Source: Chloroflexota bacterium (GTDB taxonomy: Bacteria; Chloroflexota; Dormibacteria; Dormibacterales; Dormibacteraceae). Taken from it: a stretch of 64,000 bases of DNA. The translations under genes and the position numbers were made by a program. This document shows positions 1 through 64,000 of the stretch, in pieces. The notes under the pieces were generated by a model. The model worked only from the letters and a program-made list of their open reading frames with translations. It was not told the origin of the DNA and did not search any database. The stretch lies in assembly GCA_043740835.1 (NCBI GenBank), contig JAYUBK010000015.1, positions 44,679-108,678 on the forward strand. The letters run 5' to 3'. Position 1 is the first letter of the stretch, and every line of letters starts with the position of its first letter.

Positions 1-216
1 GCGGATACGCTCGACTACAGGCGTGCCTACCAGATCGTCAAGGGCGTCGTCGAGGGTCCGCCCTTCCGGCTGATCGAGGCCGTGGCGGAGCGGATCGCAG
101 TGCTCCTGCTGGAATTGGGACTAATCCGGCGTGTCACGGTCCGGGTCCACAAGAGGCCTTCCCTGGGAGGAGAGTTCGGGAGCATCGCCGTCGAGATGAC
201 CCGGCCCCGGACATAG
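1..216 (+). CDS. folB: dihydroneopterin aldolase, C-terminal fragment (gene starts left of the window)
   Basis: Frame 1 is open from base 1 to TAG at 214-216. The tail ..DYRRAYQIVKGVVEGPPFRLIEAVAERIAVLLLE..VTVRVHKRP.. resembles FolB C-termini. It lies directly upstream of folP-folK. Confidence 0.75.
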   Translation, partial: ADTLDYRRAYQIVKGVVEGPPFRLIEAVAERIAVLLLELGLIRRVTVRVHKRPSLGGEFGSIAVEMTRPRT

Positions 217-225
217 GCAGGAGCG

Positions 226-1044
226 ATGACTGGTGATCCCACGGAGACGTATACCGGCTCCACACGCGTCAAGGTGATGGGCATCGTTAACGCGACGCCC
301 GATTCATTCAGCGGAGACGGTCTCGAGGGGCAGGCCGCGATTGAGCGTGGACTCAAGCTGGCGAGGGCGGGCGCCGATTTCGTTGACGTCGGCGGCGAAT
401 CGACCCGCCCCGGCCACGTCCCGGTCGACATCAAGGTCGAGATCGGCCGCGCCATCCCGGTCGTCCGTGCCCTGGCCGCAGCCGGCATCGCCGTGTCCAT
501 CGACACCAGCAAGCTCGAGGTGGCCGCGGCGGCAGTGCGCGCGGGAGCGCGGATGATCAACGATCAATGGGGTCTCGTCCGCTCGCCGGGCATCGGCGGA
601 CTCGCGGCCGAGAGCGGAGTGGCGCTCGTCCTGATGCACAACCAGGAGGGCCATCTTTATGCGGAGGACATCATGTCCGCAATCAAGCGATCCCTCGGGC
701 ACTCCATCACGGCGGCGCGTTCCGCCGGTATCTCAGCGGCCAAGATCATCGTCGATCCGGGGATCGGATTCGGTAAAACCGCTGATCAGAACGTCGAGGT
801 GCTGCGCCGCCTCACGGAGCTACATGAGTTGGGTTACCCGATTCTCGTCGGTGCATCTCGGAAGGGTTTCCTGGGCCGCCTTTATGGCCAGGAGATGGAG
901 ATGCGAGCATGGGGAACGGCAGCCGTGGTGACGGCCTGCATCCTTCGCGGAGTGCAGATCGTCCGGGTCCACGACGTCGCCGAGATGGTCGCCGTCGCGC
1001 GGGTCGCGGAGGGTTTGAAGGTCGAGCCCAGAGTCGCGGGGTGA
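226..1044 (+). CDS. folP: dihydropteroate synthase
   Basis: 272-aa ORF with pterin-binding signatures MGIVNATPDSFSGDG and GADFVDVGGESTRPG. Confidence 0.95.
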   Translation: MTGDPTETYTGSTRVKVMGIVNATPDSFSGDGLEGQAAIERGLKLARAGADFVDVGGESTRPGHVPVDIKVEIGRAIPVVRALAAAGIAVSIDTSKLEVAAAAVRAGARMINDQWGLVRSPGIGGLAAESGVALVLMHNQEGHLYAEDIMSAIKRSLGHSITAARSAGISAAKIIVDPGIGFGKTADQNVEVLRRLTELHELGYPILVGASRKGFLGRLYGQEMEMRAWGTAAVVTACILRGVQIVRVHDVAEMVAVARVAEGLKVEPRVAG

Positions 1045-1454
1045 CCCGCGCCTATCTGGCTCTCGGCTCGAACGTCGGCGAGCGGGCGGCAAATCTCGCC
1101 GCCGCCCGGGCGAGCCTTGCTGCACGGGGAGTCAAGGTGACGCGAGCGAGCACGGTGATCGAGACCGAGCCCTTCGGTGTCGAAGATCAGCCGCGCTTTC
1201 TGAACCAGGTGCTCGAGGTCGACTGGTCGGGCAGCGCTCGCAGCCTCTTGAAGGCCGCCAAGCTAGTCGAAACGGAGGTCGGACGCACCCCCACCTTCAG
1301 GTGGGGCCCACGCGAGATCGACATCGACATTGTTCTCTTCGGCGAGGAGGTCATCGATGAGCCAGACCTGCAGGTTCCCCATCCTCGGCTCTGGCAACGC
1401 AACTTCGTTACCCGACCACTTCGCGAGCTCCGCCCCGACCTCGTCTCCGATTAA
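1041..1454 (+). CDS. folK: 6-hydroxymethyl-dihydropterin pyrophosphokinase (HPPK)
   Basis: GTG at 1041 overlaps the folP TGA (GTGA). Motifs YLALGSNVG, FLNQV, REIDIDIVLFG and VPHPRL are typical of HPPK. The track ORF start at 909 lies inside folP and is probably too long. Confidence 0.9.
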   Translation: MTRAYLALGSNVGERAANLAAARASLAARGVKVTRASTVIETEPFGVEDQPRFLNQVLEVDWSGSARSLLKAAKLVETEVGRTPTFRWGPREIDIDIVLFGEEVIDEPDLQVPHPRLWQRNFVTRPLRELRPDLVSD

Positions 1455-1516
1455 GAGGGACTCGCCCGGCCCTGCCCCTGGCTCGGCCGCGGGCACGTCT
1501 CGCGTAACCTCCGAAA

Positions 1517-2362
1517 GTGCGATCGCTCAAGGCCGCCGCCGCCTTCGTACGGCCCAGCGTGATGGTGATCGCCGCAGCGATGCCCCTGGCTGTCGCGCTC
1601 GCGGTGGCAATTCCGCAGCCCACCGGCCGGCCGTCCTGCTCCCTGGCGGCGGGCGCCCACCACCTGGCGGTGGTCGTGGAACACGGAAATGGGACCACTC
1701 TCTCGACCTGCATCTCGTTTGACTCGATTCAGCTGAACGGCGACCAGGCCATGCAGATGAGTGGGATCCAGTACGCGAGCATCGAATCCGGTGGCCTCGG
1801 CAAGGCGGTCTGTCAGATCGACCGCGAGCCGACGTCATATCCTCCCAGCTGCTGGACTTCGAGCAGCCCGTACTGGGGAATGTTCGTCTCTCACGCAGGA
1901 GGGCCGTGGGCGGTCGCCCGCTACGGCATCAGCAGCCAGCAGTTCTCCGATGGCGACGCGCTCGGCTGGCATTACATCCCCGCCAACGGCGCGGGGGGCC
2001 CGCCGCCCTCAGCAGCAGGTGTCTGCGCACCGCCGGCGCCCTCTCCGGTGCCTTCCTCCACCATCCCGAACTCCGTCCCAACCGGGCCGACCGTCACATC
2101 GTCCGTGCCGGCCGCGCCGACTCCCGCCCCCCCTTCTCCCGGCGAGATTCCATCCGCGTCTCCCTCCGAAACCACGCAGCCGCAGACCCTTCCGAGCGAC
2201 TCGCCAGGGCCAGGGCCGGCCGCCGTACCCTCCCACAGGGATCCTCCTCACCCCTCGGCGCCGGCCGGACCTGAGCTCGGGTGGCTGGCCGCGGCCACCG
2301 GCGCCGGCGCGCTTCTCGGCCTCCTGGTGGTCCGGCTGGTGGCACGGCGGGGCGGCCGGTGA
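1517..2362 (+). CDS. secreted/anchored hypothetical protein (signal peptide, DUF4430-like core, Pro/Ser-rich linker, C-terminal TM anchor)
   Basis: Hydrophobic N-terminus (VMVIAAAMPLAVALAVA). The core ..SPYWGMFVS..GISSQQFSDGDALGWHY resembles the DUF4430 pattern (yW.y.vng...dGD.i.w.y). A long P/S/T-rich tract is followed by LGWLAAATGAGALLGLLVVRLVARRGGR. Confidence 0.6.
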   Translation: MRSLKAAAAFVRPSVMVIAAAMPLAVALAVAIPQPTGRPSCSLAAGAHHLAVVVEHGNGTTLSTCISFDSIQLNGDQAMQMSGIQYASIESGGLGKAVCQIDREPTSYPPSCWTSSSPYWGMFVSHAGGPWAVARYGISSQQFSDGDALGWHYIPANGAGGPPPSAAGVCAPPAPSPVPSSTIPNSVPTGPTVTSSVPAAPTPAPPSPGEIPSASPSETTQPQTLPSDSPGPGPAAVPSHRDPPHPSAPAGPELGWLAAATGAGALLGLLVVRLVARRGGR

Positions 2363-3036
2363 GTGGGCCCTACGCGGTCATGTGGTCAGGGGGAAAGGAT
2401 TGCGCGCTGGCCCTTGACCGAGCCCGGCAGGCCGGACTGGACATTCAAAGGCTGGTCAACTTCCATGACCCCACCACTGGCCGCGTTCGCTTTCACGGCA
2501 CCCGTCTCGCGATGTTGGAGGTCCAGGCGTCTGCTGCCGGCCTCGACCTCCTTAAAGTCCCGACAACGTGGGCGGAGATGGATCAAAGGCTGCAGGATGT
2601 ATTGAGGCGCATCAGAGCCGAAGGCTTCGCGGGCATCATCTTCGGCAACATCCACCTGGCGGATGTTCGCGCCTGGTACGAGGAGCGGGTCAGGGCGGCG
2701 GGGCTCAAACACGTGGAACCGATCTGGGGCGAGGCACCGAACGCCTTGCTCGAGGAATTCGTCTCCAAGGGCGGCCTTGCGGTCGTGACCTGCGTGGATC
2801 GGACCAGGCTGGCCCCATCCTGGTTGGGCCGGATCATCGATGACGAATTTCGCGCGGACATCGGCGCCACCACCTGTGACCCATGCGGCGAAAACGGCGA
2901 ATACCACTCCTTCGTCTTCGCCGGGCCTCTCTTTACGGCTCCCGTCGGTTGGATCCCGGGAGTCCGTTTTGGAGAAGGCTCTTTTCTGCAACTTGATATC
3001 CGGTCGCCGGCGAAGAGCTCAACGCCAGTTCTCTGA
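2359..3036 (+). CDS. Dph6-related ATP pyrophosphatase (MJ0570/DUF71-type adenine-nucleotide alpha-hydrolase)
   Basis: N-terminal PP-loop-like AVMWSGGKDCALAL, then ..FGNIHLADVRAWYEERV.. and ..PCGENGEYHSFV... GTG at 2359 overlaps the upstream TGA (GTGA). An alternative ATG lies at 2380. Confidence 0.7.
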   Translation: MSGPYAVMWSGGKDCALALDRARQAGLDIQRLVNFHDPTTGRVRFHGTRLAMLEVQASAAGLDLLKVPTTWAEMDQRLQDVLRRIRAEGFAGIIFGNIHLADVRAWYEERVRAAGLKHVEPIWGEAPNALLEEFVSKGGLAVVTCVDRTRLAPSWLGRIIDDEFRADIGATTCDPCGENGEYHSFVFAGPLFTAPVGWIPGVRFGEGSFLQLDIRSPAKSSTPVL

Positions 3037-3309
3037 GCGGAGGCCGGCCTCGAGCCAGTCGATGAGCGCTCCCACCTTGTCCCAATCCTCCGCCTTTCGA
3101 GCGGCGATGAGCTCGCTGAGCGCCTGCGGTTCCCACGCCAGCAATGCCTCGGCGCCCGAGGCCGCGTAGCGAACCAGCGCGTGATGCACGACGTCCTCGA
3201 AGCGGAGATCGGTGCTCCGCGCAAGGTTCTCGAACGTCGGCTTCGGATCGACCAGTCGCGAAAGGGCCACGGCTTCGCGAAAGTTCGCGTCGCGATCGCT
3301 TTCTTCCAT
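3019..3309 (-). CDS. hypothetical protein (about 96 aa)
   Basis: ORF with good codon bias. Start taken at Met31 of the track ORF (MEESDRDANF..) because the longer version would run through the tRNA-Pro gene. Confidence 0.5.
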   Translation of the reverse strand: MEESDRDANFREAVALSRLVDPKPTFENLARSTDLRFEDVVHHALVRYAASGAEALLAWEPQALSELIAARKAEDWDKVGALIDWLEAGLRSENWR

Positions 3310-3355
3310 CGGCGTCAGGATAGTCAAACGGTTGGTCAGGCTCGGCTGTTGTCGA

Positions 3356-3432
3356 TGGTCGGGCGGGCGAGATTCGAACTCGCGATCTCCTGGTCCCAAA
3401 CCAGGCGCTTTGCCGGGCTAAGCTACCGCCCG
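3356..3432 (-). tRNA. tRNA-Pro (anticodon UGG), CCA encoded
   Basis: Reverse complement reads CGGGCGG..TAGCTTAGC..CCTGG-TTTGGGA-CCAGG..GCGAGTTCGAATCTCGC-CCGCCCG-A-CCA. Cloverleaf folded by eye. Confidence 0.9.
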
Positions 3433-3447
3433 AATCGGAGAGAGGAC

Positions 3448-3483
3448 AAGCTAGTTGCCTGTACCCGTACAGGCAACTAGCTT
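3448..3483 (-). terminator. perfect 17-bp stem-loop between rdgB and tRNA-Pro
   Basis: AAGCTAGTTGCCTGTAC-CC-GTACAGGCAACTAGCTT. It overlaps the rdgB stop codon. There is no U-tract, so it may be a terminator or an RNA processing site. Confidence 0.45.
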
Positions 3484-4076
3484 AGCCAGCCCGTGGCCAG
3501 GAGCGCTTTGACCGCGGCTCCGCGGTGGCTGTATTGATGCTTGAGGGCCGGTGCCATCTGCCCAAACGTGAGACCGCTGACCGGAACCAGGAAGATCGGG
3601 TCGTAGCCAAAGCCAACGCCCCCCAGCCACTCCGGCACCACCTCGCCGGCGCACGATCCCTCGACCGTGCGCGTCTCGAAGCCGGGCATCGCGAGTGCGA
3701 TGCTGCAGACGAAGCGAGCACCCCATGGACGCGGAAATGGCTTGAGCCAGGTGAGGAGCGCGGCCGTGCGCTCGGCCTGGGTGGGCGCGACCCGGGCAGA
3801 TTGCAATCCCGGCAACCCCCCCAGGACGTCGACCTCGAGTCCGGTGTCGTCGCCAATCGACGGCAACCCGGTGGCTGCCAGCGCTGCCTCGGCCTTGAGG
3901 ATCGCGTTGGCCGCGTACGTGCGGCCGGTCTCCTCGACATTAGTTGAATACGGGACAAGCTCGTAGCCGGCGCCTGAAAGAAGGTCTGTGTACTCCGCGA
4001 GTTTTCCCTTATTGGAGGTCGCGATCACAAGACTCCGGGAAACGCGGGCGACCTCCTCGGAAACCTTCTCAGCCAA
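3477..4076 (-). CDS. rdgB: non-canonical purine NTP pyrophosphatase (RdgB/HAM1 family)
   Basis: LVIATSNKGKLAEY.., ..GDDTGLEVDVLGGLPG.. and ..FGYDPIF.. Confidence 0.9.
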   Translation of the reverse strand: MAEKVSEEVARVSRSLVIATSNKGKLAEYTDLLSGAGYELVPYSTNVEETGRTYAANAILKAEAALAATGLPSIGDDTGLEVDVLGGLPGLQSARVAPTQAERTAALLTWLKPFPRPWGARFVCSIALAMPGFETRTVEGSCAGEVVPEWLGGVGFGYDPIFLVPVSGLTFGQMAPALKHQYSHRGAAVKALLATGWLS

Positions 4077-4794
4077 TCGAGGCGAGGGCGGCGCGCTGGG
4101 CGGCGATCAACTCTTCGATTCCCTTGCTCGCGAGTCCGAGCATCGCATCGAGCTCATCACGCGAGTAGGCGCCGTGCTCGGCCGTGGCCTGGAGCTCGAC
4201 CAGGCGGCCGTCCTCGGTCATCACGCAGTTGAGGTCGGTGCCGGCGTGGAAATCCTCGGTGTAGTCGAGGTCGAGGACCGGCGTCCCATCGACGATCCCG
4301 CAGCTGACGGCCGCCAGGTGCTGCCTGATGGGCTCGCCCTTCAGCATGCCCGCCCTGCCCATCCGGGCGAGCGCCTCGGCCATGGCGACGAAGCCGCCGG
4401 TGACCGACGCTGTGCGGGTGCCACCATCGGCCTGGAGGACATCGCAATCGACGGTGATCGTGCGCTCACCGAATTGGCGCATGTCGACGGCAGCACGCAG
4501 CGAGCGGCCGATCAGCCGCTGGATCTCGTGAGTGCGACCGCCGATCCGGCCCTGAATCGCCTCCCGCATGCCACGGTCGTGCGTCGCCCGCGGAAGCATC
4601 GAGTATTCGGCGGTGATCCAGCCCTGCCCGGTTCCGCGCCGGTGCGCCGGGAGTCGGTCGTCAACCGTGGCCGTGACGTGCACCCGCGTGCGCCCGAACT
4701 CGACAATGCAGGAACCTTCGGCATGGACGTTGACCCCCATCAGGAAGCGAACCGGCCGCATCTGATCCGGCGTGCGCCCGTCGTGGCGACCCAC
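4069..4794 (-). CDS. rph: ribonuclease PH
   Basis: GRHDGRTPDQMRPV...AEGSCIVEFGRTRVHVTATV.. and ..GWITAEYSMLPRAT... The in-frame GTG at 4794 overlaps the tatC TAG by 1 nt. The track ATG at 4857 would overlap tatC by 64 nt. Confidence 0.9.
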   Translation of the reverse strand: MGRHDGRTPDQMRPVRFLMGVNVHAEGSCIVEFGRTRVHVTATVDDRLPAHRRGTGQGWITAEYSMLPRATHDRGMREAIQGRIGGRTHEIQRLIGRSLRAAVDMRQFGERTITVDCDVLQADGGTRTASVTGGFVAMAEALARMGRAGMLKGEPIRQHLAAVSCGIVDGTPVLDLDYTEDFHAGTDLNCVMTEDGRLVELQATAEHGAYSRDELDAMLGLASKGIEELIAAQRAALASIG

Positions 4795-5549
4795 TATCGA
4801 CCCATCAGCTTGAGGAGCAGCGCGGTGCCCTCCCAGAACAGGTAGAGAGGTATCCACATGAAGAGCGGCGTGATTGGGTCAACACCCGGCGTCAGGAGGT
4901 TGGCAAGGACACCGAGGCCGATTATCCAGTAGAAGCGATTCGCGTAGAGCCATTTGGACGTGACGATCCGGAGCAGGCCGAGAACGAAGAGGACGACCGG
5001 AAGCTCGAAGACGACACCGAAACCGATGACGAGCAGAAGCACGAAACTCAGGTATTCCTCGGCGAAGCCAAGGTATTGGAGGTCCGGGGGCGCAAAGCCG
5101 TTGAGGATCTTCATGAAGAGCGGCAACGAAAAGAGGGCGAAGCTGACCCCCAGTCCAAAGAAGAAGATCGTCGCCGCGATCAAGGGAAGGATCAGACGGC
5201 GCTCGTGCTTGTGAAGACCCGGGCTAACGAACCACCACAGTTGCTGGATCCAGATCGGTGCCGCGACGATGAGGCCGAGGTAGACCGAGATCTTGAGGCC
5301 GAGGGTCAGCGCGCCCGCGGGCCCCGTGTAGACGAGATGACCCTGGTTCCCGCGGTCGATCAGGAACTTGATGACGTTCTTCCAGACGAAGAACGCAGCG
5401 CCGGTCGTGATGCCCCACCCGATGAAGCAGACGATGAGGACACGGCGCAGTGCCTCGAGATGCTCGAGGATGCTCATCCGGGATTCTTCCGAATCCGCCG
5501 CCGAAGACTTTCCGGGCCCGCGCTGGAGGACGCGGTCGAGCAGGGCCAT
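4794..5549 (-). CDS. tatC: twin-arginine translocase subunit TatC
   Basis: Polytopic 251-aa ORF with the TatC-like start ..MSILEHLEALRRVLIVCFIGW.. and six hydrophobic segments. It lies adjacent to tatA. Confidence 0.9.
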   Translation of the reverse strand: MALLDRVLQRGPGKSSAADSEESRMSILEHLEALRRVLIVCFIGWGITTGAAFFVWKNVIKFLIDRGNQGHLVYTGPAGALTLGLKISVYLGLIVAAPIWIQQLWWFVSPGLHKHERRLILPLIAATIFFFGLGVSFALFSLPLFMKILNGFAPPDLQYLGFAEEYLSFVLLLVIGFGVVFELPVVLFVLGLLRIVTSKWLYANRFYWIIGLGVLANLLTPGVDPITPLFMWIPLYLFWEGTALLLKLMGR

Positions 5550-5557
5550 CGCCCCGC

Positions 5558-5836
5558 TCAGGCCTTGGTTGACTCGGGCTTGTGCTCTATGACTGGTTCG
5601 GGCGTAGTTGCCGTCGGCGTCGTGACGACGCTCGCGGTCACCGGGGCCGGAGGCTCGTTCTCGTGCGCGGTGGCCTTGGCCACCTCGTCCTTGAGCTCAG
5701 TCGTCGCCTTGCGGAACTCCTTTATGGCCGTGCCGACCGCACCCCCGATCTGGGGAAGCTTGCCGGGCCCGAAGATCACGAGGACGATGACGAGAACCAG
5801 GATCAGCCACCAGTGGCCTCCAGATAGGAATGGCAT
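5558..5836 (-). CDS. tatA: twin-arginine translocase subunit TatA/E
   Basis: N-terminal TM helix plus amphipathic helix: [36 protein letters not shown]. Confidence 0.9.
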
Positions 5837-5845
5837 GCGCGAATC

Positions 5846-6571
5846 TTACTGCACTGTGACCGTGATCCCAAGGATGCGATCGTCAGCCGTCAGAGTTTTG
5901 ACGATTTCCTGACCCTGGAGGACAGTCCCGAAATGATTGAACACCGTGGTGCCCGGCCCGCCGTTCGGCCAGGCAGCCTTGAGGATGAAGAACTGACTGC
6001 CGTTGACGGGGCCGCCGGGGGTCCGCGCCATCCCGAGAGCTCCGGCCGTGGTCCAGTCCCCGCTGTTCCTCTCCTCGGGGAGCGTGTAGCCGGGTCCCCC
6101 CCTCCCCGTGCCGAGCGGATCGCCGGTCTGCGTCGCCATCCCGTCGTTGCGCCAGAAGTTGAGGCCGGTGTAGTAGCCGTTCACCGCCAGGACGATGAAG
6201 TTGTTGACTGTGACCGGGGCATCCCTGGCCGGCATGATCGCGATCAGGTCGCCTTTTGTGGTCTTGATCGTGGCCTGGTAGATCTTGTCGGTCCTGATGC
6301 ACTGGGCGGGTGCGGCCGCGTAGAGCCGGGGCGCGATCTGGTTGCTCGTCCGGCAGTTGGCGAGGGCCGCCACGGGCTGGGTCTTTAGCGCTGCGCTGAG
6401 CCCAAGGCCGGTCGCGACGAGGAGGCCGACGATCACGGTGAGCGTAAGGACCGACTGCCAGCGCACGCGAATAGGTCCGCCCGGCTCAACCAAAGGTGTC
6501 GTGGGAGTCGCCGAGGCCGTGCGAAGGCGTCGCCTGGACAGGCTGGATCGAAGGGTGGGATCGGTGCTCAT
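5846..6571 (-). CDS. membrane-anchored cyclophilin-type peptidyl-prolyl isomerase
   Basis: N-terminal TM segment followed by a cyclophilin core: ..VNNFIVLAVNGYYTGLNFWRN.. and ..GALGMARTPGGPVNGSQFFI.. Confidence 0.9.
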   Translation of the reverse strand: MSTDPTLRSSLSRRRLRTASATPTTPLVEPGGPIRVRWQSVLTLTVIVGLLVATGLGLSAALKTQPVAALANCRTSNQIAPRLYAAAPAQCIRTDKIYQATIKTTKGDLIAIMPARDAPVTVNNFIVLAVNGYYTGLNFWRNDGMATQTGDPLGTGRGGPGYTLPEERNSGDWTTAGALGMARTPGGPVNGSQFFILKAAWPNGGPGTTVFNHFGTVLQGQEIVKTLTADDRILGITVTVQ

Positions 6572-8004
6572 TAGTTGAAGTAGGTCGCGATCGCCTGGGC
6601 GAGGCCGCGGGTCGTGTATTCCTCCGCGATTATATCGACGCGCATACCCAGGTGACGGGCCGTGTCTGCCGTCACCGGGCCCATGCAGGCAATCCGGGTC
6701 TTCTTCAGCAGCGGTCCCAGCTCGCCCTCACCGAATGCCCCCGCGAAATTCACCACTGTGCTCGAGCTGGTGAAAGTGACGGCGTCGACCTGCCCGCCCT
6801 CGAAGGCCCTCCGCAGAGACCGGTGCAGGCCAGTAGGCGAGGCTAGCCCGTAGACCGGCAAGATCTCCACCCGCGCCCCGCGCTTGGCAAGAATCTGGGG
6901 TAGGGCGTCTCGATTGAGCTGGGCACGAGGAACGAGGATACGGGCGTCCCTGAGGTCCCAGCCGCGGAGCGCCTCGGCAAGTCCCTCGGCGGTGTACTCG
7001 CCGGCGACGAGCTCGGGACGGAGCCCGTGGCTTTCGAGCGTTCGCGCCGTCTCCGGTCCGATCGCGCAGATCTTCGAATCCCGCAGCGACCGGGCGTCGA
7101 GTGAGAGCTCGAAGAGCATCTCGAAAAAGATCTCGACGGCATTGGCGGAAGCGAAGATGACGAGCTGGGTGTCAGGCAGCAACGCCATCGCCGACCGCAT
7201 CCGGTCGTCGAGGAGTACGGGTCGGACCTCGATGGTCGGCACGTCGATGACCCAGGCGCCGAGCTCCGCCAGGTGGCGATGGAACTCCTCAGCCTGATGA
7301 CGAGCCCGGGTCACCAGGACCCGTCGGCCGTGCAGAGGCCGCCGCGAGTGGGTGTCCAGCCGGTTCGACGCCTCGACGCCCGGCCCGACGACCAGGAGAA
7401 CCTCCCCCTCGACGCCGGCCGCGGCGAGGCCGGCCAGGTGACGCAGGGGTGCCACGACCTTGCGCTGCCCGGGACCTCCCGGATTGAAGATGACTGCCGC
7501 CGGCGCATCCGGCGAATGGCCGGTCTCGAGGAGGCCGCTCACCGTGGCCTTCATCTGTCCCGGCTCAACGCGGAGCGCAGCCGTCTGCCCGTCGATGCCC
7601 CGTAGCATCCGCTCGCTGGCGGTGCTCATGAGGTTCACCGGGATGCCGCTTAGGGCCGGGCCGGCGGACTCGAGGAGCACCCCTGGAATGACCTCGTAGT
7701 CGTGCCCCGAAGCGTAGAGCAGCTCCGCCAGCTCATGACCGCGCGAGAACGCAAAAGGGTCTCCCAGGTAGAGCACGGCGATCCGGAAACCCGCCTCGAC
7801 TATCTCCATGATCGCGGTGTCGCCTTTGTAAGGTTCGATGAGGGCGCCCGGGCGGGCCATCCCGATGATCGCCGGATCGAGTCCGAGAGGATGGCGCACA
7901 ACATCCGCGGCACGGATGGCCTCCATGCCCCGGAGGGTGACCAGGCCGGGGCTGCCTGGACCGATGCCGACGAGCGATACGCGAACGGGCTTCGGCAGGG
8001 TCAC
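6571..8004 (-). CDS. cobA/hemD: fused uroporphyrinogen-III C-methyltransferase / uroporphyrinogen-III synthase
   Basis: N-terminal half carries tetrapyrrole methylase motifs (VSLVGIGPGSPGLVTLRG, YLGDPFAF). C-terminal half is HemD-like (GRRVLVTRARHQAEEF...). GTG start overlaps the upstream TGA. Confidence 0.85.
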   Translation of the reverse strand: MTLPKPVRVSLVGIGPGSPGLVTLRGMEAIRAADVVRHPLGLDPAIIGMARPGALIEPYKGDTAIMEIVEAGFRIAVLYLGDPFAFSRGHELAELLYASGHDYEVIPGVLLESAGPALSGIPVNLMSTASERMLRGIDGQTAALRVEPGQMKATVSGLLETGHSPDAPAAVIFNPGGPGQRKVVAPLRHLAGLAAAGVEGEVLLVVGPGVEASNRLDTHSRRPLHGRRVLVTRARHQAEEFHRHLAELGAWVIDVPTIEVRPVLLDDRMRSAMALLPDTQLVIFASANAVEIFFEMLFELSLDARSLRDSKICAIGPETARTLESHGLRPELVAGEYTAEGLAEALRGWDLRDARILVPRAQLNRDALPQILAKRGARVEILPVYGLASPTGLHRSLRRAFEGGQVDAVTFTSSSTVVNFAGAFGEGELGPLLKKTRIACMGPVTADTARHLGMRVDIIAEEYTTRGLAQAIATYFN

Positions 8005-8969
8005 CGGGTGCGGCTCACGACGTAGTCGGCGAAGGCGGCGAGGCAGCCCCTGGCGTCACCCGCGGGTAGAGCGTCCAGCTGCCGCCTGGCTTCTTCGGCA
8101 TGGCGCTCGGCTTCCGCCAGGGCCCGCCGCGGACCGGCTGAGGCCCGTACGCGTTCGACGAGCTGCGCGACATCCCCGGCGGCCACGGCGCTGCCCTCCT
8201 CGAGGCGGGCCGCGAGAGCCTGGTCCTCCTCGAGGGCGAACATCAGCGGGAGCGTCGCGTGGCCTTCCAGGAGGTCGACTCCCACCGGCTTCCCCACCTC
8301 GGCCGCATCACCCAGGTAATCGAGGACGTCGTCGACTATCTGGAAGGCCAGCCCGAGTGCGATGCCATAGCGGCGGAGCGCATCCTCGCCGGCCGTGCCC
8401 AGTTGACCCAGGTGGCCGCCGATCCAGGCACTGGCAGCGAGGAGAGCTGCAGTCTTGGCTTCGATGCGCGCCAGGTACTCCTCGACTCCAACCCGGTAGC
8501 GGTACCGAAAACTCTGCTGGCGGAGCTCGCCGCGGCAGATCCGCATGACGGCGGTGGCCAGCTCGTGGACGACCTCGTGGCGGCCGGTGAGGCTGGCCTG
8601 GGCGTACGCCTTGGCGAAGTGATGGTCACCGATGACGATCGCTGATTCGTCGCCGAGCACGGCGGCGACCGTCGGCCGGCCGCGGCGAAGCTTCGATCCG
8701 TCGATCACATCGTCGTGGACGAGCGTCGCCGCATGCGTGAGCTCAACGGCCATCGCGGCGGGCGCGAGCAACTCGAAATCGTACCTTCCGAGATATCCGG
8801 CAAGCAGGACGAGGGCGGGTCTGATGCGCTTTCCCCCGGCTCCGAAGAGGTCTCCCATCGGGCCTGCCATGGGCTCACCGTCGGCGGCAACGGCCTTCCG
8901 GAGACGCTCCTCCACTCGTGCCATGTCCTGGGCGACGGGTCCGAACAGCGAAGCGGCGCTGGTCGTCAC
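8001..8969 (-). CDS. polyprenyl diphosphate synthase (trans-isoprenyl diphosphate synthase family)
   Basis: Both Asp-rich motifs are present: LVHDDVIDG..RRGRPT and FQIVDDVLDY. Confidence 0.9.
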   Translation of the reverse strand: MTTSAASLFGPVAQDMARVEERLRKAVAADGEPMAGPMGDLFGAGGKRIRPALVLLAGYLGRYDFELLAPAAMAVELTHAATLVHDDVIDGSKLRRGRPTVAAVLGDESAIVIGDHHFAKAYAQASLTGRHEVVHELATAVMRICRGELRQQSFRYRYRVGVEEYLARIEAKTAALLAASAWIGGHLGQLGTAGEDALRRYGIALGLAFQIVDDVLDYLGDAAEVGKPVGVDLLEGHATLPLMFALEEDQALAARLEEGSAVAAGDVAQLVERVRASAGPRRALAEAERHAEEARRQLDALPAGDARGCLAAFADYVVSRTR

Positions 8970-9778
8970 TGCCGCGCCCAGATGTCGACCTCGCTGAGTT
9001 CCGGTATTTCGGCACCGAAGAGGATGGAGGCGGTTTCCTGGAATCGATGCGGCGCGCTGGTGACGATCAACTCGTGGCTGCCCTCCTGGCCCCCGGGAGC
9101 CAGGAGGTTCGCGTGTTCGAGCTGGCGGCGGACCTTCTCGGCCGTGGTCTCGGCGGAGTCGACGAGCCGGAACGCTCCCGGAAACACACGGCCGATGGCG
9201 GGCTTCAGGAGCGGGTAGTGCGTGCAGCCGAGCACGAGGGTGTCGGCACCGAGTTGTGCGATCTCGGCGAGGTCGCGGCGAAGAGCCGCCTCGGCTCGCG
9301 GTGTGTCGGCGTCGCCCTGCTCGACGATGTCCACGAGGTCAGGGCAGGCCTTCTGAAACACGCCGATCATGGGGTTAACCTCCTTGATGGCGTGGAGATA
9401 CTCCTGGCTGGAGCGCGTGCCCTCGGTCGAAATGACCCCGACCAGGCCGTTCTTCGTCGATTCCACCGCTGCGGCAGCGCCGGGCCCGATGACCCCGATG
9501 ATCGGGAGGTCGAACTGCTCGCGGGCCTGGTTGAGAGCGGCGGCGGTGGCCGTGTTGCAGGCGATCACGACCATTTTCACGTCGCGCTCGATGAGGTAGC
9601 GGATGATGTCGAAAGCGAACTCCTTGACCTCGTTCTGGTAGCGGGGCCCGTAGGGAAAATGCTTGAGGTCGCCCAGGTAAATGGTGGCTTCGCCCGGCAG
9701 TCGGTCACGGATCTCGCGCAGGACCGTGAGCCCGCCCACGCCGGAATCAAAGATTCCTAGGGGCCTGGAATCGCCCAT
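8966..9778 (-). CDS. murI: glutamate racemase
   Basis: IGIFDSGVGGLTVLREI, ..VIACNTATA.. and ..LGCTHYPLL.. Confidence 0.95.
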   Translation of the reverse strand: MGDSRPLGIFDSGVGGLTVLREIRDRLPGEATIYLGDLKHFPYGPRYQNEVKEFAFDIIRYLIERDVKMVVIACNTATAAALNQAREQFDLPIIGVIGPGAAAAVESTKNGLVGVISTEGTRSSQEYLHAIKEVNPMIGVFQKACPDLVDIVEQGDADTPRAEAALRRDLAEIAQLGADTLVLGCTHYPLLKPAIGRVFPGAFRLVDSAETTAEKVRRQLEHANLLAPGGQEGSHELIVTSAPHRFQETASILFGAEIPELSEVDIWARQ

Positions 9779-9790
9779 GGAGCCCCGGTC

Positions 9791-10516
9791 CTAGCCGAGT
9801 GGCGTGAGGCGGTACCCGAGCCCTGGGACTGCCTCCAGCGACACCCGCGCATCCTGGCGTGAGTTCAGCTTGCGGCGCAGTCTCTGCATGTGCGGGTCGA
9901 CCGAGTGGTAGTCGACGTCGGCGAGGTAGCCCCAGACCTTTTCCAGGAGCTGGGCGCGCGTCAGAACTCGACCGGCATTCGCTGCCAGGAGGGCAAGGAG
10001 ATTGAACTCCGTCATCGTGAGCGGGATCTCGTCCTCCTCGATCTTCACGCGCCGGCTTTCGGTGTCGACCTGGACACCGCCGACGACGAGCAGGCCCTCG
10101 CGGCGGCTTGAGGAAGGGGTCGAGTCGGCGCGGCGGAGGTGTGCGCGCAGCCGCGCCGTCAGCTCCCGAGCGTCGAATGGCTTGGTCAGGTAGTCGTCGG
10201 CGCCGACCTCGAGGCCGACGACCATGTCGACTTTCGAGCTGCGGCCGGTGAGCATCACGATCGGGCAGAGCACGCCCTGGCGACGGATTTCCCGGCAGAC
10301 ATCAAGCCCGGAGATGTCTGGCAGGACCCAATCCAGGAGCACGATGTCAGGCTCGCGTGTGACCGCTGCGCGTATGCCCTGCTGGCCGTTCGCGGATTCG
10401 ATGACGTCGAAGCCCTCCCGGCGCAGGATCTCGTTGACTATTGAGCGAATAGCCGGGTCGTCCTCAATCAGGAGGACTTTCTTGCGAGGTTGACTTCCGC
10501 CCTGGCCGACGGCCAT
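9791..10516 (-). CDS. OmpR/PhoB-family response regulator (REC plus winged helix)
   Basis: KVLLIEDDPAIR.., phospho-acceptor context DIVLLDWVLPDISG, KPF, and a C-terminal ..VWGY....VDPHMQRLRRKL..GLGYRL winged helix. Confidence 0.9.
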   Translation of the reverse strand: MAVGQGGSQPRKKVLLIEDDPAIRSIVNEILRREGFDVIESANGQQGIRAAVTREPDIVLLDWVLPDISGLDVCREIRRQGVLCPIVMLTGRSSKVDMVVGLEVGADDYLTKPFDARELTARLRAHLRRADSTPSSSRREGLLVVGGVQVDTESRRVKIEEDEIPLTMTEFNLLALLAANAGRVLTRAQLLEKVWGYLADVDYHSVDPHMQRLRRKLNSRQDARVSLEAVPGLGYRLTPLG

Positions 10517-10527
10517 CTGTGCGGCTC

Positions 10528-10881
10528 CTATTGCCTTCCTGGAGGGGCGAAGCCCACGCTGCGACGCTCCTTCTGGGATTTCCGCTGGCGGCGCAGGAGA
10601 ACGACTCGGCTTTCGCCCGCGTCAACGATCTCCAGAAGGTGCCAGTTGTCAGTTGCGGCCGCGGTCAAACGCTCGACGAGCGTCTTTCCGTCAGCAACCT
10701 CGGCGACGCTGAGAACCTCCGTCCTGTACTCCCAGTCACGATCGCCGGTGCCGCCGCCGGCCATCGTCCCGGACGGCTGGGTGAGCTCGGTAACCTGTTC
10801 GTCGTCCGGATCGAAGTCGGGATCCTCGTCAGGCTCTTCGGGCAGTTGCTCCGGATCGAGCACCGCCTTGAGATCAGACAT
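10528..10881 (-). CDS. hypothetical protein, highly acidic N-terminus, DUF4177-like C-terminal half
   Basis: N-terminus DPEQLPEEPDEDPDFDPDDEQ, followed by WEYRTEVL....NWHLLEIVD...VVLLRRQ. Lies immediately upstream of the response regulator on the same strand. Confidence 0.55.
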   Translation of the reverse strand: MSDLKAVLDPEQLPEEPDEDPDFDPDDEQVTELTQPSGTMAGGGTGDRDWEYRTEVLSVAEVADGKTLVERLTAAATDNWHLLEIVDAGESRVVLLRRQRKSQKERRSVGFAPPGRQ

Positions 10882-10945
10882 CTGCTCGATTCTAACGATG
10901 ATCCCAAGTTGCCGAATGGAGGGCGGGTTCCCGGCCGAGGTATCT

Positions 10946-10964
10946 TGTGATTTCAGAAATCACA
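10946..10964. promoter_or_regulatory. perfect 9+1+9 palindrome, candidate operator
   Basis: TGTGATTTC-A-GAAATCACA ends 16 nt before the ATG at 10981, in the divergent intergenic region. Confidence 0.45.
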
Positions 10965-10980
10965 GGGGGGACTTTCCGCA

Positions 10981-11877
10981 ATGAGCTTCAGCATCGACAG
11001 GTACAAGGAAGAGTCGAAGAAGCTCGACGTCACCGGCGTCGACTTCGACCGGGCCAAGGACTACCCGCTTCACAACGGGGACCTCTTCGCGCTGCACTAC
11101 GCGATGGACATCGAGAACCACACCGCCCTCTACCTGTCGCACCTCCTGGTGACGCGCGCCTGCATGAACCCCGTCCTGACCTCCTTCCTCAGCTGCTGGG
11201 TCTACGAGGAGCTGTGGCACGGCGAGAACCTGAGCCAGTTCCTTAACTCCTATGGCATCGAGGTTGACAACTACGAGCGCGTGGCCCAGATCCGGGCTCC
11301 GCTCGGCTTGTCGAACTCGGTCTCGATCATGTCGACGATGTTCGCGAGCTGGGTCCTCGAGGACTTCGCGGCCGTATATCTGACCATCGGCGCCATCAAC
11401 GAGCTGACGACCCTAACCTCCTACGGTCAGATGATCCGCAAGACGAACAACCCCGTCCTGCAGGACCTCCTCGGCCGGATCATCAAGGATGAGCGCCGGC
11501 ACTTCGCCTTCTACTACAACAGCGCCAAGGAATGGCTCCTCGACAACCCGCGCGCGCAGGCCATCACCCGGGAGATCCTGAAGCGTTTTTGGGTGATCGT
11601 CGGCCAGGGCGTGAAGAACCAGGAGGAGGTCGACGCGCTCGGTCTCTACCTCTTCGACGACGAGGCCGGTCGCGAGGCGGCAGCGGACATCGACGCCAAG
11701 ATTCGCAAACTGCCCGGCCTGGAAAGCGTCCAGCTTGTCGCCCGGAAGCTGCAGGAGGGTGTCGAGCGCAATCGCGAGAACCCGCAGTGGGGCTGGCGAC
11801 TGATCGAAAACGAGGGCTGGGCCACACACGGTGTGAAGATCGGCGCGGAAGCGCTGCGAGGACTCAACGCGGGCTAG
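10981..11877 (+). CDS. ferritin-like di-iron carboxylate protein (acyl-ACP desaturase-like)
   Basis: Two E-x-x-H motifs at the expected spacing (VYEELWHGENL and IKDERRHFAFY). All-helical 298-aa ORF. Confidence 0.7.
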   Translation: MSFSIDRYKEESKKLDVTGVDFDRAKDYPLHNGDLFALHYAMDIENHTALYLSHLLVTRACMNPVLTSFLSCWVYEELWHGENLSQFLNSYGIEVDNYERVAQIRAPLGLSNSVSIMSTMFASWVLEDFAAVYLTIGAINELTTLTSYGQMIRKTNNPVLQDLLGRIIKDERRHFAFYYNSAKEWLLDNPRAQAITREILKRFWVIVGQGVKNQEEVDALGLYLFDDEAGREAAADIDAKIRKLPGLESVQLVARKLQEGVERNRENPQWGWRLIENEGWATHGVKIGAEALRGLNAG

Positions 11878-11910
11878 CGCGCGCCTCCACGGGAGTCACC
11901 AGGCGGGCAG

Positions 11911-12132
11911 TCAGCGCTCGGTTTCGATCTTGAGGGCGCACTCGATCGAGCAGTAGGCCCACATGCCCTTCAGCACGGGTGCCTCGTCGAGCTCGGCGGC
12001 ACAGCGAGCGCAGTAGCGTGCTCCCGGCCGGCGGTCGCCGATGCGCGTAACGCCGACGTCGGCGGCCAGCGCCGGCAACTGCATGGGATTCCGCCGCCAA
12101 TCACGCGAAACAAACTCGATATCCATAATCAC
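11911..12132 (-). CDS. small Cys-containing hypothetical protein (73 aa)
   Basis: ORF with reasonable codon bias. Contains C-x2-C ... C-x3-C (YCARCAAE ... YCSIECAL), a possible zinc ribbon. Confidence 0.4.
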   Translation of the reverse strand: MIMDIEFVSRDWRRNPMQLPALAADVGVTRIGDRRPGARYCARCAAELDEAPVLKGMWAYCSIECALKIETER

Positions 12133-12218
12133 TACACCCCCAGGTCATAGTGTGGGTGTCACTTTCCAGCCTGTCAAGGATGGAGACTTTGACTACGCGC
12201 AGGGGACCCGCGGTGTTG

Positions 12219-12301
12219 TGCGGGTGGTGGGATTCGAACCCACACGCCTTTTGGGCCCAGCTTTTTAAGAGCCGTGCGTCTGCCGATTTCGCCACACCCG
12301 C
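12219..12301 (-). tRNA. tRNA-Leu (anticodon UAA), long variable arm
   Basis: Reverse complement reads GCGGGTG-TGGCGAAATCGGCAGACGCA-CGGCT-CTTAAAA-AGCTG-GGCCCAAAAGGCGT-GTGGGTTCGAATCCCAC-CACCCGC-A. No encoded CCA. Confidence 0.85.
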
Positions 12302-12317
12302 GCGGCGCCCCGAGGCT

Positions 12318-13292
12318 TCAGAGGAAGCTTCGCGAAGCCTCGTCCAGCTGCTTCAGCGCATCCGGCGACAGCTTACGCTCGAGCGCGCGAACCGAATCCC
12401 TCAATTGCTCGGGCCTGGAGGCGCCGACGATCGGCGCCGTGACGGCGTCATTGGCAAGCATCCAGGCAAGGGCGGTCTGGGCGGGGGTCATCCCCTCCTG
12501 CTGGGCGACCGCGACAAGGCCCTCGACGACGGCGAACATCTCGTCGGACCAGTAACGGCCCTGGTACATCAGTCCATAGTCGCCCCACCCGAAACGAGAC
12601 TCCGGCGGCGGCGGCTGACCGCGGCGATACTTGCCTGTCAGGACCCCGGCGCCAAGCGGGTTGTACGGCATGACCGCCATGCCGCTCGCCTTGGCGAGGG
12701 GCAGCAGGTCACGCTCCGGCTGGCGGTAGAGGAGGTTGTAGCGCGGCTGAAGCACCGAGATCCGAGCGAGCCTGCGCTCCGCGACCAGCGCCTGCGCGAG
12801 TCCGAGTTGCCAGGCCTGGTAGTTGGAGACTCCGGCGTAGTGCACCTTCCCGGACTCGACAAGTCTGTCGAGGGCCTCGAGGGTCTCGTCGAGGGGGACG
12901 GTCTCGTCGAAATGATGCATGTAGTAGACGTCGATCGTGTCGGTCTGAAGTCGCCGCAACGATGCTTCGCAGGCCTCGAGAATGTGCTTGCGGCTGCCGC
13001 CGCGATCGTTCGGCCCGGGCCCCATCGCCCCGTTGAACTTGCTTGCCACGACGAAGCGGCCCCGCTTTCCCTTCAGCCAGCGGCCGAGAATCTCCTCGGT
13101 CCGGCCTGCGGTCTGCGGATCTGGCGGCACGGGGTACACGTCGGCCGCGTCGAGGAACGTGAACCCGAGATGAGCGGCCTCGTCAAGAACGGCGACGCTC
13201 GCCTTTTCGTCGCACTGGGCCCCGAAGACCATCGTCCCCAGGCAGAGGCGACTGACCTTGAGGCCGGTCCGGCCGGCATTGGTGACTTCCAT
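12318..13292 (-). CDS. aldo/keto reductase family oxidoreductase
   Basis: GRTGLKVSRLCLGTMVFG.., ..FLDAADVY.. and ..YYMHHFD... 324 aa. Confidence 0.9.
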   Translation of the reverse strand: MEVTNAGRTGLKVSRLCLGTMVFGAQCDEKASVAVLDEAAHLGFTFLDAADVYPVPPDPQTAGRTEEILGRWLKGKRGRFVVASKFNGAMGPGPNDRGGSRKHILEACEASLRRLQTDTIDVYYMHHFDETVPLDETLEALDRLVESGKVHYAGVSNYQAWQLGLAQALVAERRLARISVLQPRYNLLYRQPERDLLPLAKASGMAVMPYNPLGAGVLTGKYRRGQPPPPESRFGWGDYGLMYQGRYWSDEMFAVVEGLVAVAQQEGMTPAQTALAWMLANDAVTAPIVGASRPEQLRDSVRALERKLSPDALKQLDEASRSFL

Positions 13293-14161
13293 CAGAACAA
13301 CCTCCCCGAATAGTCATAGAAGCCCTTGCCCGTCTTGCGACCGAGCTCGTTCTTGTGAACCTTGTCCTTGAGGGTCCGGCTGGGCTCGTCGCCCCCTTCC
13401 AGGCGATGCCTGTCCTCGAGAACCCCATAGAAGATGTCGACTCCGCTGAAGTCGAGGAGCTCAAACGGTCCCATCGGCCAGTTCAGCCCTTTCTTGACGG
13501 CGATGTCGATGTCCTCGACACTCGCATAGCCCCCCTCGAGAAGGCGCAGGGCCTCTTCCGTTGCCGCCACGAGGACGCGGTTGACGATGAACCCGTGCAC
13601 CTCCTTATGGATCAGGACCGGAACGCGGTTGATGGTCCGCACGAACTCCATGGCTATGTCGATCGTCGCGTCGGAGGTCTCTGGCCCCTTGACGACCTCG
13701 CACAGTTGCATGACGGTGACCGGGTGAAAGAAATGCATGTTGCAGCACCTGTCGGGCCGTCCTGTCACCGCGGCAAGTCGCGATATTGCGATTGAACTTG
13801 AGTTGCTGGCGAGGATGGCGTGCCCGGGCGCAACCGCATCTAACCGTTTGAAGATGTCGACCTTCACCGCGAGGTCCTCAAAAACGGCCTCGATGACGAG
13901 GTCTGCCTGCGCGCCCGCAGCCTCCAGGTCGGCGGAATCAGCGATCGACGTCAGGGCCGTCCTGCCGGCCGACTCCTCGATACGTCCCTTCTCGACGCCG
14001 CGCGCCACCAGCCTCTCGTTCTGCGCGCGCGCAGCCTGCAACTGGCGGGCGTCGGCGTCGACGAGCGTCACCTGGTACCTGCCGCTGAGTGCCGCCTGGA
14101 GCGCGATCTGGGAACCCATCGTCCCGCCACCCACGACGACGACCCTCTTCACCTCAGTCAT
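13292..14161 (-). CDS. 3-hydroxyacyl-CoA (3-hydroxybutyryl-CoA) dehydrogenase
   Basis: Rossmann motif VVVVGGGTMGSQIA, ..ILASNSSS.., ..HFFHPV.. and ..GFIVNRVL.. Confidence 0.9.
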   Translation of the reverse strand: MTEVKRVVVVGGGTMGSQIALQAALSGRYQVTLVDADARQLQAARAQNERLVARGVEKGRIEESAGRTALTSIADSADLEAAGAQADLVIEAVFEDLAVKVDIFKRLDAVAPGHAILASNSSSIAISRLAAVTGRPDRCCNMHFFHPVTVMQLCEVVKGPETSDATIDIAMEFVRTINRVPVLIHKEVHGFIVNRVLVAATEEALRLLEGGYASVEDIDIAVKKGLNWPMGPFELLDFSGVDIFYGVLEDRHRLEGGDEPSRTLKDKVHKNELGRKTGKGFYDYSGRLF

Positions 14162-14188
14162 ACCGACCTCTCAAGATACGGACCCAAC

Positions 14189-14503
14189 ATGCGAGTGACC
14201 ATGGACCACTTCCAAGCCGCAGTTGAAGAGGCTATCGCTTCCATCCCGGAGCCGTTCCAGCCCTACCTCGAGAACACCCAGTTCGTCATCGAGAAACGCT
14301 CCCAGGACAGTCTTCTCGGCCTCTATGAAGGAGGCACGGCGATGGATTTCGGTGAGGGCCTGCCAGAACGGATCACCATCTACAAGGAATCCCACGAGGA
14401 GTCCTGCGACACCTGGGACGAACTGGTCGAGGAGGTCCGGCGGACAATCCTCCACGAGGTCGGTCACCACTTCGGAATGGAAGAGGAGGACCTGCCCTAC
14501 TAG
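14189..14503 (+). CDS. small metallopeptidase-family protein (zincin-like, DUF1025-type)
   Basis: C-terminal HExxH motif (ILHEVGHHFGMEEEDL). 104 aa. Confidence 0.75.
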   Translation: MRVTMDHFQAAVEEAIASIPEPFQPYLENTQFVIEKRSQDSLLGLYEGGTAMDFGEGLPERITIYKESHEESCDTWDELVEEVRRTILHEVGHHFGMEEEDLPY

Positions 14504-14537
14504 GCGCGACGGAGGGATGGTCATGTGATCGCACCTC

Positions 14538-15020
14538 TCACCCCCTACCCCCGAGTCGCCAGAACATCCGATCCCACAGCACCAGGGGCTCCCCGGTGCC
14601 AACCCCGCAATCCTTCACCGACCCAATCACCAGATCGTGATCCCCACCCTGAACCACCGACACGACGGAACATTCAAACCAGGCCACCGCCCCCGCAATG
14701 ATCGGCAAACCATTCGCGCCGAGGAAGTGCCCAACGTCGCTCCACGACGGATCGGCCGGCGGAGCCCGCCCCGCGAACCGATCCGCCACGAACTCCTGGG
14801 CCGCCTCCAACACCGAAACGTTGAAAACCCGCCCATCGACAACCGCGTCCCGGGTCGCAGCAAATCGATCCAGAGCAACCACGACCAGGGGCGGGTCCAA
14901 AGAGACGGCGATGAACGAAGTTGCCGTCAGTCCCCGAAACCCGCCTCGGAGTGATGAGCTGACCACCACGACGCCACCCGCATGCCGTGCGAAAGCGTCA
15001 CGGACCGACATCTCGTCCAC
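14538..15020 (-). CDS. flavin reductase family protein
   Basis: 160-aa ORF with a flavin-reductase-like domain pattern: ..GVVVVSS....GLTATSFIAVSLDPPLVVVAL.. and ..FECSVV....GDHDLVIG.. Confidence 0.85.
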   Translation of the reverse strand: MDEMSVRDAFARHAGGVVVVSSSLRGGFRGLTATSFIAVSLDPPLVVVALDRFAATRDAVVDGRVFNVSVLEAAQEFVADRFAGRAPPADPSWSDVGHFLGANGLPIIAGAVAWFECSVVSVVQGGDHDLVIGSVKDCGVGTGEPLVLWDRMFWRLGGRG

Positions 15021-15041
15021 GACCCGTAGACTAATGGCGGG

Positions 15042-15305
15042 TTGAATGACCTTCGCAGCCGAATGGTCGAGTCACCGGATGCGGCAGCCCGTCCCCTGCC
15101 CTTCCGGGACGTCTATCACTCGCATCCGTTCCTTGTCGCGGCCATCCCGGTCCTCCTCGGTCTGGGTGCATTGTCTATCGGTGCCTACCGGGGAATCGGC
15201 ATCCTCACGATCGTCGGTGCGGGAATCGCCGCTTTCGGCATCTTTATCGAATTGCTCAACACTGCCGAATGGATCTGGCGCAGAACAAGGAGGAGTCGCA
15301 CATGA
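15042..15305 (+). CDS. small two-TM membrane protein
   Basis: Two hydrophobic helices. Its TGA overlaps the ATG of the next gene (ATGA). Start uncertain (TTG 15042 or ATG 15063). Confidence 0.5.
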   Translation: MNDLRSRMVESPDAAARPLPFRDVYHSHPFLVAAIPVLLGLGALSIGAYRGIGILTIVGAGIAAFGIFIELLNTAEWIWRRTRRSRT

Positions 15306-15595
15306 ACGCCTACGTCATCGCCAACATCGACGTCACCAATCCCGACGGTTACGAGGACTACAAGGGGCGCGCGGCTGCATCGATAGCGATGCACGGCGGG
15401 CGCTACATCGCCCGGGGGGGCAAAACCGAGGTCCTGGACGGGGATGTCGAGCCGAAGCGCATCGCGCTCATCGAGTTCCCTGACATGGCGACGGCAAGGC
15501 GCTGGTATTCATCGGCGGAGTACCAGGCGGCACTGCCCCTGCGACTCCAGAACTCGATCGGCAGCGCGGTGCTCGTCGAGGGTATGCCGGACTAA
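15302..15595 (+). CDS. DUF1330 domain protein
   Basis: MNAYVIANIDVTNPDGYEDYK....IEFPDMATARRWYSSAEYQ.. is the typical DUF1330 pattern. Confidence 0.8.
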   Translation: MNAYVIANIDVTNPDGYEDYKGRAAASIAMHGGRYIARGGKTEVLDGDVEPKRIALIEFPDMATARRWYSSAEYQAALPLRLQNSIGSAVLVEGMPD

Positions 15596-15804
15596 CCTGC
15601 GACCGACTCGTCCCCGGGCCCGGAGTCCAGTTCGGCCTGTAGATCGGTCTGGCGCTGCACGAGCTTGGCGATCTCCCTGCCGACCGAGTTGGAGCCCTGC
15701 GCACCCTTCGGAATCGCTCCGTAGGCCTTGTTCAGCTCGGCGATCTTGTGGGCGATCTGCAGATGTTCGAGTCCGACCTGGCTGCGCGTCTTCTTTGCTG
15801 TCAT
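15592..15804 (-). CDS. small hypothetical protein (70 aa)
   Basis: Start taken at MTAKKTRSQV... The upstream part of the 138-aa track ORF is Arg-rich junk. Confidence 0.4.
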   Translation of the reverse strand: MTAKKTRSQVGLEHLQIAHKIAELNKAYGAIPKGAQGSNSVGREIAKLVQRQTDLQAELDSGPGDESVAG

Positions 15805-15916
15805 GACTGAACGATAGTTCCGATCGCGGGGTCGATGGAGGTTCCAGCAGCGGCGTGTCATCGACCTGATCTCAGAGCCAACCTCGAGACCGCCCCTGGC
15901 ACTAGATTCAGGCGAA

Positions 15917-16552
15917 TTGTCCTCACGCCTCAATGAGCTTCCGCGTCTCCTGCGCTCGGGCCGCCTTGCACCCCTCCTTCTGCTCGCCCTGGTGGCGGCC
16001 TGCGTCAACTCCGGCCCGGCGGCCGGTCAGGCGACCGTCCCGCCGCCTGCTCCGTCGGCGCCGGCAGTTGCGACGACTGCGCCTCCGGCGACTCTCGCCC
16101 CGGTGCAGGTCCCCGACTTCAAACTGGTGGCCTACCAGGGCGACCAGGCACTCGGAGGCCACGACGGCCACTTCGCTGCCGCGTTCACCGCCGGCAAGCC
16201 TGTCGTCCTGCTCTACTACGGAGGCCTTTGAAGCACCTGTCGGGCAGAGATGCCCGGCTTCGCCCGCGTTGCGGGTGAGTTCGACGGCAGGGTGACCTTC
16301 GTCGCGGTGGACATCGGTCCCTTTGTGGGGCTCGGCACCCATGACGACGGAATGCGTCTCCTCAAGACCACCGGGACGACCTATCCGGCCGGGTACGCCC
16401 TGGATGCCTCGGCATTGCGCCAATACGGCGTTCTCGGAACGCCGACGAGCCTTTACTTCGACCGCCATGGCGCCCTCGTGCGCAAGGTCCAGTCGGCGGT
16501 GGACGAGGGAACGCTCCGCAGCCTGGTCTCGGGGTTGGCCGCCAGCGCGTGA
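15917..16552 (+). CDS. TlpA/ResA-like thioredoxin-fold lipoprotein with in-frame UGA at the CxxC position (candidate selenoprotein, U at codon 105), otherwise a nonsense-disrupted gene
   Basis: ORFs 15917..16231 and 16250..16552 share one frame. The junction reads ..GKPVVLLYYGGL-UGA-STCRAEMPGF..VTFVAVD.., which aligns to the VVL.FWA.WC..C..EMP consensus. Lipobox LALVAAC present. ccdA follows with a GTGA overlap. Confidence 0.7.
16239..16277 (+). promoter_or_regulatory. two GC-rich hairpins just 3' of the in-frame UGA (SECIS candidates)
   Basis: GUCGGGCA-GAGA-UGCCCGGC at 16239-16258 (7 nt after UGA) and CGCCCGC-GUU-GCGGGUG at 16261-16277 (29 nt after UGA). Confidence 0.4.
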
Positions 16553-17403
16553 TCCAAATCACAGGCCGGCGTGGCCTGGCCGCCTGGCTGTTCGCGGTGG
16601 TGACCGTGCTGGCCGCCCTGATCGCGGTCCGGGCTGCCGGCGGTGCGACTGCAGTGCTCTCTTTCGAGCAACTGGTCGGTGGGCCGGCGGCCGGCCTCGG
16701 AGGGCTGGGAGCCGCGCTTCCCTTCGGCTACGCCTTCGCGGCCGGGATGCTGGCCGCGGTGAATCCGTGTGGCTTCGCGCTCCTGCCGGCCTATCTCGCG
16801 CTCTACCTGGGGTCAGCCGACGGCACGCGGGGCCGCGGGCGCCGCTTCCTGCGGGCGGCCTCGATGGCTGCGACGATGAGTGCAGCCTTCGTTCTGAGCT
16901 TTGGGGTCGCCGGGCTCGTGATCGGCGCCGGTGGGACTTTCCTGGGCCACGGCCTTCCCTTCCTGGGCCTCCTGGTCGGCGTCCTCCTGGCCGCGGCCGG
17001 CGCCTATCTCCTGGCCGGGGGAAAGATCTACGCAGCCCTGGGTGACCGGCTGGCTGCCCGGATGGCGCCTGCCGCAGCTGCCGGGGGTCTTCGTGCCTAC
17101 GCCGCCTACGGGCTTGCTTACGCCGCCGCCTCTCTTGGCTGCACCCTGCCGATCTTCCTTTCGGTGGTGGGCGTTGCCGCCGCCACGTCTGGCCCGCTCG
17201 CGACGGTTGGTCAGTTCCTGCTTTACGGAGCCGGGATGGCGGTCGTGGTCACCGCCCTCACCTTCGCCGCCGCCCTGTTCAAGACCGCGCTGCTGAGCCG
17301 CATCCGTCAGGTGGGGGCGGGACTTTTGGAGGCGATAACCGGAGTGCTCCTTGTGCTGACCGGAGCCTATGTCACGGCCTATTGGGTCACGCTGGGCTTC
17401 TGA
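16549..17403 (+). CDS. ccdA: cytochrome c biogenesis / thiol-disulfide electron transporter CcdA (DsbD TM domain family)
   Basis: Polytopic ORF with the conserved ..AAVNPCGFALLPAYL.. and a second Cys (..ASLGCTLPIF..). Confidence 0.9.
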   Translation: MIQITGRRGLAAWLFAVVTVLAALIAVRAAGGATAVLSFEQLVGGPAAGLGGLGAALPFGYAFAAGMLAAVNPCGFALLPAYLALYLGSADGTRGRGRRFLRAASMAATMSAAFVLSFGVAGLVIGAGGTFLGHGLPFLGLLVGVLLAAAGAYLLAGGKIYAALGDRLAARMAPAAAAGGLRAYAAYGLAYAAASLGCTLPIFLSVVGVAAATSGPLATVGQFLLYGAGMAVVVTALTFAAALFKTALLSRIRQVGAGLLEAITGVLLVLTGAYVTAYWVTLGF

Positions 17404-17407
17404 AGCG

Positions 17408-18757
17408 GTGACCACCGGTATCGTCCTCCTGACTCGGGACCTCCGCCGTATCGACAACCCTGCCCTCGCCGCGGCGGCACGAGATCTGGACGAGGTGTTG
17501 CCTCTATTCGTTTTCGACCCCCGGCTGCTGGCCGGCGGGCATGCCTCAGCGAACCGCCTCACCTTCCTGCTCGAATCGCTCGAGGACCTCGACCGCGGGC
17601 TGGGTGGCGGGCTGGTGACACGGTACGGGGACCCAGTCGAGACGGCGCTTCGGGTCGCCGCCGAGGCAGGCGCGACTGTCATCGACATCACTGGGGACGT
17701 CAGCGGCTACGCCCGCAGGCGGGAGGACCGGCTCCTCCGGGAGGCCGCCGGGGTCGGCATCGAGGTCCGTATCCACCCGGGTGCCGCTGTAGTCGAGGCG
17801 GGCGGGGTGCGGCCCGGAGGCCCGGACCATTTCAAGGACCATTTCGCCGTGTTCACGCCCTACCATCGGCGCTGGCTGGCGGCCCCCTGGCGCCCGGCCT
17901 TACCTCTGCCGGCCCGGCTTCGGCTCACCAGGGGCATTCGCTCCGACCCCCGTCCGGTGCGGCCGCCGATTGTCTCGCCAAACCTGCCCCGAGGCGGAGA
18001 GACGGCCGGCCGGAGCCGGCTCGACGGCTGGCTGGCCGATGGGGTGACGCACTACGCCGCACTCGCCGACGACCTCGCAGCCGATGCCACGTCGCGTCTG
18101 AGCCCCTACCTCCATCTCGGTTGCGTATCACCACTGGAGGTGGCACGCCGCTCTCTCGCCGCCGGTGGCCCCGGAGCCGAGGCTTTCGTTCGCCAGCTGT
18201 GCTGGCGCGACTTCCACCACCAGGTGCTGGCCGCCCGACCCGACCTACCCACAGCCGACTACCGCCCGCGCGGCGACCGCTGGCGGAACGATCCCGCCGC
18301 CTTCGACCGCTGGCAGGAGGGCCGGACCGGAGTTCCCATCGTCGACGCCGCCATGCACCAGCTCAAAAGCGAGGGTTGGATCGCCAACCGGGCCCGATTG
18401 GTGGCCGCGTCCTACCTGGTCAAGGATCTTTACATCGACTGGCGGCTTGGCGCCGCTCATTTCCAGGAGTGGCTTGTCGACGGCGACCTCGCAAGCAACT
18501 CCGGTAACTGGCAGTGGGTGGCCGGCACCGGAAACGACAGCCGGCCCAACCGGATTCTCAACCCTGCCCGGCAGGCGCTCCGCTTCGACCCCCGTGGCGA
18601 GTACGTCCGCCGTCACCTGCCCGACCGCGGAAGCGAGCACTACCCACCGCCGCTCGTCGATCACGCTGCGGCCTCCGCACGCTTCCGCAGCGCCCGTCGC
18701 TCCGCCGGCGAGCCGGGAGCGAAAGAGGCTAGCGAGAGGCCGCCAGGGCGGCCCTGA
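17408..18757 (+). CDS. phr: deoxyribodipyrimidine photolyase / cryptochrome family protein
   Basis: IVLLTRDLRRIDNPAL.., ..SRLSPYLHLGCVSP.., ..CWRDFH.. and ..GWIANRARLVAASYL....WQWVAGTG... GTG at 17408 lies just after the ccdA stop. Confidence 0.9.
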   Translation: MTTGIVLLTRDLRRIDNPALAAAARDLDEVLPLFVFDPRLLAGGHASANRLTFLLESLEDLDRGLGGGLVTRYGDPVETALRVAAEAGATVIDITGDVSGYARRREDRLLREAAGVGIEVRIHPGAAVVEAGGVRPGGPDHFKDHFAVFTPYHRRWLAAPWRPALPLPARLRLTRGIRSDPRPVRPPIVSPNLPRGGETAGRSRLDGWLADGVTHYAALADDLAADATSRLSPYLHLGCVSPLEVARRSLAAGGPGAEAFVRQLCWRDFHHQVLAARPDLPTADYRPRGDRWRNDPAAFDRWQEGRTGVPIVDAAMHQLKSEGWIANRARLVAASYLVKDLYIDWRLGAAHFQEWLVDGDLASNSGNWQWVAGTGNDSRPNRILNPARQALRFDPRGEYVRRHLPDRGSEHYPPPLVDHAAASARFRSARRSAGEPGAKEASERPPGRP

Positions 18758-19658
18758 CCGTCTCCCGGAACCCAGCCGGGCGGATGCCCAACTCGGCTGC
18801 CAAGAGCGGGCGATCGGCGATCAAATCGTGTCGGAGGCTGGCGACGAGCGAACGGGCGACGTTCATGTCCACCCGGGTGACGAGCCTCAGCCAGTGCGCC
18901 GAAAGCTCCGGCGACAGGAGCGGCACCGGGAACATCAGCGGCCGCCTGCCCTTCAACTCGCTGCCCGTGATCTCGAGCATCTCGCGATAGCTGAGGATGT
19001 CGGGCCCGACGATGTCCACCTCGCGACCCGCCGGCACCGAACCGGCGCGCGCAAGCGCTTCGACGGTGTCGTCAATCCCGATCGGCTGGCAGAGGCTTGC
19101 CAGCCACCGAGGCGCCAGCATCAGGGGAAGCCGCTGGCATAGCCCTCGCAGGATTTCAAAGGACGTTCCCCCGGCCCCCACGACGACCCCGGCCCGCACG
19201 GCCAGCGCTCCGCATCCCTCGATCAGAAGGCGGCCGACCTGGCGGCGACTCTGAAGGTGCTCGGACAGCTCACCCGCCGGATATAGGCCTCCCAGGTAGA
19301 CAACTCTGTCAACGCGTCGGCGGCCGGCCGCCGCCATGAAGTTCTCGGCCGCCGCCCGCTCCCGGTCGGCGAAGTCAGCGCCGCCGGCCATCCCATGGAC
19401 CAGGTAGTAGGCGATGTCAACGCCGTCGAGGGCGGCATCCAGGCCGTCGCCCGTCTCGAGATCGCAGCGCAGATGGGTCGCACCCGCGATCTCGGTACCG
19501 GTGACATGGGTGCCCCCCGCATGGCGCGACCCTAGCCTCACCTCTGCCCCGGCAGCCACCAGCCTCGGCCACAGACGGCTGCCGACGAAGCCGGTGCCAC
19601 CGAGCACGGCCACCCGCGCGCTTTGCAACTCGGTGGCTTTGACTTGGCTGTCCTGCAT
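18729..19658 (-). CDS. NAD(P)-binding NmrA/SDR-like protein
   Basis: VAVLGGTGFVGSRLWPRLVAAG Rossmann motif. Start taken at MQDSQVK (19658); the longer track ORF adds an Arg-rich leader. Confidence 0.8.
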   Translation of the reverse strand: MQDSQVKATELQSARVAVLGGTGFVGSRLWPRLVAAGAEVRLGSRHAGGTHVTGTEIAGATHLRCDLETGDGLDAALDGVDIAYYLVHGMAGGADFADRERAAAENFMAAAGRRRVDRVVYLGGLYPAGELSEHLQSRRQVGRLLIEGCGALAVRAGVVVGAGGTSFEILRGLCQRLPLMLAPRWLASLCQPIGIDDTVEALARAGSVPAGREVDIVGPDILSYREMLEITGSELKGRRPLMFPVPLLSPELSAHWLRLVTRVDMNVARSLVASLRHDLIADRPLLAAELGIRPAGFRETVRAALAASR

Positions 19659-19710
19659 CCAAACCAGTTTGCGCCGGTATCGACGTGGGCGCTTCTGATC
19701 TCGTGAAGTT

Positions 19711-19746
19711 TGGAGGGTACGAGCCGAATCTAAACGGCGAGGGAGG
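19711..19746 (-). other. degenerate copy of the 3' half of tRNA-Cys (possible relic att repeat)
   Basis: 24 of 36 positions are identical, ungapped and in the same orientation, to 22542..22577 (3' acceptor/T-arm of tRNA-Cys). Counted by eye. Confidence 0.35.
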
Positions 19747-19878
19747 CCCGGAAGAACGCGGTCCAAGGCTCGAATATGGACGCTTGTTCGGACCGGGGAA
19801 GTCGGGGCGCCCCCATATTTTCTCCGTTGCATCGCAGCGAAGCCGCAAGTGCGGGGCCTCCTTTGCGTTTACCGGGTG

Positions 19879-19931
19879 GGGCGGCCCACCAACCTTCTCC
19901 CTCCCAAGGGCTCTTTCGGGCGGGCCGCCTC
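19879..19931. repeat. 53-nt GC-rich hairpin repeat, copy 1
   Basis: GGCGGCCCACCAACCTTCTCCCTCCCAAGGGCTCTTTCGGGCGGGCCGCCTCA, 100 percent identical to 20468..20520. The outer arms GGCGGCCC/GGGCCGCC pair. Confidence 0.9.
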
Positions 19932-19958
19932 ATTCCGGCCATTGCCGACGTGGCGAGG

Positions 19959-20096
19959 CTAGAGGCGGTGGGAGTCCCCCACGTCACAGGAATACGGAGC
20001 CTGGCCTGCCAGGAGCCATTCGATGCCCTGCGACGCGCCGCGAGACAGAGTGGATTTCACCCGATGAAGGCGCCGTCGCAGCCAGCCGTGGCTCAT
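19959..20096 (-). CDS. mini-ORF (45 aa), copy 1 of a 3-copy module, weak excisionase/AlpA-type HTH resemblance
   Basis: AGGAGG-TTCG-ATG ribosome-binding site. Sequence MSHGWLRRRLHRVKSTLSRGASQGIEWLLAGQAPYSCDVGDSHRL. The ATG overlaps the upstream stop (ATGA). Confidence 0.35.
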   Translation of the reverse strand: MSHGWLRRRLHRVKSTLSRGASQGIEWLLAGQAPYSCDVGDSHRL

Positions 20097-20344
20097 CGAA
20101 CCTCCTGTTGCTGCGATCGACTGCCAGGACCACGGCGAGGTGGAAGCAGGGAGCCGTCGCACTTCACTCGCCGAGCGACTTGGAGCCCAGGATGAGCTCT
20201 ATTTCTTTCCGGCTCCGCGGAGGTTGCCCCCTCTAGCAAACGCTCCAATTCCGCTCGAGTGTGCACGACCATCGAGTGGGGGATCAGCAGGGGTTCCATC
20301 GTCGAATTGGTGCTAGCCATCGCGGCCTCATGCCCAAAGTTCAT
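20093..20344 (-). CDS. hypothetical small ORF (83 aa) coupled to the mini-ORF
   Basis: Open frame ending in ATGA with the 45-aa ORF. No recognisable domain and weak codon bias. Confidence 0.25.
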   Translation of the reverse strand: MNFGHEAAMASTNSTMEPLLIPHSMVVHTRAELERLLEGATSAEPERNRAHPGLQVARRVKCDGSLLPPRRGPGSRSQQQEVR

Positions 20345-20467
20345 TTGTCAGGAGAGACGCGCGCCCGACTCCGAGTATCCAAATTTTTTTCGGCCTGTCC
20401 GAAAATGCCTGCGGGAAGTCGGATTGGAGGTAGGTCCAGCACAGCGCACGTACTTTAGGGTGGTGTG

Positions 20468-20520
20468 GGCGGCCCACCAACCTTCTCCCTCCCAAGGGCT
20501 CTTTCGGGCGGGCCGCCTCA
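20468..20520. repeat. 53-nt GC-rich hairpin repeat, copy 2
   Basis: Identical to 19879..19931 and 589 bp from it. Like copy 1, it lies 23-27 nt downstream (minus-strand sense) of the stop codon of a mini-ORF module. Confidence 0.9.
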
Positions 20521-20543
20521 CTTCGCAAAACGCTCGGGCAGAT

Positions 20544-20669
20544 CTAGAGGCGGTGAGGGTCGGCCCAGTCCGAGCCATGGGGCGCCTGACCGGCGAGGAG
20601 CCATCCGATGCCCTGTGACGCACCGCGAGAGATCGACGCTGTCAGCCCTTGAATTCGCCTGCGAAGCCA
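20544..20669 (-). other. mini-ORF module, copy 2 (no nearby start codon; embedded in a dubious 157-aa ORF)
   Basis: WLRRRIQGLTASISRGASQGIGWLLAGQAPHGSDWADPHRL followed by a stop at the position equivalent to copy 1. Confidence 0.3.
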
Positions 20670-20946
20670 TCTGGGACTAATCGGACCCTGGACGCCTGAC
20701 GGATGTTCGCTCGAATTCTCCACGATCGGATCAACGACCACGTGGGTGGAATCGGTCGGTGGCGTGGGTCCAATTACCGCCTTCACCCAAGTCCTCCGCC
20801 TCGGCGCGTGCCCAAAGTCCGCGGCAACACTTGCGACGACGATGCGGATCAATCGCTTGCTTCGGCCTGGGCCGGGACATTCGCCCAGGACCGGCGGGAC
20901 ATGCCCATGTCCACGCCCGGCCGCTTCGGGTGCAATGGGCTGCCAA

Positions 20947-21098
20947 TGGGAAACGAGAGACTCGGCTCGCCCTGGCTCAGCCGGCGCCTTCGGGGCCTGA
21001 CTACCTCGATGGCTCACATGGCCAGGCGGGGCATCGAATTACTCCTCGCAGGACAGACGCCCTATGTCGTGGATCTGGGCGACCCTCGCCGGCTGTAG
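20947..21098 (+). CDS. mini-ORF (50 aa), copy 3 of the module, opposite strand
   Basis: MGNERLGSPWLSRRLRGLTTSMAHMARRGIELLLAGQTPYVVDLGDPRRL followed by a stop. Nucleotide similarity to copies 1 and 2 is confined to the module. Confidence 0.3.
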
Positions 21099-21201
21099 AG
21101 CCGCCCGACCGCAATCGGGGCCACCCTTCTGCAATGCCAAGTTCAGCATGTTCGTGATACTCATTCCGGACCACGGCCCCGGAAACGGCTGAAGCCGGGA
21201 G

Positions 21202-22272
21202 CTAGTAGCAGCCGCCGGCGATGGCGAAGATTTCAGGGCCCTGCGGCCACTGCGTGATGGCACCCTCAGGGCCGAGAAGGGCCAGTCCCGGGAAGGAGTT
21301 GCGGCCGACTATCCAGATACCTCTGCTCAACAGAAGGCCGCGTAGCTGACGACCGAGTTGGTAAGGATCGCCATTGTCAAACATGGGCCATCCAGCAGAC
21401 CACTCGTTCGGAAGCGTGATCTCGCGCAAGGTACTCGGCGCTTCGAGAGTCGCCATGTGCCAGGGATAGAGATGTTCCCAGTCCCTCTCCAGGACGAGAG
21501 GTCTCCCATCGGCGTCGAGAGCGATCAATTCAAGTGACCGATCACCGGCTTGCGGTGTCCGATGATGGGAAACGGTGAGCTGCGTTGTGAGTGTCCCGGT
21601 TTCGAGATCGAGCCTTCGAAGGAGCAGCGTTCCATCACCCTCAGCGACTCCCCACGCTGCTCGTGAATCGACATGAGACCAGGACTGTGTTGCATCCAGC
21701 TTGCGGACCTGACCCGAATCGGGATTCATCACCCAAAGCCCGGGATCGGCGTAGTCGAGGGCTGCCATCAGCGTCAGGTAAATGCCGCTGGTCGTGTAGT
21801 CGATCACGATCCACTGCCCATGGGCCCAGGGCACGCTCACCCCTCGAGTGGCACCGTTAGCGACCTCGACGATATTGAAACCGTTGAGCTCGCGTAGCAC
21901 GACGTAGCGACGTCCGTCGGGGGAAATGTGGTTCCAGTCGGCTGGAATCCACCGGTTGAAGGCCCGGTCGTAGCTGATCCTCTCGCTGCTGAGGGTGCGG
22001 TCGATGTTGCTGGTTCGATCCGACTGGAACGTTCCGCCCGGTAAGGTGATCCACCCGCCCGGCGGATCCCCAGAGCGAACGGCGCTCATCACCGGGACAC
22101 GGCATGCAAGAGCCGAACGCGTTGGCGCGGTAGGTTGCGCATTCGGAGACGAAGCGGCGGGAGCCGTCGGACGAACACCGACGGGCGGCGCGGGTACGGC
22201 AGGGATCTGGCTGGAGGTCTGCGCGGAGCATGCCATCGCCAGGATGCCCGCGAACGCAGGCCACCTCCTCAT
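21202..22272 (-). CDS. hypothetical lipoprotein (beta-propeller-like, 356 aa)
   Basis: Signal/lipobox FAGILAMAC, a Pro/Ala-rich linker, then a W/G/D-rich repetitive beta-type sequence. No family recognised. Confidence 0.7.
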   Translation of the reverse strand: MRRWPAFAGILAMACSAQTSSQIPAVPAPPVGVRPTAPAASSPNAQPTAPTRSALACRVPVMSAVRSGDPPGGWITLPGGTFQSDRTSNIDRTLSSERISYDRAFNRWIPADWNHISPDGRRYVVLRELNGFNIVEVANGATRGVSVPWAHGQWIVIDYTTSGIYLTLMAALDYADPGLWVMNPDSGQVRKLDATQSWSHVDSRAAWGVAEGDGTLLLRRLDLETGTLTTQLTVSHHRTPQAGDRSLELIALDADGRPLVLERDWEHLYPWHMATLEAPSTLREITLPNEWSAGWPMFDNGDPYQLGRQLRGLLLSRGIWIVGRNSFPGLALLGPEGAITQWPQGPEIFAIAGGCY

Positions 22273-22541
22273 TGCCCTATTGCAAACGCAGCCAATTCGC
22301 CACGGGTTACGCTCCCGGCGTCACTCTCCGAACCGGCCCGCGGTCACCATCGGCCGAGAGCCGTGGCCGTCGCAGGCGAAGCACTCCTCGAAGACGCTTC
22401 AGCACCACGTGAGCGTAGGGACCCTAGCGTACTACCTGCGCCATCGTGAGCGGAGTCGAGGCGTTAGGCAGCAATGCGACAGCAGGCTGCCCAGTTGGCC
22501 TGCGGAGAGCCCGGGACTGGCCAACCCGCATTCGGAGACGG

Positions 22542-22615
22542 TGGAGGCGACGCCGAGAATCGAACTCGGGATGGAGGTTTTGCAGACCTCTGCCTTGCCA
22601 CTTGGCTACGTCGCC
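22542..22615 (-). tRNA. tRNA-Cys (anticodon GCA), CCA encoded
   Basis: Reverse complement reads GGCGACG-TAGCCAAGTGGCAAGGCA-GAGGT-CTGCAAA-ACCTC-CAT-CCGAGTTCGATTCTCGG-CGTCGCC-T-CCA. Confidence 0.9.
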
Positions 22616-22752
22616 GCCTCACGAGAACCGTGCCCGGTTATTTTAGGGAGCCGAGTTCCGCAGCCGATGAGTAGCAGGCCTCGGTTCGGCCCCTTCCTAT
22701 AATTCGGGAGTCCCGGCAACATCCCGAACCAATTCCGCAGGAGGACTCCCCG

Positions 22753-24057
22753 ATGGGCGAAAGTCCGATCAAGATGCCCCAACTCGGCGAGTCCGTTACC
22801 GAGGGCACTGTTGACCGCTGGCTGAAAAAAGTCGGCGACTTTGTCAAGAAGGATGAGCCTCTGGTCGAGGTCGTCACCGACAAGGTGAATGCCGAGATTC
22901 CATCCCCCTTCGAAGGCACGCTGATCCGGATCGCCGTCGAGGAGGGCACGACGATCGCCATCGGCACCGAGATCGCGGTGATCCAGGTCGAAGGCCCCGG
23001 GACTGCTCCCGCGGCATCCGTCGAGGCCGCCCCCGCCGCTGACTCCCCCGCTCCTCCGGCAGCCCCCATCCCCGCTCTTCCAGCAGCCGCCGTGGCGGCT
23101 GTGGCGCCGACCGCCGCAGGTAGGTTCAGCCCCGCCGTGCGCCGACTCGCGGAAGAGAACGGAACCGATCCCTCGACGATCGCGGGGTCGGGCGAGGGCG
23201 GTCGCGTAACTCGCGACGACGTGCTCGCCCACCTCGAGAAGGTGAAGTCCGGCGCCGTCCCGGTCCCCACCACGCCGGCATCCGCGCCCGTCGAACCCGC
23301 AGAGCCGGCTCCGGCCGCGCAGGCCCCGGCGCCGCGCCCGGCACCGGTCGCCGGCGACCGCGAGGAGCTCGTCCGCATCAGCGCCGTGCGGCGCTCGATC
23401 GCCGAGCACATGGTTCGCAGCCTCGCCACCTCGCCCCACGTCTGGACCATGGTCGAAGTCGACATGACGAGCCTCGTCAAGTTCCGCGAGTCGGAAAAAG
23501 AGACCTTCCGGCAGCGCAACGGCGTCACCCTTACCTACCTGCCTTTTGTGACCCAGGTCGTCTGCGAGGCGCTGCACGAATTCCCATTCCTCAACTCGAC
23601 CTGGACGGATGACGGGATCATCCTCAAGAAGTACGTGAACATGGGCTTCGCGGTGGCCGTGCCGCCGGACGGCCTCATGGTCCCGGTTGTGCACGACGCC
23701 GATCGCCTCGGATTCACGGACCTCACGCGCGCCATCAACGACGTTGTCACCCGGACGCGAGACAAGAAGCTCAAGACCGAGGACGTGCACGGCGGCACCT
23801 TCACCCTGAACAACACCGGCGCCACCGGCTCCGTCGCCTCCATGCCCATCATCAACCAGCCACAGGCAGCCATTCTCACGACAGAATCGATCACGAGACG
23901 GCCGGTTGTAATCGGAGACGGGATCGCGGTGCGGAGCATGATGAACATGTGCATGAGCTTCGACCACCGGATCCTCGACGGCCAGGTGGCCGGCCAGTTC
24001 GTCAACTGGATCAAGAACCGGCTCGAGAAATGGACCCCCGCGGACATCAGGCTATGA
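22753..24057 (+). CDS. 2-oxoacid dehydrogenase E2 component (dihydrolipoyl acyltransferase)
   Basis: Lipoyl domain (..LVEVVTDKVNAEIPSP..), an Ala/Pro linker, the subunit-binding domain (SPAVRRLAEENG), and the catalytic ..MCMSFDHRILDG.. Confidence 0.95.
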   Translation: MGESPIKMPQLGESVTEGTVDRWLKKVGDFVKKDEPLVEVVTDKVNAEIPSPFEGTLIRIAVEEGTTIAIGTEIAVIQVEGPGTAPAASVEAAPAADSPAPPAAPIPALPAAAVAAVAPTAAGRFSPAVRRLAEENGTDPSTIAGSGEGGRVTRDDVLAHLEKVKSGAVPVPTTPASAPVEPAEPAPAAQAPAPRPAPVAGDREELVRISAVRRSIAEHMVRSLATSPHVWTMVEVDMTSLVKFRESEKETFRQRNGVTLTYLPFVTQVVCEALHEFPFLNSTWTDDGIILKKYVNMGFAVAVPPDGLMVPVVHDADRLGFTDLTRAINDVVTRTRDKKLKTEDVHGGTFTLNNTGATGSVASMPIINQPQAAILTTESITRRPVVIGDGIAVRSMMNMCMSFDHRILDGQVAGQFVNWIKNRLEKWTPADIRL

Positions 24058-24956
24058 CCGCGATGCCACCACCGATAATGCCGGGCAAGCGTCTGCCCGA
24101 ATGGATCAAGGTCCGGATCTCCGAAGGCGAGAACTACAGGGAGCTCCGCCAACTGGTCCAGGACCAGGGCCTGCACACCGTGTGCCAGGAAGCGCAGTGC
24201 CCCAATATCTACGACTGCTGGAATCGGCGCACGGCCACATTCATGATCCTCGGTGCGGTCTGCACCCGGGCCTGCCGGTTCTGCGCTGTCACGTCGGGCC
24301 GGCCCACGGAATTCGACGTCACCGAGCCGATGCGCGTGGCCGAGTCGGTGGCGAAGCTCGGCCTCCGGCACGCCGTGGTCACCTCGGTAGACCGCGACGA
24401 CCTCCGCGACGGTGGCGCCGAGATCTTCGCCCGAACCATCAGAGCCATCCGGAGGCGCAGCCCCGGAACGACGGTCGAAGTACTCACGCCCGACTTCCAG
24501 GGCAACCGGGAGGCGGTCCGCGCGGTCGTGGAAGCCGGGCCCGACATTTTCAACCACAACACCGAGACGGTCCCTCGACTCTACGGGGCGATCCGGCCCA
24601 AGGCCGTTTATGCGAACAGCCTCGGGATCCTCCGCTTCGTCAAGGAATTGCGGCCGGAGATGGTGACCAAATCCGGCGTCATGGTCGGTCTCGGCGAGGA
24701 GAAGGATGAATTGCTGCAGGTCTTCCGGGACATGCGCGAGCATTCCATCGACGTCGTCACCGTCGGCCAGTACCTGCGGCCCTCCGCCAGGCACGCGGAG
24801 GTGGCCCGCTACTACCGGCCCGAGGAGTTCGTCGATCTGAAGCGCGAAGCCAGGGCGATGGGATTCAGGCACGTCGAGTCGGGAGCGATGGTCCGATCGT
24901 CATACCACGCCGATGAGCAGATTCCGGGCAGCAGTCAGAAGCTTCTGGCTGGGTAG
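24054..24956 (+). CDS. lipA: lipoyl synthase
   Basis: CQEAQCPNIYDCW and radical-SAM CTRACRFCAV motifs. The ATG overlaps the E2 TGA (ATGA). Confidence 0.95.
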   Translation: MTAMPPPIMPGKRLPEWIKVRISEGENYRELRQLVQDQGLHTVCQEAQCPNIYDCWNRRTATFMILGAVCTRACRFCAVTSGRPTEFDVTEPMRVAESVAKLGLRHAVVTSVDRDDLRDGGAEIFARTIRAIRRRSPGTTVEVLTPDFQGNREAVRAVVEAGPDIFNHNTETVPRLYGAIRPKAVYANSLGILRFVKELRPEMVTKSGVMVGLGEEKDELLQVFRDMREHSIDVVTVGQYLRPSARHAEVARYYRPEEFVDLKREARAMGFRHVESGAMVRSSYHADEQIPGSSQKLLAG

Positions 24957-25599
24957 CGTCCCCTACCGGGAAGCCTGGGACCTGCAGAAGTCCCTGGCCG
25001 AGGAGGTGCGCGCGGGCGGGCCGGACACGCTGCTACTACTCGAGCACCCGCACGTATTCACCATGGGTACGCGGGGCATGGAGGAGAACGTCCTCTGGGA
25101 CGCGGCCGAGCGCCGGCGTCGCGAAATCGAGATCGTCTGGGCCGACCGCGGCGGCGACGTCACCTACCACGGCCCCGGGCAGCTCACGGGCTACCCCATC
25201 CTCGACCTCGGACGCCACGGCGGCGACCTGCTTGTCTACCTGCGCAGCCTCGAGACCTCCCTGATCTCCTACCTGTGCGAGCTCGACATCGAGTCGGCCT
25301 CGGTGCCGGGCCTGACGGGTGTCTGGCACGGCACCGAGAAGGTAGCGGCGATCGGCGTCAAGAAGAGCGGCCCTGTAGTGAGCCACGGGTTCGCTCTGAA
25401 CCTCACCACCGACCTCGACTACTTCGGCGGCATCGTCCCTTGCGGGCTCGATGACAAGACGGCGACGTCTGTCGAGCGGCTGACAGGTCGGCGGGTCGGC
25501 GTCGAGGAAGCGGCGCGTTCGTACGGCAGACACTTCGAGAATGCTCTGCGTGTTCGTCTCGACTGGATGTCAGGGCTGCCACAACGGGTCGGAGGGTGA
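24913..25599 (+). CDS. lipB: octanoyltransferase
   Basis: ..LLLLEHPHVFTMGTRG.., ..RGGDVTYHGPGQL.. and ..KVAAIGVK... Confidence 0.9.
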   Translation: MSRFRAAVRSFWLGSVPYREAWDLQKSLAEEVRAGGPDTLLLLEHPHVFTMGTRGMEENVLWDAAERRRREIEIVWADRGGDVTYHGPGQLTGYPILDLGRHGGDLLVYLRSLETSLISYLCELDIESASVPGLTGVWHGTEKVAAIGVKKSGPVVSHGFALNLTTDLDYFGGIVPCGLDDKTATSVERLTGRRVGVEEAARSYGRHFENALRVRLDWMSGLPQRVGG

Positions 25600-25721
25600 G
25601 GACCGCACTCACTCCGAGGCGCTTGGGACCCCCCAACCAACCTGTTAAACTCCGAGCTTCCGATCGCTCCCACCATATGTCTCCCGCGTGCATCGGGGGA
25701 CCTCCAATCAAAGAGGTCTAC

Positions 25722-26009
25722 ATGAGCAGCACCGTCGAACTAGTTCCGCTCGCGGGAATCGTCCCCCCCCTGAACCACGAGGTCGGCGGTGGGTTCGACG
25801 CCGTTGTGGCCGGTGAGCCCGTCCGGGTACGTGCCGTACTCGAGCGAACCGTCGTCGTCGAGCATCCGGGCAGCGGTGATCGAAGCGTCGTGCGCAAGGA
25901 CCTCTGCATGGTGGACCCAGCCGTGGTCGCCTTCGTTCCGGGCAACCCCAGCGCAGGAGTCGGCCCCCGTCAGTGGCGCCGCCTCCCAGGCAAGCCGCCG
26001 CAGCCCTAG
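25722..26009 (+). CDS. hypothetical protein (95 aa)
   Basis: AAGAGG Shine-Dalgarno 5 nt before the ATG, with high G/C at third positions. An open frame on the opposite strand also looks protein-like but has no start codon. Confidence 0.45.
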   Translation: MSSTVELVPLAGIVPPLNHEVGGGFDAVVAGEPVRVRAVLERTVVVEHPGSGDRSVVRKDLCMVDPAVVAFVPGNPSAGVGPRQWRRLPGKPPQP

Positions 26010-26139
26010 CCGCCGGACGCGACCCGCCGGTTTCTCGATCCGGCCAGGCCAGCCTTCGAATCCCGTCGTTTTTCAGTTGGCGGGCGCTTGCAACCGATGG
26101 TCGACAACTTGGTAGTGGTGATATCATTTCTTTTGTCAG

Positions 26140-26502
26140 ATGCTTGCCAGCTATCAGCCGTCGAAACGCGTCCTGGCGGCATGGATCTTCCTTCTTGCCT
26201 TCGCCCAGCTTGCGGACGTCCTGACAACCGGGGCTGACATGAGCCGGGGGGGCGTCGAGGCCAATGGGCTCGTGGTGCACCTGCTGGCGGTCGGCGGCCT
26301 CGGGCTTGTCGCGTTCGCCAAGCTCCTTTTGGTGCTGGCGATGACCGTCGCGGCCGCCCTGGTTCATGCCTACGCGGTTCGACACCCTGGCGAGACGACC
26401 GACGCGGTCCACGCTTTCCTCTGGAGATCGATGCAGCTCTCGGTGATCGTCCTCGTGCTCGTGGCAGTTCATAACACTGCCCTTCTCGCACAGATTGCAT
26501 AG
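26140..26502 (+). CDS. small polytopic membrane protein (DUF5658-like)
   Basis: Four hydrophobic segments and the motif ..AQLADVLTT......EANGLV.. Confidence 0.6.
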   Translation: MLASYQPSKRVLAAWIFLLAFAQLADVLTTGADMSRGGVEANGLVVHLLAVGGLGLVAFAKLLLVLAMTVAAALVHAYAVRHPGETTDAVHAFLWRSMQLSVIVLVLVAVHNTALLAQIA

Positions 26503-26569
26503 CACCGCGGACAACTTCAGCTTCCGTCCGCGCCGACACGGATCACCTCACGACCGAAGTTGGCGGGAT

Positions 26570-26645
26570 TGGTGCCGAGGGCCAGAATCGAACTGGCGAC
26601 ACCGCGATTTTCAGTCGCGTGCTCTACCAACTGAGCTACCTCGGC
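26570..26645 (-). tRNA. tRNA-Phe (anticodon GAA), CCA encoded
   Basis: Reverse complement reads GCCGAGG-TAGCTCAGTTGGTAGAGCA-CGCGA-CTGAAAA-TCGCG-GTGTC-GCCAGTTCGATTCTGGC-CCTCGGC-A-CCA. Confidence 0.9.
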
Positions 26646-26676
26646 ACGTCGGTCGCCCGACGAAAGAGGACGCTGA

Positions 26677-27438
26677 CTATTCTACCCAGCCCGCCTCCCC
26701 CACCGCGGCCGGCAGCAGGCCCGCGTGAAGCCAGCGGCCCCACATCTCGCTGACCATGCGCCGCGGATCGCTGACAACGCCGAAGCGCGAGAAGTAACGA
26801 GCCAGGTTCTCCATGTCGCGCTGGAGCAGGTCGTACGCGTTGCGATTGAATCGCGGGTCCACCGCCTGCGGGAAGTCGATGATCGTGAGCTTGCCATTCC
26901 AGGCCAGGATGTTTTATTCGGACAGGTCCGAATGCACTCGGTTGCAGGCCAGGAAGAGCTCGACCTGTCGGACGAGTTCGCTGAACCACCGCGCAGCCTC
27001 CTCCGGGTCCGGCCGGACCTGACGCAGGTGCGGGGCGGCTCCCTCCTCGTCACCGATCCAGGTCATCAGGAGTGCGTGCTCAGCGGACCTGATCGGCTTT
27101 GGCACTCGGGCGCCGGCGGCGTACAGGATCTCCAGAGTCTCGAGCTCATGCGCGATCCAGGTCCCGAAGAGGACGTACTTACCAAAGGTGGTCTTCTTGG
27201 CCACGGCTCGCCGGTCGCGTGCCCTCAGCTCTGCGTGGGTGCCCTCCCTGTACATCGAATCGTTTTTAAAAGAGCGCTGGTGGATCGATCGATACACCTT
27301 TGCCCCGATCAACGTCTCACCTGTCGAGCCGGCGGCGGCGCACAGGTAGACGTCCGCCTCCTTCCCGCTTTTCACGGGACGGATTACCTCCTCAATGAAC
27401 CCATCGTCGATGAATGGTTCGAGCTCTTCAACGTACAA
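26677..27438 (-). pseudogene. RIO1-type serine kinase interrupted by one in-frame TAA (26914..26916)
   Basis: VKSGKEADVY, then ..NRVHSDLSE-TAA-NILAWNGKLTIIDFPQAVD... The stop replaces the Tyr of the conserved DLSEYN catalytic-loop motif, and both halves are in the same frame. Confidence 0.8.
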
Positions 27439-27718
27439 CTCGGTCTTCCTCCAAGGGCCGCGCGGACGCGACCGTCTACAGCGACAAAGGTGCTGTGCGC
27501 CTCGGAGGCGAGGAGCGGGCCACCCGGACAGGGTGGAGAGAGGCTCGCGAAGTGGCTAGCGGTTGGCCCTCGAGGCGTGACGTGATCGATGGGACTCCAC
27601 GAAACACACCTCCTTGAACTAACCCTGCGCCGCCGGCCGTGGCGGACCCGACAGGGCGGTAGCTTACACAAAAAGCCGCAACCGTTACAGCACCGGTCTG
27701 GACGCCGTTGTCTCCCTC

Positions 27719-28150
27719 ATGAGAACGAGACTTGCGACGGCCGTGATGGCCGCATTGCTGTCAGTGGCCTGCGGAAGCCCTTCGGCGGGAAGCCCCGGCC
27801 CCGGCTCAACGGCGACGCCAACCCCGATCAGAGTCACCGAGACCGATTTCGGCCAAACGATAAGAGCCTCACAGGGCCAGTCCGTCGAGGTGGAGCTCAT
27901 TGACAGGCGGCCCGTCCCGGGCTCGTCGCTGGTCTGGTCGGTCAGCAGCACCGACGCCGCCGTTCTCGAGTTGAAGTCCGAGCTGCCGGGAGTAGCGGCG
28001 CCGATGAAGGACAGCGTCTACAGGGCGTGGTTCGTCGCGCGCCGGGCCGGCACGGCGAAGATCCATGCGGCCGGTGCCACCACCTGCGAGGCGATGCTCA
28101 AGAGCGGCTGCCCCGACCGGTCCGCGGACGTGACGATCCAGGTCGGCTGA
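27719..28150 (+). CDS. hypothetical lipoprotein (143 aa)
   Basis: Lipobox ALLSVAC followed by a beta-rich domain with a possible chagasin/I42-like fold (weak impression only). Confidence 0.6.
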   Translation: MRTRLATAVMAALLSVACGSPSAGSPGPGSTATPTPIRVTETDFGQTIRASQGQSVEVELIDRRPVPGSSLVWSVSSTDAAVLELKSELPGVAAPMKDSVYRAWFVARRAGTAKIHAAGATTCEAMLKSGCPDRSADVTIQVG

Positions 28151-28172
28151 GGAGTGGCTTCGTGCTCGACGT

Positions 28173-28248
28173 TGGTGGGCGGTGAGGGCTTCGAACCCCC
28201 GACCTCCTGGGTGTAAACCAGGCGCTCTACCAATTGAGCTAACCGCCC
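28173..28248 (-). tRNA. tRNA-Val (anticodon UAC), CCA encoded
   Basis: Reverse complement reads GGGCGGT-TAGCTCAATTGGTAGAGCG-CCTGG-TTTACAC-CCAGG-AGGTC-GGGGGTTCGAAGCCCTC-ACCGCCC-A-CCA. Confidence 0.9.
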
Positions 28249-28287
28249 CGCAAATCAACCGCCCGGCGAAAGTCTACGTAGACCGCC

Positions 28288-29514
28288 TCAGGAGATTGGC
28301 TTCGACAGCAACTGGAGCGCCGCATTGAGCTGCGTGTCCTTGTCGTGCGCCGTCGAGGTCTGGCTCACATCGAACATGTCGCCGGGCGCCCCAAGCGAGA
28401 CCGCGACGTTTGGGTCGAGGCCGTTCTTTTCCACCGACGAGCCGTCCGGCAGGAACCACCTGCGGATCGTTATGTGAAGATCGGACCCGTCCGGCAGCGG
28501 GAAGTCCTGCTGGACGGAGCCCTTGCCGTAGGTCTTGACGCCGACAAGGCGCGCGCGCTGGTGGACTCGAAGCGAACCCGAGACCATCTCCGAGGCTGAC
28601 GCCGTGTTGGCGTTGACGAGGACGACGACGGGCGTCGTGGCCGCGGGGTGATCGCCGATGACGTCATGGCGATCGACCTGCCCGGAATGATCGCGGAGCT
28701 CGAAACACTCCCCGCTGCTCACGAACTCGGAAATCACCCTCTGCGCGGCGTCGATGAACCCGCCGCCGTCATCACGGAGATCGAGGACGATCCCCGGCGT
28801 CGGCTCGGTCAGTGCGGCCTTCAGCTGCGCGTCGAAATCCTTCGCAGTGTTCTCATCGAACGTGTAGACCCGGATGTAGAGGACCCCGCCGTCGAGGCGG
28901 GTCGCGCGAACCGAGGGCAGAGCGATCGCCTGGCGGGTGATGGTCACCTCCAGCGTCTGATCACCCCTCTTCACCTTAATCACCACTTTCGACCCTTCCG
29001 GTCCCCTGATCAGCGCCGACGCCTGGTCGGCGGTGAGGTTGTGGGCATCGTGGCCGTCGATCGACAGCACGACGTCAGCCGCCATCAACCCCGCCTTCAA
29101 GGCGGGCGAGCCGGGGAAAACCTGGACGATGACCGGGAACTCTCCCTTGAAGCTCACCTCGGTGCCGATGCCCGTGTACTTACCGGCGTAACTGTTGAGC
29201 TGACGCCTGTACTCGGCAGGGTCGAGGTAATACGAGAAAGGGTCGTTGAGCCCCTGAATCAGACCCTTGACCGCGGTGTGGGAAAGATTGTCGTAATTGA
29301 TTTTGGGGTCGTAGTAGTCGGCCTGGAGTATCTTCACCGCCCTGTCGAAGGTCGCCCGGTCCAAGGTGCCCGATGAGCGCTGGGCGCCGACAAGCGGGAC
29401 GTACGCGGGGAAGGCCTGGTCGGCATAGATGCCGCCGGCGGCGCCGATCGCGAGTGAGGCAAGGAGACCCGCGATGAGGCCGGCGATGCGCCGCAGCCGG
29501 CGGCTCGGTTTCAG
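28288..29514 (-). CDS. ctpA: C-terminal processing peptidase (S41 family, PDZ domain)
   Basis: PDZ domain (..GIGTEVSF....VFPGSPALKAGL..) and S41 core (..GGGFIDAA.., ..VLVNANTASASEM.., ..TYGKGSVQ..). The N-terminal anchor KPSRRLRRIAGLIAGLLASLAIGAAGG is encoded in frame upstream of the first canonical start (TTG 29364). A CTG at 29514 is proposed as the start. Confidence 0.8.
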   Translation of the reverse strand: MKPSRRLRRIAGLIAGLLASLAIGAAGGIYADQAFPAYVPLVGAQRSSGTLDRATFDRAVKILQADYYDPKINYDNLSHTAVKGLIQGLNDPFSYYLDPAEYRRQLNSYAGKYTGIGTEVSFKGEFPVIVQVFPGSPALKAGLMAADVVLSIDGHDAHNLTADQASALIRGPEGSKVVIKVKRGDQTLEVTITRQAIALPSVRATRLDGGVLYIRVYTFDENTAKDFDAQLKAALTEPTPGIVLDLRDDGGGFIDAAQRVISEFVSSGECFELRDHSGQVDRHDVIGDHPAATTPVVVLVNANTASASEMVSGSLRVHQRARLVGVKTYGKGSVQQDFPLPDGSDLHITIRRWFLPDGSSVEKNGLDPNVAVSLGAPGDMFDVSQTSTAHDKDTQLNAALQLLSKPIS

Positions 29515-29622
29515 CGCCCTGCCCCCCGAGTAACTATTTCACCGCCGCCGAGCCCGAGGCTGCGCCATCCCCGGCTGAGCCGGGCATCCCTTCCCTTTGG
29601 GAGCTCCGCGCTCAGCAGTTGC

Positions 29623-30831
29623 TCAGCAGCCCAGCCAGGCGCAGGGATTGCGGTACTCGCCGTTGTAGCGGATCTCGAAATGGAGGTGCGGGCCTGTTGA
29701 GTTGCCGGTGCTGCCCTCGTACGCGATCACCTGACCACGGTATACCAACTGTCCGTTGCGGACGGTGAAGGAGGCGAGGTGGCCGTAGAGGGTTGCGTAG
29801 CCATTGCCGTGGGTGAGGATCACGTAGTTGCCATACCCGTACCTGGTCGAATACACGGCGGCGACGCCGTTGTCGGCAGCCAAAACCGGGGTCCCGGGGG
29901 GCTGGGCGAGGTCGATGCCACTGTGGAAATGCTTGCTGGGACAGGAGGGCCAGTACATTTCGAATTGATAAGGGCTGCAGCCGAAGCCCTGGCTCAGCCA
30001 ATGGGGGTTTTCGGGCCATCCGAAGACCCCGGTGCCACCACCCGAGGCGGCCGCCTCGGCGTCGTAGGCCGCCTGTAACTGCTTGACCTGATCTGCTGCG
30101 TCGGCGATGGCGCGGGCCATGTCGTCGGCCTGCTTCTTGTACTGGGACTCGAGCTGAGCCTGGTAGGCGTAGGCATCCTGCTGTGCCGCCCTGACGGCTA
30201 CCAGGTGGGCCTTGGCGGTCTTCTGCTGATCCAGCAGTTGCGCCTCCTCGGCGCGTCTTGAGACCAATGAATCCTTGAGGGCCTGGATCCGCGTCTTTTC
30301 AGCCTCGAGGTCGGTAATGAAGCGATGGTCGGACTGAACGATCTGCTGGGTCAGAACGATTCTGTCGATGAGTTGGTTGAAGCTCGCTGCCGACAGCACA
30401 AGCGCGAGATAGTTGATCGAGCCGTGCTTGTCCATCGAGCGCACCCGCTGGCCGAACAGCTCCTGCCGGACCTCGAGGTGGGCCTGGCGGCGGGTGATGT
30501 CCGCCTCCGTCATCCGCACGCTGCGATCCAACTCGTCGATGTCCGCCGCCGTCTTGTCGATGACCGCCTGCTGCGAGATCACCTGCTGGTTCAGCGAGGC
30601 GATGTAGGCGTTGAGTGCCTTCATCTGCTGTTCCGTGTCCTTGATCTTGGTCTGGATCTCGGCTAGCTGCCTTTTCTCTGCCGCCTGCTGGTTCTGCGCG
30701 TCGACGAGCGCGTTACAGATGTCGTCATATGGGGAGCAGTCGAGAGCCCTGACCGGCTGGGCGAGAGCAAGACTGCCGGTTGTGGCGAGGAGCGCCACCA
30801 GGGCCGCCGCGCGGGCCCGCAGCGTGATCAC
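29623..30831 (-). CDS. M23 family metallopeptidase with N-terminal coiled coil (EnvC-like)
   Basis: About 250 aa of coiled coil followed by HSGIDLA....GNYVILTHGNGYATLYGHL....GSTGNSTGPHLHFEI. GTG at 30831 overlaps the ftsX TGA (GTGA). Gene order is ftsE-ftsX-envC-like. Confidence 0.85.
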   Translation of the reverse strand: MITLRARAAALVALLATTGSLALAQPVRALDCSPYDDICNALVDAQNQQAAEKRQLAEIQTKIKDTEQQMKALNAYIASLNQQVISQQAVIDKTAADIDELDRSVRMTEADITRRQAHLEVRQELFGQRVRSMDKHGSINYLALVLSAASFNQLIDRIVLTQQIVQSDHRFITDLEAEKTRIQALKDSLVSRRAEEAQLLDQQKTAKAHLVAVRAAQQDAYAYQAQLESQYKKQADDMARAIADAADQVKQLQAAYDAEAAASGGGTGVFGWPENPHWLSQGFGCSPYQFEMYWPSCPSKHFHSGIDLAQPPGTPVLAADNGVAAVYSTRYGYGNYVILTHGNGYATLYGHLASFTVRNGQLVYRGQVIAYEGSTGNSTGPHLHFEIRYNGEYRNPCAWLGC

Positions 30832-31724
30832 AGGCGGACGAACCGTCTGACCCCGATGTAGCTGCCGAGTGCGCCGAGCAGGGCGCCGGTCCACAGGAGG
30901 TCCTTTGCAAGGTCACCCGTGAATGCAGGGTCGTAGCTGAGCGGGATGAAGAAGAGGTCGGAGTGGAAGCGGTCGACAAAGGGCCGGTAGACGAGAAGCA
31001 ACACGCCCAGCGCAAGACCCCCGGCCAGGAGGCCGGTGAGGATGCCCTCGATGACGAAGGGTCCGCGAACGAACCACTCGGTGGCGCCCACCAGCTTCAT
31101 TACCTCGATCTCCTGGCGGCGGTGATAGACGGCCGTGCGGATCGTGTTCATCACGATGAAGACGGAGATGAAGAGGAGGACGGCCAGGATGACCAGCCCC
31201 GTCAGCGTGATCCAGTTCGAGAGCCGGAGCATGCGAGCTATGAAGTCGCCCTGGTAGTCGGTGGGATCGGTCCGGTCGGCGCCGCGCCAGGCACGCGCCT
31301 GCGCATCGATGGCAGCCACGTCGCTCAGCCTATGGACACGCACCTCGAGTTTGGCGGCCAGCGGGTTGCCCTGGACCTGCTGGGCAATCCCGGAGTTGGC
31401 GGGATCGGAAGAGAAGCGGTGAAGCTCCTCTTCCTTGGATACGAAGGTCACTCCGGCAACGCGGGGGTCTGCGCGCAGCTGGTCTTCAAAGTCCGCGACC
31501 GTCGCCAGGGGCGTCAGGTCGGAGACGCTGATGGAGATCACGCTGACACGGGTGCGGTACTGGTCAAAGACCGATCCAAGGGTGTGCCCGAGAAGCAGGT
31601 TCAGGCCCGCCATCGAGAGGATGAGGGTGATCGTGCCCACCGCCGCGACGCTGACCGCAGCGTTGCGCCAGAAGCTCGACCAGGCGCTGTTAAGCGCGAA
31701 GACCAGATGCCGCCAGAGCTTCAT
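30828..31724 (-). CDS. ftsX: cell division permease FtsX
   Basis: Four-TM topology with a large first periplasmic loop. Lies directly downstream of ftsE. Start is either ATG 31724 or 31781. Confidence 0.85.
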   Translation of the reverse strand: MKLWRHLVFALNSAWSSFWRNAAVSVAAVGTITLILSMAGLNLLLGHTLGSVFDQYRTRVSVISISVSDLTPLATVADFEDQLRADPRVAGVTFVSKEEELHRFSSDPANSGIAQQVQGNPLAAKLEVRVHRLSDVAAIDAQARAWRGADRTDPTDYQGDFIARMLRLSNWITLTGLVILAVLLFISVFIVMNTIRTAVYHRRQEIEVMKLVGATEWFVRGPFVIEGILTGLLAGGLALGVLLLVYRPFVDRFHSDLFFIPLSYDPAFTGDLAKDLLWTGALLGALGSYIGVRRFVRL

Positions 31725-32430
31725 GGTACCCCCCCGTCCGATCGTCTCGGACGATCTGACCCCCCTCGAGAGCCACCACACGGCGGCGGAGGAGATCGAC
31801 GATATCGCGGTTGTGGGTTGCCATCACGACGGTGGCGCCCCGGTGATTGATCTGGAGGAACAGCTGCATGATCTCCCAGGCCGTTGCTGGGTCGAGGTTG
31901 CCAGTCGGCTCGTCGGCGACGATGAGGCGCGGAGCATGGACGAGCGCCCGGGCGATGGCAACACGCTGCTGCTCTCCGCCGGAGAGTTCGCGCGGGTACT
32001 TCTGCAGCTTCTCGGAGAGACCCACGGTCTCCATCGCCTCCCCGACCCGGAGGCGGATCGCCCTGCTTGATTCGCCGAGAACGCGGAGGGCGAAGGAGAC
32101 GTTCTCGTAGACCGTCAGCTTCGGCAGGAGCTTGAAGTCCTGGAACACGAGTCCGACCTTGCGCCGGTAGTACGGCAGGTGGCGGCGCTTCATGCGCCCG
32201 AGCTCCACGCCGTCTACGAAGATCTTGCCCCGGCTCGACTTTTCCTCACGGATGAGGAGCCGAACCAGCGACGATTTGCCGGCGCCGGACGGGCCGACGA
32301 GGAAGAGAAAGTCCCCCTCGGGCACGGACAGCGAGACGTCTCGCAGGGCCTCGGTGCCATTGGGGTAGCGCTTCCAGACGTGCTGGAAGGAAATGATGGG
32401 TTTGGGTCCGAAATCGCCTTGTAAAACCAT
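31690..32430 (-). CDS. ftsE: cell division ATP-binding protein FtsE
   Basis: Walker [13 protein letters not shown] signature [15 protein letters not shown], and Walker [13 protein letters not shown]. Confidence 0.95.
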
Positions 32431-32571
32431 TGCTGAAATGTGAGATGCGACGTGTGGTGAGACGAGGGAGGGCAGAAATTCCTGCTGGGGGCGAGTATAG
32501 GCCTCCGGTCGCGGTGGGTCAAACGAGATGCTTCAAATTGGGCCGTGGATCGAGTCCGCCATTCCCCTTCC

Positions 32572-33662
32572 TCATTCCTTTTCCTGTCCCTCCGACAGCT
32601 TCCAGCGCAGCCACGCCTCAATGAACGGATCGATCTCCCCTTCGAGCACGGCCTGCGCATTCCCGATCTCCTGCCCGGTTCGGACGTCCTTCACAAGGGT
32701 GTAGGGCTGGAGAGTGTAGTTGCGGATCTGGCTGCCGAACTCCGCCGGCAGCATCTGGCCCTTGATGTCGTCGAGCTGCTTGAGGTTGATGAGCCGCTGC
32801 CGTTCGTAGAGGCGCGCCCGCAGCATCTTCATCGCGATGTCGCGGTTCTTGATCTGGGAGCGTTCGTTCTGGCAGGTGACGACGATGCCGCTCGGCAGGT
32901 GCGTGATACGGATGGCTGACTCCGTCTTGTTTACGTGTTGCCCGCCGGCCCCGCTGGCTCGGTAGGTGTCGATCTTGAGTTCGTCCGGGTTGATGACGAC
33001 GTCGACCTCGGTCTCCTCAAGCTCCGGCATCACCTCCACGAGGGCGAACGACGTGTGCCGGCGGTGGTTCTGGTCGAAGGGGGATATCCGCACCAGCCGG
33101 TGCACGCCGTGCTCAGACCGGAGCAGACCATAGGCGCGGGGACCGCTGATCTGGATGGTCGCGCCTTTGAGTCCCGCCTCCTCCCCGGGAGCCGCTTCCA
33201 GCACCTCCGTTTCGAAGCCGCGCAACTGCCCCCACTTGAGGTACATCCGCATGAGCATCTCGACCCAGTCCTGGGAGTCAACGCCGCCTGCGCCCGCGGA
33301 AAGCGAGACGAGCGCGTTGTTGTTGGCGTACTGGTCGGTAAAGAGAAGGTCAAGCTCTCGCGAGCTCAGCTCCCGGGCAATAGCCGCCCCCTCCTCAACC
33401 AACTGCTCGGCCAGCTCGGGGTCGCCCAACTCGAAAAGCTCGACGTTGTCGCGGGCGCGCGCCTCCAGCGACTCCCAGAGCTCGAGCTCCTCGCGGAGAG
33501 CGCTTGCCTCGCGACCTAGCCGGCCTGCCTGCGCGGGGTCATCCCAGACCCCGGGGCGGCCGAGCAGCCCGTCGAGCTCGACCGCGCGCTTTGCCTTTGC
33601 AGGCAGGTCAAAGATGCTCCTTCAGCTGGGTGATTCGGTCCAGCAGCTGTTTTGGGGAGTAC

Positions 33663-33673
<11 letters not shown>
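32572..33673 (-). CDS. prfB: peptide chain release factor 2, requires programmed +1 frameshift (join 33673..33611, 33609..32572)
   Basis: Frame 0 reads MDAEYSPKQLLDRITQLKEHL then TGA. After a +1 shift it reads DLPAKAKRAVELDGLL... The SPF and GGQ (SGAGGQHVNKT) motifs are in the long frame. Confidence 0.95.
33605..33624 (-). promoter_or_regulatory. RF2 autoregulatory +1 frameshift site
   Basis: Minus strand reads AGGAG-CAU-CUU-UGA-C: an internal SD-like element, a 3-nt spacer, slippery CUU, and UGA in a weak C context. This matches the canonical prfB site. Confidence 0.9.
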
Positions 33674-36323
<2,650 letters not shown>

Positions 36324-36512
36324 AGTGAAGTATTGAGTCTCCCTCAGATTGCTTGTTCTTTCGTTACGGAATTTAGCGGGTCGGGGAAATCACGGAGGTC
36401 CCTTTGTGCGGGCGACAGATCCCAGCGCGAAGAGAAAATGGGCGCTTCCCCGTGCTCACCGACAGCGGACCGCCGCGCCAACCCCGAGGTGGTATTTACC
36501 CCGCGGGGGGCG

Positions 36513-37655
36513 CTACCAAGCCTTCTTGCCCTGCGCAGCGAAGCGCGGATCGGGGAAAAGCATCTGGATCTCGGCCGGGAGCTGAAGCCCCATCGTGAAC
36601 ATCCGGTCTAGGATCTGGGGCCGGATACCGGTGGGCTTGAACTGGCCCACGATCTTCCCGTCCGCCCCTGCGCCCTGCGACTCAAAGACGAAGATCTCCT
36701 GCATGGTGATCGTGTCGCCCTCCATGCCGGTGACCTCGGTGATGCTTGTGACACGGCGCGAGCCATCGCGGAGGCGGTTGAGCTGGACGAAGATGTTGAT
36801 GGCGCCCGCGACCTGCTGGCGAATTGCCTTTACCGGAAGGTCGATGCCCGACATGAGCACGAGCGTCTCGAGACGGGCAAGCGCGTCGCGGGGGCTGTTG
36901 GCGTGGACTGTCGTCATTGAGCCGTCGTGACCGGTGTTCATCGCCTGGAGCATGTCCAGCGCCTCACCACCGCGGCACTCGCCGACGATGATCCGCTCCG
37001 GGCGCATGCGGAGGGAGTTGATCACCAGCCGCTGGATGGTGACCTCGCCCTCGCCGTTGATGTCCTTGGGCCGCGTCTCCAACCGGCACACGTGCTCCTG
37101 GTGGAGTTGGAGTTCAGCGGCATCCTCGATCGTGACGATCCTGTCCTCCGCCGGAATGAAGCTGGAGAGCACGTTCAGGAAGGTCGTCTTGCCGGTGCCT
37201 GTACCACCCGACACGACGACGTTTGCCTTCGCCATGACGCAGGCCTTCATGAAGCCGAAGCCAGACTCGGTGCAACTTCCAAATCGAATTAGGTCCTCGA
37301 CCTGGAGTGGGTCCTTTGCGAACTTACGGATTGTAAGCAGCGGCCCGTCGATCGCCAGTGGGCGGATGACTGCGTTGACGCGGGAGCCGTCGGCAAGGCG
37401 GGCGTCGGCCAGCGGGACGCGCTCGTCGATTCGGCGTCCGACCGAGCGGACGATGAACTGGATGACGTTGAGCAGCTGCTCCTCGTCGGCGAACTTGATG
37501 CCTGTGAGGACCACCTTGCCGCCCATCTCGACGTAGACATGGTCGATGCCGTTGACCATGACCTCCGTTACGCGGTCGTCTTCGATGACGGGCTGGATGG
37601 GCCCGAGCTGGGTGTAGTACTCCTGAAGATCGATGCCCGGTATTCGAACTGCCAT
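36513..37655 (-). CDS. short CpaF/TadA-type secretion ATPase paralog (380 aa, lacks the long N-terminal region of the locus CpaF)
   Basis: VSGGTGTGKTT Walker A, ..IVTIEDAAEL.., ..RPERIIVGECRGGEA.. and ..MNTGHDGSMTTVHANS... Strong similarity to ORF 42157..43716. Confidence 0.85.
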   Translation of the reverse strand: MAVRIPGIDLQEYYTQLGPIQPVIEDDRVTEVMVNGIDHVYVEMGGKVVLTGIKFADEEQLLNVIQFIVRSVGRRIDERVPLADARLADGSRVNAVIRPLAIDGPLLTIRKFAKDPLQVEDLIRFGSCTESGFGFMKACVMAKANVVVSGGTGTGKTTFLNVLSSFIPAEDRIVTIEDAAELQLHQEHVCRLETRPKDINGEGEVTIQRLVINSLRMRPERIIVGECRGGEALDMLQAMNTGHDGSMTTVHANSPRDALARLETLVLMSGIDLPVKAIRQQVAGAINIFVQLNRLRDGSRRVTSITEVTGMEGDTITMQEIFVFESQGAGADGKIVGQFKPTGIRPQILDRMFTMGLQLPAEIQMLFPDPRFAAQGKKAW

Positions 37656-37733
37656 TTAGTCCTCCCTGGGATTGTGTCTGGAACTATAACGTCGGGGCCC
37701 GGCAGTTCGGCGACAAATGGGCGGCGACCTCAA

Positions 37734-38414
37734 TCAAAGCTGGACTCGTGCGACGGTGAGGCCGGTCACGAACCCTGCGCCGGCTGCGCGCAGGGCCTTG
37801 GCGCAGGCGTCGAGAGTGGCCCCGGTGGTTGCAACGTCGTCGATGAGGATCACGGACCGGCGGCCGAGATCCTGACCTCGCCAAGCGAAGGCGCCCGCCA
37901 CGTTGACGAGGCGACACCGCCTGTCGAGGCCCACCTGCGCACCCGTGTCCCGCGTCCGCACGAGACGGCCGGGACCGCAGGGGAGAGCGAGCCGGCGAGC
38001 AAGCTCGGCCGCCAGCAGTTCGGACTGGTTGTAACCCCGCTCCCATTGGCGGCGCGGGTGGAGTGGCACCCAGGCGACGAGCTCGCCGGCGGGGCCGTCC
38101 ACTGCGAGGCGATCCGCGAGCAGCTCCGCCAACGGCTTCGCCAGGGGGCGCCGGCCCTCGTACTTGAAGCGGTGGATGGCCCTCTCCAGGGGCCCCTCGT
38201 AACGGGCGGCGCTCCGCAGCCGGCCCAGCGAGTGAAGCCTGTGGCGACACCCGCAGCGCGCCTTCGCGAACTCGACCTCGGCTCCGCAACGTCTGCAGAG
38301 CGGCTCGCGGAGGCGGTGCGTCCGCAGGCGGCAGCGCTCACAGTAGAGAGCGCCGAACTGGCCACAGCCTCCGCAACGGACCGGCAGGAGAAGGTCGAGA
38401 AGGCGCTCGAACAT
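37734..38414 (-). CDS. comF: ComF family protein (ComFC-type phosphoribosyltransferase with N-terminal zinc finger)
   Basis: LLLPVRCGGCGQ....YCERC.., ..RAIHRFKYEG.. and the PRTase motif ..VILIDDVATTGATL.. Confidence 0.8.
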   Translation of the reverse strand: MFERLLDLLLPVRCGGCGQFGALYCERCRLRTHRLREPLCRRCGAEVEFAKARCGCRHRLHSLGRLRSAARYEGPLERAIHRFKYEGRRPLAKPLAELLADRLAVDGPAGELVAWVPLHPRRQWERGYNQSELLAAELARRLALPCGPGRLVRTRDTGAQVGLDRRCRLVNVAGAFAWRGQDLGRRSVILIDDVATTGATLDACAKALRAAGAGFVTGLTVARVQL

Positions 38415-38451
38415 GCACGCTTCACGTTAAGGGGCCGGTCAACTCCTGCCG

Positions 38452-38817
38452 TTAGGCCAGCTCCATCTGGTCGCCGGGCTTGAGATGGAGCGGCCCGAGC
38501 GTCCCGGCGGGCATCTCGACGACCTTGCGTGCTCCGATGACGATCCAAACGACGCCGATCCATGGCGCGACACGCTCATAGACCTTCTTCACCCGATCGT
38601 TGCGATCCAGGAACAGCGCGTCGATCGGGAACCGCATGAACAGCATGTGGATGCCGTTGCAGGGATCGATCAGCATCGCTCGGCCGGGAGGCAGTGGACT
38701 GCGGAACATGAGCCCGATCCCGCGGCCGATGAAAGTACTCGGGATCTCCAGGCTGTCGGCGAGGACAGTTCCGGATGCAGGGTGGACCAGTCTCGACGGC
38801 CTCGGCACGCGGGCCAT
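38452..38817 (-). CDS. DUF192 domain protein
   Basis: ..RGIGLMFR......MLIDPCNGIHMLFMRFPIDALFLD.. is the typical DUF192 pattern. Start taken at MARVPRP (38817). Confidence 0.75.
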   Translation of the reverse strand: MARVPRPSRLVHPASGTVLADSLEIPSTFIGRGIGLMFRSPLPPGRAMLIDPCNGIHMLFMRFPIDALFLDRNDRVKKVYERVAPWIGVVWIVIGARKVVEMPAGTLGPLHLKPGDQMELA

Positions 38818-38833
38818 CCTACACTTCCGTCTC

Positions 38834-39577
38834 GTGCCCGATTTCAGCAGCGGCGGCGTTCGAATCAACTACGAGCTGATCGGACCCGATGATGGTCCGC
38901 CCACACTCCTCGTCCATGGTTTCGCCAGCAACTACACGCTCAACTGGCTCGGCTCGCGCTGGCAGGACACCCTGACGGGGGCCGGCCGCCTGGTCGTGGG
39001 CCCCGACCTCCGCGGCCACGGCCGGAGCGATAAGCCGCACGACCCGGCGGCCTACGGACCTCACATGGCCGCGGACCTCATCAATCTCCTCGACCACCTC
39101 GACATCGCGCGGGTCGACTATGTCGGCTACTCGATGGGTGCCCGCATCGGCCTGCAGGTGATCCTCAACAACCCCGAGCGCATCCACCGCGCCGTGCTGG
39201 GTGGGCTCGGCAGCATCGGCGCCTGGAGCAAGGCGCAGGCGGTGGCCGCACGCCTGCGGGGCGACACCACGATCGACGACCCGGTCGCCGAGTTTTTTTA
39301 CATGTTCGCCACCCGGAACAGGCAGGACAACGACCTCGAGGCGCTGGCCGCCTGCATCACCGGTCCGAGCATCGAGGTGAGCGACGAGCACCTGGCCGGA
39401 GTGCGCACAGCGGTGCTCCTCGCCGTCGGGGACAGGGATCCACTGGCAAGGGGCGCGCAGAAGCTGGCAGACGCCATCCCGACCTCGGAGTACATCGAAT
39501 TGCCCGGCCGCGATCACATGACCGCGGTCGTCTCGCGCCAGTTCAAGGAGAAGGCGCTGGCGTTCCTCGATCGCTAG
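38834..39577 (+). CDS. alpha/beta hydrolase
   Basis: ..LLVHGFASN.. and nucleophile elbow GYSMGA. GTG 38834 chosen as start; the track ORF start at 38600 overlaps the divergent DUF192 gene. Confidence 0.85.
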   Translation: MPDFSSGGVRINYELIGPDDGPPTLLVHGFASNYTLNWLGSRWQDTLTGAGRLVVGPDLRGHGRSDKPHDPAAYGPHMAADLINLLDHLDIARVDYVGYSMGARIGLQVILNNPERIHRAVLGGLGSIGAWSKAQAVAARLRGDTTIDDPVAEFFYMFATRNRQDNDLEALAACITGPSIEVSDEHLAGVRTAVLLAVGDRDPLARGAQKLADAIPTSEYIELPGRDHMTAVVSRQFKEKALAFLDR

Positions 39578-39588
39578 GAGAAAGCTGC

Positions 39589-40110
39589 CTAGCTTCCCAT
39601 CCGGTTGAAGCGCACGCGCCGCTTGCGGTGGTTGGTCTCGAGGTCGTTGGAAACGATGCTGATGGAGCCGTCCGCTTCCAGGACCCCCAGCTTCACCTGC
39701 TCGATCTTTTCGACCCCGTGCTCGCGTGCGGCCATCTCCAGCTCACCCTGATCAAGGTTCTCCCGACGAACGTTGTCGGTGAGGATCTTGCCGTCCTGAA
39801 TCAGGATCGTCGGGGACGGGGTGAAGAGGTTATGGAAGAATGGGATGCGGTCGAGTCGGGACACCCCGAGGTTGGCCAGGAGGAGCGAGACGATGATGAT
39901 CACACCTCCGGTCACTGAGCTGTCGGGGCCCGTCATCGCGGGCTGGACCGCGTTGGCGACGAGAAGCACTAGGACCAGGTCGAAAATCGTGAACTGTCCC
40001 ACTTCCCGTTTGCCGAATACGCGCAGCCCAATCAGCAGAACGCCGTAAATGACGACGGATCGGACGACGAGTTGCCACGCCGGAACGCCAAGTTGGAGGA
40101 AGTCAGGCAT
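39589..40110 (-). CDS. DUF421 (YetF-like) membrane protein
   Basis: Three N-terminal TM helices (..RVFGKREVGQFTIFDLVLVLLVANAV..) followed by a soluble C-terminal domain. Confidence 0.8.
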   Translation of the reverse strand: MPDFLQLGVPAWQLVVRSVVIYGVLLIGLRVFGKREVGQFTIFDLVLVLLVANAVQPAMTGPDSSVTGGVIIIVSLLLANLGVSRLDRIPFFHNLFTPSPTILIQDGKILTDNVRRENLDQGELEMAAREHGVEKIEQVKLGVLEADGSISIVSNDLETNHRKRRVRFNRMGS

Positions 40111-40181
40111 GCGTCATCCCTTCCGTGCAGCGCCTGGACACGGGTCGTGAGAGGAGAGCCGGAAGCGTTCTTCCAGGGGGC

Positions 40182-41117
40182 TTAACCGCTGCGCGCCTTC
40201 ATGATGATCAGCACGGCAGGGCCGAGCAGGATCAGCCACAGTGTCGGGAAGATGCAGCCGACCATCGGAAGCATCATCTTGAGTGAGGCCTGGGCGGCCT
40301 TCTCCTCTGCCCGCTGACGCCGCTTGCGCCGCATCTCCTCGGATTGGAGGCGGAGGATCTTGGCGAGACCCACACCCATCTGTTCCGACTGGATAACGGC
40401 CTGGGTGAAGTTGTGCAGGTCTTCAACACCGCAGCGGCGGCCCATGTCGTCGAGCGCCTCCAGTCGCGGCCGGCCGAGTCGAACCTCCTGGAGGACGGTG
40501 TTGAACTCGTCGGCGAGGGCGTTCTTGAACTTGTCGGTTACGCGGGCCACGGCAGCGTCGAAACCAAGGCCCGCTTCGACGGCGATCGTCAGCAGGTCCA
40601 TGACGTCGGGAAGCGAGAGCTGGATCTCCTTGCGGCGCTTCTGAACCTCACCGTTGAGCCAGAAGGGAGGGCCGTAGTAACCGAGCACGGCGCCGACGGC
40701 CGCGGAGACGGCGAGCGCTACGGGGCTGTGGAAGAGCAGGCCGAGCAGGAGCCCGACGATGAAGAGGACCACCGCGAGGCCGAGGCGAAGGGCCGAGAAG
40801 TCAGAGGGCGACAGGTTGCCCGGCCGTCCCGCCAGGTTGAGTCGGTTCTGGAGGTCCTGGCGCTGCTTGTCGGGCGTTCGGTTGGCCAGGTACTTGCCGA
40901 GCCTCTCGATGGTGGGGCGGACGAAGCGCTCCTCGAACGATTTCTGGAGCTCGACCTCGTCGAGGGTCAAGGGCTTCTGCCCGGCGAAGGCCTGGAGGCG
41001 CTCCTGGACCATGTCCCCGGAGAGGGCGCTGGCATTGCGCGCCGAATACATGCCCCAGAACACGAGGAAGACCCCGCCTGCGGCGAGGACTCCGAACAGC
41101 AGCATCTGTGGGGGCAT
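40182..41117 (-). CDS. tadC: Flp pilus assembly membrane protein TadC (T2SS-F family)
   Basis: T2SSF-type domain (..LSLPDVMDLLTIAVEAGLGFDAAV..) with flanking TM helices. Follows tadB. Confidence 0.85.
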   Translation of the reverse strand: MPPQMLLFGVLAAGGVFLVFWGMYSARNASALSGDMVQERLQAFAGQKPLTLDEVELQKSFEERFVRPTIERLGKYLANRTPDKQRQDLQNRLNLAGRPGNLSPSDFSALRLGLAVVLFIVGLLLGLLFHSPVALAVSAAVGAVLGYYGPPFWLNGEVQKRRKEIQLSLPDVMDLLTIAVEAGLGFDAAVARVTDKFKNALADEFNTVLQEVRLGRPRLEALDDMGRRCGVEDLHNFTQAVIQSEQMGVGLAKILRLQSEEMRRKRRQRAEEKAAQASLKMMLPMVGCIFPTLWLILLGPAVLIIMKARSG

Positions 41118-41123
41118 TTTTCG

Positions 41124-42125
41124 CTAGACCTCGATTGCGGTGACTTTACCCATCACCAGATTGCCAAGGAAGATCATGAAGCAGGCCGCGCCGAGGATTG
41201 CCCATCCCACCGGGCTCTCGGTCATCGGCTTGAAGTAGGTAGGCGTCGCGAAGTACATGAAGACGGCAAGGATGATGGGGAGCCCGGTGATCAGCTGGCC
41301 GGAAGAGCGGGCGCTTGCCGTCAGTGTTGCGATCTGACCCTTGATCCGGATGCGCTCGCGAATCGTGAAGGCGATGTTGTCGAGGATCTCGGCCAAATTT
41401 CCGCCCACGGTGCGGTGGATTGCCACTGCGGTCACCATCAGGTCAAGATCGTCCGACTCGATGCGCTTCACCATGCTGCCCAGCGACTCTTCGATGGTGC
41501 CACCCAGGTTCATCTCGCGAACTGCTCGGGTGAACTCGTCCGCGATCGGCGGGCTGGCGTTCTTGGCGACGGTGTCCACCGCCTGGGCGAAGGAATAGCC
41601 GGCCTTGAGGGCATTGGAAAGCAGGATCAGAGTGTCACCCAACTGGTTGTTGAACGCCTTGAGCCGCGCCTTCTGGCGAAAGTTCACGTAGATGCCGGGG
41701 ATGAAGTAGCCGCCGACGCCCATCAGCACGGGGGCTAGGCCGATGCCTCCGAAGCGAATGACGCCGATGACGAAGAGCAGGAGAACGAGGCCGATCTGGA
41801 TCATGAAGTACTCCGACGTCCGCAGCTTGAGGTCGGCCTTGGCCAGGTTCTCCTGGAGTGAAGGCTTGCCCTTCTTCACGTTGCCCTTGCCGGCCTGATC
41901 GGCCAGGGGCTGGAAGATCCTGGCGACTCGCTCGCGGAAATTGGTGGGTGCGGGGACGGCAGGAAGACTCCCCGGAAAGCTGAGCGCACCCGCCTCGATG
42001 ACGCCGTACTCGGCCAGGCGCGCGGTGAGATCGGAGGATGCGGTGCGAACCTGGGCCAGGCCATAGAAGACAGCCATCACGCCCAGGCCGGCGATGATCG
42101 CGACGGCGATATGAGTCAGGTCCAT
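41124..42125 (-). CDS. tadB: Flp pilus assembly membrane protein TadB (T2SS-F family)
   Basis: T2SSF-type domain (..LGDTLILLSNALKAGYSFAQAV..). Lies downstream of cpaF. Confidence 0.85.
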   Translation of the reverse strand: MDLTHIAVAIIAGLGVMAVFYGLAQVRTASSDLTARLAEYGVIEAGALSFPGSLPAVPAPTNFRERVARIFQPLADQAGKGNVKKGKPSLQENLAKADLKLRTSEYFMIQIGLVLLLFVIGVIRFGGIGLAPVLMGVGGYFIPGIYVNFRQKARLKAFNNQLGDTLILLSNALKAGYSFAQAVDTVAKNASPPIADEFTRAVREMNLGGTIEESLGSMVKRIESDDLDLMVTAVAIHRTVGGNLAEILDNIAFTIRERIRIKGQIATLTASARSSGQLITGLPIILAVFMYFATPTYFKPMTESPVGWAILGAACFMIFLGNLVMGKVTAIEV

Positions 42126-42156
42126 GTCGGTCTACGCGCTCCTAAGTGTTCGGATT

Positions 42157-43716
42157 TCAGTAGAGCTCCTCAAAGGCGGGCTCGGATACAGGTATGAACA
42201 ACTCGTCGGGAAGATCCTCGCCGGCGGCTCTGATGGCGTCATGGCGCATCGGCTTGATGCCGGTCGCGGTGTGGTAGCCCACTGCCTTGCCATCGCGGAG
42301 GTTCACCTGCTTGAAAACGAAGATCTCCTGGGTCTGGATCTCGCCCTGGTTGATGCCGGTGATCTCAACGATGGAGACGATCTTGCGCGGTCCGCCGCGG
42401 AGGCGCTGCTGCTGAACGATGATGTGTACGGCGGCGGCCATCTGCTCGCGGATGGCCCGCGAGGGAAGGTCGGCGCCGGCCATCAGCACGAGAGTCTCCA
42501 GACGACCGAGAGCCTCGTGCGGGTTGTTGGCATGAAGCGTCGACATGGACCCGTCGTGACCGGTGTTCATCGCCTGCAGCATGTCAAGGGCCTCGCCACC
42601 GCGGCACTCTCCGACGATGATCCTGTCGGGCCGCATGCGGAGGCAGTTCTTGACGAGGTCGCGGATGGGCACGGCACCCTTGCCCTCCACGTTGGCGGGG
42701 CGGGACTCGAGGGTGATCACATGGTCCTGCTGGAGCGAAAGTTCGGCGGCGTCCTCGCAGGTGATGATCCGCTCCTCAGCCGGGATGAACGTCGACAGGA
42801 TGTTAAGCAGCGTCGTCTTTCCGGAGCCGGTGCCGCCCGAGACGATGCAATTGAGGCGGGCACGAACCGCCGCCTTGAGGAAGTGGATCATCTGCGGCGT
42901 CGCCGACTTGAAGACGAGCAGGTCGTTCGGTCCCAGCTTCTCCTTGGAGAACTTTCGGATCGTCATGCAGGGCCCTTTCAGGGCGAGGGGCGGGATGATG
43001 ACGTTGACACGGGAGCCGTCCTTCAGGCGGGCGTCGGCCATCGGTGAGGACTCGTCGACGCGGCGGCCGATCGAGCTGACGACGCGGTCAATGACCCTCA
43101 TGAGCTGCTTGTCGCTCTCAAAGGTCACGTCGGAGAGCATCGGCTGGCCACGGCGCTCGATGTAGATCTGCTTGGGGTGGTTGATCATGATTTCGGTGAT
43201 GTCGTTGTCGTTGAGGAGGATCTCCAGTGGACCAAGTCCGAGGATGTCGTCCATCAGAGATTCGATGAGCCTTTCCTTGTCCGACCGCGTCATCGTCAGG
43301 CCTGAATTGCGCACGTAGTCATCGGCCAGCTCCACGATCTTCTCGCGGACGAACTCGCGGTCGGTGACGTCGATCTTGTTGGCGTACTGCTCCAGGAGCT
43401 TGGCGTGGACCGTCGTCTTGGCGGAGGCGAAGGCCGGGGTGATGGCGATGGCGCCGCTGATGCCGCCAGCACGCTCAGCGAGGCCGCCGGGCGTGGTCGG
43501 GGGCGGAGCGGGGGCTGCCGGAGCGGGCACGACCGGGTGCGTTGCCGTGGCGCCGACGCCCGAGGCGGGGCTGGCCGGCGCCGCGAAGGTGGAGGGAACA
43601 GGGGGACCGCCGTTTCCCGCAGTCGGCGTGCTGGGGACCGGCGGAGACAGGGTCGGGGCGCTGGGTGCGCCAGACCGCTGCTGGTTCGCCTGGTTCACGC
43701 GGTCGAGGAGGCCCAT
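42157..43716 (-). CDS. cpaF: Flp pilus assembly ATPase CpaF/TadA
   Basis: 519 aa with a Pro/Ala-rich N-terminus. Motifs: Walker A SGGTGSGKTT, ..IITCEDAAEL.., ..RPDRIIVGECRGGEA.. and ..NTGHDGSMSTLHANN.. Confidence 0.95.
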   Translation of the reverse strand: MGLLDRVNQANQQRSGAPSAPTLSPPVPSTPTAGNGGPPVPSTFAAPASPASGVGATATHPVVPAPAAPAPPPTTPGGLAERAGGISGAIAITPAFASAKTTVHAKLLEQYANKIDVTDREFVREKIVELADDYVRNSGLTMTRSDKERLIESLMDDILGLGPLEILLNDNDITEIMINHPKQIYIERRGQPMLSDVTFESDKQLMRVIDRVVSSIGRRVDESSPMADARLKDGSRVNVIIPPLALKGPCMTIRKFSKEKLGPNDLLVFKSATPQMIHFLKAAVRARLNCIVSGGTGSGKTTLLNILSTFIPAEERIITCEDAAELSLQQDHVITLESRPANVEGKGAVPIRDLVKNCLRMRPDRIIVGECRGGEALDMLQAMNTGHDGSMSTLHANNPHEALGRLETLVLMAGADLPSRAIREQMAAAVHIIVQQQRLRGGPRKIVSIVEITGINQGEIQTQEIFVFKQVNLRDGKAVGYHTATGIKPMRHDAIRAAGEDLPDELFIPVSEPAFEELY

Positions 43717-43727
43717 CTGTTTAAGTG

Positions 43728-44972
43728 CTAGCCCCCGGGGGTCTTGGTCCAGAAGGCCAGGCGTTTGCCTGACCTCGCGGACCGGCCCTCGGAGCCGCCC
43801 AAGGGTACCAGAGAACCTACGAGTTCACGAATCTTTTGGCTGATGTCGGCCTCCGGAAAAAGCTTTGTGAAGGGCTCCGCCCGCTGCACGCTCTTGAGCA
43901 TCAGCTTTCCGTCACTGGGAAGGCGGACCAGGATCTTGGTTTCGAGGCTCGCCTCCACCTGGTGCACGGTGATGCCCGAGTTCGTTTCGGACCGATTGAG
44001 CACCAGCTTGATCCGCGTCGGCGGAATGTTGAGGCGCTGGAAGACGCGCAGCGCGAGCTTCGCCTCCTTCACGGCGGGCAGGCTGAGATCGACGAGGACG
44101 ACAATATGGTCAGCTCGTTCGATCGCCTCCAGCGTCACCTCGCCGAGGTGCGAGCTCGTGTCCACAACGACGTGGTCGAAACCCTCCTGGAGGATGCCGA
44201 GGATGGCCCGGGCGTGTTCGGCGGTTACGAGGTCGGCGTACTCCGGGCTCGGAGGCCCGAGGAGCACCCGGAACCCCCCGGGCGCCTCGGGCATCAGCGA
44301 CTCGATGAAGTCCTGGTCGACGTTGGGGTATGCCTCGACGACCTGGAAGATGTTGCGACCCGAGTCGAGGCCGAGGAGGACGCCGACATCGCCGAATTGG
44401 AGGTCGAAGTCAACCAGCGCGACGCGCCCCTGGGTCTCCTTGACGAGGGTCGCTGCCACGTTGATCGCAAGCATCGACTTGCCGACGCCGCCCTTGCCGC
44501 TGAACACCAGCGTGATGACCCCGGGACGCTTTTCGGGCGGCTCCTCGGCATCGGACTCGCCGTCCCTCCCGTCCTCGGCGGCACCCAACGCCTGCTGGCG
44601 CTTGATGATTTCGAGCTGGTGGACACGTCGGAGCGCCGCCACCAGCTCGTCGCCGCTGAAGGGTTTGACAAGGAACTCCCGTGCGCCCGCTTCCATGCCG
44701 CGCCGGAGGTACTCGCGGTCCTCCTGCACCGACATCAGGACAACCGCCGCATGCGGTGGCTCGTCGACGAGGATTTCCGTCGCTCGGATGCCGTCGCGGC
44801 CGGGCATGTTGACATCCATGAGGACGACGTCCGGCAGGAGCCGGCGGACCTCCTCGATCCCGGCATCAGCGTTCAGCGCCGTCGAGACGACGTCAATGTC
44901 GTCCTCGAAGCCGAGAAGCTTGCGGAGGTTATCGAGCGTCGCCGGGACGTCATCGATGATGACGACCCTGAT
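43728..44972 (-). CDS. cpaE: CpaE/TadZ-like ParA/MinD ATPase fused to an N-terminal receiver (REC) domain
   Basis: REC domain (IRVVIIDD ... VVLMDVNMPGRDG ... KPF), a linker, and the deviant Walker A FSGKGGVGKS. The REC N-terminus lies upstream of the first ATG (44819). An ATC at 44972 follows a GGAGGAG SD after a 9-nt spacer. Confidence 0.8.
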   Translation of the reverse strand: MRVVIIDDVPATLDNLRKLLGFEDDIDVVSTALNADAGIEEVRRLLPDVVLMDVNMPGRDGIRATEILVDEPPHAAVVLMSVQEDREYLRRGMEAGAREFLVKPFSGDELVAALRRVHQLEIIKRQQALGAAEDGRDGESDAEEPPEKRPGVITLVFSGKGGVGKSMLAINVAATLVKETQGRVALVDFDLQFGDVGVLLGLDSGRNIFQVVEAYPNVDQDFIESLMPEAPGGFRVLLGPPSPEYADLVTAEHARAILGILQEGFDHVVVDTSSHLGEVTLEAIERADHIVVLVDLSLPAVKEAKLALRVFQRLNIPPTRIKLVLNRSETNSGITVHQVEASLETKILVRLPSDGKLMLKSVQRAEPFTKLFPEADISQKIRELVGSLVPLGGSEGRSARSGKRLAFWTKTPGG

Positions 44973-44993
44973 CGGTAGGTTCTCCTCCGTGGC

Positions 44994-45902
44994 TTACCCG
45001 CTCAACGCCTGCGCAAAGGCCGGAAACTTGGCGATGATGTCGTCGGCCCTGACACCGGCTATTGCTCGTGCTGCGTTGACGCTGTTGCAGCTGGCGTCGG
45101 GGGCGGTCGGCGTCGACGCGTAGTCCTTATACGACTCGAGGATGTAAGTGACCTGCGCGTTGTTCTGGAACCATTTGAGATACGAGGCGTCGCACGCCGT
45201 CGTCATGACCGTCAGGCTCGTCGCGGCGGCCGTTGGCGGGGGCTGCGCCCCCGCTCCCTGGCCGCTGGACCCACCCGCCGGGGCAGTTGAAAGGTTGGCG
45301 GCGCCCACGCGCAGGATGCGGAGATTGGAGAAGACGACCGCCGCCGCTGCCTTCTTGGCCGATCCCATGGTGGCGACGACCGAGATGTAGTCACCGGGCT
45401 GGGGGTAGTTGGCCACTCCGATCTGCTCGCTGGTCGGGATCGTGAACGCGACGTAACCGGCCGGGATGGGGAGGAATGCGGCTTGGGCGCCGGCAACCGC
45501 GTCACCGGGCTTGGCGACGAGGTTGGCGAGGATCGGCTGGTCCTTCGAGATGTTGACCTCGGCGATGTCGTTCTGAACGAGCTTCAACGCCTCCGACAGC
45601 AACTGTTCGGACTTGACGGAGGACGCCACCGTGAAGGCGCCGGGGGGCACGTCGCTCTGTGCGATGTTCTTGATCTGGAGCTGATCGGCCGAGAGGATCT
45701 GCGTCCGCAGCGGGATGTCCTTGCCCGCGTAGACGACGTGCGTTGTCGGGCCACCCACACCACCTGACTTGGTGGAACCCAGGTTCGAGAGGACGAATAC
45801 GGCGCCGAAGGCGACTAGCGCCAGGAAAGCACCAATGATGATGAAAATCCGACCGCCGCTGGCCGCACGTGGTCGCGATGGTCCGGGGGGCGCTACTGCC
45901 AT
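44994..45902 (-). CDS. cpaB: Flp pilus assembly protein CpaB/RcpC (SAF domain)
   Basis: N-terminal TM helix (RIFIIIGAFLALVAFGAVFVL) followed by a SAF-like segment (..VVYAGKDIPLRTQIL..). GGAGGTGA SD upstream. Confidence 0.85.
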   Translation of the reverse strand: MAVAPPGPSRPRAASGGRIFIIIGAFLALVAFGAVFVLSNLGSTKSGGVGGPTTHVVYAGKDIPLRTQILSADQLQIKNIAQSDVPPGAFTVASSVKSEQLLSEALKLVQNDIAEVNISKDQPILANLVAKPGDAVAGAQAAFLPIPAGYVAFTIPTSEQIGVANYPQPGDYISVVATMGSAKKAAAAVVFSNLRILRVGAANLSTAPAGGSSGQGAGAQPPPTAAATSLTVMTTACDASYLKWFQNNAQVTYILESYKDYASTPTAPDASCNSVNAARAIAGVRADDIIAKFPAFAQALSG

Positions 45903-46031
45903 TGGTTTACCTCACCTCCGAGAGCTCGGGGTTGAAAGATCGTCGCCATTATATGGACGCTTCGGCGTGAATCCGACGACGCTGGTCACGGGTGCTGCCG
46001 ATCGCCACAGCGCAGTGGCGGGAAATCGCGA

Positions 46032-46056
46032 GAGAGCCCCGGCGGCCGGGGCTCTC
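46032..46056 (-). terminator. strong stem-loop downstream of flp-1 (attenuator/terminator candidate)
   Basis: GAGAGCCCCGG-CCG-CCGGGGCTCTC (11-bp perfect stem) about 30 nt after the flp-1 stop. Only a weak T-tract follows. Confidence 0.55.
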
Positions 46057-46084
46057 CGCGAAGAATGGTTTCTCTGGCCGCAGA

Positions 46085-46261
46085 CTAGGTGTTAAGAGCG
46101 CTGACAACGTTCGAGAAGACGTTCTTGATCTGACCACCCATCGTAAGAAGGATGACGATGACGACGATCGAGACGAGAACCAGGATCAAGGCGTACTCCA
46201 CCATTCCCTGACCTTCCTGGCGAATGAGCAGATTCCGCATTTTCCAGCTGAGATTCATCAT
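46085..46261 (-). CDS. flp: Flp family type IVb pilin (58 aa prepilin)
   Basis: MMNLSWKMRNLLIRQEG-QGMVEYALILVLVSIVVIVILL.. carries the Flp G-x4-EY processing motif. AAGGAGGTG SD upstream. Confidence 0.9.
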   Translation of the reverse strand: MMNLSWKMRNLLIRQEGQGMVEYALILVLVSIVVIVILLTMGGQIKNVFSNVVSALNT

Positions 46262-46380
46262 TTCCTGTTTCACCTCCTTGGCTCCCGGTTGGGGGCTTGC
46301 TCGATGTGTAACGGGCGTCCATCCTCGTTCTTGCGCCTGACGAACCACCCGGTCTGTCCAAGTCGCTCCGTCCAGGTGCG

Positions 46381-47415
46381 CTAGAGGCCGTTGGCGATCG
46401 TCGGCGGCAGTTTGTAGAGCTGACGGACGTCGGCGATCGATGCGCCACGAACGTCGATGCGCTCAGCACTGACACTGCCCAGGCCCCAGGCGCCGGCGAG
46501 TCGGACGTGGTCCGGCGTGGTGGGGTCGATGCCCATGATCCGGCTGCAGGTCGCGTCGACAGCGACGCAGTCGGTGCCCATCACGACAACGCCCGTGCGC
46601 CGCGGGTCCCCGAAGATCGGGCCGTCCCCCTCCATCCCGATGATGCCGTCGACGAGCGCCAGGTGGGGCCGAAAGGTCGCGTACAGGGCCAGGATCGCGA
46701 GCGGGATCCCGTGCCAGTGGAGAATGTTCTTTGGCCATCCGTAGCGGCTTCCGGGAACGATCCCAAAGAGATTCTTCAGGCTCAGCGACACGCCCGCCCA
46801 GTGGTGGGCTTTGAGCTTGGGCATGGAGACGAAGTAGTCGGCGTCGACGACGGTCTTGGGCGCGAACAGGGTGGGGATGGACCAGTAACCGCCCTTGAGA
46901 GGGGTCTCGACGAGGTCGTCATGGTTGAGGTCCACGAAGCGGACGCCATGCCGCGCCAGCATCACGTCGACGCCCGTCCGGGCCAGAAGTGTCTGCGAAT
47001 CGCTTTCAAAGGCGGCACCTTCGGCGACTATGATCTCGGCCGCGCCAAGATCCTTGAATAGGCCAATCGCCGCTTCGATGAAGCGAACGTCGGTCGTCGC
47101 GGGCCCGCTTGAGCCGATCGCCACCAGGTTGGGCTTGAGCACGACCCGCTTTCCTCTAACCTTCGCGACCGAATCTCCGCTGAGCTGCCACGCGTGGTGG
47201 AGCGCCCCTTCCAGGTCGGCGCCGTAGTCCGCGCTGCGAGTGATGGCAACCGCCGGCCGTGGCCCGAGGTAGACGCCGAGTGCCTGCAGACGCCAGCGAG
47301 CAAGGTCGAGCGGGCTGAAGCCGCCGAACCACTGGCTGAGGTAGGCGGTCTCGCCGGCTATCAAACCCAGCAAGCCAATTCGAATCAGGTTGCGGCGGGT
47401 GAGCTTCCGCTTCAA
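46381..47415 (-). CDS. DUF362 domain protein with twin-arginine signal
   Basis: TTG at 47415 overlaps the upstream TGA (TTGA) and gives MKRKLTRRNLIRIGLLGLIAG.. (Tat motif TRRNLI). DUF362-type core ..GKRVVLKPNLV.. Confidence 0.8.
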   Translation of the reverse strand: MKRKLTRRNLIRIGLLGLIAGETAYLSQWFGGFSPLDLARWRLQALGVYLGPRPAVAITRSADYGADLEGALHHAWQLSGDSVAKVRGKRVVLKPNLVAIGSSGPATTDVRFIEAAIGLFKDLGAAEIIVAEGAAFESDSQTLLARTGVDVMLARHGVRFVDLNHDDLVETPLKGGYWSIPTLFAPKTVVDADYFVSMPKLKAHHWAGVSLSLKNLFGIVPGSRYGWPKNILHWHGIPLAILALYATFRPHLALVDGIIGMEGDGPIFGDPRRTGVVVMGTDCVAVDATCSRIMGIDPTTPDHVRLAGAWGLGSVSAERIDVRGASIADVRQLYKLPPTIANGL

Positions 47416-48263
47416 AGCCGGGCGGCCTCCATGGCGAGGGCGCCGAGAGCGGTCGTCGCGGGATTGGCGTTCCAGTCGCCCGCGCCGCCCTGGGCGGAAA
47501 GGAGGCGCGCGGCCGGCGCCGAGACGTCGACGCTCCATGCGGACAGCGCGAGCACGCTCCAGGCCAGGGACAGAGCGCCGGGGAGCGGTTCGATGCTGCG
47601 GCGCAGGTAGTCGATACCGGCCGGGATCTTCGGGTCCGTGAACTTCGGATCGCCGGCGAAAAGAGCCATCAGGACGAGGGAGGTCTCGGGGATGCTCGCC
47701 GCGACCTCATTGGCGATCATCGTCGTGTTGCCGTAGTTCCAGCCTCCGCCCGTGCAGGCGCGATCGAGGAGCATCGCGCGGCCCTCGGCGAGCGCACCTC
47801 GGTCGGCGGCACCGGCTGCCCGGATGCCAAGGAGCGCGAGGGCGGTCGGCTCGATCCACCCGAAGGTGGCCGGCGTCCACGCCCAACCGACGAGAGTTCC
47901 GTCGAGCCGGCTGATCGAGGGCGGAACCTTGACCGACACCGAGCGATGGCCGAGGAGCCACGCCGCTCCCCTGGCGACACCGTCGGTCACGCCGCTGGCG
48001 GCCAGTGCCCAAACGGCCCATGCAGTCGTCCATCCGCTCTCGCGGTCGGCGTGGCTGACCCCCCACCCCCCATCACGATGCTGCCCTGCGAGCAGCCAGC
48101 GCACCGCGGCGTCGACGTTCGCTGCCTCGCCGGCCATGCTCAGGAGGCCGAGAGCGGTGGCTTCCGTGAACGCCTGCCCGCCGGCGCGAAATCCCCAACC
48201 GCCCTTTGAATCCTGCGTGTTGCGGAGGTACCCGATGGCTGCGTCATGGCTCGTCATTCCCAT
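47412..48263 (-). CDS. prenyltransferase/squalene-oxidase repeat protein (alpha-alpha toroid)
   Basis: Repeated ..L...Q...GGWG.. units (YLRNTQDSKGGWGF, LLAGQHRDGGWGV, ..CTGGGWNY.., ..SAQGGAGDWN..). No signal peptide. Confidence 0.75.
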   Translation of the reverse strand: MGMTSHDAAIGYLRNTQDSKGGWGFRAGGQAFTEATALGLLSMAGEAANVDAAVRWLLAGQHRDGGWGVSHADRESGWTTAWAVWALAASGVTDGVARGAAWLLGHRSVSVKVPPSISRLDGTLVGWAWTPATFGWIEPTALALLGIRAAGAADRGALAEGRAMLLDRACTGGGWNYGNTTMIANEVAASIPETSLVLMALFAGDPKFTDPKIPAGIDYLRRSIEPLPGALSLAWSVLALSAWSVDVSAPAARLLSAQGGAGDWNANPATTALGALAMEAARL

Positions 48264-48313
48264 GTGAACTCTAGATAACCAGCCCCGACACTTCCCGGCT
48301 CAGCAGGCAAGGA

Positions 48314-48344
48314 TAAAAAAAGAGCCCCCACGGTGGGGGCTCTT
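48314..48344 (-). terminator. intrinsic terminator of flp-2
   Basis: Minus strand reads AAGAGCCCCCA-CCG-TGGGGGCTCTT followed by TTTTTTT, about 30 nt after the flp-2 stop. Confidence 0.8.
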
Positions 48345-48373
48345 GACGGAAATCTCAGAAGAAAAGAAACGGC

Positions 48374-48556
48374 TTAGGTGTTAAGCGCTGATACGACGTT
48401 GGAGAAGACGTTCTTGATCTGGCCGCCCATCGTAAGAAGGATAACGATGACCACGATCGAAACGAGAACCAGGATAAGGGCGTACTCGACCATGCCCTGA
48501 CCCTCCTGGCGGGTCGTAAGACCCCGGAGCTTCCAAATGAGTTTGTCCACTTTCAT
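48374..48556 (-). CDS. flp: Flp family type IVb pilin, second copy (60 aa prepilin)
   Basis: MKVDKLIWKLRGLTTRQEG-QGMVEYAL... The last 45 residues are identical to flp-1 despite many synonymous nucleotide differences. GAGGAGGTGA SD upstream. Confidence 0.9.
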   Translation of the reverse strand: MKVDKLIWKLRGLTTRQEGQGMVEYALILVLVSIVVIVILLTMGGQIKNVFSNVVSALNT

Positions 48557-48618
48557 TCACCTCCTCTTTTTACGGACTTCATATATAAGAACGCCGCTTC
48601 GGCCTTCTTTGGTCGGTC

Positions 48619-48647
48619 ATCCTAGCGATCCGCTCAAACCTTGGCAA
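48619..48647 (-). promoter_or_regulatory. sigma-70-like promoter candidate for flp-2
   Basis: Minus strand reads TTGCCA - 17 nt - TAGGAT, about 60 nt upstream of the flp-2 start. Confidence 0.4.
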
Positions 48648-48705
48648 CTGCATCTCGAAGATGGTTGACAGAGGCTCCCCGGGATTCAGCAGGATTGGGG
48701 AAAAC

Positions 48706-51700
48706 TCAGGCGATCGGGAAATCGGCGACGACCTCGGTTCCGCCTCCCGCGTGGCTCTTGACCTCGACCGTCCCGCCGAGCGCGCCGGCACGCTCCCGCA
48801 TCCCGACGATGCCCAGCTTCTGAGAGCTGTCCATTTCGTAGGCCAGGGTGTCGAAGCCAACCCCGTCGTCCCGGATGCGCACTGCCACCTTCCCCGGCTG
48901 CAACGTGAGCCCGACATCGGCAGTCTTGGCACCGGCATGGCGTTGGACGTTGGTCAAGGCCTCCTGGATGATCTTGAAAAGGGCTTCCTCATGTCCCGGC
49001 CCCAGCCTGCGCTCCTGACCATGGACCTTAAAGCGGCAGGCGATGCCGGTCCGGTCGTGGTACTCGTTCGCGTAGCGCCGCATGGTGGCGATGAGTCCGA
49101 GTTCGTCGAGTGAGTCAGGCCGGAGGTCGAACATGAACTTGCGCATGTCGGTCATGGCGTTACGGACGAGGCCCTTGAATTCGTCCAGTTCCTCTTGCAG
49201 CAACTCGGGCTTCTTGCGCGCCGTCCGCTCCAGGATCTCGGCTTTCAGGACGAGGTCGGCGAGGACCTGCGAAGGACCGTCGTGGAGGTCTCGCGCGATG
49301 CGCAGCCGCTCGCTCTCGATCGCTTCATAGACTTGCAGGGCCGTGGCGGGTGGCGGCGGGAGCTGGACGATCTTGATCTGCTGGGTGTCGCTGGTCGCGT
49401 TCTGGGCCGCGGCAAGGGCGGCGACGGCCGCGTCGCGATCGACCTGAGCCTCGGCCAGGAGAGCAGCGGCGGACTCCTGGGCAGCGGCCTTCGCCTCCGC
49501 AGCCTGCGCCAACTCCGACTGGGCGGACGCGATGAACGCATCCGCGGCGATACGTGCCTCGGCGACGGCCGCGGCCGTCTGCTCCCGTTCCTGTTCGGCC
49601 GCCGCACGGAGGGCGGCCGCGGCTTCGCCTGCTTCGGCCTTCGCGGCGACAGCCTCGTCACGCTCGGCCTGGGCGGAGGCCTTCAAAGCCGCTGCGGCTT
49701 CGTTTGCATCGGCTACGACGGCCGCGGCCTCGTCACGCTCGGCCTGGGCGGCGGCGCGGAGCGCTTCCGCGGCCAGCGCCGCCTCGGCGGCGGCCGCAGC
49801 AGTCTGCTCTCGCTCGGCCTCGGCACTTGCCAGCAGCGAGTCCGCCGCCTCCCGCGCCTGCAAGGCGGCGGCAACAGCTTGCTCACGCTCGTCCTGGGCG
49901 GCGGCGCGCAGCGCCTCGGCAGCTTGGCGAGCCTCCGCCGTGACAGTCGCGGCCTGGTCGCGCTCGGCCTCGGCGGCGGCCCGGAGAGCCTCGGCGGCGG
50001 CCTGGGCCGCCTCGGCGGCCAGGCGCGCGGCCGCACTGACGGTTGCGGCCTCGTCGCGCTCGGCCTGAGCGGCGGCACGTAGTACCTCGGACGCCTCGTG
50101 TGCCTCGGCGACGGACGCCGCGGCCGCCGCGGTCACTTTCTCCGCCTCCGCATGCGCCAAGGCGCGCTGGCCGGCGGCGGCCTCTTCGGCTGCGGCAAGC
50201 AAGGCCGCTCCGCGCTCGGAGGCCGTTTCCAACTCGCCCTGCGCGGCGACGCGCAGGGCGACGGCCCCCCTCTCTGCCTCGGCCAGCGCTGCCACAGCCT
50301 GGTCTCTTGCAGCCTGGGCGGCCGCGCGGAGCCCGGCGGCGGCCTCGTTTGCCTCGGCGGCCGCCTCGTTTGCCTCTGCGGCAGCGGCGGCAGCCCGGTC
50401 ACGCTCCTCCTGGGCCGCAGCCCGCAATGCTTCCGCGGCCTGGCGAGCCTCCGCCGTGGCGGTTGCGGCCTGGTCGCGCTCGGCCTGGGCGGCGGCTCGC
50501 AACGCCTCGGCAGCCCGGTGGGCTTCGGCGGTGGCTACCGCGGCCCGCTCGGTGACCTCTCCCACCTCCGCTTCCGCGGCGGCGCGGTATCCGGCCGCGG
50601 TTTCTTCGGCCGCGGCCAGTGAAGCCGCCCCGCGTTCGGCGGCCGTGTCCCACTCGGCCTGGGCGGCGGCACGCAGCAGGGCGGCCACCTGCTCCCCCTC
50701 CGCCAGCGCTGCGGCGGCCTGGTCTCGGTCGGCGTGAGCGGCGGCGCGGAGTGCGGCAGCGGCCTCATTTGCCTCGGCGGCCGCGGCGGCGGCCTGGTCG
50801 CGCTCGTCCTGAGCGGCGGCGCGCAGCGCTTCAGCAGCCTGGCGAGCCTCCGCTGCAGCAGTTGCAGCCTGGTCGCGCTCGGCGTTAGAGGCGGCACGCA
50901 GCTCCTCCGCAACCTCGTGGGCTTCGGCAAGAGCCGCTTCAGCCCGCGCGACCAGGTCGTCCGCCTCCGCTTCTGCAGCGGCGCGGTGGCGGGCGGCAGC
51001 CTCTTCGGCCGCAGCAAGAGAGGCAGCCGCCAGCTCGGCGGCCTTGTCCAACTCGGCCTGGGCGGACGCGAGCAGGATGGCGGCCGCCTGCTCCGCCTCG
51101 GCAATCTCCGCGACGGCCTTTTCCCTATCAGCGTGGGCGCTTGTGCGGAGCCGGGCGGCGGCCTCTCCCGCCTCGACGGCAGCGACGGCAGCCTGCTCAC
51201 GCTCTTCCTGGGCAGCAATCCGAAGCGCCTCGGCAGCTGCGTTGGCCTCGGCGGCGGCGGCGGCGGCCTGGTCAAGCTCGTCCTGGGCCGCAGCCCGCAG
51301 CGCCTCGGCAGCCTCGACAGCCTCGGTTGCCTCGGCGGCTGCGGCGGCGGCCTGGTCAAGCTCTTCCTGGGCCGCGGCGCGGAGCGCGGCCGCGGCTGCA
51401 GTAGCCTCGCCGGCGGCAGCCGCCGCCTGGTCGCGCTCGGAGTGCGCAGATGCGATCAGGGCGGCGGCGGACGCCTCCGCGGCGGCCAGGGCCGCCTTAG
51501 CCTGCTCACGATCATCAGTCGCCTGCTCACGCTCCTCCTCAGCCTGCTCACGCTCCGTCTCTGCCGCGGAGCGGAGTGCGGCGGCGGCGATGTTGGCCAC
51601 AGCGATGGCGGCGGCGGCCTTGTCGCGTTCGGTCTTGGCCTCGGCGAGCAGCTCGGTCGACGCCTCTTCGGCGGCGCTCATCGCGGCGCTGGCAAGGTCG

Positions 51701-52230
51701 CGTTCGGCCTGGGCCGCGGTGAGCAGTGCCGACGCGGCCTGCTGCGCCTGGGTCTGGGCCGCCTGCATCCTGTCACGCTGCGATTCGAGTTCGGCATAGA
51801 GCGCTTCGGCCGCCTCCACCGCCGCCGCGTTGACCTCCTGTTCCTGGAAGGCGGCGAGTACCGCCTTATGGAGGGTCTGAGAAAAGTGGAGACGGTCGCG
51901 AGTCTCGCGCAGCGCCACCTCGATTCCGTGCTTGATCTCTGCCCGCGCCTGCGCCTTGTTTACAGCGCTCTCTCGCTCATCGGGAGAAAAGCGCTCCGGC
52001 GTCCGGATCACATGGCGTTTGATGATCTCGACCTCGGCGAGGTCATCACCGGCGGCGCCGACCGCACGCTCAAGGTGGATCACCGAACTCTGGAGCCGGG
52101 CCACCTCGCCCTCGATCCAGGTAAGGATGCCCGTCTGGTCCTGCGGCGTCTTCTCCTCGGTCCTGCTCATTGTTTCCTTGAACGCTACTTGGAACGGTAC
52201 TTGGTTCCCTTTGTCACGGAACCGAGTCAC
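48706..52230 (-). CDS. soluble HisKA_3-type sensor histidine kinase with a giant Ala-rich tandem-repeat coiled-coil region (1174 aa)
   Basis: The C-terminal 225 aa hold ..ERLRIARDLHDGPSQ.. (HisKA_3 H-box) and the HATPase N/G boxes (..EALTNVQRHA.., ..DDGVGF.., ..GIVGMRERA..GG..). No TM segment. Alternative start at ATG 52170. Confidence 0.85.
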   Translation of the reverse strand: MTRFRDKGNQVPFQVAFKETMSRTEEKTPQDQTGILTWIEGEVARLQSSVIHLERAVGAAGDDLAEVEIIKRHVIRTPERFSPDERESAVNKAQARAEIKHGIEVALRETRDRLHFSQTLHKAVLAAFQEQEVNAAAVEAAEALYAELESQRDRMQAAQTQAQQAASALLTAAQAERDLASAAMSAAEEASTELLAEAKTERDKAAAAIAVANIAAAALRSAAETEREQAEEEREQATDDREQAKAALAAAEASAAALIASAHSERDQAAAAAGEATAAAAALRAAAQEELDQAAAAAAEATEAVEAAEALRAAAQDELDQAAAAAAEANAAAEALRIAAQEEREQAAVAAVEAGEAAARLRTSAHADREKAVAEIAEAEQAAAILLASAQAELDKAAELAAASLAAAEEAAARHRAAAEAEADDLVARAEAALAEAHEVAEELRAASNAERDQAATAAAEARQAAEALRAAAQDERDQAAAAAAEANEAAAALRAAAHADRDQAAAALAEGEQVAALLRAAAQAEWDTAAERGAASLAAAEETAAGYRAAAEAEVGEVTERAAVATAEAHRAAEALRAAAQAERDQAATATAEARQAAEALRAAAQEERDRAAAAAAEANEAAAEANEAAAGLRAAAQAARDQAVAALAEAERGAVALRVAAQGELETASERGAALLAAAEEAAAGQRALAHAEAEKVTAAAAASVAEAHEASEVLRAAAQAERDEAATVSAAARLAAEAAQAAAEALRAAAEAERDQAATVTAEARQAAEALRAAAQDEREQAVAAALQAREAADSLLASAEAEREQTAAAAAEAALAAEALRAAAQAERDEAAAVVADANEAAAALKASAQAERDEAVAAKAEAGEAAAALRAAAEQEREQTAAAVAEARIAADAFIASAQSELAQAAEAKAAAQESAAALLAEAQVDRDAAVAALAAAQNATSDTQQIKIVQLPPPPATALQVYEAIESERLRIARDLHDGPSQVLADLVLKAEILERTARKKPELLQEELDEFKGLVRNAMTDMRKFMFDLRPDSLDELGLIATMRRYANEYHDRTGIACRFKVHGQERRLGPGHEEALFKIIQEALTNVQRHAGAKTADVGLTLQPGKVAVRIRDDGVGFDTLAYEMDSSQKLGIVGMRERAGALGGTVEVKSHAGGGTEVVADFPIA
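49400..51830 (-). repeat. in-frame coding tandem repeats (about 25-residue units nested in about 135-140-residue super-repeats)
   Basis: Units resemble AEALRAAAQAERDQAA.A.AEA..A, roughly 30 times. At least three super-repeats end in ..AEAH.A.E.LRAA... The corresponding DNA shows recurring GCCTGGTCGCGCTCGGC strings. Confidence 0.85.
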
Positions 52231-52566
52231 ATCAAAAATGGAACCGCGGAGGGGGATGGTAGATTACGGCAACCCCATGCCCACCGCCATTGTCCCTTCC
52301 CCCAACGCCGGGGTCCCGGGAAGGGGTCGCGCGGACCGCCGAGAATTTCTGCTGAGCCGCGTCGTTCCGGCTCCGCTCGCGAGCTTATTCGTCGCCGACC
52401 AGCTTGCGCTGTTGGGCGATTCGGTGCCTGCGGTTGCTCGCGCAGGCGCCACTCCGACGGCCTGGCGGACCTCGCAGAGGTCGGTCTGGGAGGCGTCGGC
52501 CGTGCTCGCCGGTCGGGGGGGCACGCTGACCGTCGAATTGGGCCCTGAGTTGGCGGCCTACCGGAA

Positions 52567-54078
52567 ATGCGTCGCTCGTCCCGCTTTTCTGCGGCGGCGC
52601 ACCTGACCTCCCGCCTGGGACCGCGCACCCTGCTCTTTGGAGGGGTCTTCATCGTGATCCTGAGCGGCTTTATCAGCTCGGTCCAGGACCCCGACTTCTG
52701 GTGGCACATCCGAACCGGTCGGTGGATCCTCGACAACGGCCGGCTTCCCAGTCAGGACCTGTATACATTCACGGCCGTCGGGCATCCGTGGCTTGACCAC
52801 GAGTATCTCACCGAGATCGGGATGTGGCTCCTTTTCAAGAACGGCGGCTTCATCGCCATCAGCCTCATCTTCGGCGCGCTGACGTACGCCGCCTTCCTTC
52901 TCATCCACCGGGCCGCAGACGGCAGCCGCCGACCCTACGTGATCTCGGCCCTGGCGATCGCGCTCGCCGCCATCGCGGGGGCGCCGATCTGGGGCCCGCG
53001 GCCGCAGATGATCACGTTCTTCTTTGTCTGCCTGCAGCTGTATTGGCTGCGCCGCTACCTCGAGGGGAGGAGCCGGACGATCAACTACTTCCCCCTCGTG
53101 CTCGTGCTCTGGGCAAACCTGCACGGCGGCTTCGTCGTCGCCTTCGCCTTTTTCGGGATCGCCATCGCGGCCGAGGCCATCGGTTGGATCATCGATCGCC
53201 GGGACCCCTCCCATCGCGCGCGCCTCAAGACCCTTTTCCGGGTCACCATCGTGTCGCTGGCGGCCGTCCTGGCCACGCCGCACGGGCTCTCCGTCTACCT
53301 GAACCCTCTCGAGACCCTGACCAGTCCAGCCCAGCGCGCGAACATCGTCGAGTGGTTTTCACCCAACTTCCACGAGAGCTTCCTGTTGCCCTTCCTGGGC
53401 ATGGTCCTCCTCGTGATCATCCTCTTCGCGGTCCGGCGCCCGACTGTGTTTGACCTGCTGCTGACGCTGGCCACGCTCGCACTTTCGCTGGAGTCGGTGC
53501 GCCACATCGCCCTCTTCATCGCCGCGGTGACGCCGATCCTCATCGCGCAGCTGTCGGACACCTGGTTGGATGAGTCGGCGCGGCGCGGGCTCCACCTCCC
53601 ACGTGCCCTCCCTTCGCCTCTCTTTGCGACGATCACCGTCGTCGCGCTGCTGGTAATCGCGGGCGCCACGGGGGTTCGCATCGTCAACCAACTGGCGGAT
53701 CAGCAGAACCAGATTGCAAAGCAGTATCCCGTGGGCGCCGCCGACTATCTGGCCCGCCATCCGGAGATCGGGACCCGGATGTTCAACTCCTACGGCTGGG
53801 GCGGTTACCTGATCTACAGGTTTTACCCCGACCCCAACCGCCGCGTCTACGCCTTCGGAGAGGCGTCCGTTCTCGGCGACCGGGTGATCAACAATTACCA
53901 GGAGATCGCCGTCCTGCGCGGCAACTGGGCGACTCAGCTCCAGAAGGACAACGTCGACTACGTGGTCTTCAACACGGATGAGGCCCTCACAAACGTCCTC
54001 CTCTACCTGCCGGGCACCTGGGAGAAGGTGTATGAAGACCCCGAGGCAGTCATCTTCACGAGGAAAGGCCCGCCCTAG
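52567..54078 (+). CDS. large polytopic membrane protein, GT-C-like putative glycosyltransferase
   Basis: More than 10 predicted TM helices, then a soluble C-terminal domain. N-terminal ..DPDFWWHIRTGRWILDNGRLPSQDLYTF... Family not firmly recognised. Confidence 0.55.
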   Translation: MRRSSRFSAAAHLTSRLGPRTLLFGGVFIVILSGFISSVQDPDFWWHIRTGRWILDNGRLPSQDLYTFTAVGHPWLDHEYLTEIGMWLLFKNGGFIAISLIFGALTYAAFLLIHRAADGSRRPYVISALAIALAAIAGAPIWGPRPQMITFFFVCLQLYWLRRYLEGRSRTINYFPLVLVLWANLHGGFVVAFAFFGIAIAAEAIGWIIDRRDPSHRARLKTLFRVTIVSLAAVLATPHGLSVYLNPLETLTSPAQRANIVEWFSPNFHESFLLPFLGMVLLVIILFAVRRPTVFDLLLTLATLALSLESVRHIALFIAAVTPILIAQLSDTWLDESARRGLHLPRALPSPLFATITVVALLVIAGATGVRIVNQLADQQNQIAKQYPVGAADYLARHPEIGTRMFNSYGWGGYLIYRFYPDPNRRVYAFGEASVLGDRVINNYQEIAVLRGNWATQLQKDNVDYVVFNTDEALTNVLLYLPGTWEKVYEDPEAVIFTRKGPP

Positions 54079-55670
54079 TAAAGGACGAAGACGAACGTCC
54101 CCCTTGACGAAAACGCGGGAGTCCCCAGCGAGGCCGGCGGGCCGCCCGAGGTGTCTGCGGGCGACCACACGACATATCGGATCGAGTGGTCACGCGCCCA
54201 GCCGGCGATGTCGCCCTGGCCACTCATCAGACCATTGACCTCAACGGTCTTCTGGTTCCAGTTGTAGGTCTCGCTGTACTGGCCCACGTAGACGGTGTCG
54301 GGCGTATAGGCGGGGATGAAGAGGCCCAGCCGAGAGGACGCGAGAACGATCCCGCCGGGGTGGCTTCCGAGCCACAGAATGGCGTTGTAGTCGGAAGTTG
54401 TCAGCGCATACTGCCCCTGGCCCGCCACCAGAAAGGGAGCGAGCAGGAGAAAACAGCTCCCGATCGTCGCAAACGACGCGTAGGCGAACGGGACCAGCCC
54501 CCTCGCCCGCTCTTTGAGCCGAGGCACGACAACCTCGTACATGCCGCGCGCGGCCATCACCACCAGGGGTAGGTAGACGCCGTCGAAAAAACGCCGGCGA
54601 AGGTTGCCGGCGGGGTTAGGGAGCCACAGGATCACGGCCAGCAGGACGAGCCACGCGAGCAGGAAGACGTCCTCGCGGGAGCGACGCCGGGCCAGCAATG
54701 GCACAGCAAGGGCCGCGAGGAGCAGTTGTGGGAGCAGCGCCATCGCCAGGCTTACGGCGTCGGGCGGCAGGTTGTTGCGCCACTGCGAGCTCCAGCGCGT
54801 GACCTCCGGGTTACCGAGGAACGCGAAATACGAATATGCGATGTAGGGAGCCGGGATGGCGAAGGCGACGAAGGCGGCGATCCAGCCGGCCCGATTGGCG
54901 GGCCGGCGGACAAGAACGGCGACGCCCACGGCTCCCGCGAGCAGGATCGGCATCTGGGGGTGGATCGCAGCCTCGCCAAGCCACGCGAGGCCCCCCAGCA
55001 GGCCAAGGCGGATGCCTCCGCGCGCGACCGCCCGCAGCGTCAGGACGGCACCCAGAGCCTGCAGAGCAGCCGCCCACACGAAGTGCGGAAGGGCGAGAAG
55101 CGAGTAGAACACGCTCAGCTCCGGCATCCGCCAGTCGAGGGTGTCCGTCTGGGCGCCGAAGACGACGGGTTTGCCCAGGGCCTGGAGCACGTAGCCGAGG
55201 CCCAGCCCGGTGGCCAGGAAGACGATCGCGAACTTGCGCGCGGTGGCTCCCTCGACGAAATGCTCGATGAAGATCCAGCTCGCGTAGAGGAGCAGGAACG
55301 CGCCCACCACGCCGGCGAGATGGAAGATCAGAAGCAGGGGCAGGTGGAGAAGTGCCGACAGGTGCCCGAGGGCGATCCACCAGAGGAAGAAGTAGACGGG
55401 AGGGCTCGGCTCCGTCGTGTAGCGATTGGTCCACACCCAGCTCCCCTCCCAGCCTTCGCGCATTTTCGCGAGGTAGGTGTTGGCGTCGTCGCCAAGGAAG
55501 AAGAACCCCATGAAAGTCTGCCCCGACGGCGCGGTGAGATGCGCATAGGCGTAAGGCAGAAGGGTCAGGACCGTGAGAACGGTCGCAAGCACAAAAACGA
55601 TCCGCGGCGCCCGCCAGCCTCCGCCTTCGCGGGGGATGGCGAGGACCGGCCTAGATACCTCGGCCGCCAC
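54075..55670 (-). CDS. large polytopic membrane protein, GT-C/ArnT-PMT-like putative glycosyltransferase
   Basis: More than 10 TM helices plus a C-terminal soluble domain. Immediately downstream of, and overlapping, the ppm1-like gene. Confidence 0.55.
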   Translation of the reverse strand: MAAEVSRPVLAIPREGGGWRAPRIVFVLATVLTVLTLLPYAYAHLTAPSGQTFMGFFFLGDDANTYLAKMREGWEGSWVWTNRYTTEPSPPVYFFLWWIALGHLSALLHLPLLLIFHLAGVVGAFLLLYASWIFIEHFVEGATARKFAIVFLATGLGLGYVLQALGKPVVFGAQTDTLDWRMPELSVFYSLLALPHFVWAAALQALGAVLTLRAVARGGIRLGLLGGLAWLGEAAIHPQMPILLAGAVGVAVLVRRPANRAGWIAAFVAFAIPAPYIAYSYFAFLGNPEVTRWSSQWRNNLPPDAVSLAMALLPQLLLAALAVPLLARRRSREDVFLLAWLVLLAVILWLPNPAGNLRRRFFDGVYLPLVVMAARGMYEVVVPRLKERARGLVPFAYASFATIGSCFLLLAPFLVAGQGQYALTTSDYNAILWLGSHPGGIVLASSRLGLFIPAYTPDTVYVGQYSETYNWNQKTVEVNGLMSGQGDIAGWARDHSIRYVVWSPADTSGGPPASLGTPAFSSRGTFVFVLY

Positions 55671-56367
55671 GGAGCCGCAGCCTGAGGACGATCAGCAGCG
55701 CTTTTTTGATCTCGTCGCGGGAGACCTTGGAAGCGCCCAGGACCCGGTCCTCGAATTGGATCGGGACCTCGCAGACCTTAAAGCCGTGCTTCAGCGTGCG
55801 ATAAACCATCTCGATCTGGAACGAATAGCCCTCGGAAAACACCCGCTCGAGGTCGATGGCCTGCAGCAGCTCGCGGGTGTAGGCGCGAAATCCGGAGGTG
55901 ATGTCGTTGACGCCACACCAGAGGAGGATGCGGCAGTAGAGGTTGGCGCCGCGGGAGAGGACCTGGCGGTCGAACCCCCAGCCCACGACCGACCCCCCTG
56001 GGATGTATCGGGAACCCAGTCCCATGCCGCCGCCGTCAGCTGCTGCTGAAATGATCGCGGGAAGGTGCTGCGGGCGATGGGACCCATCCATGTCCATCTC
56101 CACAAGGAGGTCATAGCCACGCTCGAGACCGATCGCGAAGCCGGCCAGGTAGGCGGTGCCCAGGCCGAGCTTCCCACCGCGGTGGAGGACGGAGATCCCG
56201 GGGTCGGCGGCAGCCATTTCGTCCGCTTTGCGGCCGGTGCCATCCGGCGAGTTGTCGTCGACGATGAGCACGTCGTTGCCGGTCTGGCGGACGGCGCCGA
56301 CGACCTTTTCGACGTTCTCGATCTCGTTGTAGGTGGGCATGACGACAAGCACACGGCGGCTGCTCAT
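55651..56367 (-). CDS. ppm1: polyprenol-phosphate mannose synthase-like GT2 glycosyltransferase
   Basis: VLVVMPTYNEIENV..., ..LIVDDNSPDGT.. and ..GKLGLGTAY... Start at MSSRRV (ATG 56367) overlaps the upstream TGA (ATGA). Confidence 0.85.
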   Translation of the reverse strand: MSSRRVLVVMPTYNEIENVEKVVGAVRQTGNDVLIVDDNSPDGTGRKADEMAAADPGISVLHRGGKLGLGTAYLAGFAIGLERGYDLLVEMDMDGSHRPQHLPAIISAAADGGGMGLGSRYIPGGSVVGWGFDRQVLSRGANLYCRILLWCGVNDITSGFRAYTRELLQAIDLERVFSEGYSFQIEMVYRTLKHGFKVCEVPIQFEDRVLGASKVSRDEIKKALLIVLRLRLRGGRGI

Positions 56368-57074
56368 CTGCCGAACCGAATCCTGAACACGTCGATGAAC
56401 ATGTGTGCCGAATGCCGGATGGCAAGCACCTTGGTGGGCTCCGAGTTGATCCACCGAACCGGGATCTCGGCGACCAGCCGGCCCTGGCGACGAGCCCGGT
56501 GGATGACCTCGACGTCGTAGGCGAACCCGGCGGTCCGCATCTTCGCGAAGATCTCGCGGGCAAGGTCGCCGCGGAAGAGCTTGAAACCGCACTGGGTGTC
56601 CCAGAGGCCGGGGAGGATCACGGCCTGGACTATGAGGTTGAACGTCTTGCCCATCAGGACCCTGTGAAAGGGCTGAGAGACCTCCACCTGGGAGCCCCGC
56701 TTGGCACGTGACCCGATGGCCACGTCGGCGCCCGCCCGGATCGCGTCCTCGAGCTTGGGCAGCTCGGTGATCGGAGTGGAAAAGTCGGTGTCGGAGATCA
56801 GAACCAGGTCGCCCCGGCTGGCCAGCACTCCCTCCGCGATGGCTCTCCCCTTGCCCCGGTTCTGGCTCGTCCCCACGACCCGGAAGCGCGGGTCGCGAGC
56901 CGCCGCAGCGTCCATCAGAGCCCGCGTGTCGTCAGTGCTGCCATCGTCGGAGAAGATCAACTCGAACTCGGTTCCGCGCCCCTCCAAATACGGCACGATG
57001 GCAAGGGTGAGCGACAGCCTTTCGCTCTCGTTGTAAGCAGGTACGACGATGCTCAACTGGGGTTGGCCGGCCAC
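56364..57074 (-). CDS. GT2 family glycosyltransferase (polyprenyl-phosphate glycosyltransferase-like)
   Basis: LSIVVPAYNESERL.., ..FSDDGSTDDT.. and ..NRGKGRAI... GTG 57074 chosen as start because the longer track ORF overlaps the upstream gene. Confidence 0.8.
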   Translation of the reverse strand: MAGQPQLSIVVPAYNESERLSLTLAIVPYLEGRGTEFELIFSDDGSTDDTRALMDAAAARDPRFRVVGTSQNRGKGRAIAEGVLASRGDLVLISDTDFSTPITELPKLEDAIRAGADVAIGSRAKRGSQVEVSQPFHRVLMGKTFNLIVQAVILPGLWDTQCGFKLFRGDLAREIFAKMRTAGFAYDVEVIHRARRQGRLVAEIPVRWINSEPTKVLAIRHSAHMFIDVFRIRFGR

Positions 57075-57085
57075 GGCGACAAAGT

Positions 57086-57829
57086 CTAGTGTCGCGTCCC
57101 CCCGGCCCTTATCACAGCCAGCGCGTACCAGGGCAACGCCGCCATGCGACCGACGCGGCGCGGCTGGCGGACGAGGCGGTAGAGCCATTCGATACCCGCG
57201 GAGCGCATCCAACCGGGCGCCCGGGAGACCCTGCCCGAGAGGTAATCGAAAGCCCCGCCGACCCCGATCGCCACCGGTGCCCCCACCCGCTCGCGGTTCC
57301 GGTCGTACCAGAATTCCTGGCGCGGCGCTCCATAGGCGATGAGGAGGATGTCCGGGTGAGCCGCGTTCATGAGGGAGAGCGATTCCTCGTCGCCCTCCGG
57401 TCCTGCCGCTCCGGCGTGACAACCGGCAATCACGACGCCCGGAACGATCTGCCGCAGCCGCTCCGCCGCGATTTCGGCGACCCCTTCGGCGGCTCCGAGC
57501 AGGTAGAGTCGCAGGCCGCGCTCAGCCGAGCGCCGGGCCAGCATGGGCAGCAGGTCGATACCCGTGATCCGCTCGGGGAGCGGCCTGCCCAGCCGCCGCG
57601 CCGCCCACATCACGCCGGCGCCGTCGGCGAGGCAGAGCGAGGCGGTTTCCAGCACGCGTGCGAAGGCTGCGTCACGGCGCGCCCGCATGATGAACTCGGG
57701 GTTGACCGTCGCCACCAGGTGGCGGCCCCCGGTCGCAACCAGGGCTTCGATGCGATCTGCCGCAGCCTCCATGTCGAGGGCGTCGACCCGGACCCCCAGG
57801 ATTCGGATGCTATCGACCTGCTCACCCAT
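57086..57829 (-). CDS. WecB/TagA/CpsF family (GT26) glycosyltransferase
   Basis: ILGVRVDALDMEAAADRI.....LVATVNPEF.., ..LCLADGAGV.. and ..LLGAAEGVAE.. Confidence 0.85.
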   Translation of the reverse strand: MGEQVDSIRILGVRVDALDMEAAADRIEALVATGGRHLVATVNPEFIMRARRDAAFARVLETASLCLADGAGVMWAARRLGRPLPERITGIDLLPMLARRSAERGLRLYLLGAAEGVAEIAAERLRQIVPGVVIAGCHAGAAGPEGDEESLSLMNAAHPDILLIAYGAPRQEFWYDRNRERVGAPVAIGVGGAFDYLSGRVSRAPGWMRSAGIEWLYRLVRQPRRVGRMAALPWYALAVIRAGGTRH

Positions 57830-57857
57830 CGCCGCTGATTATGATTTGGCCCCGCAC

Positions 57858-58832
57858 ATGGCCCGGGTCATCATCGACCTTCGAAACATCGACCTCAGCC
57901 ATCCGAACGCGCCTTCGACCAACGCCCACAACCTCGCTTCGGCCCTTCTTCGGCGCGGCGACCACGAATACACCGTCGTGGAATCGGAGAGCACGGCCAG
58001 GACACCCCCGGGCGATGTCTACCTCCTTCCCGCCGGCGGCCGGCCGCGTTTCGGGTATCGCAATCTCGTGCTTGTCCCGGAGCTCGATCATCTGCTCGCG
58101 CCCGCTGCCGCGGGCCCGCTCAAGGTGATCGCCAGAAGCTGGCGCGCCGCTCTGGCCGCAAGCCGCGCGGACGTGCTTCTCGCCCCCTCGCACACGATCC
58201 GCGACGCCCTGGTGAACTTCCTCCGCGTGCCGCCTTTCCGTATCGCGATCAGCCCGCCCGGCCTCGAGCCGGGGTTCACGCGCACCTCCCTGGCGGAGGC
58301 CACCGCCGCGCGGACGCAGCTTGGGCTGCCGCAGCGCTACATCCTGCTGTTCGGTACCGACACCAAGTCCGTATTCGACGCCTGGAAGGCGATCGGGGCC
58401 GAGCGGGCGAACGCCCACCTCGTCCCGGCGTGGAACCTCCCGACTCTCGACAGGGAGACGCTCCGCGCCGCTCTGAGTGGCGCCCTTGCCTGCGCGTACT
58501 GTGGGCTCAACAACGGGGTCCCGCTGGGCCCACTGGAGGCGATGGCCTGCGGCTCTCCGCCGATAGTGATCGGCGACGCCGCCTACCCGGAGGTCGTCCG
58601 GGACGGCGGGCTCGTCGTCCGGCCTGCGGACTCCTTCGCCGATTGGCGGGATTCGATGGCGGCGGTCCTCCGAAGCCCGAAGTTGCGGGCCGATCTCTCG
58701 GCACGCGCACGCAGCCTGGCGGAGATCTTCAGCGCGGACCGCTCGGCGCGGCTCCTGGCGCCCCTACTGAACCCCGGGGCGCAAGTAGACGAAGGGGTAG
58801 ACGCGGGGCAGGAGGACCACCGGGGCGGTTGA
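57858..58832 (+). CDS. GT4-like glycosyltransferase (divergent)
   Basis: Start at MARVIIDLRN. C-terminal ..GVPLGPLEAMACGSPPIV.. fits the GT-B E-x7-E region. The 3' end overlaps the convergent deacetylase gene, so the exact stop is uncertain. Confidence 0.6.
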   Translation: MARVIIDLRNIDLSHPNAPSTNAHNLASALLRRGDHEYTVVESESTARTPPGDVYLLPAGGRPRFGYRNLVLVPELDHLLAPAAAGPLKVIARSWRAALAASRADVLLAPSHTIRDALVNFLRVPPFRIAISPPGLEPGFTRTSLAEATAARTQLGLPQRYILLFGTDTKSVFDAWKAIGAERANAHLVPAWNLPTLDRETLRAALSGALACAYCGLNNGVPLGPLEAMACGSPPIVIGDAAYPEVVRDGGLVVRPADSFADWRDSMAAVLRSPKLRADLSARARSLAEIFSADRSARLLAPLLNPGAQVDEGVDAGQEDHRGG

Positions 58833-59765
58833 CCCGACTCCGTCCTCGTGCCTGGCCAGAGTCTTGGCGAACTCGGCCAGGCTCTCGCCTCCTGAAACTC
58901 TCGTTCGGGTCCATGTGAATCTGTCCGTGCTCGCGTGACCGATGCCCTCGACCGTCGTCGTCGCACTCTGGTAACCCTGCTCGGCCACCATCTGCACGAC
59001 GCGGGCATCGAAGTTTCCCGCCGGATAGCAGAAGTCGAGCACCGGGTGCCCCACGATTGCCTGAAGAGCGATCCTGCTGTCGAGGAGCTCGTGGTACATC
59101 GAGTCGTTGCTGAGCTTGGTGAGGTTCGCGTGGCTGACCGTGTGGGCGCCGATCTCGATGCCGGCCCGGTCCATCTCCTGGATCTGGGGCGCCGTGACAT
59201 ATCGGCCGGGCATCCCGATAAAGCCCGCGACGATGTACGAAACGGCAGAAAAGTGGTGCTTTTGGAGGATCGGGAAGGCGGTCGCATAGAAGTCGAGGTA
59301 GCCATCGTCGAAGGTGAGGACGATCGGCTTCGAAGGAAGCGGGTTGCCGTCGTAGTAGCTGCGCAGCGTCGTCAGCGTGATCGGGTGCCAGCCGTTGTCC
59401 GAAAGCCAGTCCATCTGGGCCCGGAAGTCATCGGGGGTGACGGACAGGTTGTAGCCCATCTTGTCACGCGCGTCCGGGTTCACCCGGATGTAGTGATACA
59501 TGACAATCGGGACCTGGAGCCCCGGCTTGCCGGGCGGAACCTGGGCGTCGCCAGGGGTGCCGGGCTGAATCCGAAGAGGGCTTATCGGTCCCAACGAAGC
59601 CACGCCGTCGGGCTTTGCCACGGTGGCCTCGAACGACGGCACGGATGGGCGTGCGTAGGCAGTCCTCACGGGATTGTTCGGAAGAAAGGCCTGAGCCAGC
59701 ACAAGAATCCCCAAAGCGACGAGTGCTCCCGCCCCTGCCCGCCCCCGGGGGCGCGGTGCATTCAC
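58764..59765 (-). CDS. polysaccharide deacetylase (NodB homology domain), secreted
   Basis: Signal peptide, then ..IVMYHYI.., ..LTFDDGYLDFY.. and ..GAHTVSH.. Confidence 0.85.
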   Translation of the reverse strand: MNAPRPRGRAGAGALVALGILVLAQAFLPNNPVRTAYARPSVPSFEATVAKPDGVASLGPISPLRIQPGTPGDAQVPPGKPGLQVPIVMYHYIRVNPDARDKMGYNLSVTPDDFRAQMDWLSDNGWHPITLTTLRSYYDGNPLPSKPIVLTFDDGYLDFYATAFPILQKHHFSAVSYIVAGFIGMPGRYVTAPQIQEMDRAGIEIGAHTVSHANLTKLSNDSMYHELLDSRIALQAIVGHPVLDFCYPAGNFDARVVQMVAEQGYQSATTTVEGIGHASTDRFTWTRTRVSGGESLAEFAKTLARHEDGVGSTAPVVLLPRVYPFVYLRPGVQ

Positions 59766-59813
59766 TGAGCACGTAGATTAGTCGAACGGGACGACAATCC
59801 ATGGACAGGCGCT

Positions 59814-60935
59814 ATGACTGAACTTAAGAATGACGCCTGTTCGACCGTCGCCGTCGATGTGAATCCCGCCACTCGCACTGCAATCACGGGAACGGAGATG
59901 TTCGCTCGCGAGGTCGCCCGGAGGCTACCGTCCCTCGCTCCCGAGGTGGCTTGGAGCTTCTACTCCGGCCGACCGGGACCAGGACTTGGCATCGACCTGA
60001 CGGTCATCCCGTTCGGGCGTCTGTGGTCGCAGGCAAGACTGCCCTTAGAACTTGCCCGGACCCGGCCGGACCTCTTCGTGACCCTCGCCCACGTCGTGCC
60101 CCAGGCCTGCCCCGCGCCCGCTCTCCAGGTGGTCCACGATCTCGCCTATGAGCGCTTCCCCGACGCCTATGGGCCGCTTGTCCGCGCCTACCTGCGACAC
60201 ACGACACGGCGCGCGGCGCGCGTTTGTCCGGTGCTCGTGGCTGTCTCCGAATCCACCCGGCGCGACCTCGCCGAGCTCTACGAAGTGGATCCGGAGCGCG
60301 TGGAGATCGCCAATCCGGGTGGTGGCGAGGGATCTCCTGCGCCGGCGACGGAGCGAGATGCGCATCGGCTCGCCGAACTGGGAGTGCGGGGCCGATTCGC
60401 TCTCCACGTCGGGCGGGTCGAAAAGCGCAAGAACCAGGCCGCGGCTCTTGCTGCCATCGAGCGGGTTCCGGGCCTGACCCTGGTCAGTGCCGGCGCCGAG
60501 CATGATCCCTTCCTCGCCGCCGCGCTCCGCCGGAGCGGTCGCGCTCGGCTGCTCGGGAGGGTCGCCGACGACGACCGCGACCTCCTCTACAGACACGCGG
60601 AGGCACTCGTCTTTCCGAGCCTCTACGAGGGCTGGGGCATCCCCGTACTGGAGGCGATGCGGGCCGGCGTGCCCGTCGTCACGGTTCGCGGCTCCTCCCT
60701 GCCCGAGGTCGGGGGTGAGGCCGCCCTCTACGTTGACGACCCGAACGACGCCGAAGGCATGGCCGCACACCTGCTGCGCCTGGCCTCCGACCCGGCCCTT
60801 CGCTCTGCTCTCGTCGAGGCGGGCCGTGCCCGGGCTGCCACGTTCACCTGGGAGCGAACCGCTCAGGGCGTGCTCAGGGCCATTCGGCGCAGCCTTCGAC
60901 AACTGGCTCAACAGGGTCTGGCTCAGCGCAGGTAG
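59814..60935 (+). CDS. GT4 family (GT-B) glycosyltransferase
   Basis: ..GRVEKRKN.. and ..ALVFPSLYEGWGIPVLEAMRAGVPVV.. Confidence 0.85.
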   Translation: MTELKNDACSTVAVDVNPATRTAITGTEMFAREVARRLPSLAPEVAWSFYSGRPGPGLGIDLTVIPFGRLWSQARLPLELARTRPDLFVTLAHVVPQACPAPALQVVHDLAYERFPDAYGPLVRAYLRHTTRRAARVCPVLVAVSESTRRDLAELYEVDPERVEIANPGGGEGSPAPATERDAHRLAELGVRGRFALHVGRVEKRKNQAAALAAIERVPGLTLVSAGAEHDPFLAAALRRSGRARLLGRVADDDRDLLYRHAEALVFPSLYEGWGIPVLEAMRAGVPVVTVRGSSLPEVGGEAALYVDDPNDAEGMAAHLLRLASDPALRSALVEAGRARAATFTWERTAQGVLRAIRRSLRQLAQQGLAQRR

Positions 60936-61936
60936 AGCTGGTTTCGCTTGAGCACCTCGAAGTGCTCGAGCGCGAGCCCCGTGCCGCGGGCGACGCAGGT
61001 CTGGGGGTCGTCGGCGATGATCGCCGGCACTCCGGTGTGGCGGACCAGGTAACGGTCGATATTGCGGAGCAGCGCGCCGCCGCCGCTCAGGACGATGCCC
61101 TTGTCATAGATATCGGCGGCAAGTTCGGGAGGCGTCTGTTCGAGCACGTTACGAACGGCGCCGACGATCTGCGCGAGAGGGTCCTGGACGGCGTCACAGA
61201 TCTCGCGGGAGGTGATGACGACGTTTTTCGGAAGGCCGGAGACGAGGTCGCGACCGCGCACCTCCATCGTCAGCTCCTCCTTGAGGGGGAGGGCGGTGCC
61301 GATCCCGATCTTCACCTCTTCGGCGGTTCTCTCGCCGATCAACAGGTTGTGCTTGCGCTTGACATGGTTGGCGATCGCGTCGTCGATGCGGTTGCCACCG
61401 ACCCGGATCGAGTGCGCGACGACCATGCCGGAGAGCGAGATCACGGCGATCTCAGTCGTCCCGCCTCCGATGTCGCAGACGGCGTGGCCGCTGGGCTGGC
61501 TGATCGGGAGGTCGGCGCCGATCGCCGCGGCCAGGGGCTCGTCGATGAGCCAGGCCTGCTTGGCCCCGGCCGAGATTGCCGCCTCTGTGACGGCGCGACG
61601 CTCGACCGAGGTGACGCCGGATGGGACGCAGATCATGATTTCGGGCTTGAAGAGACGGGCCCGTCCCTGGACCTTGGCGATGAAGTAGTGCAGCATCCCC
61701 TCGGTGACGACGAAGTCGGCGATCACGCCGTCGCGCATGGGACGGACGATGTTGATGTTTTCAGGCGTCCGCCCGACCATCTCGCGGGCGTGATTGCCGA
61801 CCGCAAGGATCCTCGTCCCGTCCCGATTGACAGCGACCAGGGAGGGCTCATTGATTACGATGCCCTGACCGCGCACGTAGACCAGGACCGTCGAAGTACC
61901 GAGGTCGATGCCGATCTTCTTGGCGAGAAAGTTCAA
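60923..61936 (-). CDS. mreB: rod shape-determining protein MreB
   Basis: IGIDLGTSTVLVYV.., ..VICVPSGVT.VE.RA.. and ..DIGGGTTEIAVISL.. Confidence 0.95.
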   Translation of the reverse strand: MNFLAKKIGIDLGTSTVLVYVRGQGIVINEPSLVAVNRDGTRILAVGNHAREMVGRTPENINIVRPMRDGVIADFVVTEGMLHYFIAKVQGRARLFKPEIMICVPSGVTSVERRAVTEAAISAGAKQAWLIDEPLAAAIGADLPISQPSGHAVCDIGGGTTEIAVISLSGMVVAHSIRVGGNRIDDAIANHVKRKHNLLIGERTAEEVKIGIGTALPLKEELTMEVRGRDLVSGLPKNVVITSREICDAVQDPLAQIVGAVRNVLEQTPPELAADIYDKGIVLSGGGALLRNIDRYLVRHTGVPAIIADDPQTCVARGTGLALEHFEVLKRNQLYLR

Positions 61937-63219
61937 TTGCCCTCCCGCGAAATTGAAGCGCCCATCTCGGTGAGCTTGCCGACAAGGTCCGGATAGCCGC
62001 GGTCCACGTGTCCGGCCTGGCGCAGGATGGTGACGCCTTCGGCGCAGAGCGCGGCGATGACGAGCGCCGCCCCCGAGCGGATGTCCGGCACGACGACCTC
62101 CAGGCCCTTGAGCCGCCGCGGCCCCCTCACCAGAGCCATCCGCCCCTTGACCGTGATGTCCGCCCCCATTTTCACGAGTTCTCCGACGACCCTGAAGCGG
62201 TCTTCGAAGAGAAATTCGGCCACCACGGCCTCACCCTGCGCCTGGGTCATCAGAGCCGTGTACTGCGACTGCAGGTCGGTCGGAAATCCCGGGTGCACCC
62301 ACGTCGTCAGGTCGGTCGCACGCAGCTTCATGCCGGCTCCGCGGACGACACGGAGTGCGTCCTCATCGACCCCGACCCACACGCCAGTCTGCTCAAGCTT
62401 GAGGAGAACGGTGGTGAGGTCGCCCGACGGGCTGCCTTCGAGGATCACTTCGCCGCCCGTGGCCGCCGCTGCCATCGCATAGGTGCCGGCCTCGAGGTAG
62501 TCCGCACAGACGGTGTGCCTGCCGCCACCGAGCTGTTCGACCCCCTCGATCACGACCTGGTCCGTCCCGGCGCCGACGACCCGGCCGCCGATCGCGTTGA
62601 GGAAGCGCGCCAGGTCCTGGACGTGTGGCTCCCGCGCCGCGTTGAGAATCTCCGTCCGGCCCTCGGCGAGGACCGCGGCCATCATCAGGTTCTCCGTGCC
62701 GGTGACGGTTGGCATGTCGAGTGTGATCCGGGCCCCCCGCAGCCGACCCGCCCGGGCGATGAATTCCTTTTCAGTCTCCTCCACCTCCGCCCCCATCCGA
62801 CGCAGGCCGCCGATGTGCTGCTCGACCCGGCGGGTCCCGATGTCGTCGCCGCCCGGTCGCGGGAGCCTCACCGACCCCACACGCGAGAGAAGCGGACCCA
62901 AAAGCAGGAGCGAGGCGCGCATCTCGCGCGCCAGATCGATGGGAACCTCAGACCCCGGGGCGGAGGCGGTGATCGTCACCTCTCCCCCTTCCCCGGCGAC
63001 CATACAGCCGAGGCGGCGGAGGATGTCCAGCATCACCCGCGTGTCGGTGACCTCGGCGAGGTTTGTGATCTTGACCGGAGCTGCGGTCAGCAGAGTCGCC
63101 GCGAGGATCGGGAGCGTCGCGTTCTTCGAACCTCCGATCGCGATCCGGCCGCGCAGTTCGCGCCCGCCCTCGACGCGAAGGATCTCGTCGCGCCCGCCCT
63201 GTCTGGGCGACGCAGTCAT
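61933..63219 (-). CDS. murA: UDP-N-acetylglucosamine 1-carboxyvinyltransferase
   Basis: ..[17 protein letters not shown].., ..[14 protein letters not shown].. (Asp replaces the more common active-site Cys) and ..FPTDLQ.. Confidence 0.95.
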
Positions 63220-63228
63220 CCCGGCCGC

Positions 63229-63645
63229 CTAGCCGCCTCCGCGGCGCACGCGAGCGAGGCGGAGCCGGGCCTCGGCTCGGAGCAGCGCAAGCTGGAGTTC
63301 CATCTCCTCCTGGGGCGAGGCCGGACCGCCGGCCAGCCGTTCGGCGGCTTTCCGGCGAGCCTCCTCGGCGCGCTCGATGTTGATCTCGTCGGCCCGCTCC
63401 GCTACGTCGGCCAGCACGGTGACGCGGTCGGGCAGGACCTCCATGAAGCCGCCGCCGACGAAAATCGATTCCGACTCCCCACCAGTCCTGTCGATACGCA
63501 CCTCTCCGGGGGCGAGGACCGCCAGCAATGGGGCATGGCGCGGCAGGATGCCCAGCTGGCCCTCGGTGCTGCGGGTGCTCACGAAGTCGGCGTCGCCCTC
63601 GAACAGGAGCCTCTCGACGGACACCACCCGGACTGGAATTGGCAA
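63229..63645 (-). CDS. atpC: F0F1 ATP synthase epsilon subunit
   Basis: ..[35 protein letters not shown]... Lies downstream of atpD. Confidence 0.9.
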
Positions 63646-63646
63646 C

Positions 63647-64000
<354 letters not shown>

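Follow-up and report, generated by a model that had tools for sequence, protein, structure and literature searches.

The window, meaning the whole 64,000-nucleotide stretch of DNA that was analysed, contains two open reading frames (15917..16231 and 16250..16552) that lie in the same frame and are separated only by a TGA codon at 16229-16231 and six sense codons. A first-pass annotation of this DNA had pointed out the arrangement, and both sequence and frame bear it out. Reading through the TGA joins GKPVVLLYYGGL, the UGA and STCRAEMPGFARVAGEF into one product, with the UGA as codon 105 (Table 1). In public assemblies the gene is annotated as two hypothetical proteins of 104 aa and 100 aa. It is 100% identical in three further assemblies from other samples, which excludes an assembly error. 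A search of 5.8 billion protein clusters gives no full-length entry; the best match has 54% identity, and all are Cys forms.

Table 1. Positions of the candidate selenoprotein gene, its RNA elements and its partner gene in the window
Feature	Position	Strand	Remarks
TlpA/ResA-like selenoprotein candidate, full read-through CDS	15917..16552	+	211 codons including candidate Sec105, then TGA stop 16550-16552
Lipoprotein signal peptide (predicted): TTG start, basic n-region, hydrophobic core, lipobox L-V-A-A-C	15917..16003	+
CUU-UGA: candidate Sec codon (UGA 16229-16231, residue 105) and conserved preceding Leu CTT	16226..16231	+
TGT, Cys108, resolving cysteine of the U-S-T-C motif	16238..16240	+	Invariant in all family members
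Hairpin 1	16239..16258	+	8 bp in the window (7 bp consensus); loop GAGA (consensus NGAGAU); starts 7 nt after the UGA
Hairpin 2, best SECIS candidate	16259..16279	+	9-bp stem; loop GUU 16268-16270 (family: GUN)
Pro176 codon, invariant cis-proline-loop residue (G-T-P-T) of the thioredoxin fold	16442..16444	+	32-sequence alignment
Partner gene, 284-aa polytopic membrane protein, probable DsbD/CcdA superfamily	16549..17403	+	GTG start overlaps the TGA stop (GTGA, 16549-16552)

The read-through protein adopts a thioredoxin fold. Pfam assigns it to AhpC-TSA with 31.3 bits (cutoff 26) and to Thioredoxin with 23.7 bits (cutoff 23.5), and in the AF2 model, where the domain has pLDDT values of 94-98, residue 105 caps the N-terminus of helix 107-121. 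Both marks of the fold are present: a cis-Pro loop, and a (C/U)xxC motif where helix 1 begins. None of the NCBIfam models reaches its cutoff for this protein. The ResA model (NF002854) scores 31.5 bits against a cutoff of 170 and the TlpA model (NF047696) 22.1 bits against 230; these scores are so far under the equivalog cutoffs that the protein is a family-level relative and an orthologue of neither. At the N-terminus, the lipobox that had been noted earlier stands as LVAAC, with Cys29 at 16001-16003, and by pattern matching L[AV]AC follows a hydrophobic stretch in about 15 orthologues with N-terminal coverage. A Pro/Ala/Thr-rich tether extends from there to about residue 64. The AF2 model shows helix 18-29 and then a low-pLDDT linker. 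Judged from these sequence features, the product is probably exported and lipidated at Cys29.

The codon at position 105 is TGA in 23/23 members of the subfamily and TGC or TGT in 141/141 other family members (related sequences, counted without correction for phylogeny). This distribution, 23/23 against 0/141, excludes chance. The 22 orthologues are 64-79% identical to the window copy, which excludes their being assembly chimeras of a single population, and all have TGA at the same codon. Those with names are Dormibacterota MAGs, four of them from different GTDB species-representative MAGs, and the TGA-bearing sequences span at least five species-level lineages. The comparison of orthologues that the first-pass annotation had recommended thus gives TGA, not TGY, throughout, with Cys in the paralogues. 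The UGA forms make up a single exclusive clade, whose sister group consists of Dormibacterota/soil CPPC paralogues.

In alignments, the TGA falls on the first Cys of C-P-P-C in 31/31 homologues and on the N-terminal CxxC Cys of the solved structures 3kcm and DsbF. The earlier proposal that UGA takes the place of the first CxxC cysteine, giving UxxC, is upheld by these structures and by the 141 Cys-bearing family members. Several near-invariant residues around the active site are altered relative to the Cys forms (LNFFAG to LLYYGG, PP to ST), and the inner dipeptide of U-xx-C varies across the subfamily. Sec-type and Cys-type modules co-occur in one genome (L004 and L011, from the same MAG), each with its own partner.

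Two hairpins follow the UGA. Both had been recognized in the first-pass annotation, but hairpin 2 is longer than described there and its end coordinates had to be corrected to those of Table 1. Starting with the UGA, the first 72 nt have a folding energy of -35.2 kcal/mol, compared with -26.5 +/- 2.9 for shuffled sequences (z = -2.95; 0/200 shuffles fold as well). Over the 63 nt after the codon, the TGA forms reach -33.3 kcal/mol and 47 high-GC Cys forms -23.1. RNAalifold finds both hairpins without structure input, with 97.7% of cells pairing, and hairpin 1 has an invariant 5-bp core (16241-16245 / 16252-16256). Third positions have an entropy of 0.15 bits in the stem codons, compared with 0.97 bits for 40 other four-fold sites (p = 5e-4); in the loop codons it is 1.25 and 1.51 bits, the latter value being that of the loop Val of hairpin 2. 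The stem codons of hairpin 1, Arg CGG and Pro CCC, are used in 20/20 unique TGA forms (again related sequences, without phylogenetic correction) and in 33% and 39%, respectively, of 109 Cys forms encoding the same peptide. Hairpin 1 overlies the invariant peptide CRAEMPG and is also formable in 14-19% of Cys forms. Since the covariation signal is weak (one compensatory double change, from C-G to U-A, in hairpin 2 of L088; 45/500 shuffles reach the observed score), the structural support rests on conservation. The stems are too conserved for a covariance model to add anything. Rfam searches of the whole window at gathering thresholds, and of 16150-16400 at a permissive E <= 10, returned only tRNAs and two chance matches, and nothing SECIS-like.

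The consensus for bacterial SECIS elements comprises four criteria, among them a loop spacing of 16-37 nt (PMC13188914). Hairpin 2 agrees with all four, having a 36-nt spacing, a 3-nt loop that begins with G-U, 9 bp and a stability of about -13 to -15 kcal/mol. This spacing falls at the outer limit of the consensus, whereas the other SECIS candidates of the lineage lie at 16-25 nt. Hairpin 1 departs from the criteria in spacing alone, with its loop 14-15 nt from the UGA. The claim that the hairpins occupy the SECIS interval stands for hairpin 2 and falls just short for hairpin 1. The RNA hairpins after the UGA are conserved features peculiar to the TGA forms, and they agree with the SECIS consensus for bacteria.

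Wherever the flank of a UGA-type locus is long enough, the partner gene lies directly 3' of the UGA gene (57-64% identity); it does so in most Cys-type loci as well, and the gene pair is conserved. It had been called ccdA; the GTGA overlap described with that assignment is present, but the product is not a canonical CcdA and is probably a divergent protein of the DsbD/CcdA superfamily. Pfam DsbD_TM matches 5/19 partner orthologues (best 2e-07), and the window copy matches DsbD_2 only, at E = 0.054, which is below threshold. There is no NCBIfam or PDB sequence match for the protein, and the PDB profile search gave only spurious phage coat-protein matches. Two cysteines are invariant, Cys74 (NPCG) and Cys198 (LGCTLP). 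Synteny reveals no third partner gene or substrate gene beyond the two-gene pair.

The first-pass reading is thus supported, and those of its proposed refuting checks that were run all turned out in its favour. In our assessment, 15917-16552 is very probably a single gene that encodes an exported lipoprotein disulfide reductase of the TlpA/ResA/CcmG class, in which Sec replaces the N-terminal Cys of the CxxC motif (U-S-T-C). The in-frame UGA would escape RF2 while SelB delivers Sec-tRNA(Sec), recruited by an mRNA element within 50 nt after the UGA that would consist of the two abutting GC-rich hairpins. Hairpin 2, with its GUN loop, is the likely SelB-binding SECIS. A UGA in the A site would place hairpin 1, which begins 7 nt further on, at the mRNA entrance, where this hairpin may make the ribosome pause and bring hairpin 2 within reach. 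Termination is probably weakened by the conserved CUU-UGA-(A/C) context. Anchored via Cys29, the lipoprotein is expected to act through a selenenylsulfide intermediate and to reduce disulfides on the outer side of the cytoplasmic membrane, and the presumably co-transcribed DsbD/CcdA-like membrane protein, carrying cytoplasmic electrons, would re-reduce it. The identity of the inserted residue as Sec, the choice of the SelB-binding hairpin, export and lipidation, the path of the electrons and the substrate are inferred.

A more elaborate version of this mechanism, which we put forward as speculative and rather unlikely, has a composite recoding signal in place of a single fdhF-like SECIS, together with a dedicated selenol relay. 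A shift-prone, weakly terminating CUU-UGA-A/C, whose hexamer is shared with the frameshift site of the genome's own prfB, would be followed by a proximal GC clamp hairpin that pauses the ribosome at the mRNA entrance and folds away 20 nt, and then by a distal G-U-loop hairpin that binds SelB. If this were true, the Sec reductase and its co-evolving DsbD/CcdA-like paralogue would form an extracytoplasmic selenol relay parallel to the Cys relay of the same cell.

That the residue inserted at the UGA is Sec is suggested by its position in the protein and, indirectly, by the company it keeps. TGA also occurs at the UxxC or CxxU position in AhpC/TSA, deiodinase-like, DUF3179, TIGR01926 and SelL-related genes on Dormibacterota or allied contigs. 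Some of these genes are on the Dormibacterota contigs L007, which also has an orthologue of the present gene, and L010, and the hairpins downstream of them have G-U loops. Together with these five other candidate families, the gene indicates that Dormibacterota, a widespread, largely aerobic soil phylum represented by MAGs only, use Sec in several redox proteins. The literature searched makes no mention of Dormibacter* or Dormiibacter* together with selenocysteine.

The alternative that survives best, albeit as an improbable one, is that the UGA is read by a standard amino acid, either through a SelB/SECIS-type system (Cys via a Sec-like tRNA(UCA)) or by spontaneous read-through with near-cognate Trp or Cys. 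The conserved UGA, the translated frame and the hairpins show recoding and leave the inserted residue unspecified. Moreover, CUU-UGA-(A/C) is a weak termination context, and selA, selB, selD and tRNA-Sec were found neither in the window and the 10 kb flanking it on each side nor in related loci totalling 1.5 Mb; of the source genome this covers the 64 kb of the window and about 20 kb more, so that the outcome carries little information and does not count as absence. ARAGORN scans of the window and of 38 related loci detected no tRNA-Sec; no sel genes came out of the Pfam annotation, which took in the window and 10 kb on either side of it; and tblastn with E. coli SelA, SelB and SelD against the 1.5 Mb of related loci gave only generic GTPase matches at unrelated loci. 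Against a standard residue, however, recoding falls on the redox nucleophile, a position at which known selenoproteins as a rule show Sec/Cys pairs (PMC13188914). For Cys, a TGY codon would serve at no cost, yet 0/23 sequences have reverted, and Trp is unable to replace the nucleophile. The presence in the same lineage of five established selenoprotein families with TGA at Sec positions also speaks for Sec.

Very improbable, and effectively refuted, is the view that the gene is a pseudogene, that is, a TlpA paralogue inactivated by a fixed TGY-to-TGA nonsense change and yielding only a 104-aa N-terminal fragment. It could appeal to the split made by public gene callers, to the active-site residues that differ from those of the Cys forms, and to one orthologue, L087, which has a second stop codon and looks decayed. 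The remainder of the subfamily behaves otherwise. The 104 codons after the TGA are free of indels and, L087 excepted, of extra stops; the 145-codon domain as a whole aligns without indels among orthologues, and the C-termini coincide. At dS of about 0.6, dN/dS is 0.23 downstream of the TGA versus 0.21 upstream. All three TGA bases are invariant, as against 1/40 control four-fold sites. The TGA is kept at codon 105 across the sampled lineages, and so is the partner gene directly downstream. Uniform truncation of the orthologues with loss of the downstream frame, which the first-pass annotation had named as evidence against a selenoprotein, is the opposite of what is seen: the frame is conserved and under purifying selection. 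The locus is thus one gene, with UGA conserved at the catalytic position and a downstream frame that is translated and selected.

A programmed +1 frameshift at CUU-UGA, in the manner of prfB and aided by an upstream G-rich or SD-like sequence, has an equally slim chance. The hexamer CUUUGA is identical to the prfB site of this genome; CTT precedes TGA in 22/23 subfamily members and accounts for about 3% of the Leu codons at other invariant positions of these genes; and the window has GGAGG 1 nt upstream (GGAGG C CUU UGA). But the SD-like sequence is unconserved among orthologues and its spacing is unlike that of prfB, the +1 frame runs into a stop at 16295, about 21 codons on, and the frame under selection is the 0 frame, which aligns to Cys homologues without gaps and places U-x-x-C on C-P-P-C. 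This conserved 0-frame continuation refutes the frameshift as a productive route, though frameshifting may still occur as a minor by-product.

Elsewhere in the genome UGA serves as a stop codon, as had been stated earlier for the window. There, TGA ends 22/51 ORFs with strong coding signal, and prfB (RF2) is encoded with its frameshift cassette; the code has therefore not been reassigned. Other in-frame TGAs returned by a composition scan (50620 on the + strand and 52754 on the - strand) look like antisense artefacts, and there is no other credible one in the window. Least probable of all, and refuted, are genome-wide UGA reassignment, by the count of TGA stops and the presence of RF2, and two independent small genes, for which the ATG six codons after the TGA (16250) might be cited but which would cut through the thioredoxin-fold active site, leave the C-terminal half without a signal peptide, and take as a start codon the invariant Met of C-R-A-E-M-P that is present in uninterrupted Cys forms too.

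With Sec at residue 105 as the preferred reading, the finding extends a known class and does not overturn current understanding. Sec-containing TlpA-like proteins are already catalogued; what is new is an unannotated member in Dormibacterota. The 23 sequences form a clean, testable subfamily that selenoprotein databases could take up and on which an NCBIfam-type model could be built. The Sec/Cys module pair in one genome could show how selenium benefits an extracytoplasmic disulfide reductase, and the tandem hairpins with CUU-UGA offer a compact system for the tuning of SECIS geometry and termination context.

ResA of Bacillus subtilis, CcmG-DsbE, and TlpA of Bradyrhizobium are CxxC reductases that are anchored in the membrane, act outside the cytoplasm and depend on CcdA or DsbD for their supply of reductant. 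The protein described here shares their fold (Foldseek TM 0.84-0.85 and rmsd 2.2 A for ResA 1st9/1su9; also DsbE 3gl3 and CcmG 1kng), the active site at a helix N-cap, the cis-Pro loop, the acidic residue after the motif (C-R-A-E), the N-terminal anchor and the adjoining gene for a membrane electron carrier of the CcdA type, putative in our case. It differs from them in the putative Sec for Cys and in having only 20-26% sequence identity. No cytochrome c maturation or Sco/Cox genes adjoin it. Etrx1 and Etrx2, surface lipoproteins of Streptococcus pneumoniae, are paired with CcdA1 and CcdA2. They, too, are structural matches (4hqs, 2yp6/4hqz) and, like our candidate, are lipoprotein TlpA-like thioredoxins with a paralogue-specific partner of the CcdA type (putative in our case). 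However, they use Cys and adjoin MsrAB2, which they reduce, and no Msr gene is linked here.

Among selenoproteins, the Rcas_1661 family of Chloroflexota (NF041057, 'DsbG-like') is an exported thioredoxin-fold selenolipoprotein with UxxC and offers a precedent in a related phylum, but it is a different family, scoring 12.3 bits against a cutoff of 190. Like the E. coli fdhF-type SECIS, the element lies within the coding region, follows closely on the UGA and has a small apical loop with G-U at a consensus distance; it differs in having two abutting hairpins instead of one long one, with the G-U loop 36 nt out and a proximal GAGA-type loop. A close parallel in kind is with the catalogued TlpA/AhpC-TSA-type selenoproteins. 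They have the same thioredoxin fold, Sec for the first CxxC Cys, far commoner Cys homologues and a stem-loop right after the UGA, and they were likewise identified in silico by the Sec/Cys pair. Compared with them by description, the present candidate is distinguished as a predicted lipoprotein, restricted to Dormibacterota as sampled, that has a DsbD/CcdA-like partner of its own, a dipeptide that varies within U-xx-C, and an RNA element made up of two hairpins.

The lipoprotein gene with the in-frame TGA is very probably a genuine selenoprotein gene (see the table). The first-pass reading of it as a selenocysteine candidate is borne out by the split between TGA and Cys codons, selection in the 0 frame, the RNA hairpins and the use of TGA as a stop. 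The two same-frame ORFs, parted by the TGA and six sense codons as first described, give a read-through product of 211 residues, which scores 31.3 bits against AhpC-TSA (cutoff 26) and 23.7 bits against Thioredoxin (cutoff 23.5). When it is aligned with 31 full-length homologues (36-45% identity), the TGA occupies exactly the column proposed for it, that of the first Cys in a C-P-P-C that does not otherwise vary. The C-R-A-E-M-P that comes next is invariant too, so the ATG of the second ORF is a conserved Met of the family. The 681 nt spanning the gene are 100% identical in three further assemblies from different samples, and the TGA is therefore no one-off assembly error. In public assemblies (ENA, Logan, NCBI), for the window as well as for the related loci L001-L003, the gene is split into two hypothetical proteins that have neither a name nor a Pfam match, one of 104 (or 79) residues and one of 100; in the protein collection, the 100-residue half makes up a 90% cluster of its own with five members.

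Features of the window and of related loci (L numbers, from genome and metagenome scans); positions are those of the window unless a locus is named
Feature	Location	Motif or codon	Match or count
TlpA/ResA-like lipoprotein gene	15917-16552 (+); ORFs 15917..16231 and 16250..16552	TGA 16229-16231 (residue 105); preceding Leu codon 16226-16228	
Segment altered in U forms	16196-16240	residues 94-108	
Hairpin 1	16239-16258		
Hairpin 2	16259-16279		
Partner gene	16549-17403 (+)	NPCG, LGCTLP	
RF2 (prfB)	32572-33680 (-)	CTTTGA 33613-33608 (-)	TIGR00020, 410 bits, cutoff 370
Tad/Flp pilus cluster	36500-48300 (-)		
U-form subfamily		VVLLY[YF][GA]GL-U-xx-CRAEMPGFARVAG	64-79% identity to window; first active-site codon TGA in 23/23
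All other family members			first active-site codon TGC in 100, TGT in 41
U form with second stop	L087 2099-2420	TGA, TAG	
AhpC/TSA	L007 (-), TGA at 2997	W-U-PYC	Pfam 94.9 bits
Deiodinase-like	L010 (-)	T-U-PYC	PF00837
DUF3179	L009, L010 (-), L025, L093, L094, L098, L104, L106, L111, L114, L115, L118, L120, L124, L139, L144	VTW-U-PLC	PF11376, 290 bits; ~16 loci
TIGR01926 peroxidase-related	L098 (+16214), L101, L103, L104, L109, L123, L124	CHY-U	147.7 bits, cutoff 81.8; 7 loci
SelL-related redox protein	L093 (+6312), L094, L139 (-12529)	G-U-LxC	NF040769, 171 bits, cutoff 120
Second TlpA-like gene	L010 3525, L095 12022, L096 4631, L097 9912, L105 12071, L118 3285, L119 2555, L120 4557	W-C-V-[DE]-C-R-x-E-M-P	

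A scan of GTDB species-representative genomes identifies four orthologues (71-74% identity), three of them in MAGs named Candidatus Dormiibacterota, together with many remoter Cys forms in Dormibacterota, Chloroflexota and other phyla. All four have TGA at the same codon, within the motifs U-SS-C, U-LT-C (twice) and U-PV-C, and a metagenome scan queried with their alignment adds 18 further orthologues. When each locus is sorted by the codon at the first active-site position, the question of TGA or TGY is answered in favor of TGA throughout the subfamily. None of the 23 U forms differs at any base of the TGA, whereas a single one of 40 control four-fold sites is invariant. Neighbour-joining groups the 16 unique full-domain U forms into one exclusive clade, whose sister group consists of CPPC paralogues from Dormibacterota and from allied soil bacteria; L004 (a U form) and L011 (a Cys form) come from the same MAG. 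The simplest history would be that the gene was duplicated and one copy then changed once from Cys to Sec.

Around the active site, the near-invariant L-N-F-[FW]-A-G of Cys forms is replaced by L-L-Y-[YF]-[GA]-G in U forms, and the two residues that separate the redox positions, nearly always P-P in Cys forms, vary in U forms (ST, SS, LT, PV, TT, TI, TV). Marine SAR202 Cys forms have C-S-T-C. The copy at L087 carries a second in-frame stop (TAC to TAG) 17 codons after its TGA, along with a stem-breaking R117L and D132H, which points to decay of the copy or else to poor assembly. The organism can be placed in Dormibacterota, since the proteins nearest to the SecA of the window (72-74% identity) carry the names Candidatus Dormibacteraeota or Dormibacteraceae.

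TGA is a normal stop in the window, as the first-pass annotation held, and ends 22 of the 51 ORFs with strong coding signal (TAG 22, TAA 7); a composition scan of the window finds no further in-frame TGA that is credible. The window's prfB carries AAGGAG-CAT-CTT-TGA-C, the classic cassette for programmed +1 frameshifting: CTT TGA C closes ORF1 (MDAEYSPKQLLDRITQLKEHL), and the SD-like AAGGAG precedes it by 3 nt. In public gene calls, prfB is reduced to its downstream part of 285 aa. The hexamer of this frameshift site recurs as CUU-UGA in 22 of 23 U forms, CTT accounting for ~3% of the other invariant Leu codons there, and the base after UGA is always A or C. The conserved CUU-UGA-A/C may reflect selection for a weak termination context.

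Translation past the UGA is supported by the conservation of the downstream frame, a check proposed at the outset. The 145-codon domain has no indels in any copy, and the C-termini agree within one codon. Over 136 sequence pairs (mean dS ~0.6), dN/dS is 0.21 for the 40 codons upstream of the UGA and 0.23 for the 104 codons downstream; downstream dS between the window and each orthologue is 0.75-1.4. Judged from these substitution patterns, purifying selection acts equally on both halves and in one frame. The matching dN/dS and the indel-free domain therefore exclude three alternatives: a pseudogene, a truncated product and a productive +1 frameshift at CUU-UGA. The +1 frame, moreover, stops after ~21 codons.

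Both hairpins described in the first pass are present 3' of the UGA. From the UGA onward, a 72-nt stretch has a folding energy of -35.2 kcal/mol, whereas shuffles give -26.5 +/- 2.9 (z = -2.95; 0/200 fold as well). Counting the U of UGA as position 1, RNAalifold with no structure supplied pairs 11-17 with 24-30 in hairpin 1 (loop NGAGAU) and 31-39 with 43-51 in hairpin 2 (loop GUN). Overall, 97.7% of hairpin cells pair. Nearly all pairs are invariant, with one double compensatory change (C-G to U-A, locus L088) and a covariation score attained by 45/500 shuffles, and the case for the hairpins thus rests on conservation. Third positions of the stem codons have entropies of 0, 0, 0.28, 0.45 and 0 bits, versus a mean of 0.97 bits at 40 other four-fold sites of the same gene (Mann-Whitney p = 5e-4); the two loop codons reach 1.25 and 1.51 bits. 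The stem-forming codons CGG and CCC occur in 20/20 unique TGA forms versus 33% and 39% of 109 Cys forms, the peptide CRAEMPGF being common to both. Without phylogeny correction, the folding energy of the 63 nt that follow the codon is -33.3 +/- 2.5 kcal/mol for TGA forms versus -23.1 +/- 3.9 for 47 Cys forms of similar GC.

The bacterial SECIS consensus combines a 4-16 bp stem, an MFE of -7.5 kcal/mol or lower, a distance of 16-37 nt from UGA to loop, and a loop of 3-9 nt that has G within its first two positions, most often with G or U after it (PMC13188914). Hairpin 2 agrees in every respect, with 9 bp, a GUN loop 36 nt from the UGA and -13 to -15 kcal/mol; hairpin 1 departs from it solely in its spacing of 14-15 nt. 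The earlier placement of both in the SECIS interval holds for hairpin 2; the loop of hairpin 1 lies slightly too close to the UGA. No Rfam model matches the hairpins. Other candidate selenoprotein genes of these lineages have hairpins 16-25 nt from the UGA with CGUGU or AGUU loops, a G-U signature that hairpin 2 shares and hairpin 1 lacks. Hairpin 2 would be the element that binds SelB. Hairpin 1, starting 7 nt after the UGA, would sit at the mRNA entrance with the UGA in the A site and may serve as a pause element and spacer; when folded, it would leave a path of 7 + 9 = 16 nt from the UGA to the hairpin 2 loop.

No sel gene or tRNA-Sec is found in the window and 10 kb beyond each end, and E. 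coli SelA, SelB and SelD queries return nothing specific in 1.5 Mb of related loci. A composition-based scan of the related loci detects many more in-frame TGAs that fall at UxxC or CxxU positions and have coding signal before and after them, and the families of these genes are listed as selenoproteins in a 2026 review. L007 and L010 are Dormibacterota MAG contigs; L007 also bears an orthologue of the lipoprotein gene, and L010 has two TGAs, at 6013 and 5017, in deiodinase-like and DUF3179 candidates. There is good indirect evidence in these sequences for a working Sec system in Dormibacterota.

The DUF3179 genes lie near Cys-type TlpA/CcdA-like modules, each with a hairpin 20 nt after the UGA, CGGGCAU[CGUGU]AUGCCCG. 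Their stems show compensatory changes (CGGGCAU/AUGCCCG vs CGGGAAU/AUUCCCG; also CCGGUC/GACCGG). The TIGR01926 and SelL-related genes, the latter with an AGUU loop 25 nt after the UGA, belong to the same redox gene clusters on soil Chloroflexota/Dormibacterota-like contigs.

The next gene had been named ccdA. Its GTGA overlap is confirmed, but its product is best described as a probable divergent member of the DsbD/CcdA superfamily: Pfam DsbD_TM matches 5/19 partner orthologues (best E = 2e-07), and the window's copy is sub-threshold. This partner, with an invariant Cys in each of two motifs, follows every U form with enough flank (57-64% identity) and most Cys forms. No further synteny extends past the two genes, and the conserved unit is therefore the reductase/partner pair. 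Cys-type modules often include a second TlpA-like gene ~2 kb downstream of the first, which makes them larger extracytoplasmic redox clusters, whereas the UGA-type module stands alone. The Tad/Flp pilus cluster (two Flp pilin genes, RcpC, a CpaE-like ATPase with receiver domain, CpaF, TadB/C), located between a histidine kinase and SecA, is unrelated to the selenoprotein gene.

The predicted lipobox is evident as L-V-A-A-C (Cys29) after a basic region and hydrophobic core; it is kept in ~15 orthologues and followed by a Pro/Ala/Thr-rich tether. In an AlphaFold model of the domain (pLDDT 94-98), helix 107-121 has residue 105 at its N-cap. Solved structures closest to the model are ResA (TM 0.84-0.85, rmsd 2.2 Å), DsbE/CcmG, DsbF, StoA and the pneumococcal lipoprotein thioredoxins Etrx1/2, all of them extracytoplasmic reductases. 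The product scores far below the cutoffs of the curated ResA and TlpA models and is therefore a family-level relative, orthologous to neither.

The U-form subfamily appears to be unannotated so far. No NCBIfam model reaches its cutoff on the product, the best full-length match in 5.8 billion protein clusters is a Cys form (54% identity), and no paper in the literature searched links Dormibacterota with selenocysteine. The kind is already known, since the prokaryotic selenoprotein catalogue has entries for thiol-disulfide oxidoreductases of TlpA-like and Prx-like type that contain Sec in UxxC, as well as for thioredoxin-like selenolipoproteins.

Follow-up and report, generated by a model that had tools for sequence, protein, structure and literature searches.

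The window, i.e., the whole 64-kb stretch of DNA that was analysed, carries on its minus strand a long histidine kinase gene followed by a Tad/Flp pilus locus (Table 1). Positions 48706 to 52230 (minus strand) form one open frame of 1174 codons, counted from the GTG at 52230. The ATG at 52170 is the more plausible start, since it is preceded by an AAGGA ribosome-binding site and the orthologues open with MS.TE.., and it gives a protein of 1154 aa. An antisense ORF as the true gene was ruled out, as the minus-strand frame links two conserved domains. No terminator was found between the kinase and flp, and an intrinsic terminator was found at 48320-48344, after the first flp gene. The preliminary description gave the flp-2 pilin gene and the Tad locus as downstream neighbours; the order of a pilin gene and then the Tad genes stands, and the adjacent pilin gene is the first of two flp genes.

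Table 1. Features of the kinase gene and the Tad/Flp locus, with positions in the window
Feature	Positions	Strand	Remarks
CpaF/TadA ATPase, TadB, TadC (remaining Tad machine)	40182..43824	-	Tad locus
REC-CpaE/TadZ fusion	43728..44975	-	Canonical receiver (DD, D, S, K) and ParA/MinD-type ATPase; proposed phospho-acceptor
RcpC/CpaB	44994..45911	-	Tad locus gene
Second Flp pilin	46085..46261	-	Second flp gene in Tad locus
Flp pilin, first of two	48374..48556	-	Pfam E=7e-11
Sigma-70-like promoter match, TTGCCA-17-TAGGAT	48619..48647	-	In the 149-nt kinase-flp gap; consensus match only
DegS-like soluble HisKA_3 histidine kinase	48706..52170	-	1154 aa from preferred ATG 52170
Kinase core, DHp (H-box RIARDLHDGPSQ) and CA domain	48706..49338	-	Pfam and structure matches
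Pro-rich flexible linker, aa ~926-944 (..SDTQQIKIVQLPPPPATAL..)	49339..49395	-	Between rod and DHp; AF2
Ala/Glu-rich tandem-repeat helix, aa 116-925	49396..51825	-	~32 units of 25 aa within 133/140-aa super-repeats
N-terminal helical-hairpin domain, aa 1-115	51826..52170	-	Homologue of the N-domain in Dormibacterota DegS-like kinases of ~350 aa; remote relation to Pfam DegS (PF05384)

A soluble kinase with a conventional HisKA_3 core at its C-terminal end had been proposed, and Pfam agreed with this, returning only HisKA_3 (PF07730, E=1.6e-16) and HATPase_c (PF02518, E=1.1e-10), both in the last ~200 residues. The DHp domain has its phospho-accepting His in the H-box RIARDLHDGPSQ within the PF07730 match. 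The N, G1, and G2 boxes of the CA domain were found as QEALTNVQRHA, DDGVGF, and GMRERAGALGG, and this domain matches those of DesK and VraS; DesK is also the nearest solved structure to the core (E=4e-12; Foldseek E~1e-13). The sequence contains no hydrophobic stretch that would make a transmembrane segment, and upstream of the core the AF2 model has amphipathic helices only, bearing out the reported absence of such a segment. Foldseek searches using both AF2 models (the window kinase and a short homologue) matched the core only (DesK and others), with zero matches for the hairpin or the rod.

The earlier statement that no recognisable sensor domain precedes the core did not hold, as residues 1-115 form a conserved hairpin, which transitive profile comparisons connect with the Pfam DegS domain. 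The kinase core shares 50-67% identity with proteins of ~330-360 aa labelled DegS-like in the source annotations, mostly from Dormibacter(ae)ota MAGs, and the N-domains of these relatives align to residues 1-115. The hairpin is common to hundreds of ~350-aa DegS-like kinases, and the AF2 model of one short homologue (P0006) consists of a confident hairpin (pLDDT 94-97), a disordered linker, and then DHp-CA. PF05384 (DegS), sought directly in the window kinase using Pfam, gave zero matches at E<=1. Using hhalign, the Dormibacterota N-domain matched an intermediate group at E=6.5e-16, and this group matched the Firmicute DegS N-domain (which itself matches PF05384) at E=2.4e-6; the direct comparison of the Dormibacterota and Firmicute N-domains was non-significant (E=0.11), the transitive route alone being significant. 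The word-indexed homology search with the full-length protein was flooded by Ala-rich words and gave one match only, and the search with the N-domain alone gave zero matches though P0001 carries the domain, which marks the sensitivity limit of the index. Taken at the level of sequence, these comparisons place the window kinase in the DegS-type family of soluble HisKA_3 kinases as a Dormibacterota member, with an N-domain that appears, via the transitive profile comparison, remotely related to that of DegS. The family layout is a ~115-aa N-terminal helical hairpin, a short disordered Pro-rich linker, DHp, and CA.

The repeat tract consists of diverged 25-aa units with the consensus EAAAALRAAAQAERDQAAAAAAEAR, about 32 of them in aa 116-925, so that the Ala-rich unit of about 25 residues in some 30 copies described earlier is real. 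Identity autocorrelation of the protein peaks at lags of 25, 50, 75, and 133/140 residues. Super-repeats had been put at about 135-140 residues and at least three in number; they are present (133/140 aa), and their number is 4-5 rather than 3. In the repeat DNA, TRF detected arrays with a 75-nt period and one with a 399-nt period (2.2 copies, 75% identical); a separate repeat search counted 16 copies in the 75-nt register and five of a 300-nt unit, at spacings of 96/420/399/399 nt. Nucleotide identity among the repeat copies is 60-87%. The composition of aa 116-925 is A 45%, E 15%, R 7%, L 7%, and Q 6%, with 0 Pro, 12 Gly, and a net charge of -83, and the 25-aa consensus has a mostly Ala core with one Leu per 25 residues and no Lys. 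The hydrophobic periodicity is 3.58 (power 176 versus a shuffle maximum of 77) and is coherent over 810 residues. No family for the tract was found in Pfam or NCBIfam. Genome-wide Ala-rich drift was rejected as an explanation, the kinase being the sole Ala-rich gene in the window and the other Ala-rich ORFs being its antisense shadow ORFs. An antifreeze-like Ala-rich helix, judged by the expected appearance of such helices, was also rejected, as the unit consists mainly of A, E, R, Q, and D without a regularly placed Thr and the net charge is strongly negative. A single alpha-helix (ER/K) domain, which would have a very high E+K+R content, ladders of i/i+4 E-K/R salt bridges, and no stripe of apolar residues, does not describe a tract with this composition, a Lys-free consensus, and an apolar stripe with a period of 3.58; only five acid-to-base i+4 pairs were found.

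The distance from the RFSP motif to the H-box is 67-97 aa in most homologues, 119-165 aa in ten, 436 aa in P0001, and 897 aa in the window kinase, where the spacing is ~10 times the usual one; the usual linker in relatives has ~20 residues versus 810 in the tract. Two block indels, of 211 and 222 aa, account for most of the difference between P0001 and the window kinase, the corresponding gene of a second species (L001) contains a related tract of ~400 aa, and other A/E/R/Q-rich linker expansions occur independently in P0003, P0049, and P0060. A comparable long-rod kinase was found neither among the best 150 matches from 1.84 billion (1.84e9) representatives nor among 80 GTDB loci or 7 JGI loci. 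Scanning of JGI metagenomes with rod/kinase-junction patterns gave no relative, and a second scan gave short-linker forms only. Among the homologues and loci searched, very long versions of the tract are present in two lineages only. Because the 330-360-aa homologues hold the same locus position across Dormibacterota, at the head of the Tad locus, the comparison indicates that, in this lineage, a hairpin-to-DHp linker that is normally short and disordered has expanded. The C-terminal end of the second helix of the hairpin has been extended as a 75-nt (25-aa) unit and 399/420-nt blocks were duplicated repeatedly in tandem, with an 810-residue Ala/Glu/Arg/Gln amphipathic helix as the outcome.

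In the AF2 monomer of the window kinase, residues 12-928 are helical with few breaks (rod confidence 45-80). The helix does not run uninterrupted into DHp helix 1: pLDDT is <50 over 925-941, residues 929-943 are non-helical, and the segment is Pro-rich (..IKIVQLPPPPATALQ.., with PPPP). The equivalent linker (124-132) is disordered in the AF2 model of P0006. Fully extended, the rod would measure ~120 nm, and it would be shorter if folded back at 4-5 Gly-containing breaks. As the disordered PPPP segment parts the rod from DHp, the tract probably does not relay signals as a stiff helix. The very long continuous coiled coil proposed in the preliminary description therefore survives as a predicted near-continuous amphipathic helix and not as an input module, the tract being better read as an expanded short disordered linker with a Pro-rich break before DHp.

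Collapse or expansion of the repeats during short-read assembly had been feared, and repetitive DNA of 75% GC, together with the absence of the intact full-length protein from a 15-billion-protein collection, would fit such an artefact. It is nevertheless extremely improbable, since the contig L007, from an independent MEGAHIT assembly, matches the window without gaps at 99.92% identity over 21.4 kb, the whole tract included, so that the tract length is identical in both assemblies; moreover, exact internal DNA repeats reach at most 25 nt, far below the read length, and the second species has its related tract in the same gene. The concern is thereby largely answered, and the tract is reproducible across assemblies. 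The same near-identical assembly has a nonsense codon at residue 671, inside the tract, and given this codon some cells may do without the full-length protein. This premature stop, the restriction of very long versions to two lineages, and the independent expansions that mark the linker as a hot spot are what would be expected if duplication had run away in a linker that tolerates it, the tract being nearly neutral or degenerating and the gene heading for loss. That explanation is unlikely, because dN/dS versus P0001 is as low in the tract (0.17, a value sensitive to misregistered repeats in the alignment) as in the folded domains (N-domain 0.13, kinase 0.19), the frame is open over 810 codons and joins two conserved domains, the amphipathic phase is kept, and the divergence among the copies marks the expansion as old and retained. 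Purifying selection on the protein sequence of the repeat helix is indicated. The rod could also be a true signalling coiled coil, in which a long parallel dimeric input helix passes a conformational change to DHp, and the coherent amphipathic period, the almost continuous predicted helix, and the hairpin and DHp at its two ends, both expected to be dimeric, agree with this. It is very unlikely, however, as the Pro-rich, low-confidence, non-helical segment lies between the rod and DHp and is disordered in the short homologues as well, the core is mostly Ala, and a tract length ranging from ~0 to 810 aa among orthologues is hard to square with phase-sensitive signalling.

Across about 33 Dormibacterota loci, and at some loci of Bacillota/Chloroflexota, the order HK-flp-RcpC-REC_CpaE-CpaF is kept, and the kinase gene of the family holds its place at the head of the Tad/Flp pilus locus. 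REC domains occur in the window only in the REC-CpaE fusion and in an orphan OmpR-type regulator (9794-10621), as had been described. A LuxR/GerE HTH was found neither in the window nor, across about 60 Dormibacterota loci, in the 6 kb on either side of the kinase. The reported absence of an adjacent NarL-type regulator thus applies here and to every Dormibacterota orthologue examined, and the adjacent DegU of the DegS family is missing beside the window kinase. The receiver of CpaE (PF00072, E=2e-27) has the motifs IIDDV, LMDVNMPG, LMSVQ, and LVKPF, which supply the DD, acceptor D, S/T, and K of a phosphorylatable receiver; D-D-D-S-K is kept in all orthologous loci (REC identity 62-80%), and the best PDB matches include NarL, DesR, VraR, and EvgA. 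In a second Dormibacterota subgroup, the kinase is paired with a divergent stand-alone REC, again without a DNA-binding output. From the conserved gene neighbourhood, we infer that the CpaE/TadZ receiver is the most likely phospho-acceptor, and REC-CpaE, suggested before as a partner, is a sensible candidate given the retained residues. In other phyla (Bacillota and Chloroflexota), a LuxR HTH regulator adjoins the related kinase. At the Bacillota and Chloroflexota loci that have both the kinase and REC-CpaE, a DegU-like regulator adjoins the kinase. Because of such loci, an orphan DegU-like regulator elsewhere in the genome, outside the 64 kb examined, could be the real partner. The kinase would then signal to a DegU/NarL-type factor controlling flp/tad transcription, and the CpaE receiver would either have another kinase or not be a substrate of this one. 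HisKA_3 kinases usually pair with NarL/LuxR regulators, a promoter-like site precedes flp, and the DegU-like gene lies immediately beside related kinases in Bacillota, Chloroflexota, and one Solirubrobacterales MAG, even with Tad genes and REC-CpaE nearby (L067, L068, L072, L073, L081). This wiring is possible but doubtful, as the Dormibacterota loci and the window are free of a LuxR HTH over the distances given, the other subgroup uses a stand-alone REC, and the CpaE receiver is canonical and highly conserved.

The explanation held as a whole to be fairly probable is that of a DegS-type family kinase with a rod made by linker duplication, acting as a spacer or tether, and with REC-CpaE as its partner. 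The rod would serve as a spacer, a tether, or scaffolding and would fix how far the catalytic core lies or reaches from the N-domain, which would dock or dimerise; the rod is read in this way rather than as a signal-transmitting helix because of the flexible PPPP segment between rod and DHp, and this role is a best guess and speculative. The kinase would phosphorylate the receiver fused to the CpaE/TadZ ATPase of the same locus, and phosphorylation would control assembly or positioning of the pilus machine directly, without a transcription factor. In a bolder and unlikely form, the Dormibacterota Tad machine would be controlled post-translationally by the DegS-type kinase via the CpaE/TadZ receiver with no transcription factor, and an Ala-core rod of ~100 nm, stretched by selection, would be a tether or ruler limiting the reach of the core from the docking site of the hairpin. 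Rod length would in that case be a spatial, length-encoded parameter in two-component signalling.

No description of a Tad-associated DegS-like kinase, of phosphorylated CpaE receivers, or of Ala-rich repeat kinases was found in the literature searched, and the kinase at the head of Tad/Flp loci in Dormibacterota and some Bacillota/Chloroflexota appears to be a conserved wiring not found described there. With a canonical CpaE/TadZ receiver and no nearby DNA-binding regulator in Dormibacterota, direct phospho-control of the Tad assembly ATPase is testable. The natural length series, whose longest members are under purifying selection, offers a system for the question of linker length, and the tract illustrates how 25-residue repeats with an Ala core may build very long rods. 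The source organisms are uncultured, which limits the impact for as long as the proteins have not been studied in a heterologous host.

Long bacterial coiled-coil or rod cytoskeletal proteins include Scy and FilP of Streptomyces, and packing through an Ala core is known as alacoil. Like long rod proteins with non-heptad repeats (e.g., Scy/FilP), the tract has hundreds of uninterrupted amphipathic-helix residues built from tandem units; its periodicity (25/7 = 3.57) lies between heptad and hendecad, with an Ala-rich apolar stripe as in alacoil-type rods. Scy/FilP-type rods are cytoskeletal proteins, whereas the tract is a linker inside an enzyme, and no homology to long rod proteins was detected in the family, structure, or homology searches. 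DegS (B. subtilis type; PF05384, PF07730, and PF02518) is, like the window kinase, soluble without a transmembrane segment and has a helical N-domain followed by HisKA_3 and HATPase_c. Unlike DegS, the window kinase has no direct PF05384 match and no adjacent DegU and heads a Tad/Flp locus, and unlike its DegS relatives, in which the spacing is ~10 times shorter, it has the 810-aa repeat rod between the N-domain and DHp. DesK shares the fold and sequence of DHp and CA, but DesK is a membrane thermosensor in which the signal enters via a continuous helix, whereas the window kinase is soluble with a flexible Pro-rich linker before the core. The receivers of proteobacterial TadZ described so far are atypical and thought to be non-phosphorylated (bioRxiv 10.64898/2026.07.08.737194). 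This counts against REC-CpaE as the phospho-acceptor. The window CpaE resembles these proteins in its ParA/MinD-like ATPase, its N-terminal receiver fold, and its position between RcpC/CpaB and CpaF; it contrasts with them in its canonical receiver, with D-D-D-S-K kept in all orthologues, and in a locus that encodes a kinase.

The kinase was assigned to the minus-strand ORF listed in the table, for which ATG 52170, preceded by AAGGA, appears to be the better start and gives a predicted protein of 1154 aa; the MS.TE.. N-termini of orthologues agree with this start, and residues were numbered from it. Searching with Pfam returned C-terminal HisKA_3 and HATPase_c domains and nothing else, NCBIfam gave partial matches to the cores of MctS, LiaS, UhpB, and NarX, and the nearest solved structure to the core was DesK. 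The core is 50-67% identical to those of hundreds of soluble kinases of 330-360 aa, which come mostly from MAGs of Candidatus Dormibacter(ae)ota and in many cases carry the label DegS at the source. Plus-strand ORFs across the gene were rejected as Ala-rich shadow frames of the GC-rich repeat.

Features of the window discussed in the text
Feature	Position	Strand	Remark
Kinase ORF	48706-52230	-	1174 codons without a stop
Repeat tract (rod) of the kinase	49396-51825	-	aa 116-925
ORFs overlapping the kinase gene	within 49100-52550, e.g. 50734-52548 (604 aa), 49195-50082	+	rejected as genes
REC-CpaE (receiver-CpaE/TadZ ATPase fusion)	43728-44975	-	
Tad-locus insertion	46381-48263 and 46085-46261		between flp-1 and RcpC
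Pfam-less polytopic membrane protein, 503 aa	52567-54078	+	
Pfam-less polytopic membrane protein, 531 aa	54075-55670	-	
Orphan OmpR-type regulator	9794-10621		sole other receiver; flanked by racemase and desaturase-like gene

The preliminary description had seen no recognisable sensor domain, a statement that does not hold for the N-terminal ~115 residues (..LLxWIxGE..RL...DLAEADVIRRHVIxxPERFSPxER..), which are common to the kinase and its short, often DegS-labelled homologues. For the 346-aa homologue P0006, AlphaFold2 with an alignment of 78 sequences predicted with confidence (pLDDT 94-97) a hairpin of two helices, H16-60 and H67-121; the linker that follows, at 124-132, is disordered (pLDDT <50) and leads into the DHp and CA domains. 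The Pfam DegS model (PF05384) was matched strongly by Firmicute relatives and marginally by Herpetosiphon, and no match was found among the Dormibacterota kinase homologues. Profile-profile comparison linked the Dormibacterota N-domain to an intermediate group (E=6.5e-16) and that group to the Firmicute DegS N-domain (E=2.4e-6). Because of the common N-domain and these transitive links, the kinase is classed, on sequence grounds, as a diverged DegS-type kinase.

The tract consists of tandem copies of the consensus unit EAAAALRAAAQAERDQAAAAAAEAR (A 45%, E 15%, R 7%, L 7%, Q 6%; 0 Pro, 12 Gly; net charge -83). Identity autocorrelation peaked at lags 25, 50, 75, and 133/140, TRF reported 75-nt arrays and one 399-nt array, and the repeat search gave 16 copies in a 75-nt register and five super-copies spaced 96/420/399/399 nt; composition, autocorrelation, TRF, and Pfam thus bear out the repeats and conventional core as first described. 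No second Ala-rich gene was found within the window. One period, 3.58 residues (= 25/7), dominated the hydrophobic moment, and its power of 176 exceeded that of each of 200 shuffles (maximum 77), which indicates a predicted coherent, almost straight amphipathic stripe, mostly Ala with one Leu per unit. In the AlphaFold2 model of the full-length kinase, the helix runs from 12 to 928 with sole breaks at 217-219, 525-528, 642-653, 806, and 817, and aa 929-943 (..VQLPPPPATA..), directly before the DHp domain, are non-helical and of low confidence; any folding-back of the rod in this monomer model is unreliable, given a pLDDT of 45-80. Fully extended, the rod would be ~120 nm long (810 x 0.15 nm, our own arithmetic).

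The repeat tract is a real, reproducible feature, and the concern that it might be an assembly artefact is largely removed by three results. A near-identical second assembly, L007 (a 66-kb MEGAHIT contig, ENA sample ERZ27314309), matched window 38706-60136 at 99.92% with 0 gaps, so the tract has the same length there. The copies have diverged (60-87% nt identity) and the longest exact repeat is just 25 nt, so short reads can resolve the tract. A second species (homologue P0001 on locus L001, 75% aa identity) has a related, shorter tract in the same gene at the same locus, most of the difference lying in block indels, one of 211 and one of 222 residues. In L007, codon 671 inside the tract is changed from TTG to TAG (L007 position 9978, window 50159), so that the gene is called there in two pieces, an N-terminal one of 670 aa and a kinase of 476 aa (P0122), and an A794P change is also present. 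Variation within the population, a pseudogenising allele, or a sequencing error could each account for the stop; at least this one assembly has the gene in truncated or split form.

Linker length was measured among 69 homologues by counting the residues between the RFSP..ER motif, which lies at the hairpin turn, and the H-box. It was 67-97 residues in most, 119-165 in 10 of the 69 (with independent A/E/R/Q-rich insertions, such as those in P0003, P0049, and P0060), 436 in P0001, and 897 in the window kinase; by these alignments, the repeats represent expansion of the hairpin-to-DHp linker. When 1.84 billion representative proteins were searched exhaustively with phmmer, just one of the best 150 matches included the tract, a 476-aa fragment of the same protein, and the other long matches were PAS/GAF or tandem kinases. 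No long tract was found in 80 GTDB species loci and seven JGI loci, and the intact full-length kinase was absent from a 15-billion-sequence collection. Between the window kinase and P0001, dN/dS was 0.17 in the repeat (349 alignable codons), 0.13 in the N-domain, and 0.19 in the kinase domain, so the rod appears constrained in protein sequence; near-neutral runaway expansion of the tract is considered improbable, and the expansion is taken to be extreme and selected. The rod would prolong the second helix of the N-terminal hairpin and end in the flexible Pro-rich segment. Because of this flexible end, and because orthologues work with almost no linker, signal transmission through a phase-sensitive coiled coil is unlikely, and the coiled-coil input module proposed in the preliminary description is not favoured. 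An antiparallel Ala-core bundle would be an alternative form for the rod. The most economical, though speculative, reading is that the rod may serve as a spacer, tether, or scaffold between a docking or dimerising N-domain and the catalytic core.

In close Dormibacterota relatives, the conserved order is glycosyltransferase cluster, two Pfam-less polytopic membrane proteins, (PEMT), kinase, flp, RcpC, REC-CpaE, CpaF, TadB, TadC, and DUF421, and the kinase-flp-RcpC-REC_CpaE-CpaF core was found in ~33 GTDB loci, some from Bacillota and Chloroflexota. In most Tad-linked Dormibacterota loci, L001 included, the kinase is separated from the 503-aa membrane protein by the PEMT-family methyltransferase gene; the window is without it and has a 396-nt gap at 52171-52566. 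The 503- and 531-aa membrane proteins are conserved, adjoin the glycosyltransferase cluster, and may be GT-C-like envelope enzymes; the former adjoins the kinase in nearly all Dormibacterota loci, more consistently than the Tad genes. The Tad-locus insertion encodes a prenyltransferase/squalene-hopene-cyclase-like protein, a DUF362 protein, and a second flp gene, and is present in both very-long-linker lineages (window/L007 and L001) and absent from short-linker relatives. RcpC/CpaB and REC-CpaE are in one reading frame with a single TAA between them (44973-44996); no ATG, GTG, or TTG codon lies between the GGAGGAG RBS and the first receiver strand (IRVVIIDD), and the ATC codon at 44975-44973 is the likely initiator.

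The CpaE receiver scored 96 bits against PF00072, and its DD / D / S / K quintet is kept in the window and in every orthologue. Its best PDB matches include four partners of HisKA_3 kinases, namely NarL, DesR, VraR, and EvgA. A LuxR/GerE HTH directly adjoins the kinase in relatives from Bacillota, Chloroflexota, and Solirubrobacterales; none was found in the Dormibacterota kinase loci (+/-6 kb) or the whole 64-kb window, in agreement with the earlier observation that no NarL/LuxR-type regulator sits beside the kinase. The earlier count of REC domains, REC-CpaE and one orphan OmpR-type regulator, was likewise correct. From the conserved gene order, the canonical receiver, and the lack of a LuxR HTH or other nearby receiver, we infer that REC-CpaE is the probable phospho-acceptor of the kinase; a remote DegU-like regulator is a less probable target. 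In a second Dormibacterota subgroup (L039-L060), the DegS-like kinase adjoins a homologue of the 503-aa membrane protein. The place of PEMT is taken there by a divergently transcribed receiver that stands alone (e.g. L052 4987-5436, minus strand); it is 149 aa long, and its identity across ten of the loci is 91-99%. Downstream lies a HAD hydrolase, without Tad genes.

Since DegS-like kinases also occur near Flp/Tad and REC-CpaE in Bacillota, Solirubrobacterales, and Anaerolineales (among L065, L067, L068, L072, L073, L081, and L080/L084) and adjoin flp in Herpetosiphon, the kinase-Tad association reaches well past Dormibacterota; a DegU-like regulator adjoins the kinase in most of these non-Dormibacterota loci (not L065, L080, or L084). 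The kinase/Tad/REC-CpaE arrangement is conserved and, as far as we found, has not been described in the literature. TadZ receivers have been viewed as atypical and serving protein-protein interaction (bioRxiv 10.64898/2026.07.08.737194), whereas the REC-CpaE of the window has a canonical receiver and a kinase gene in the same locus. If true, a canonical, kinase-linked CpaE receiver would represent a regulatory logic different from that of published TadZ.
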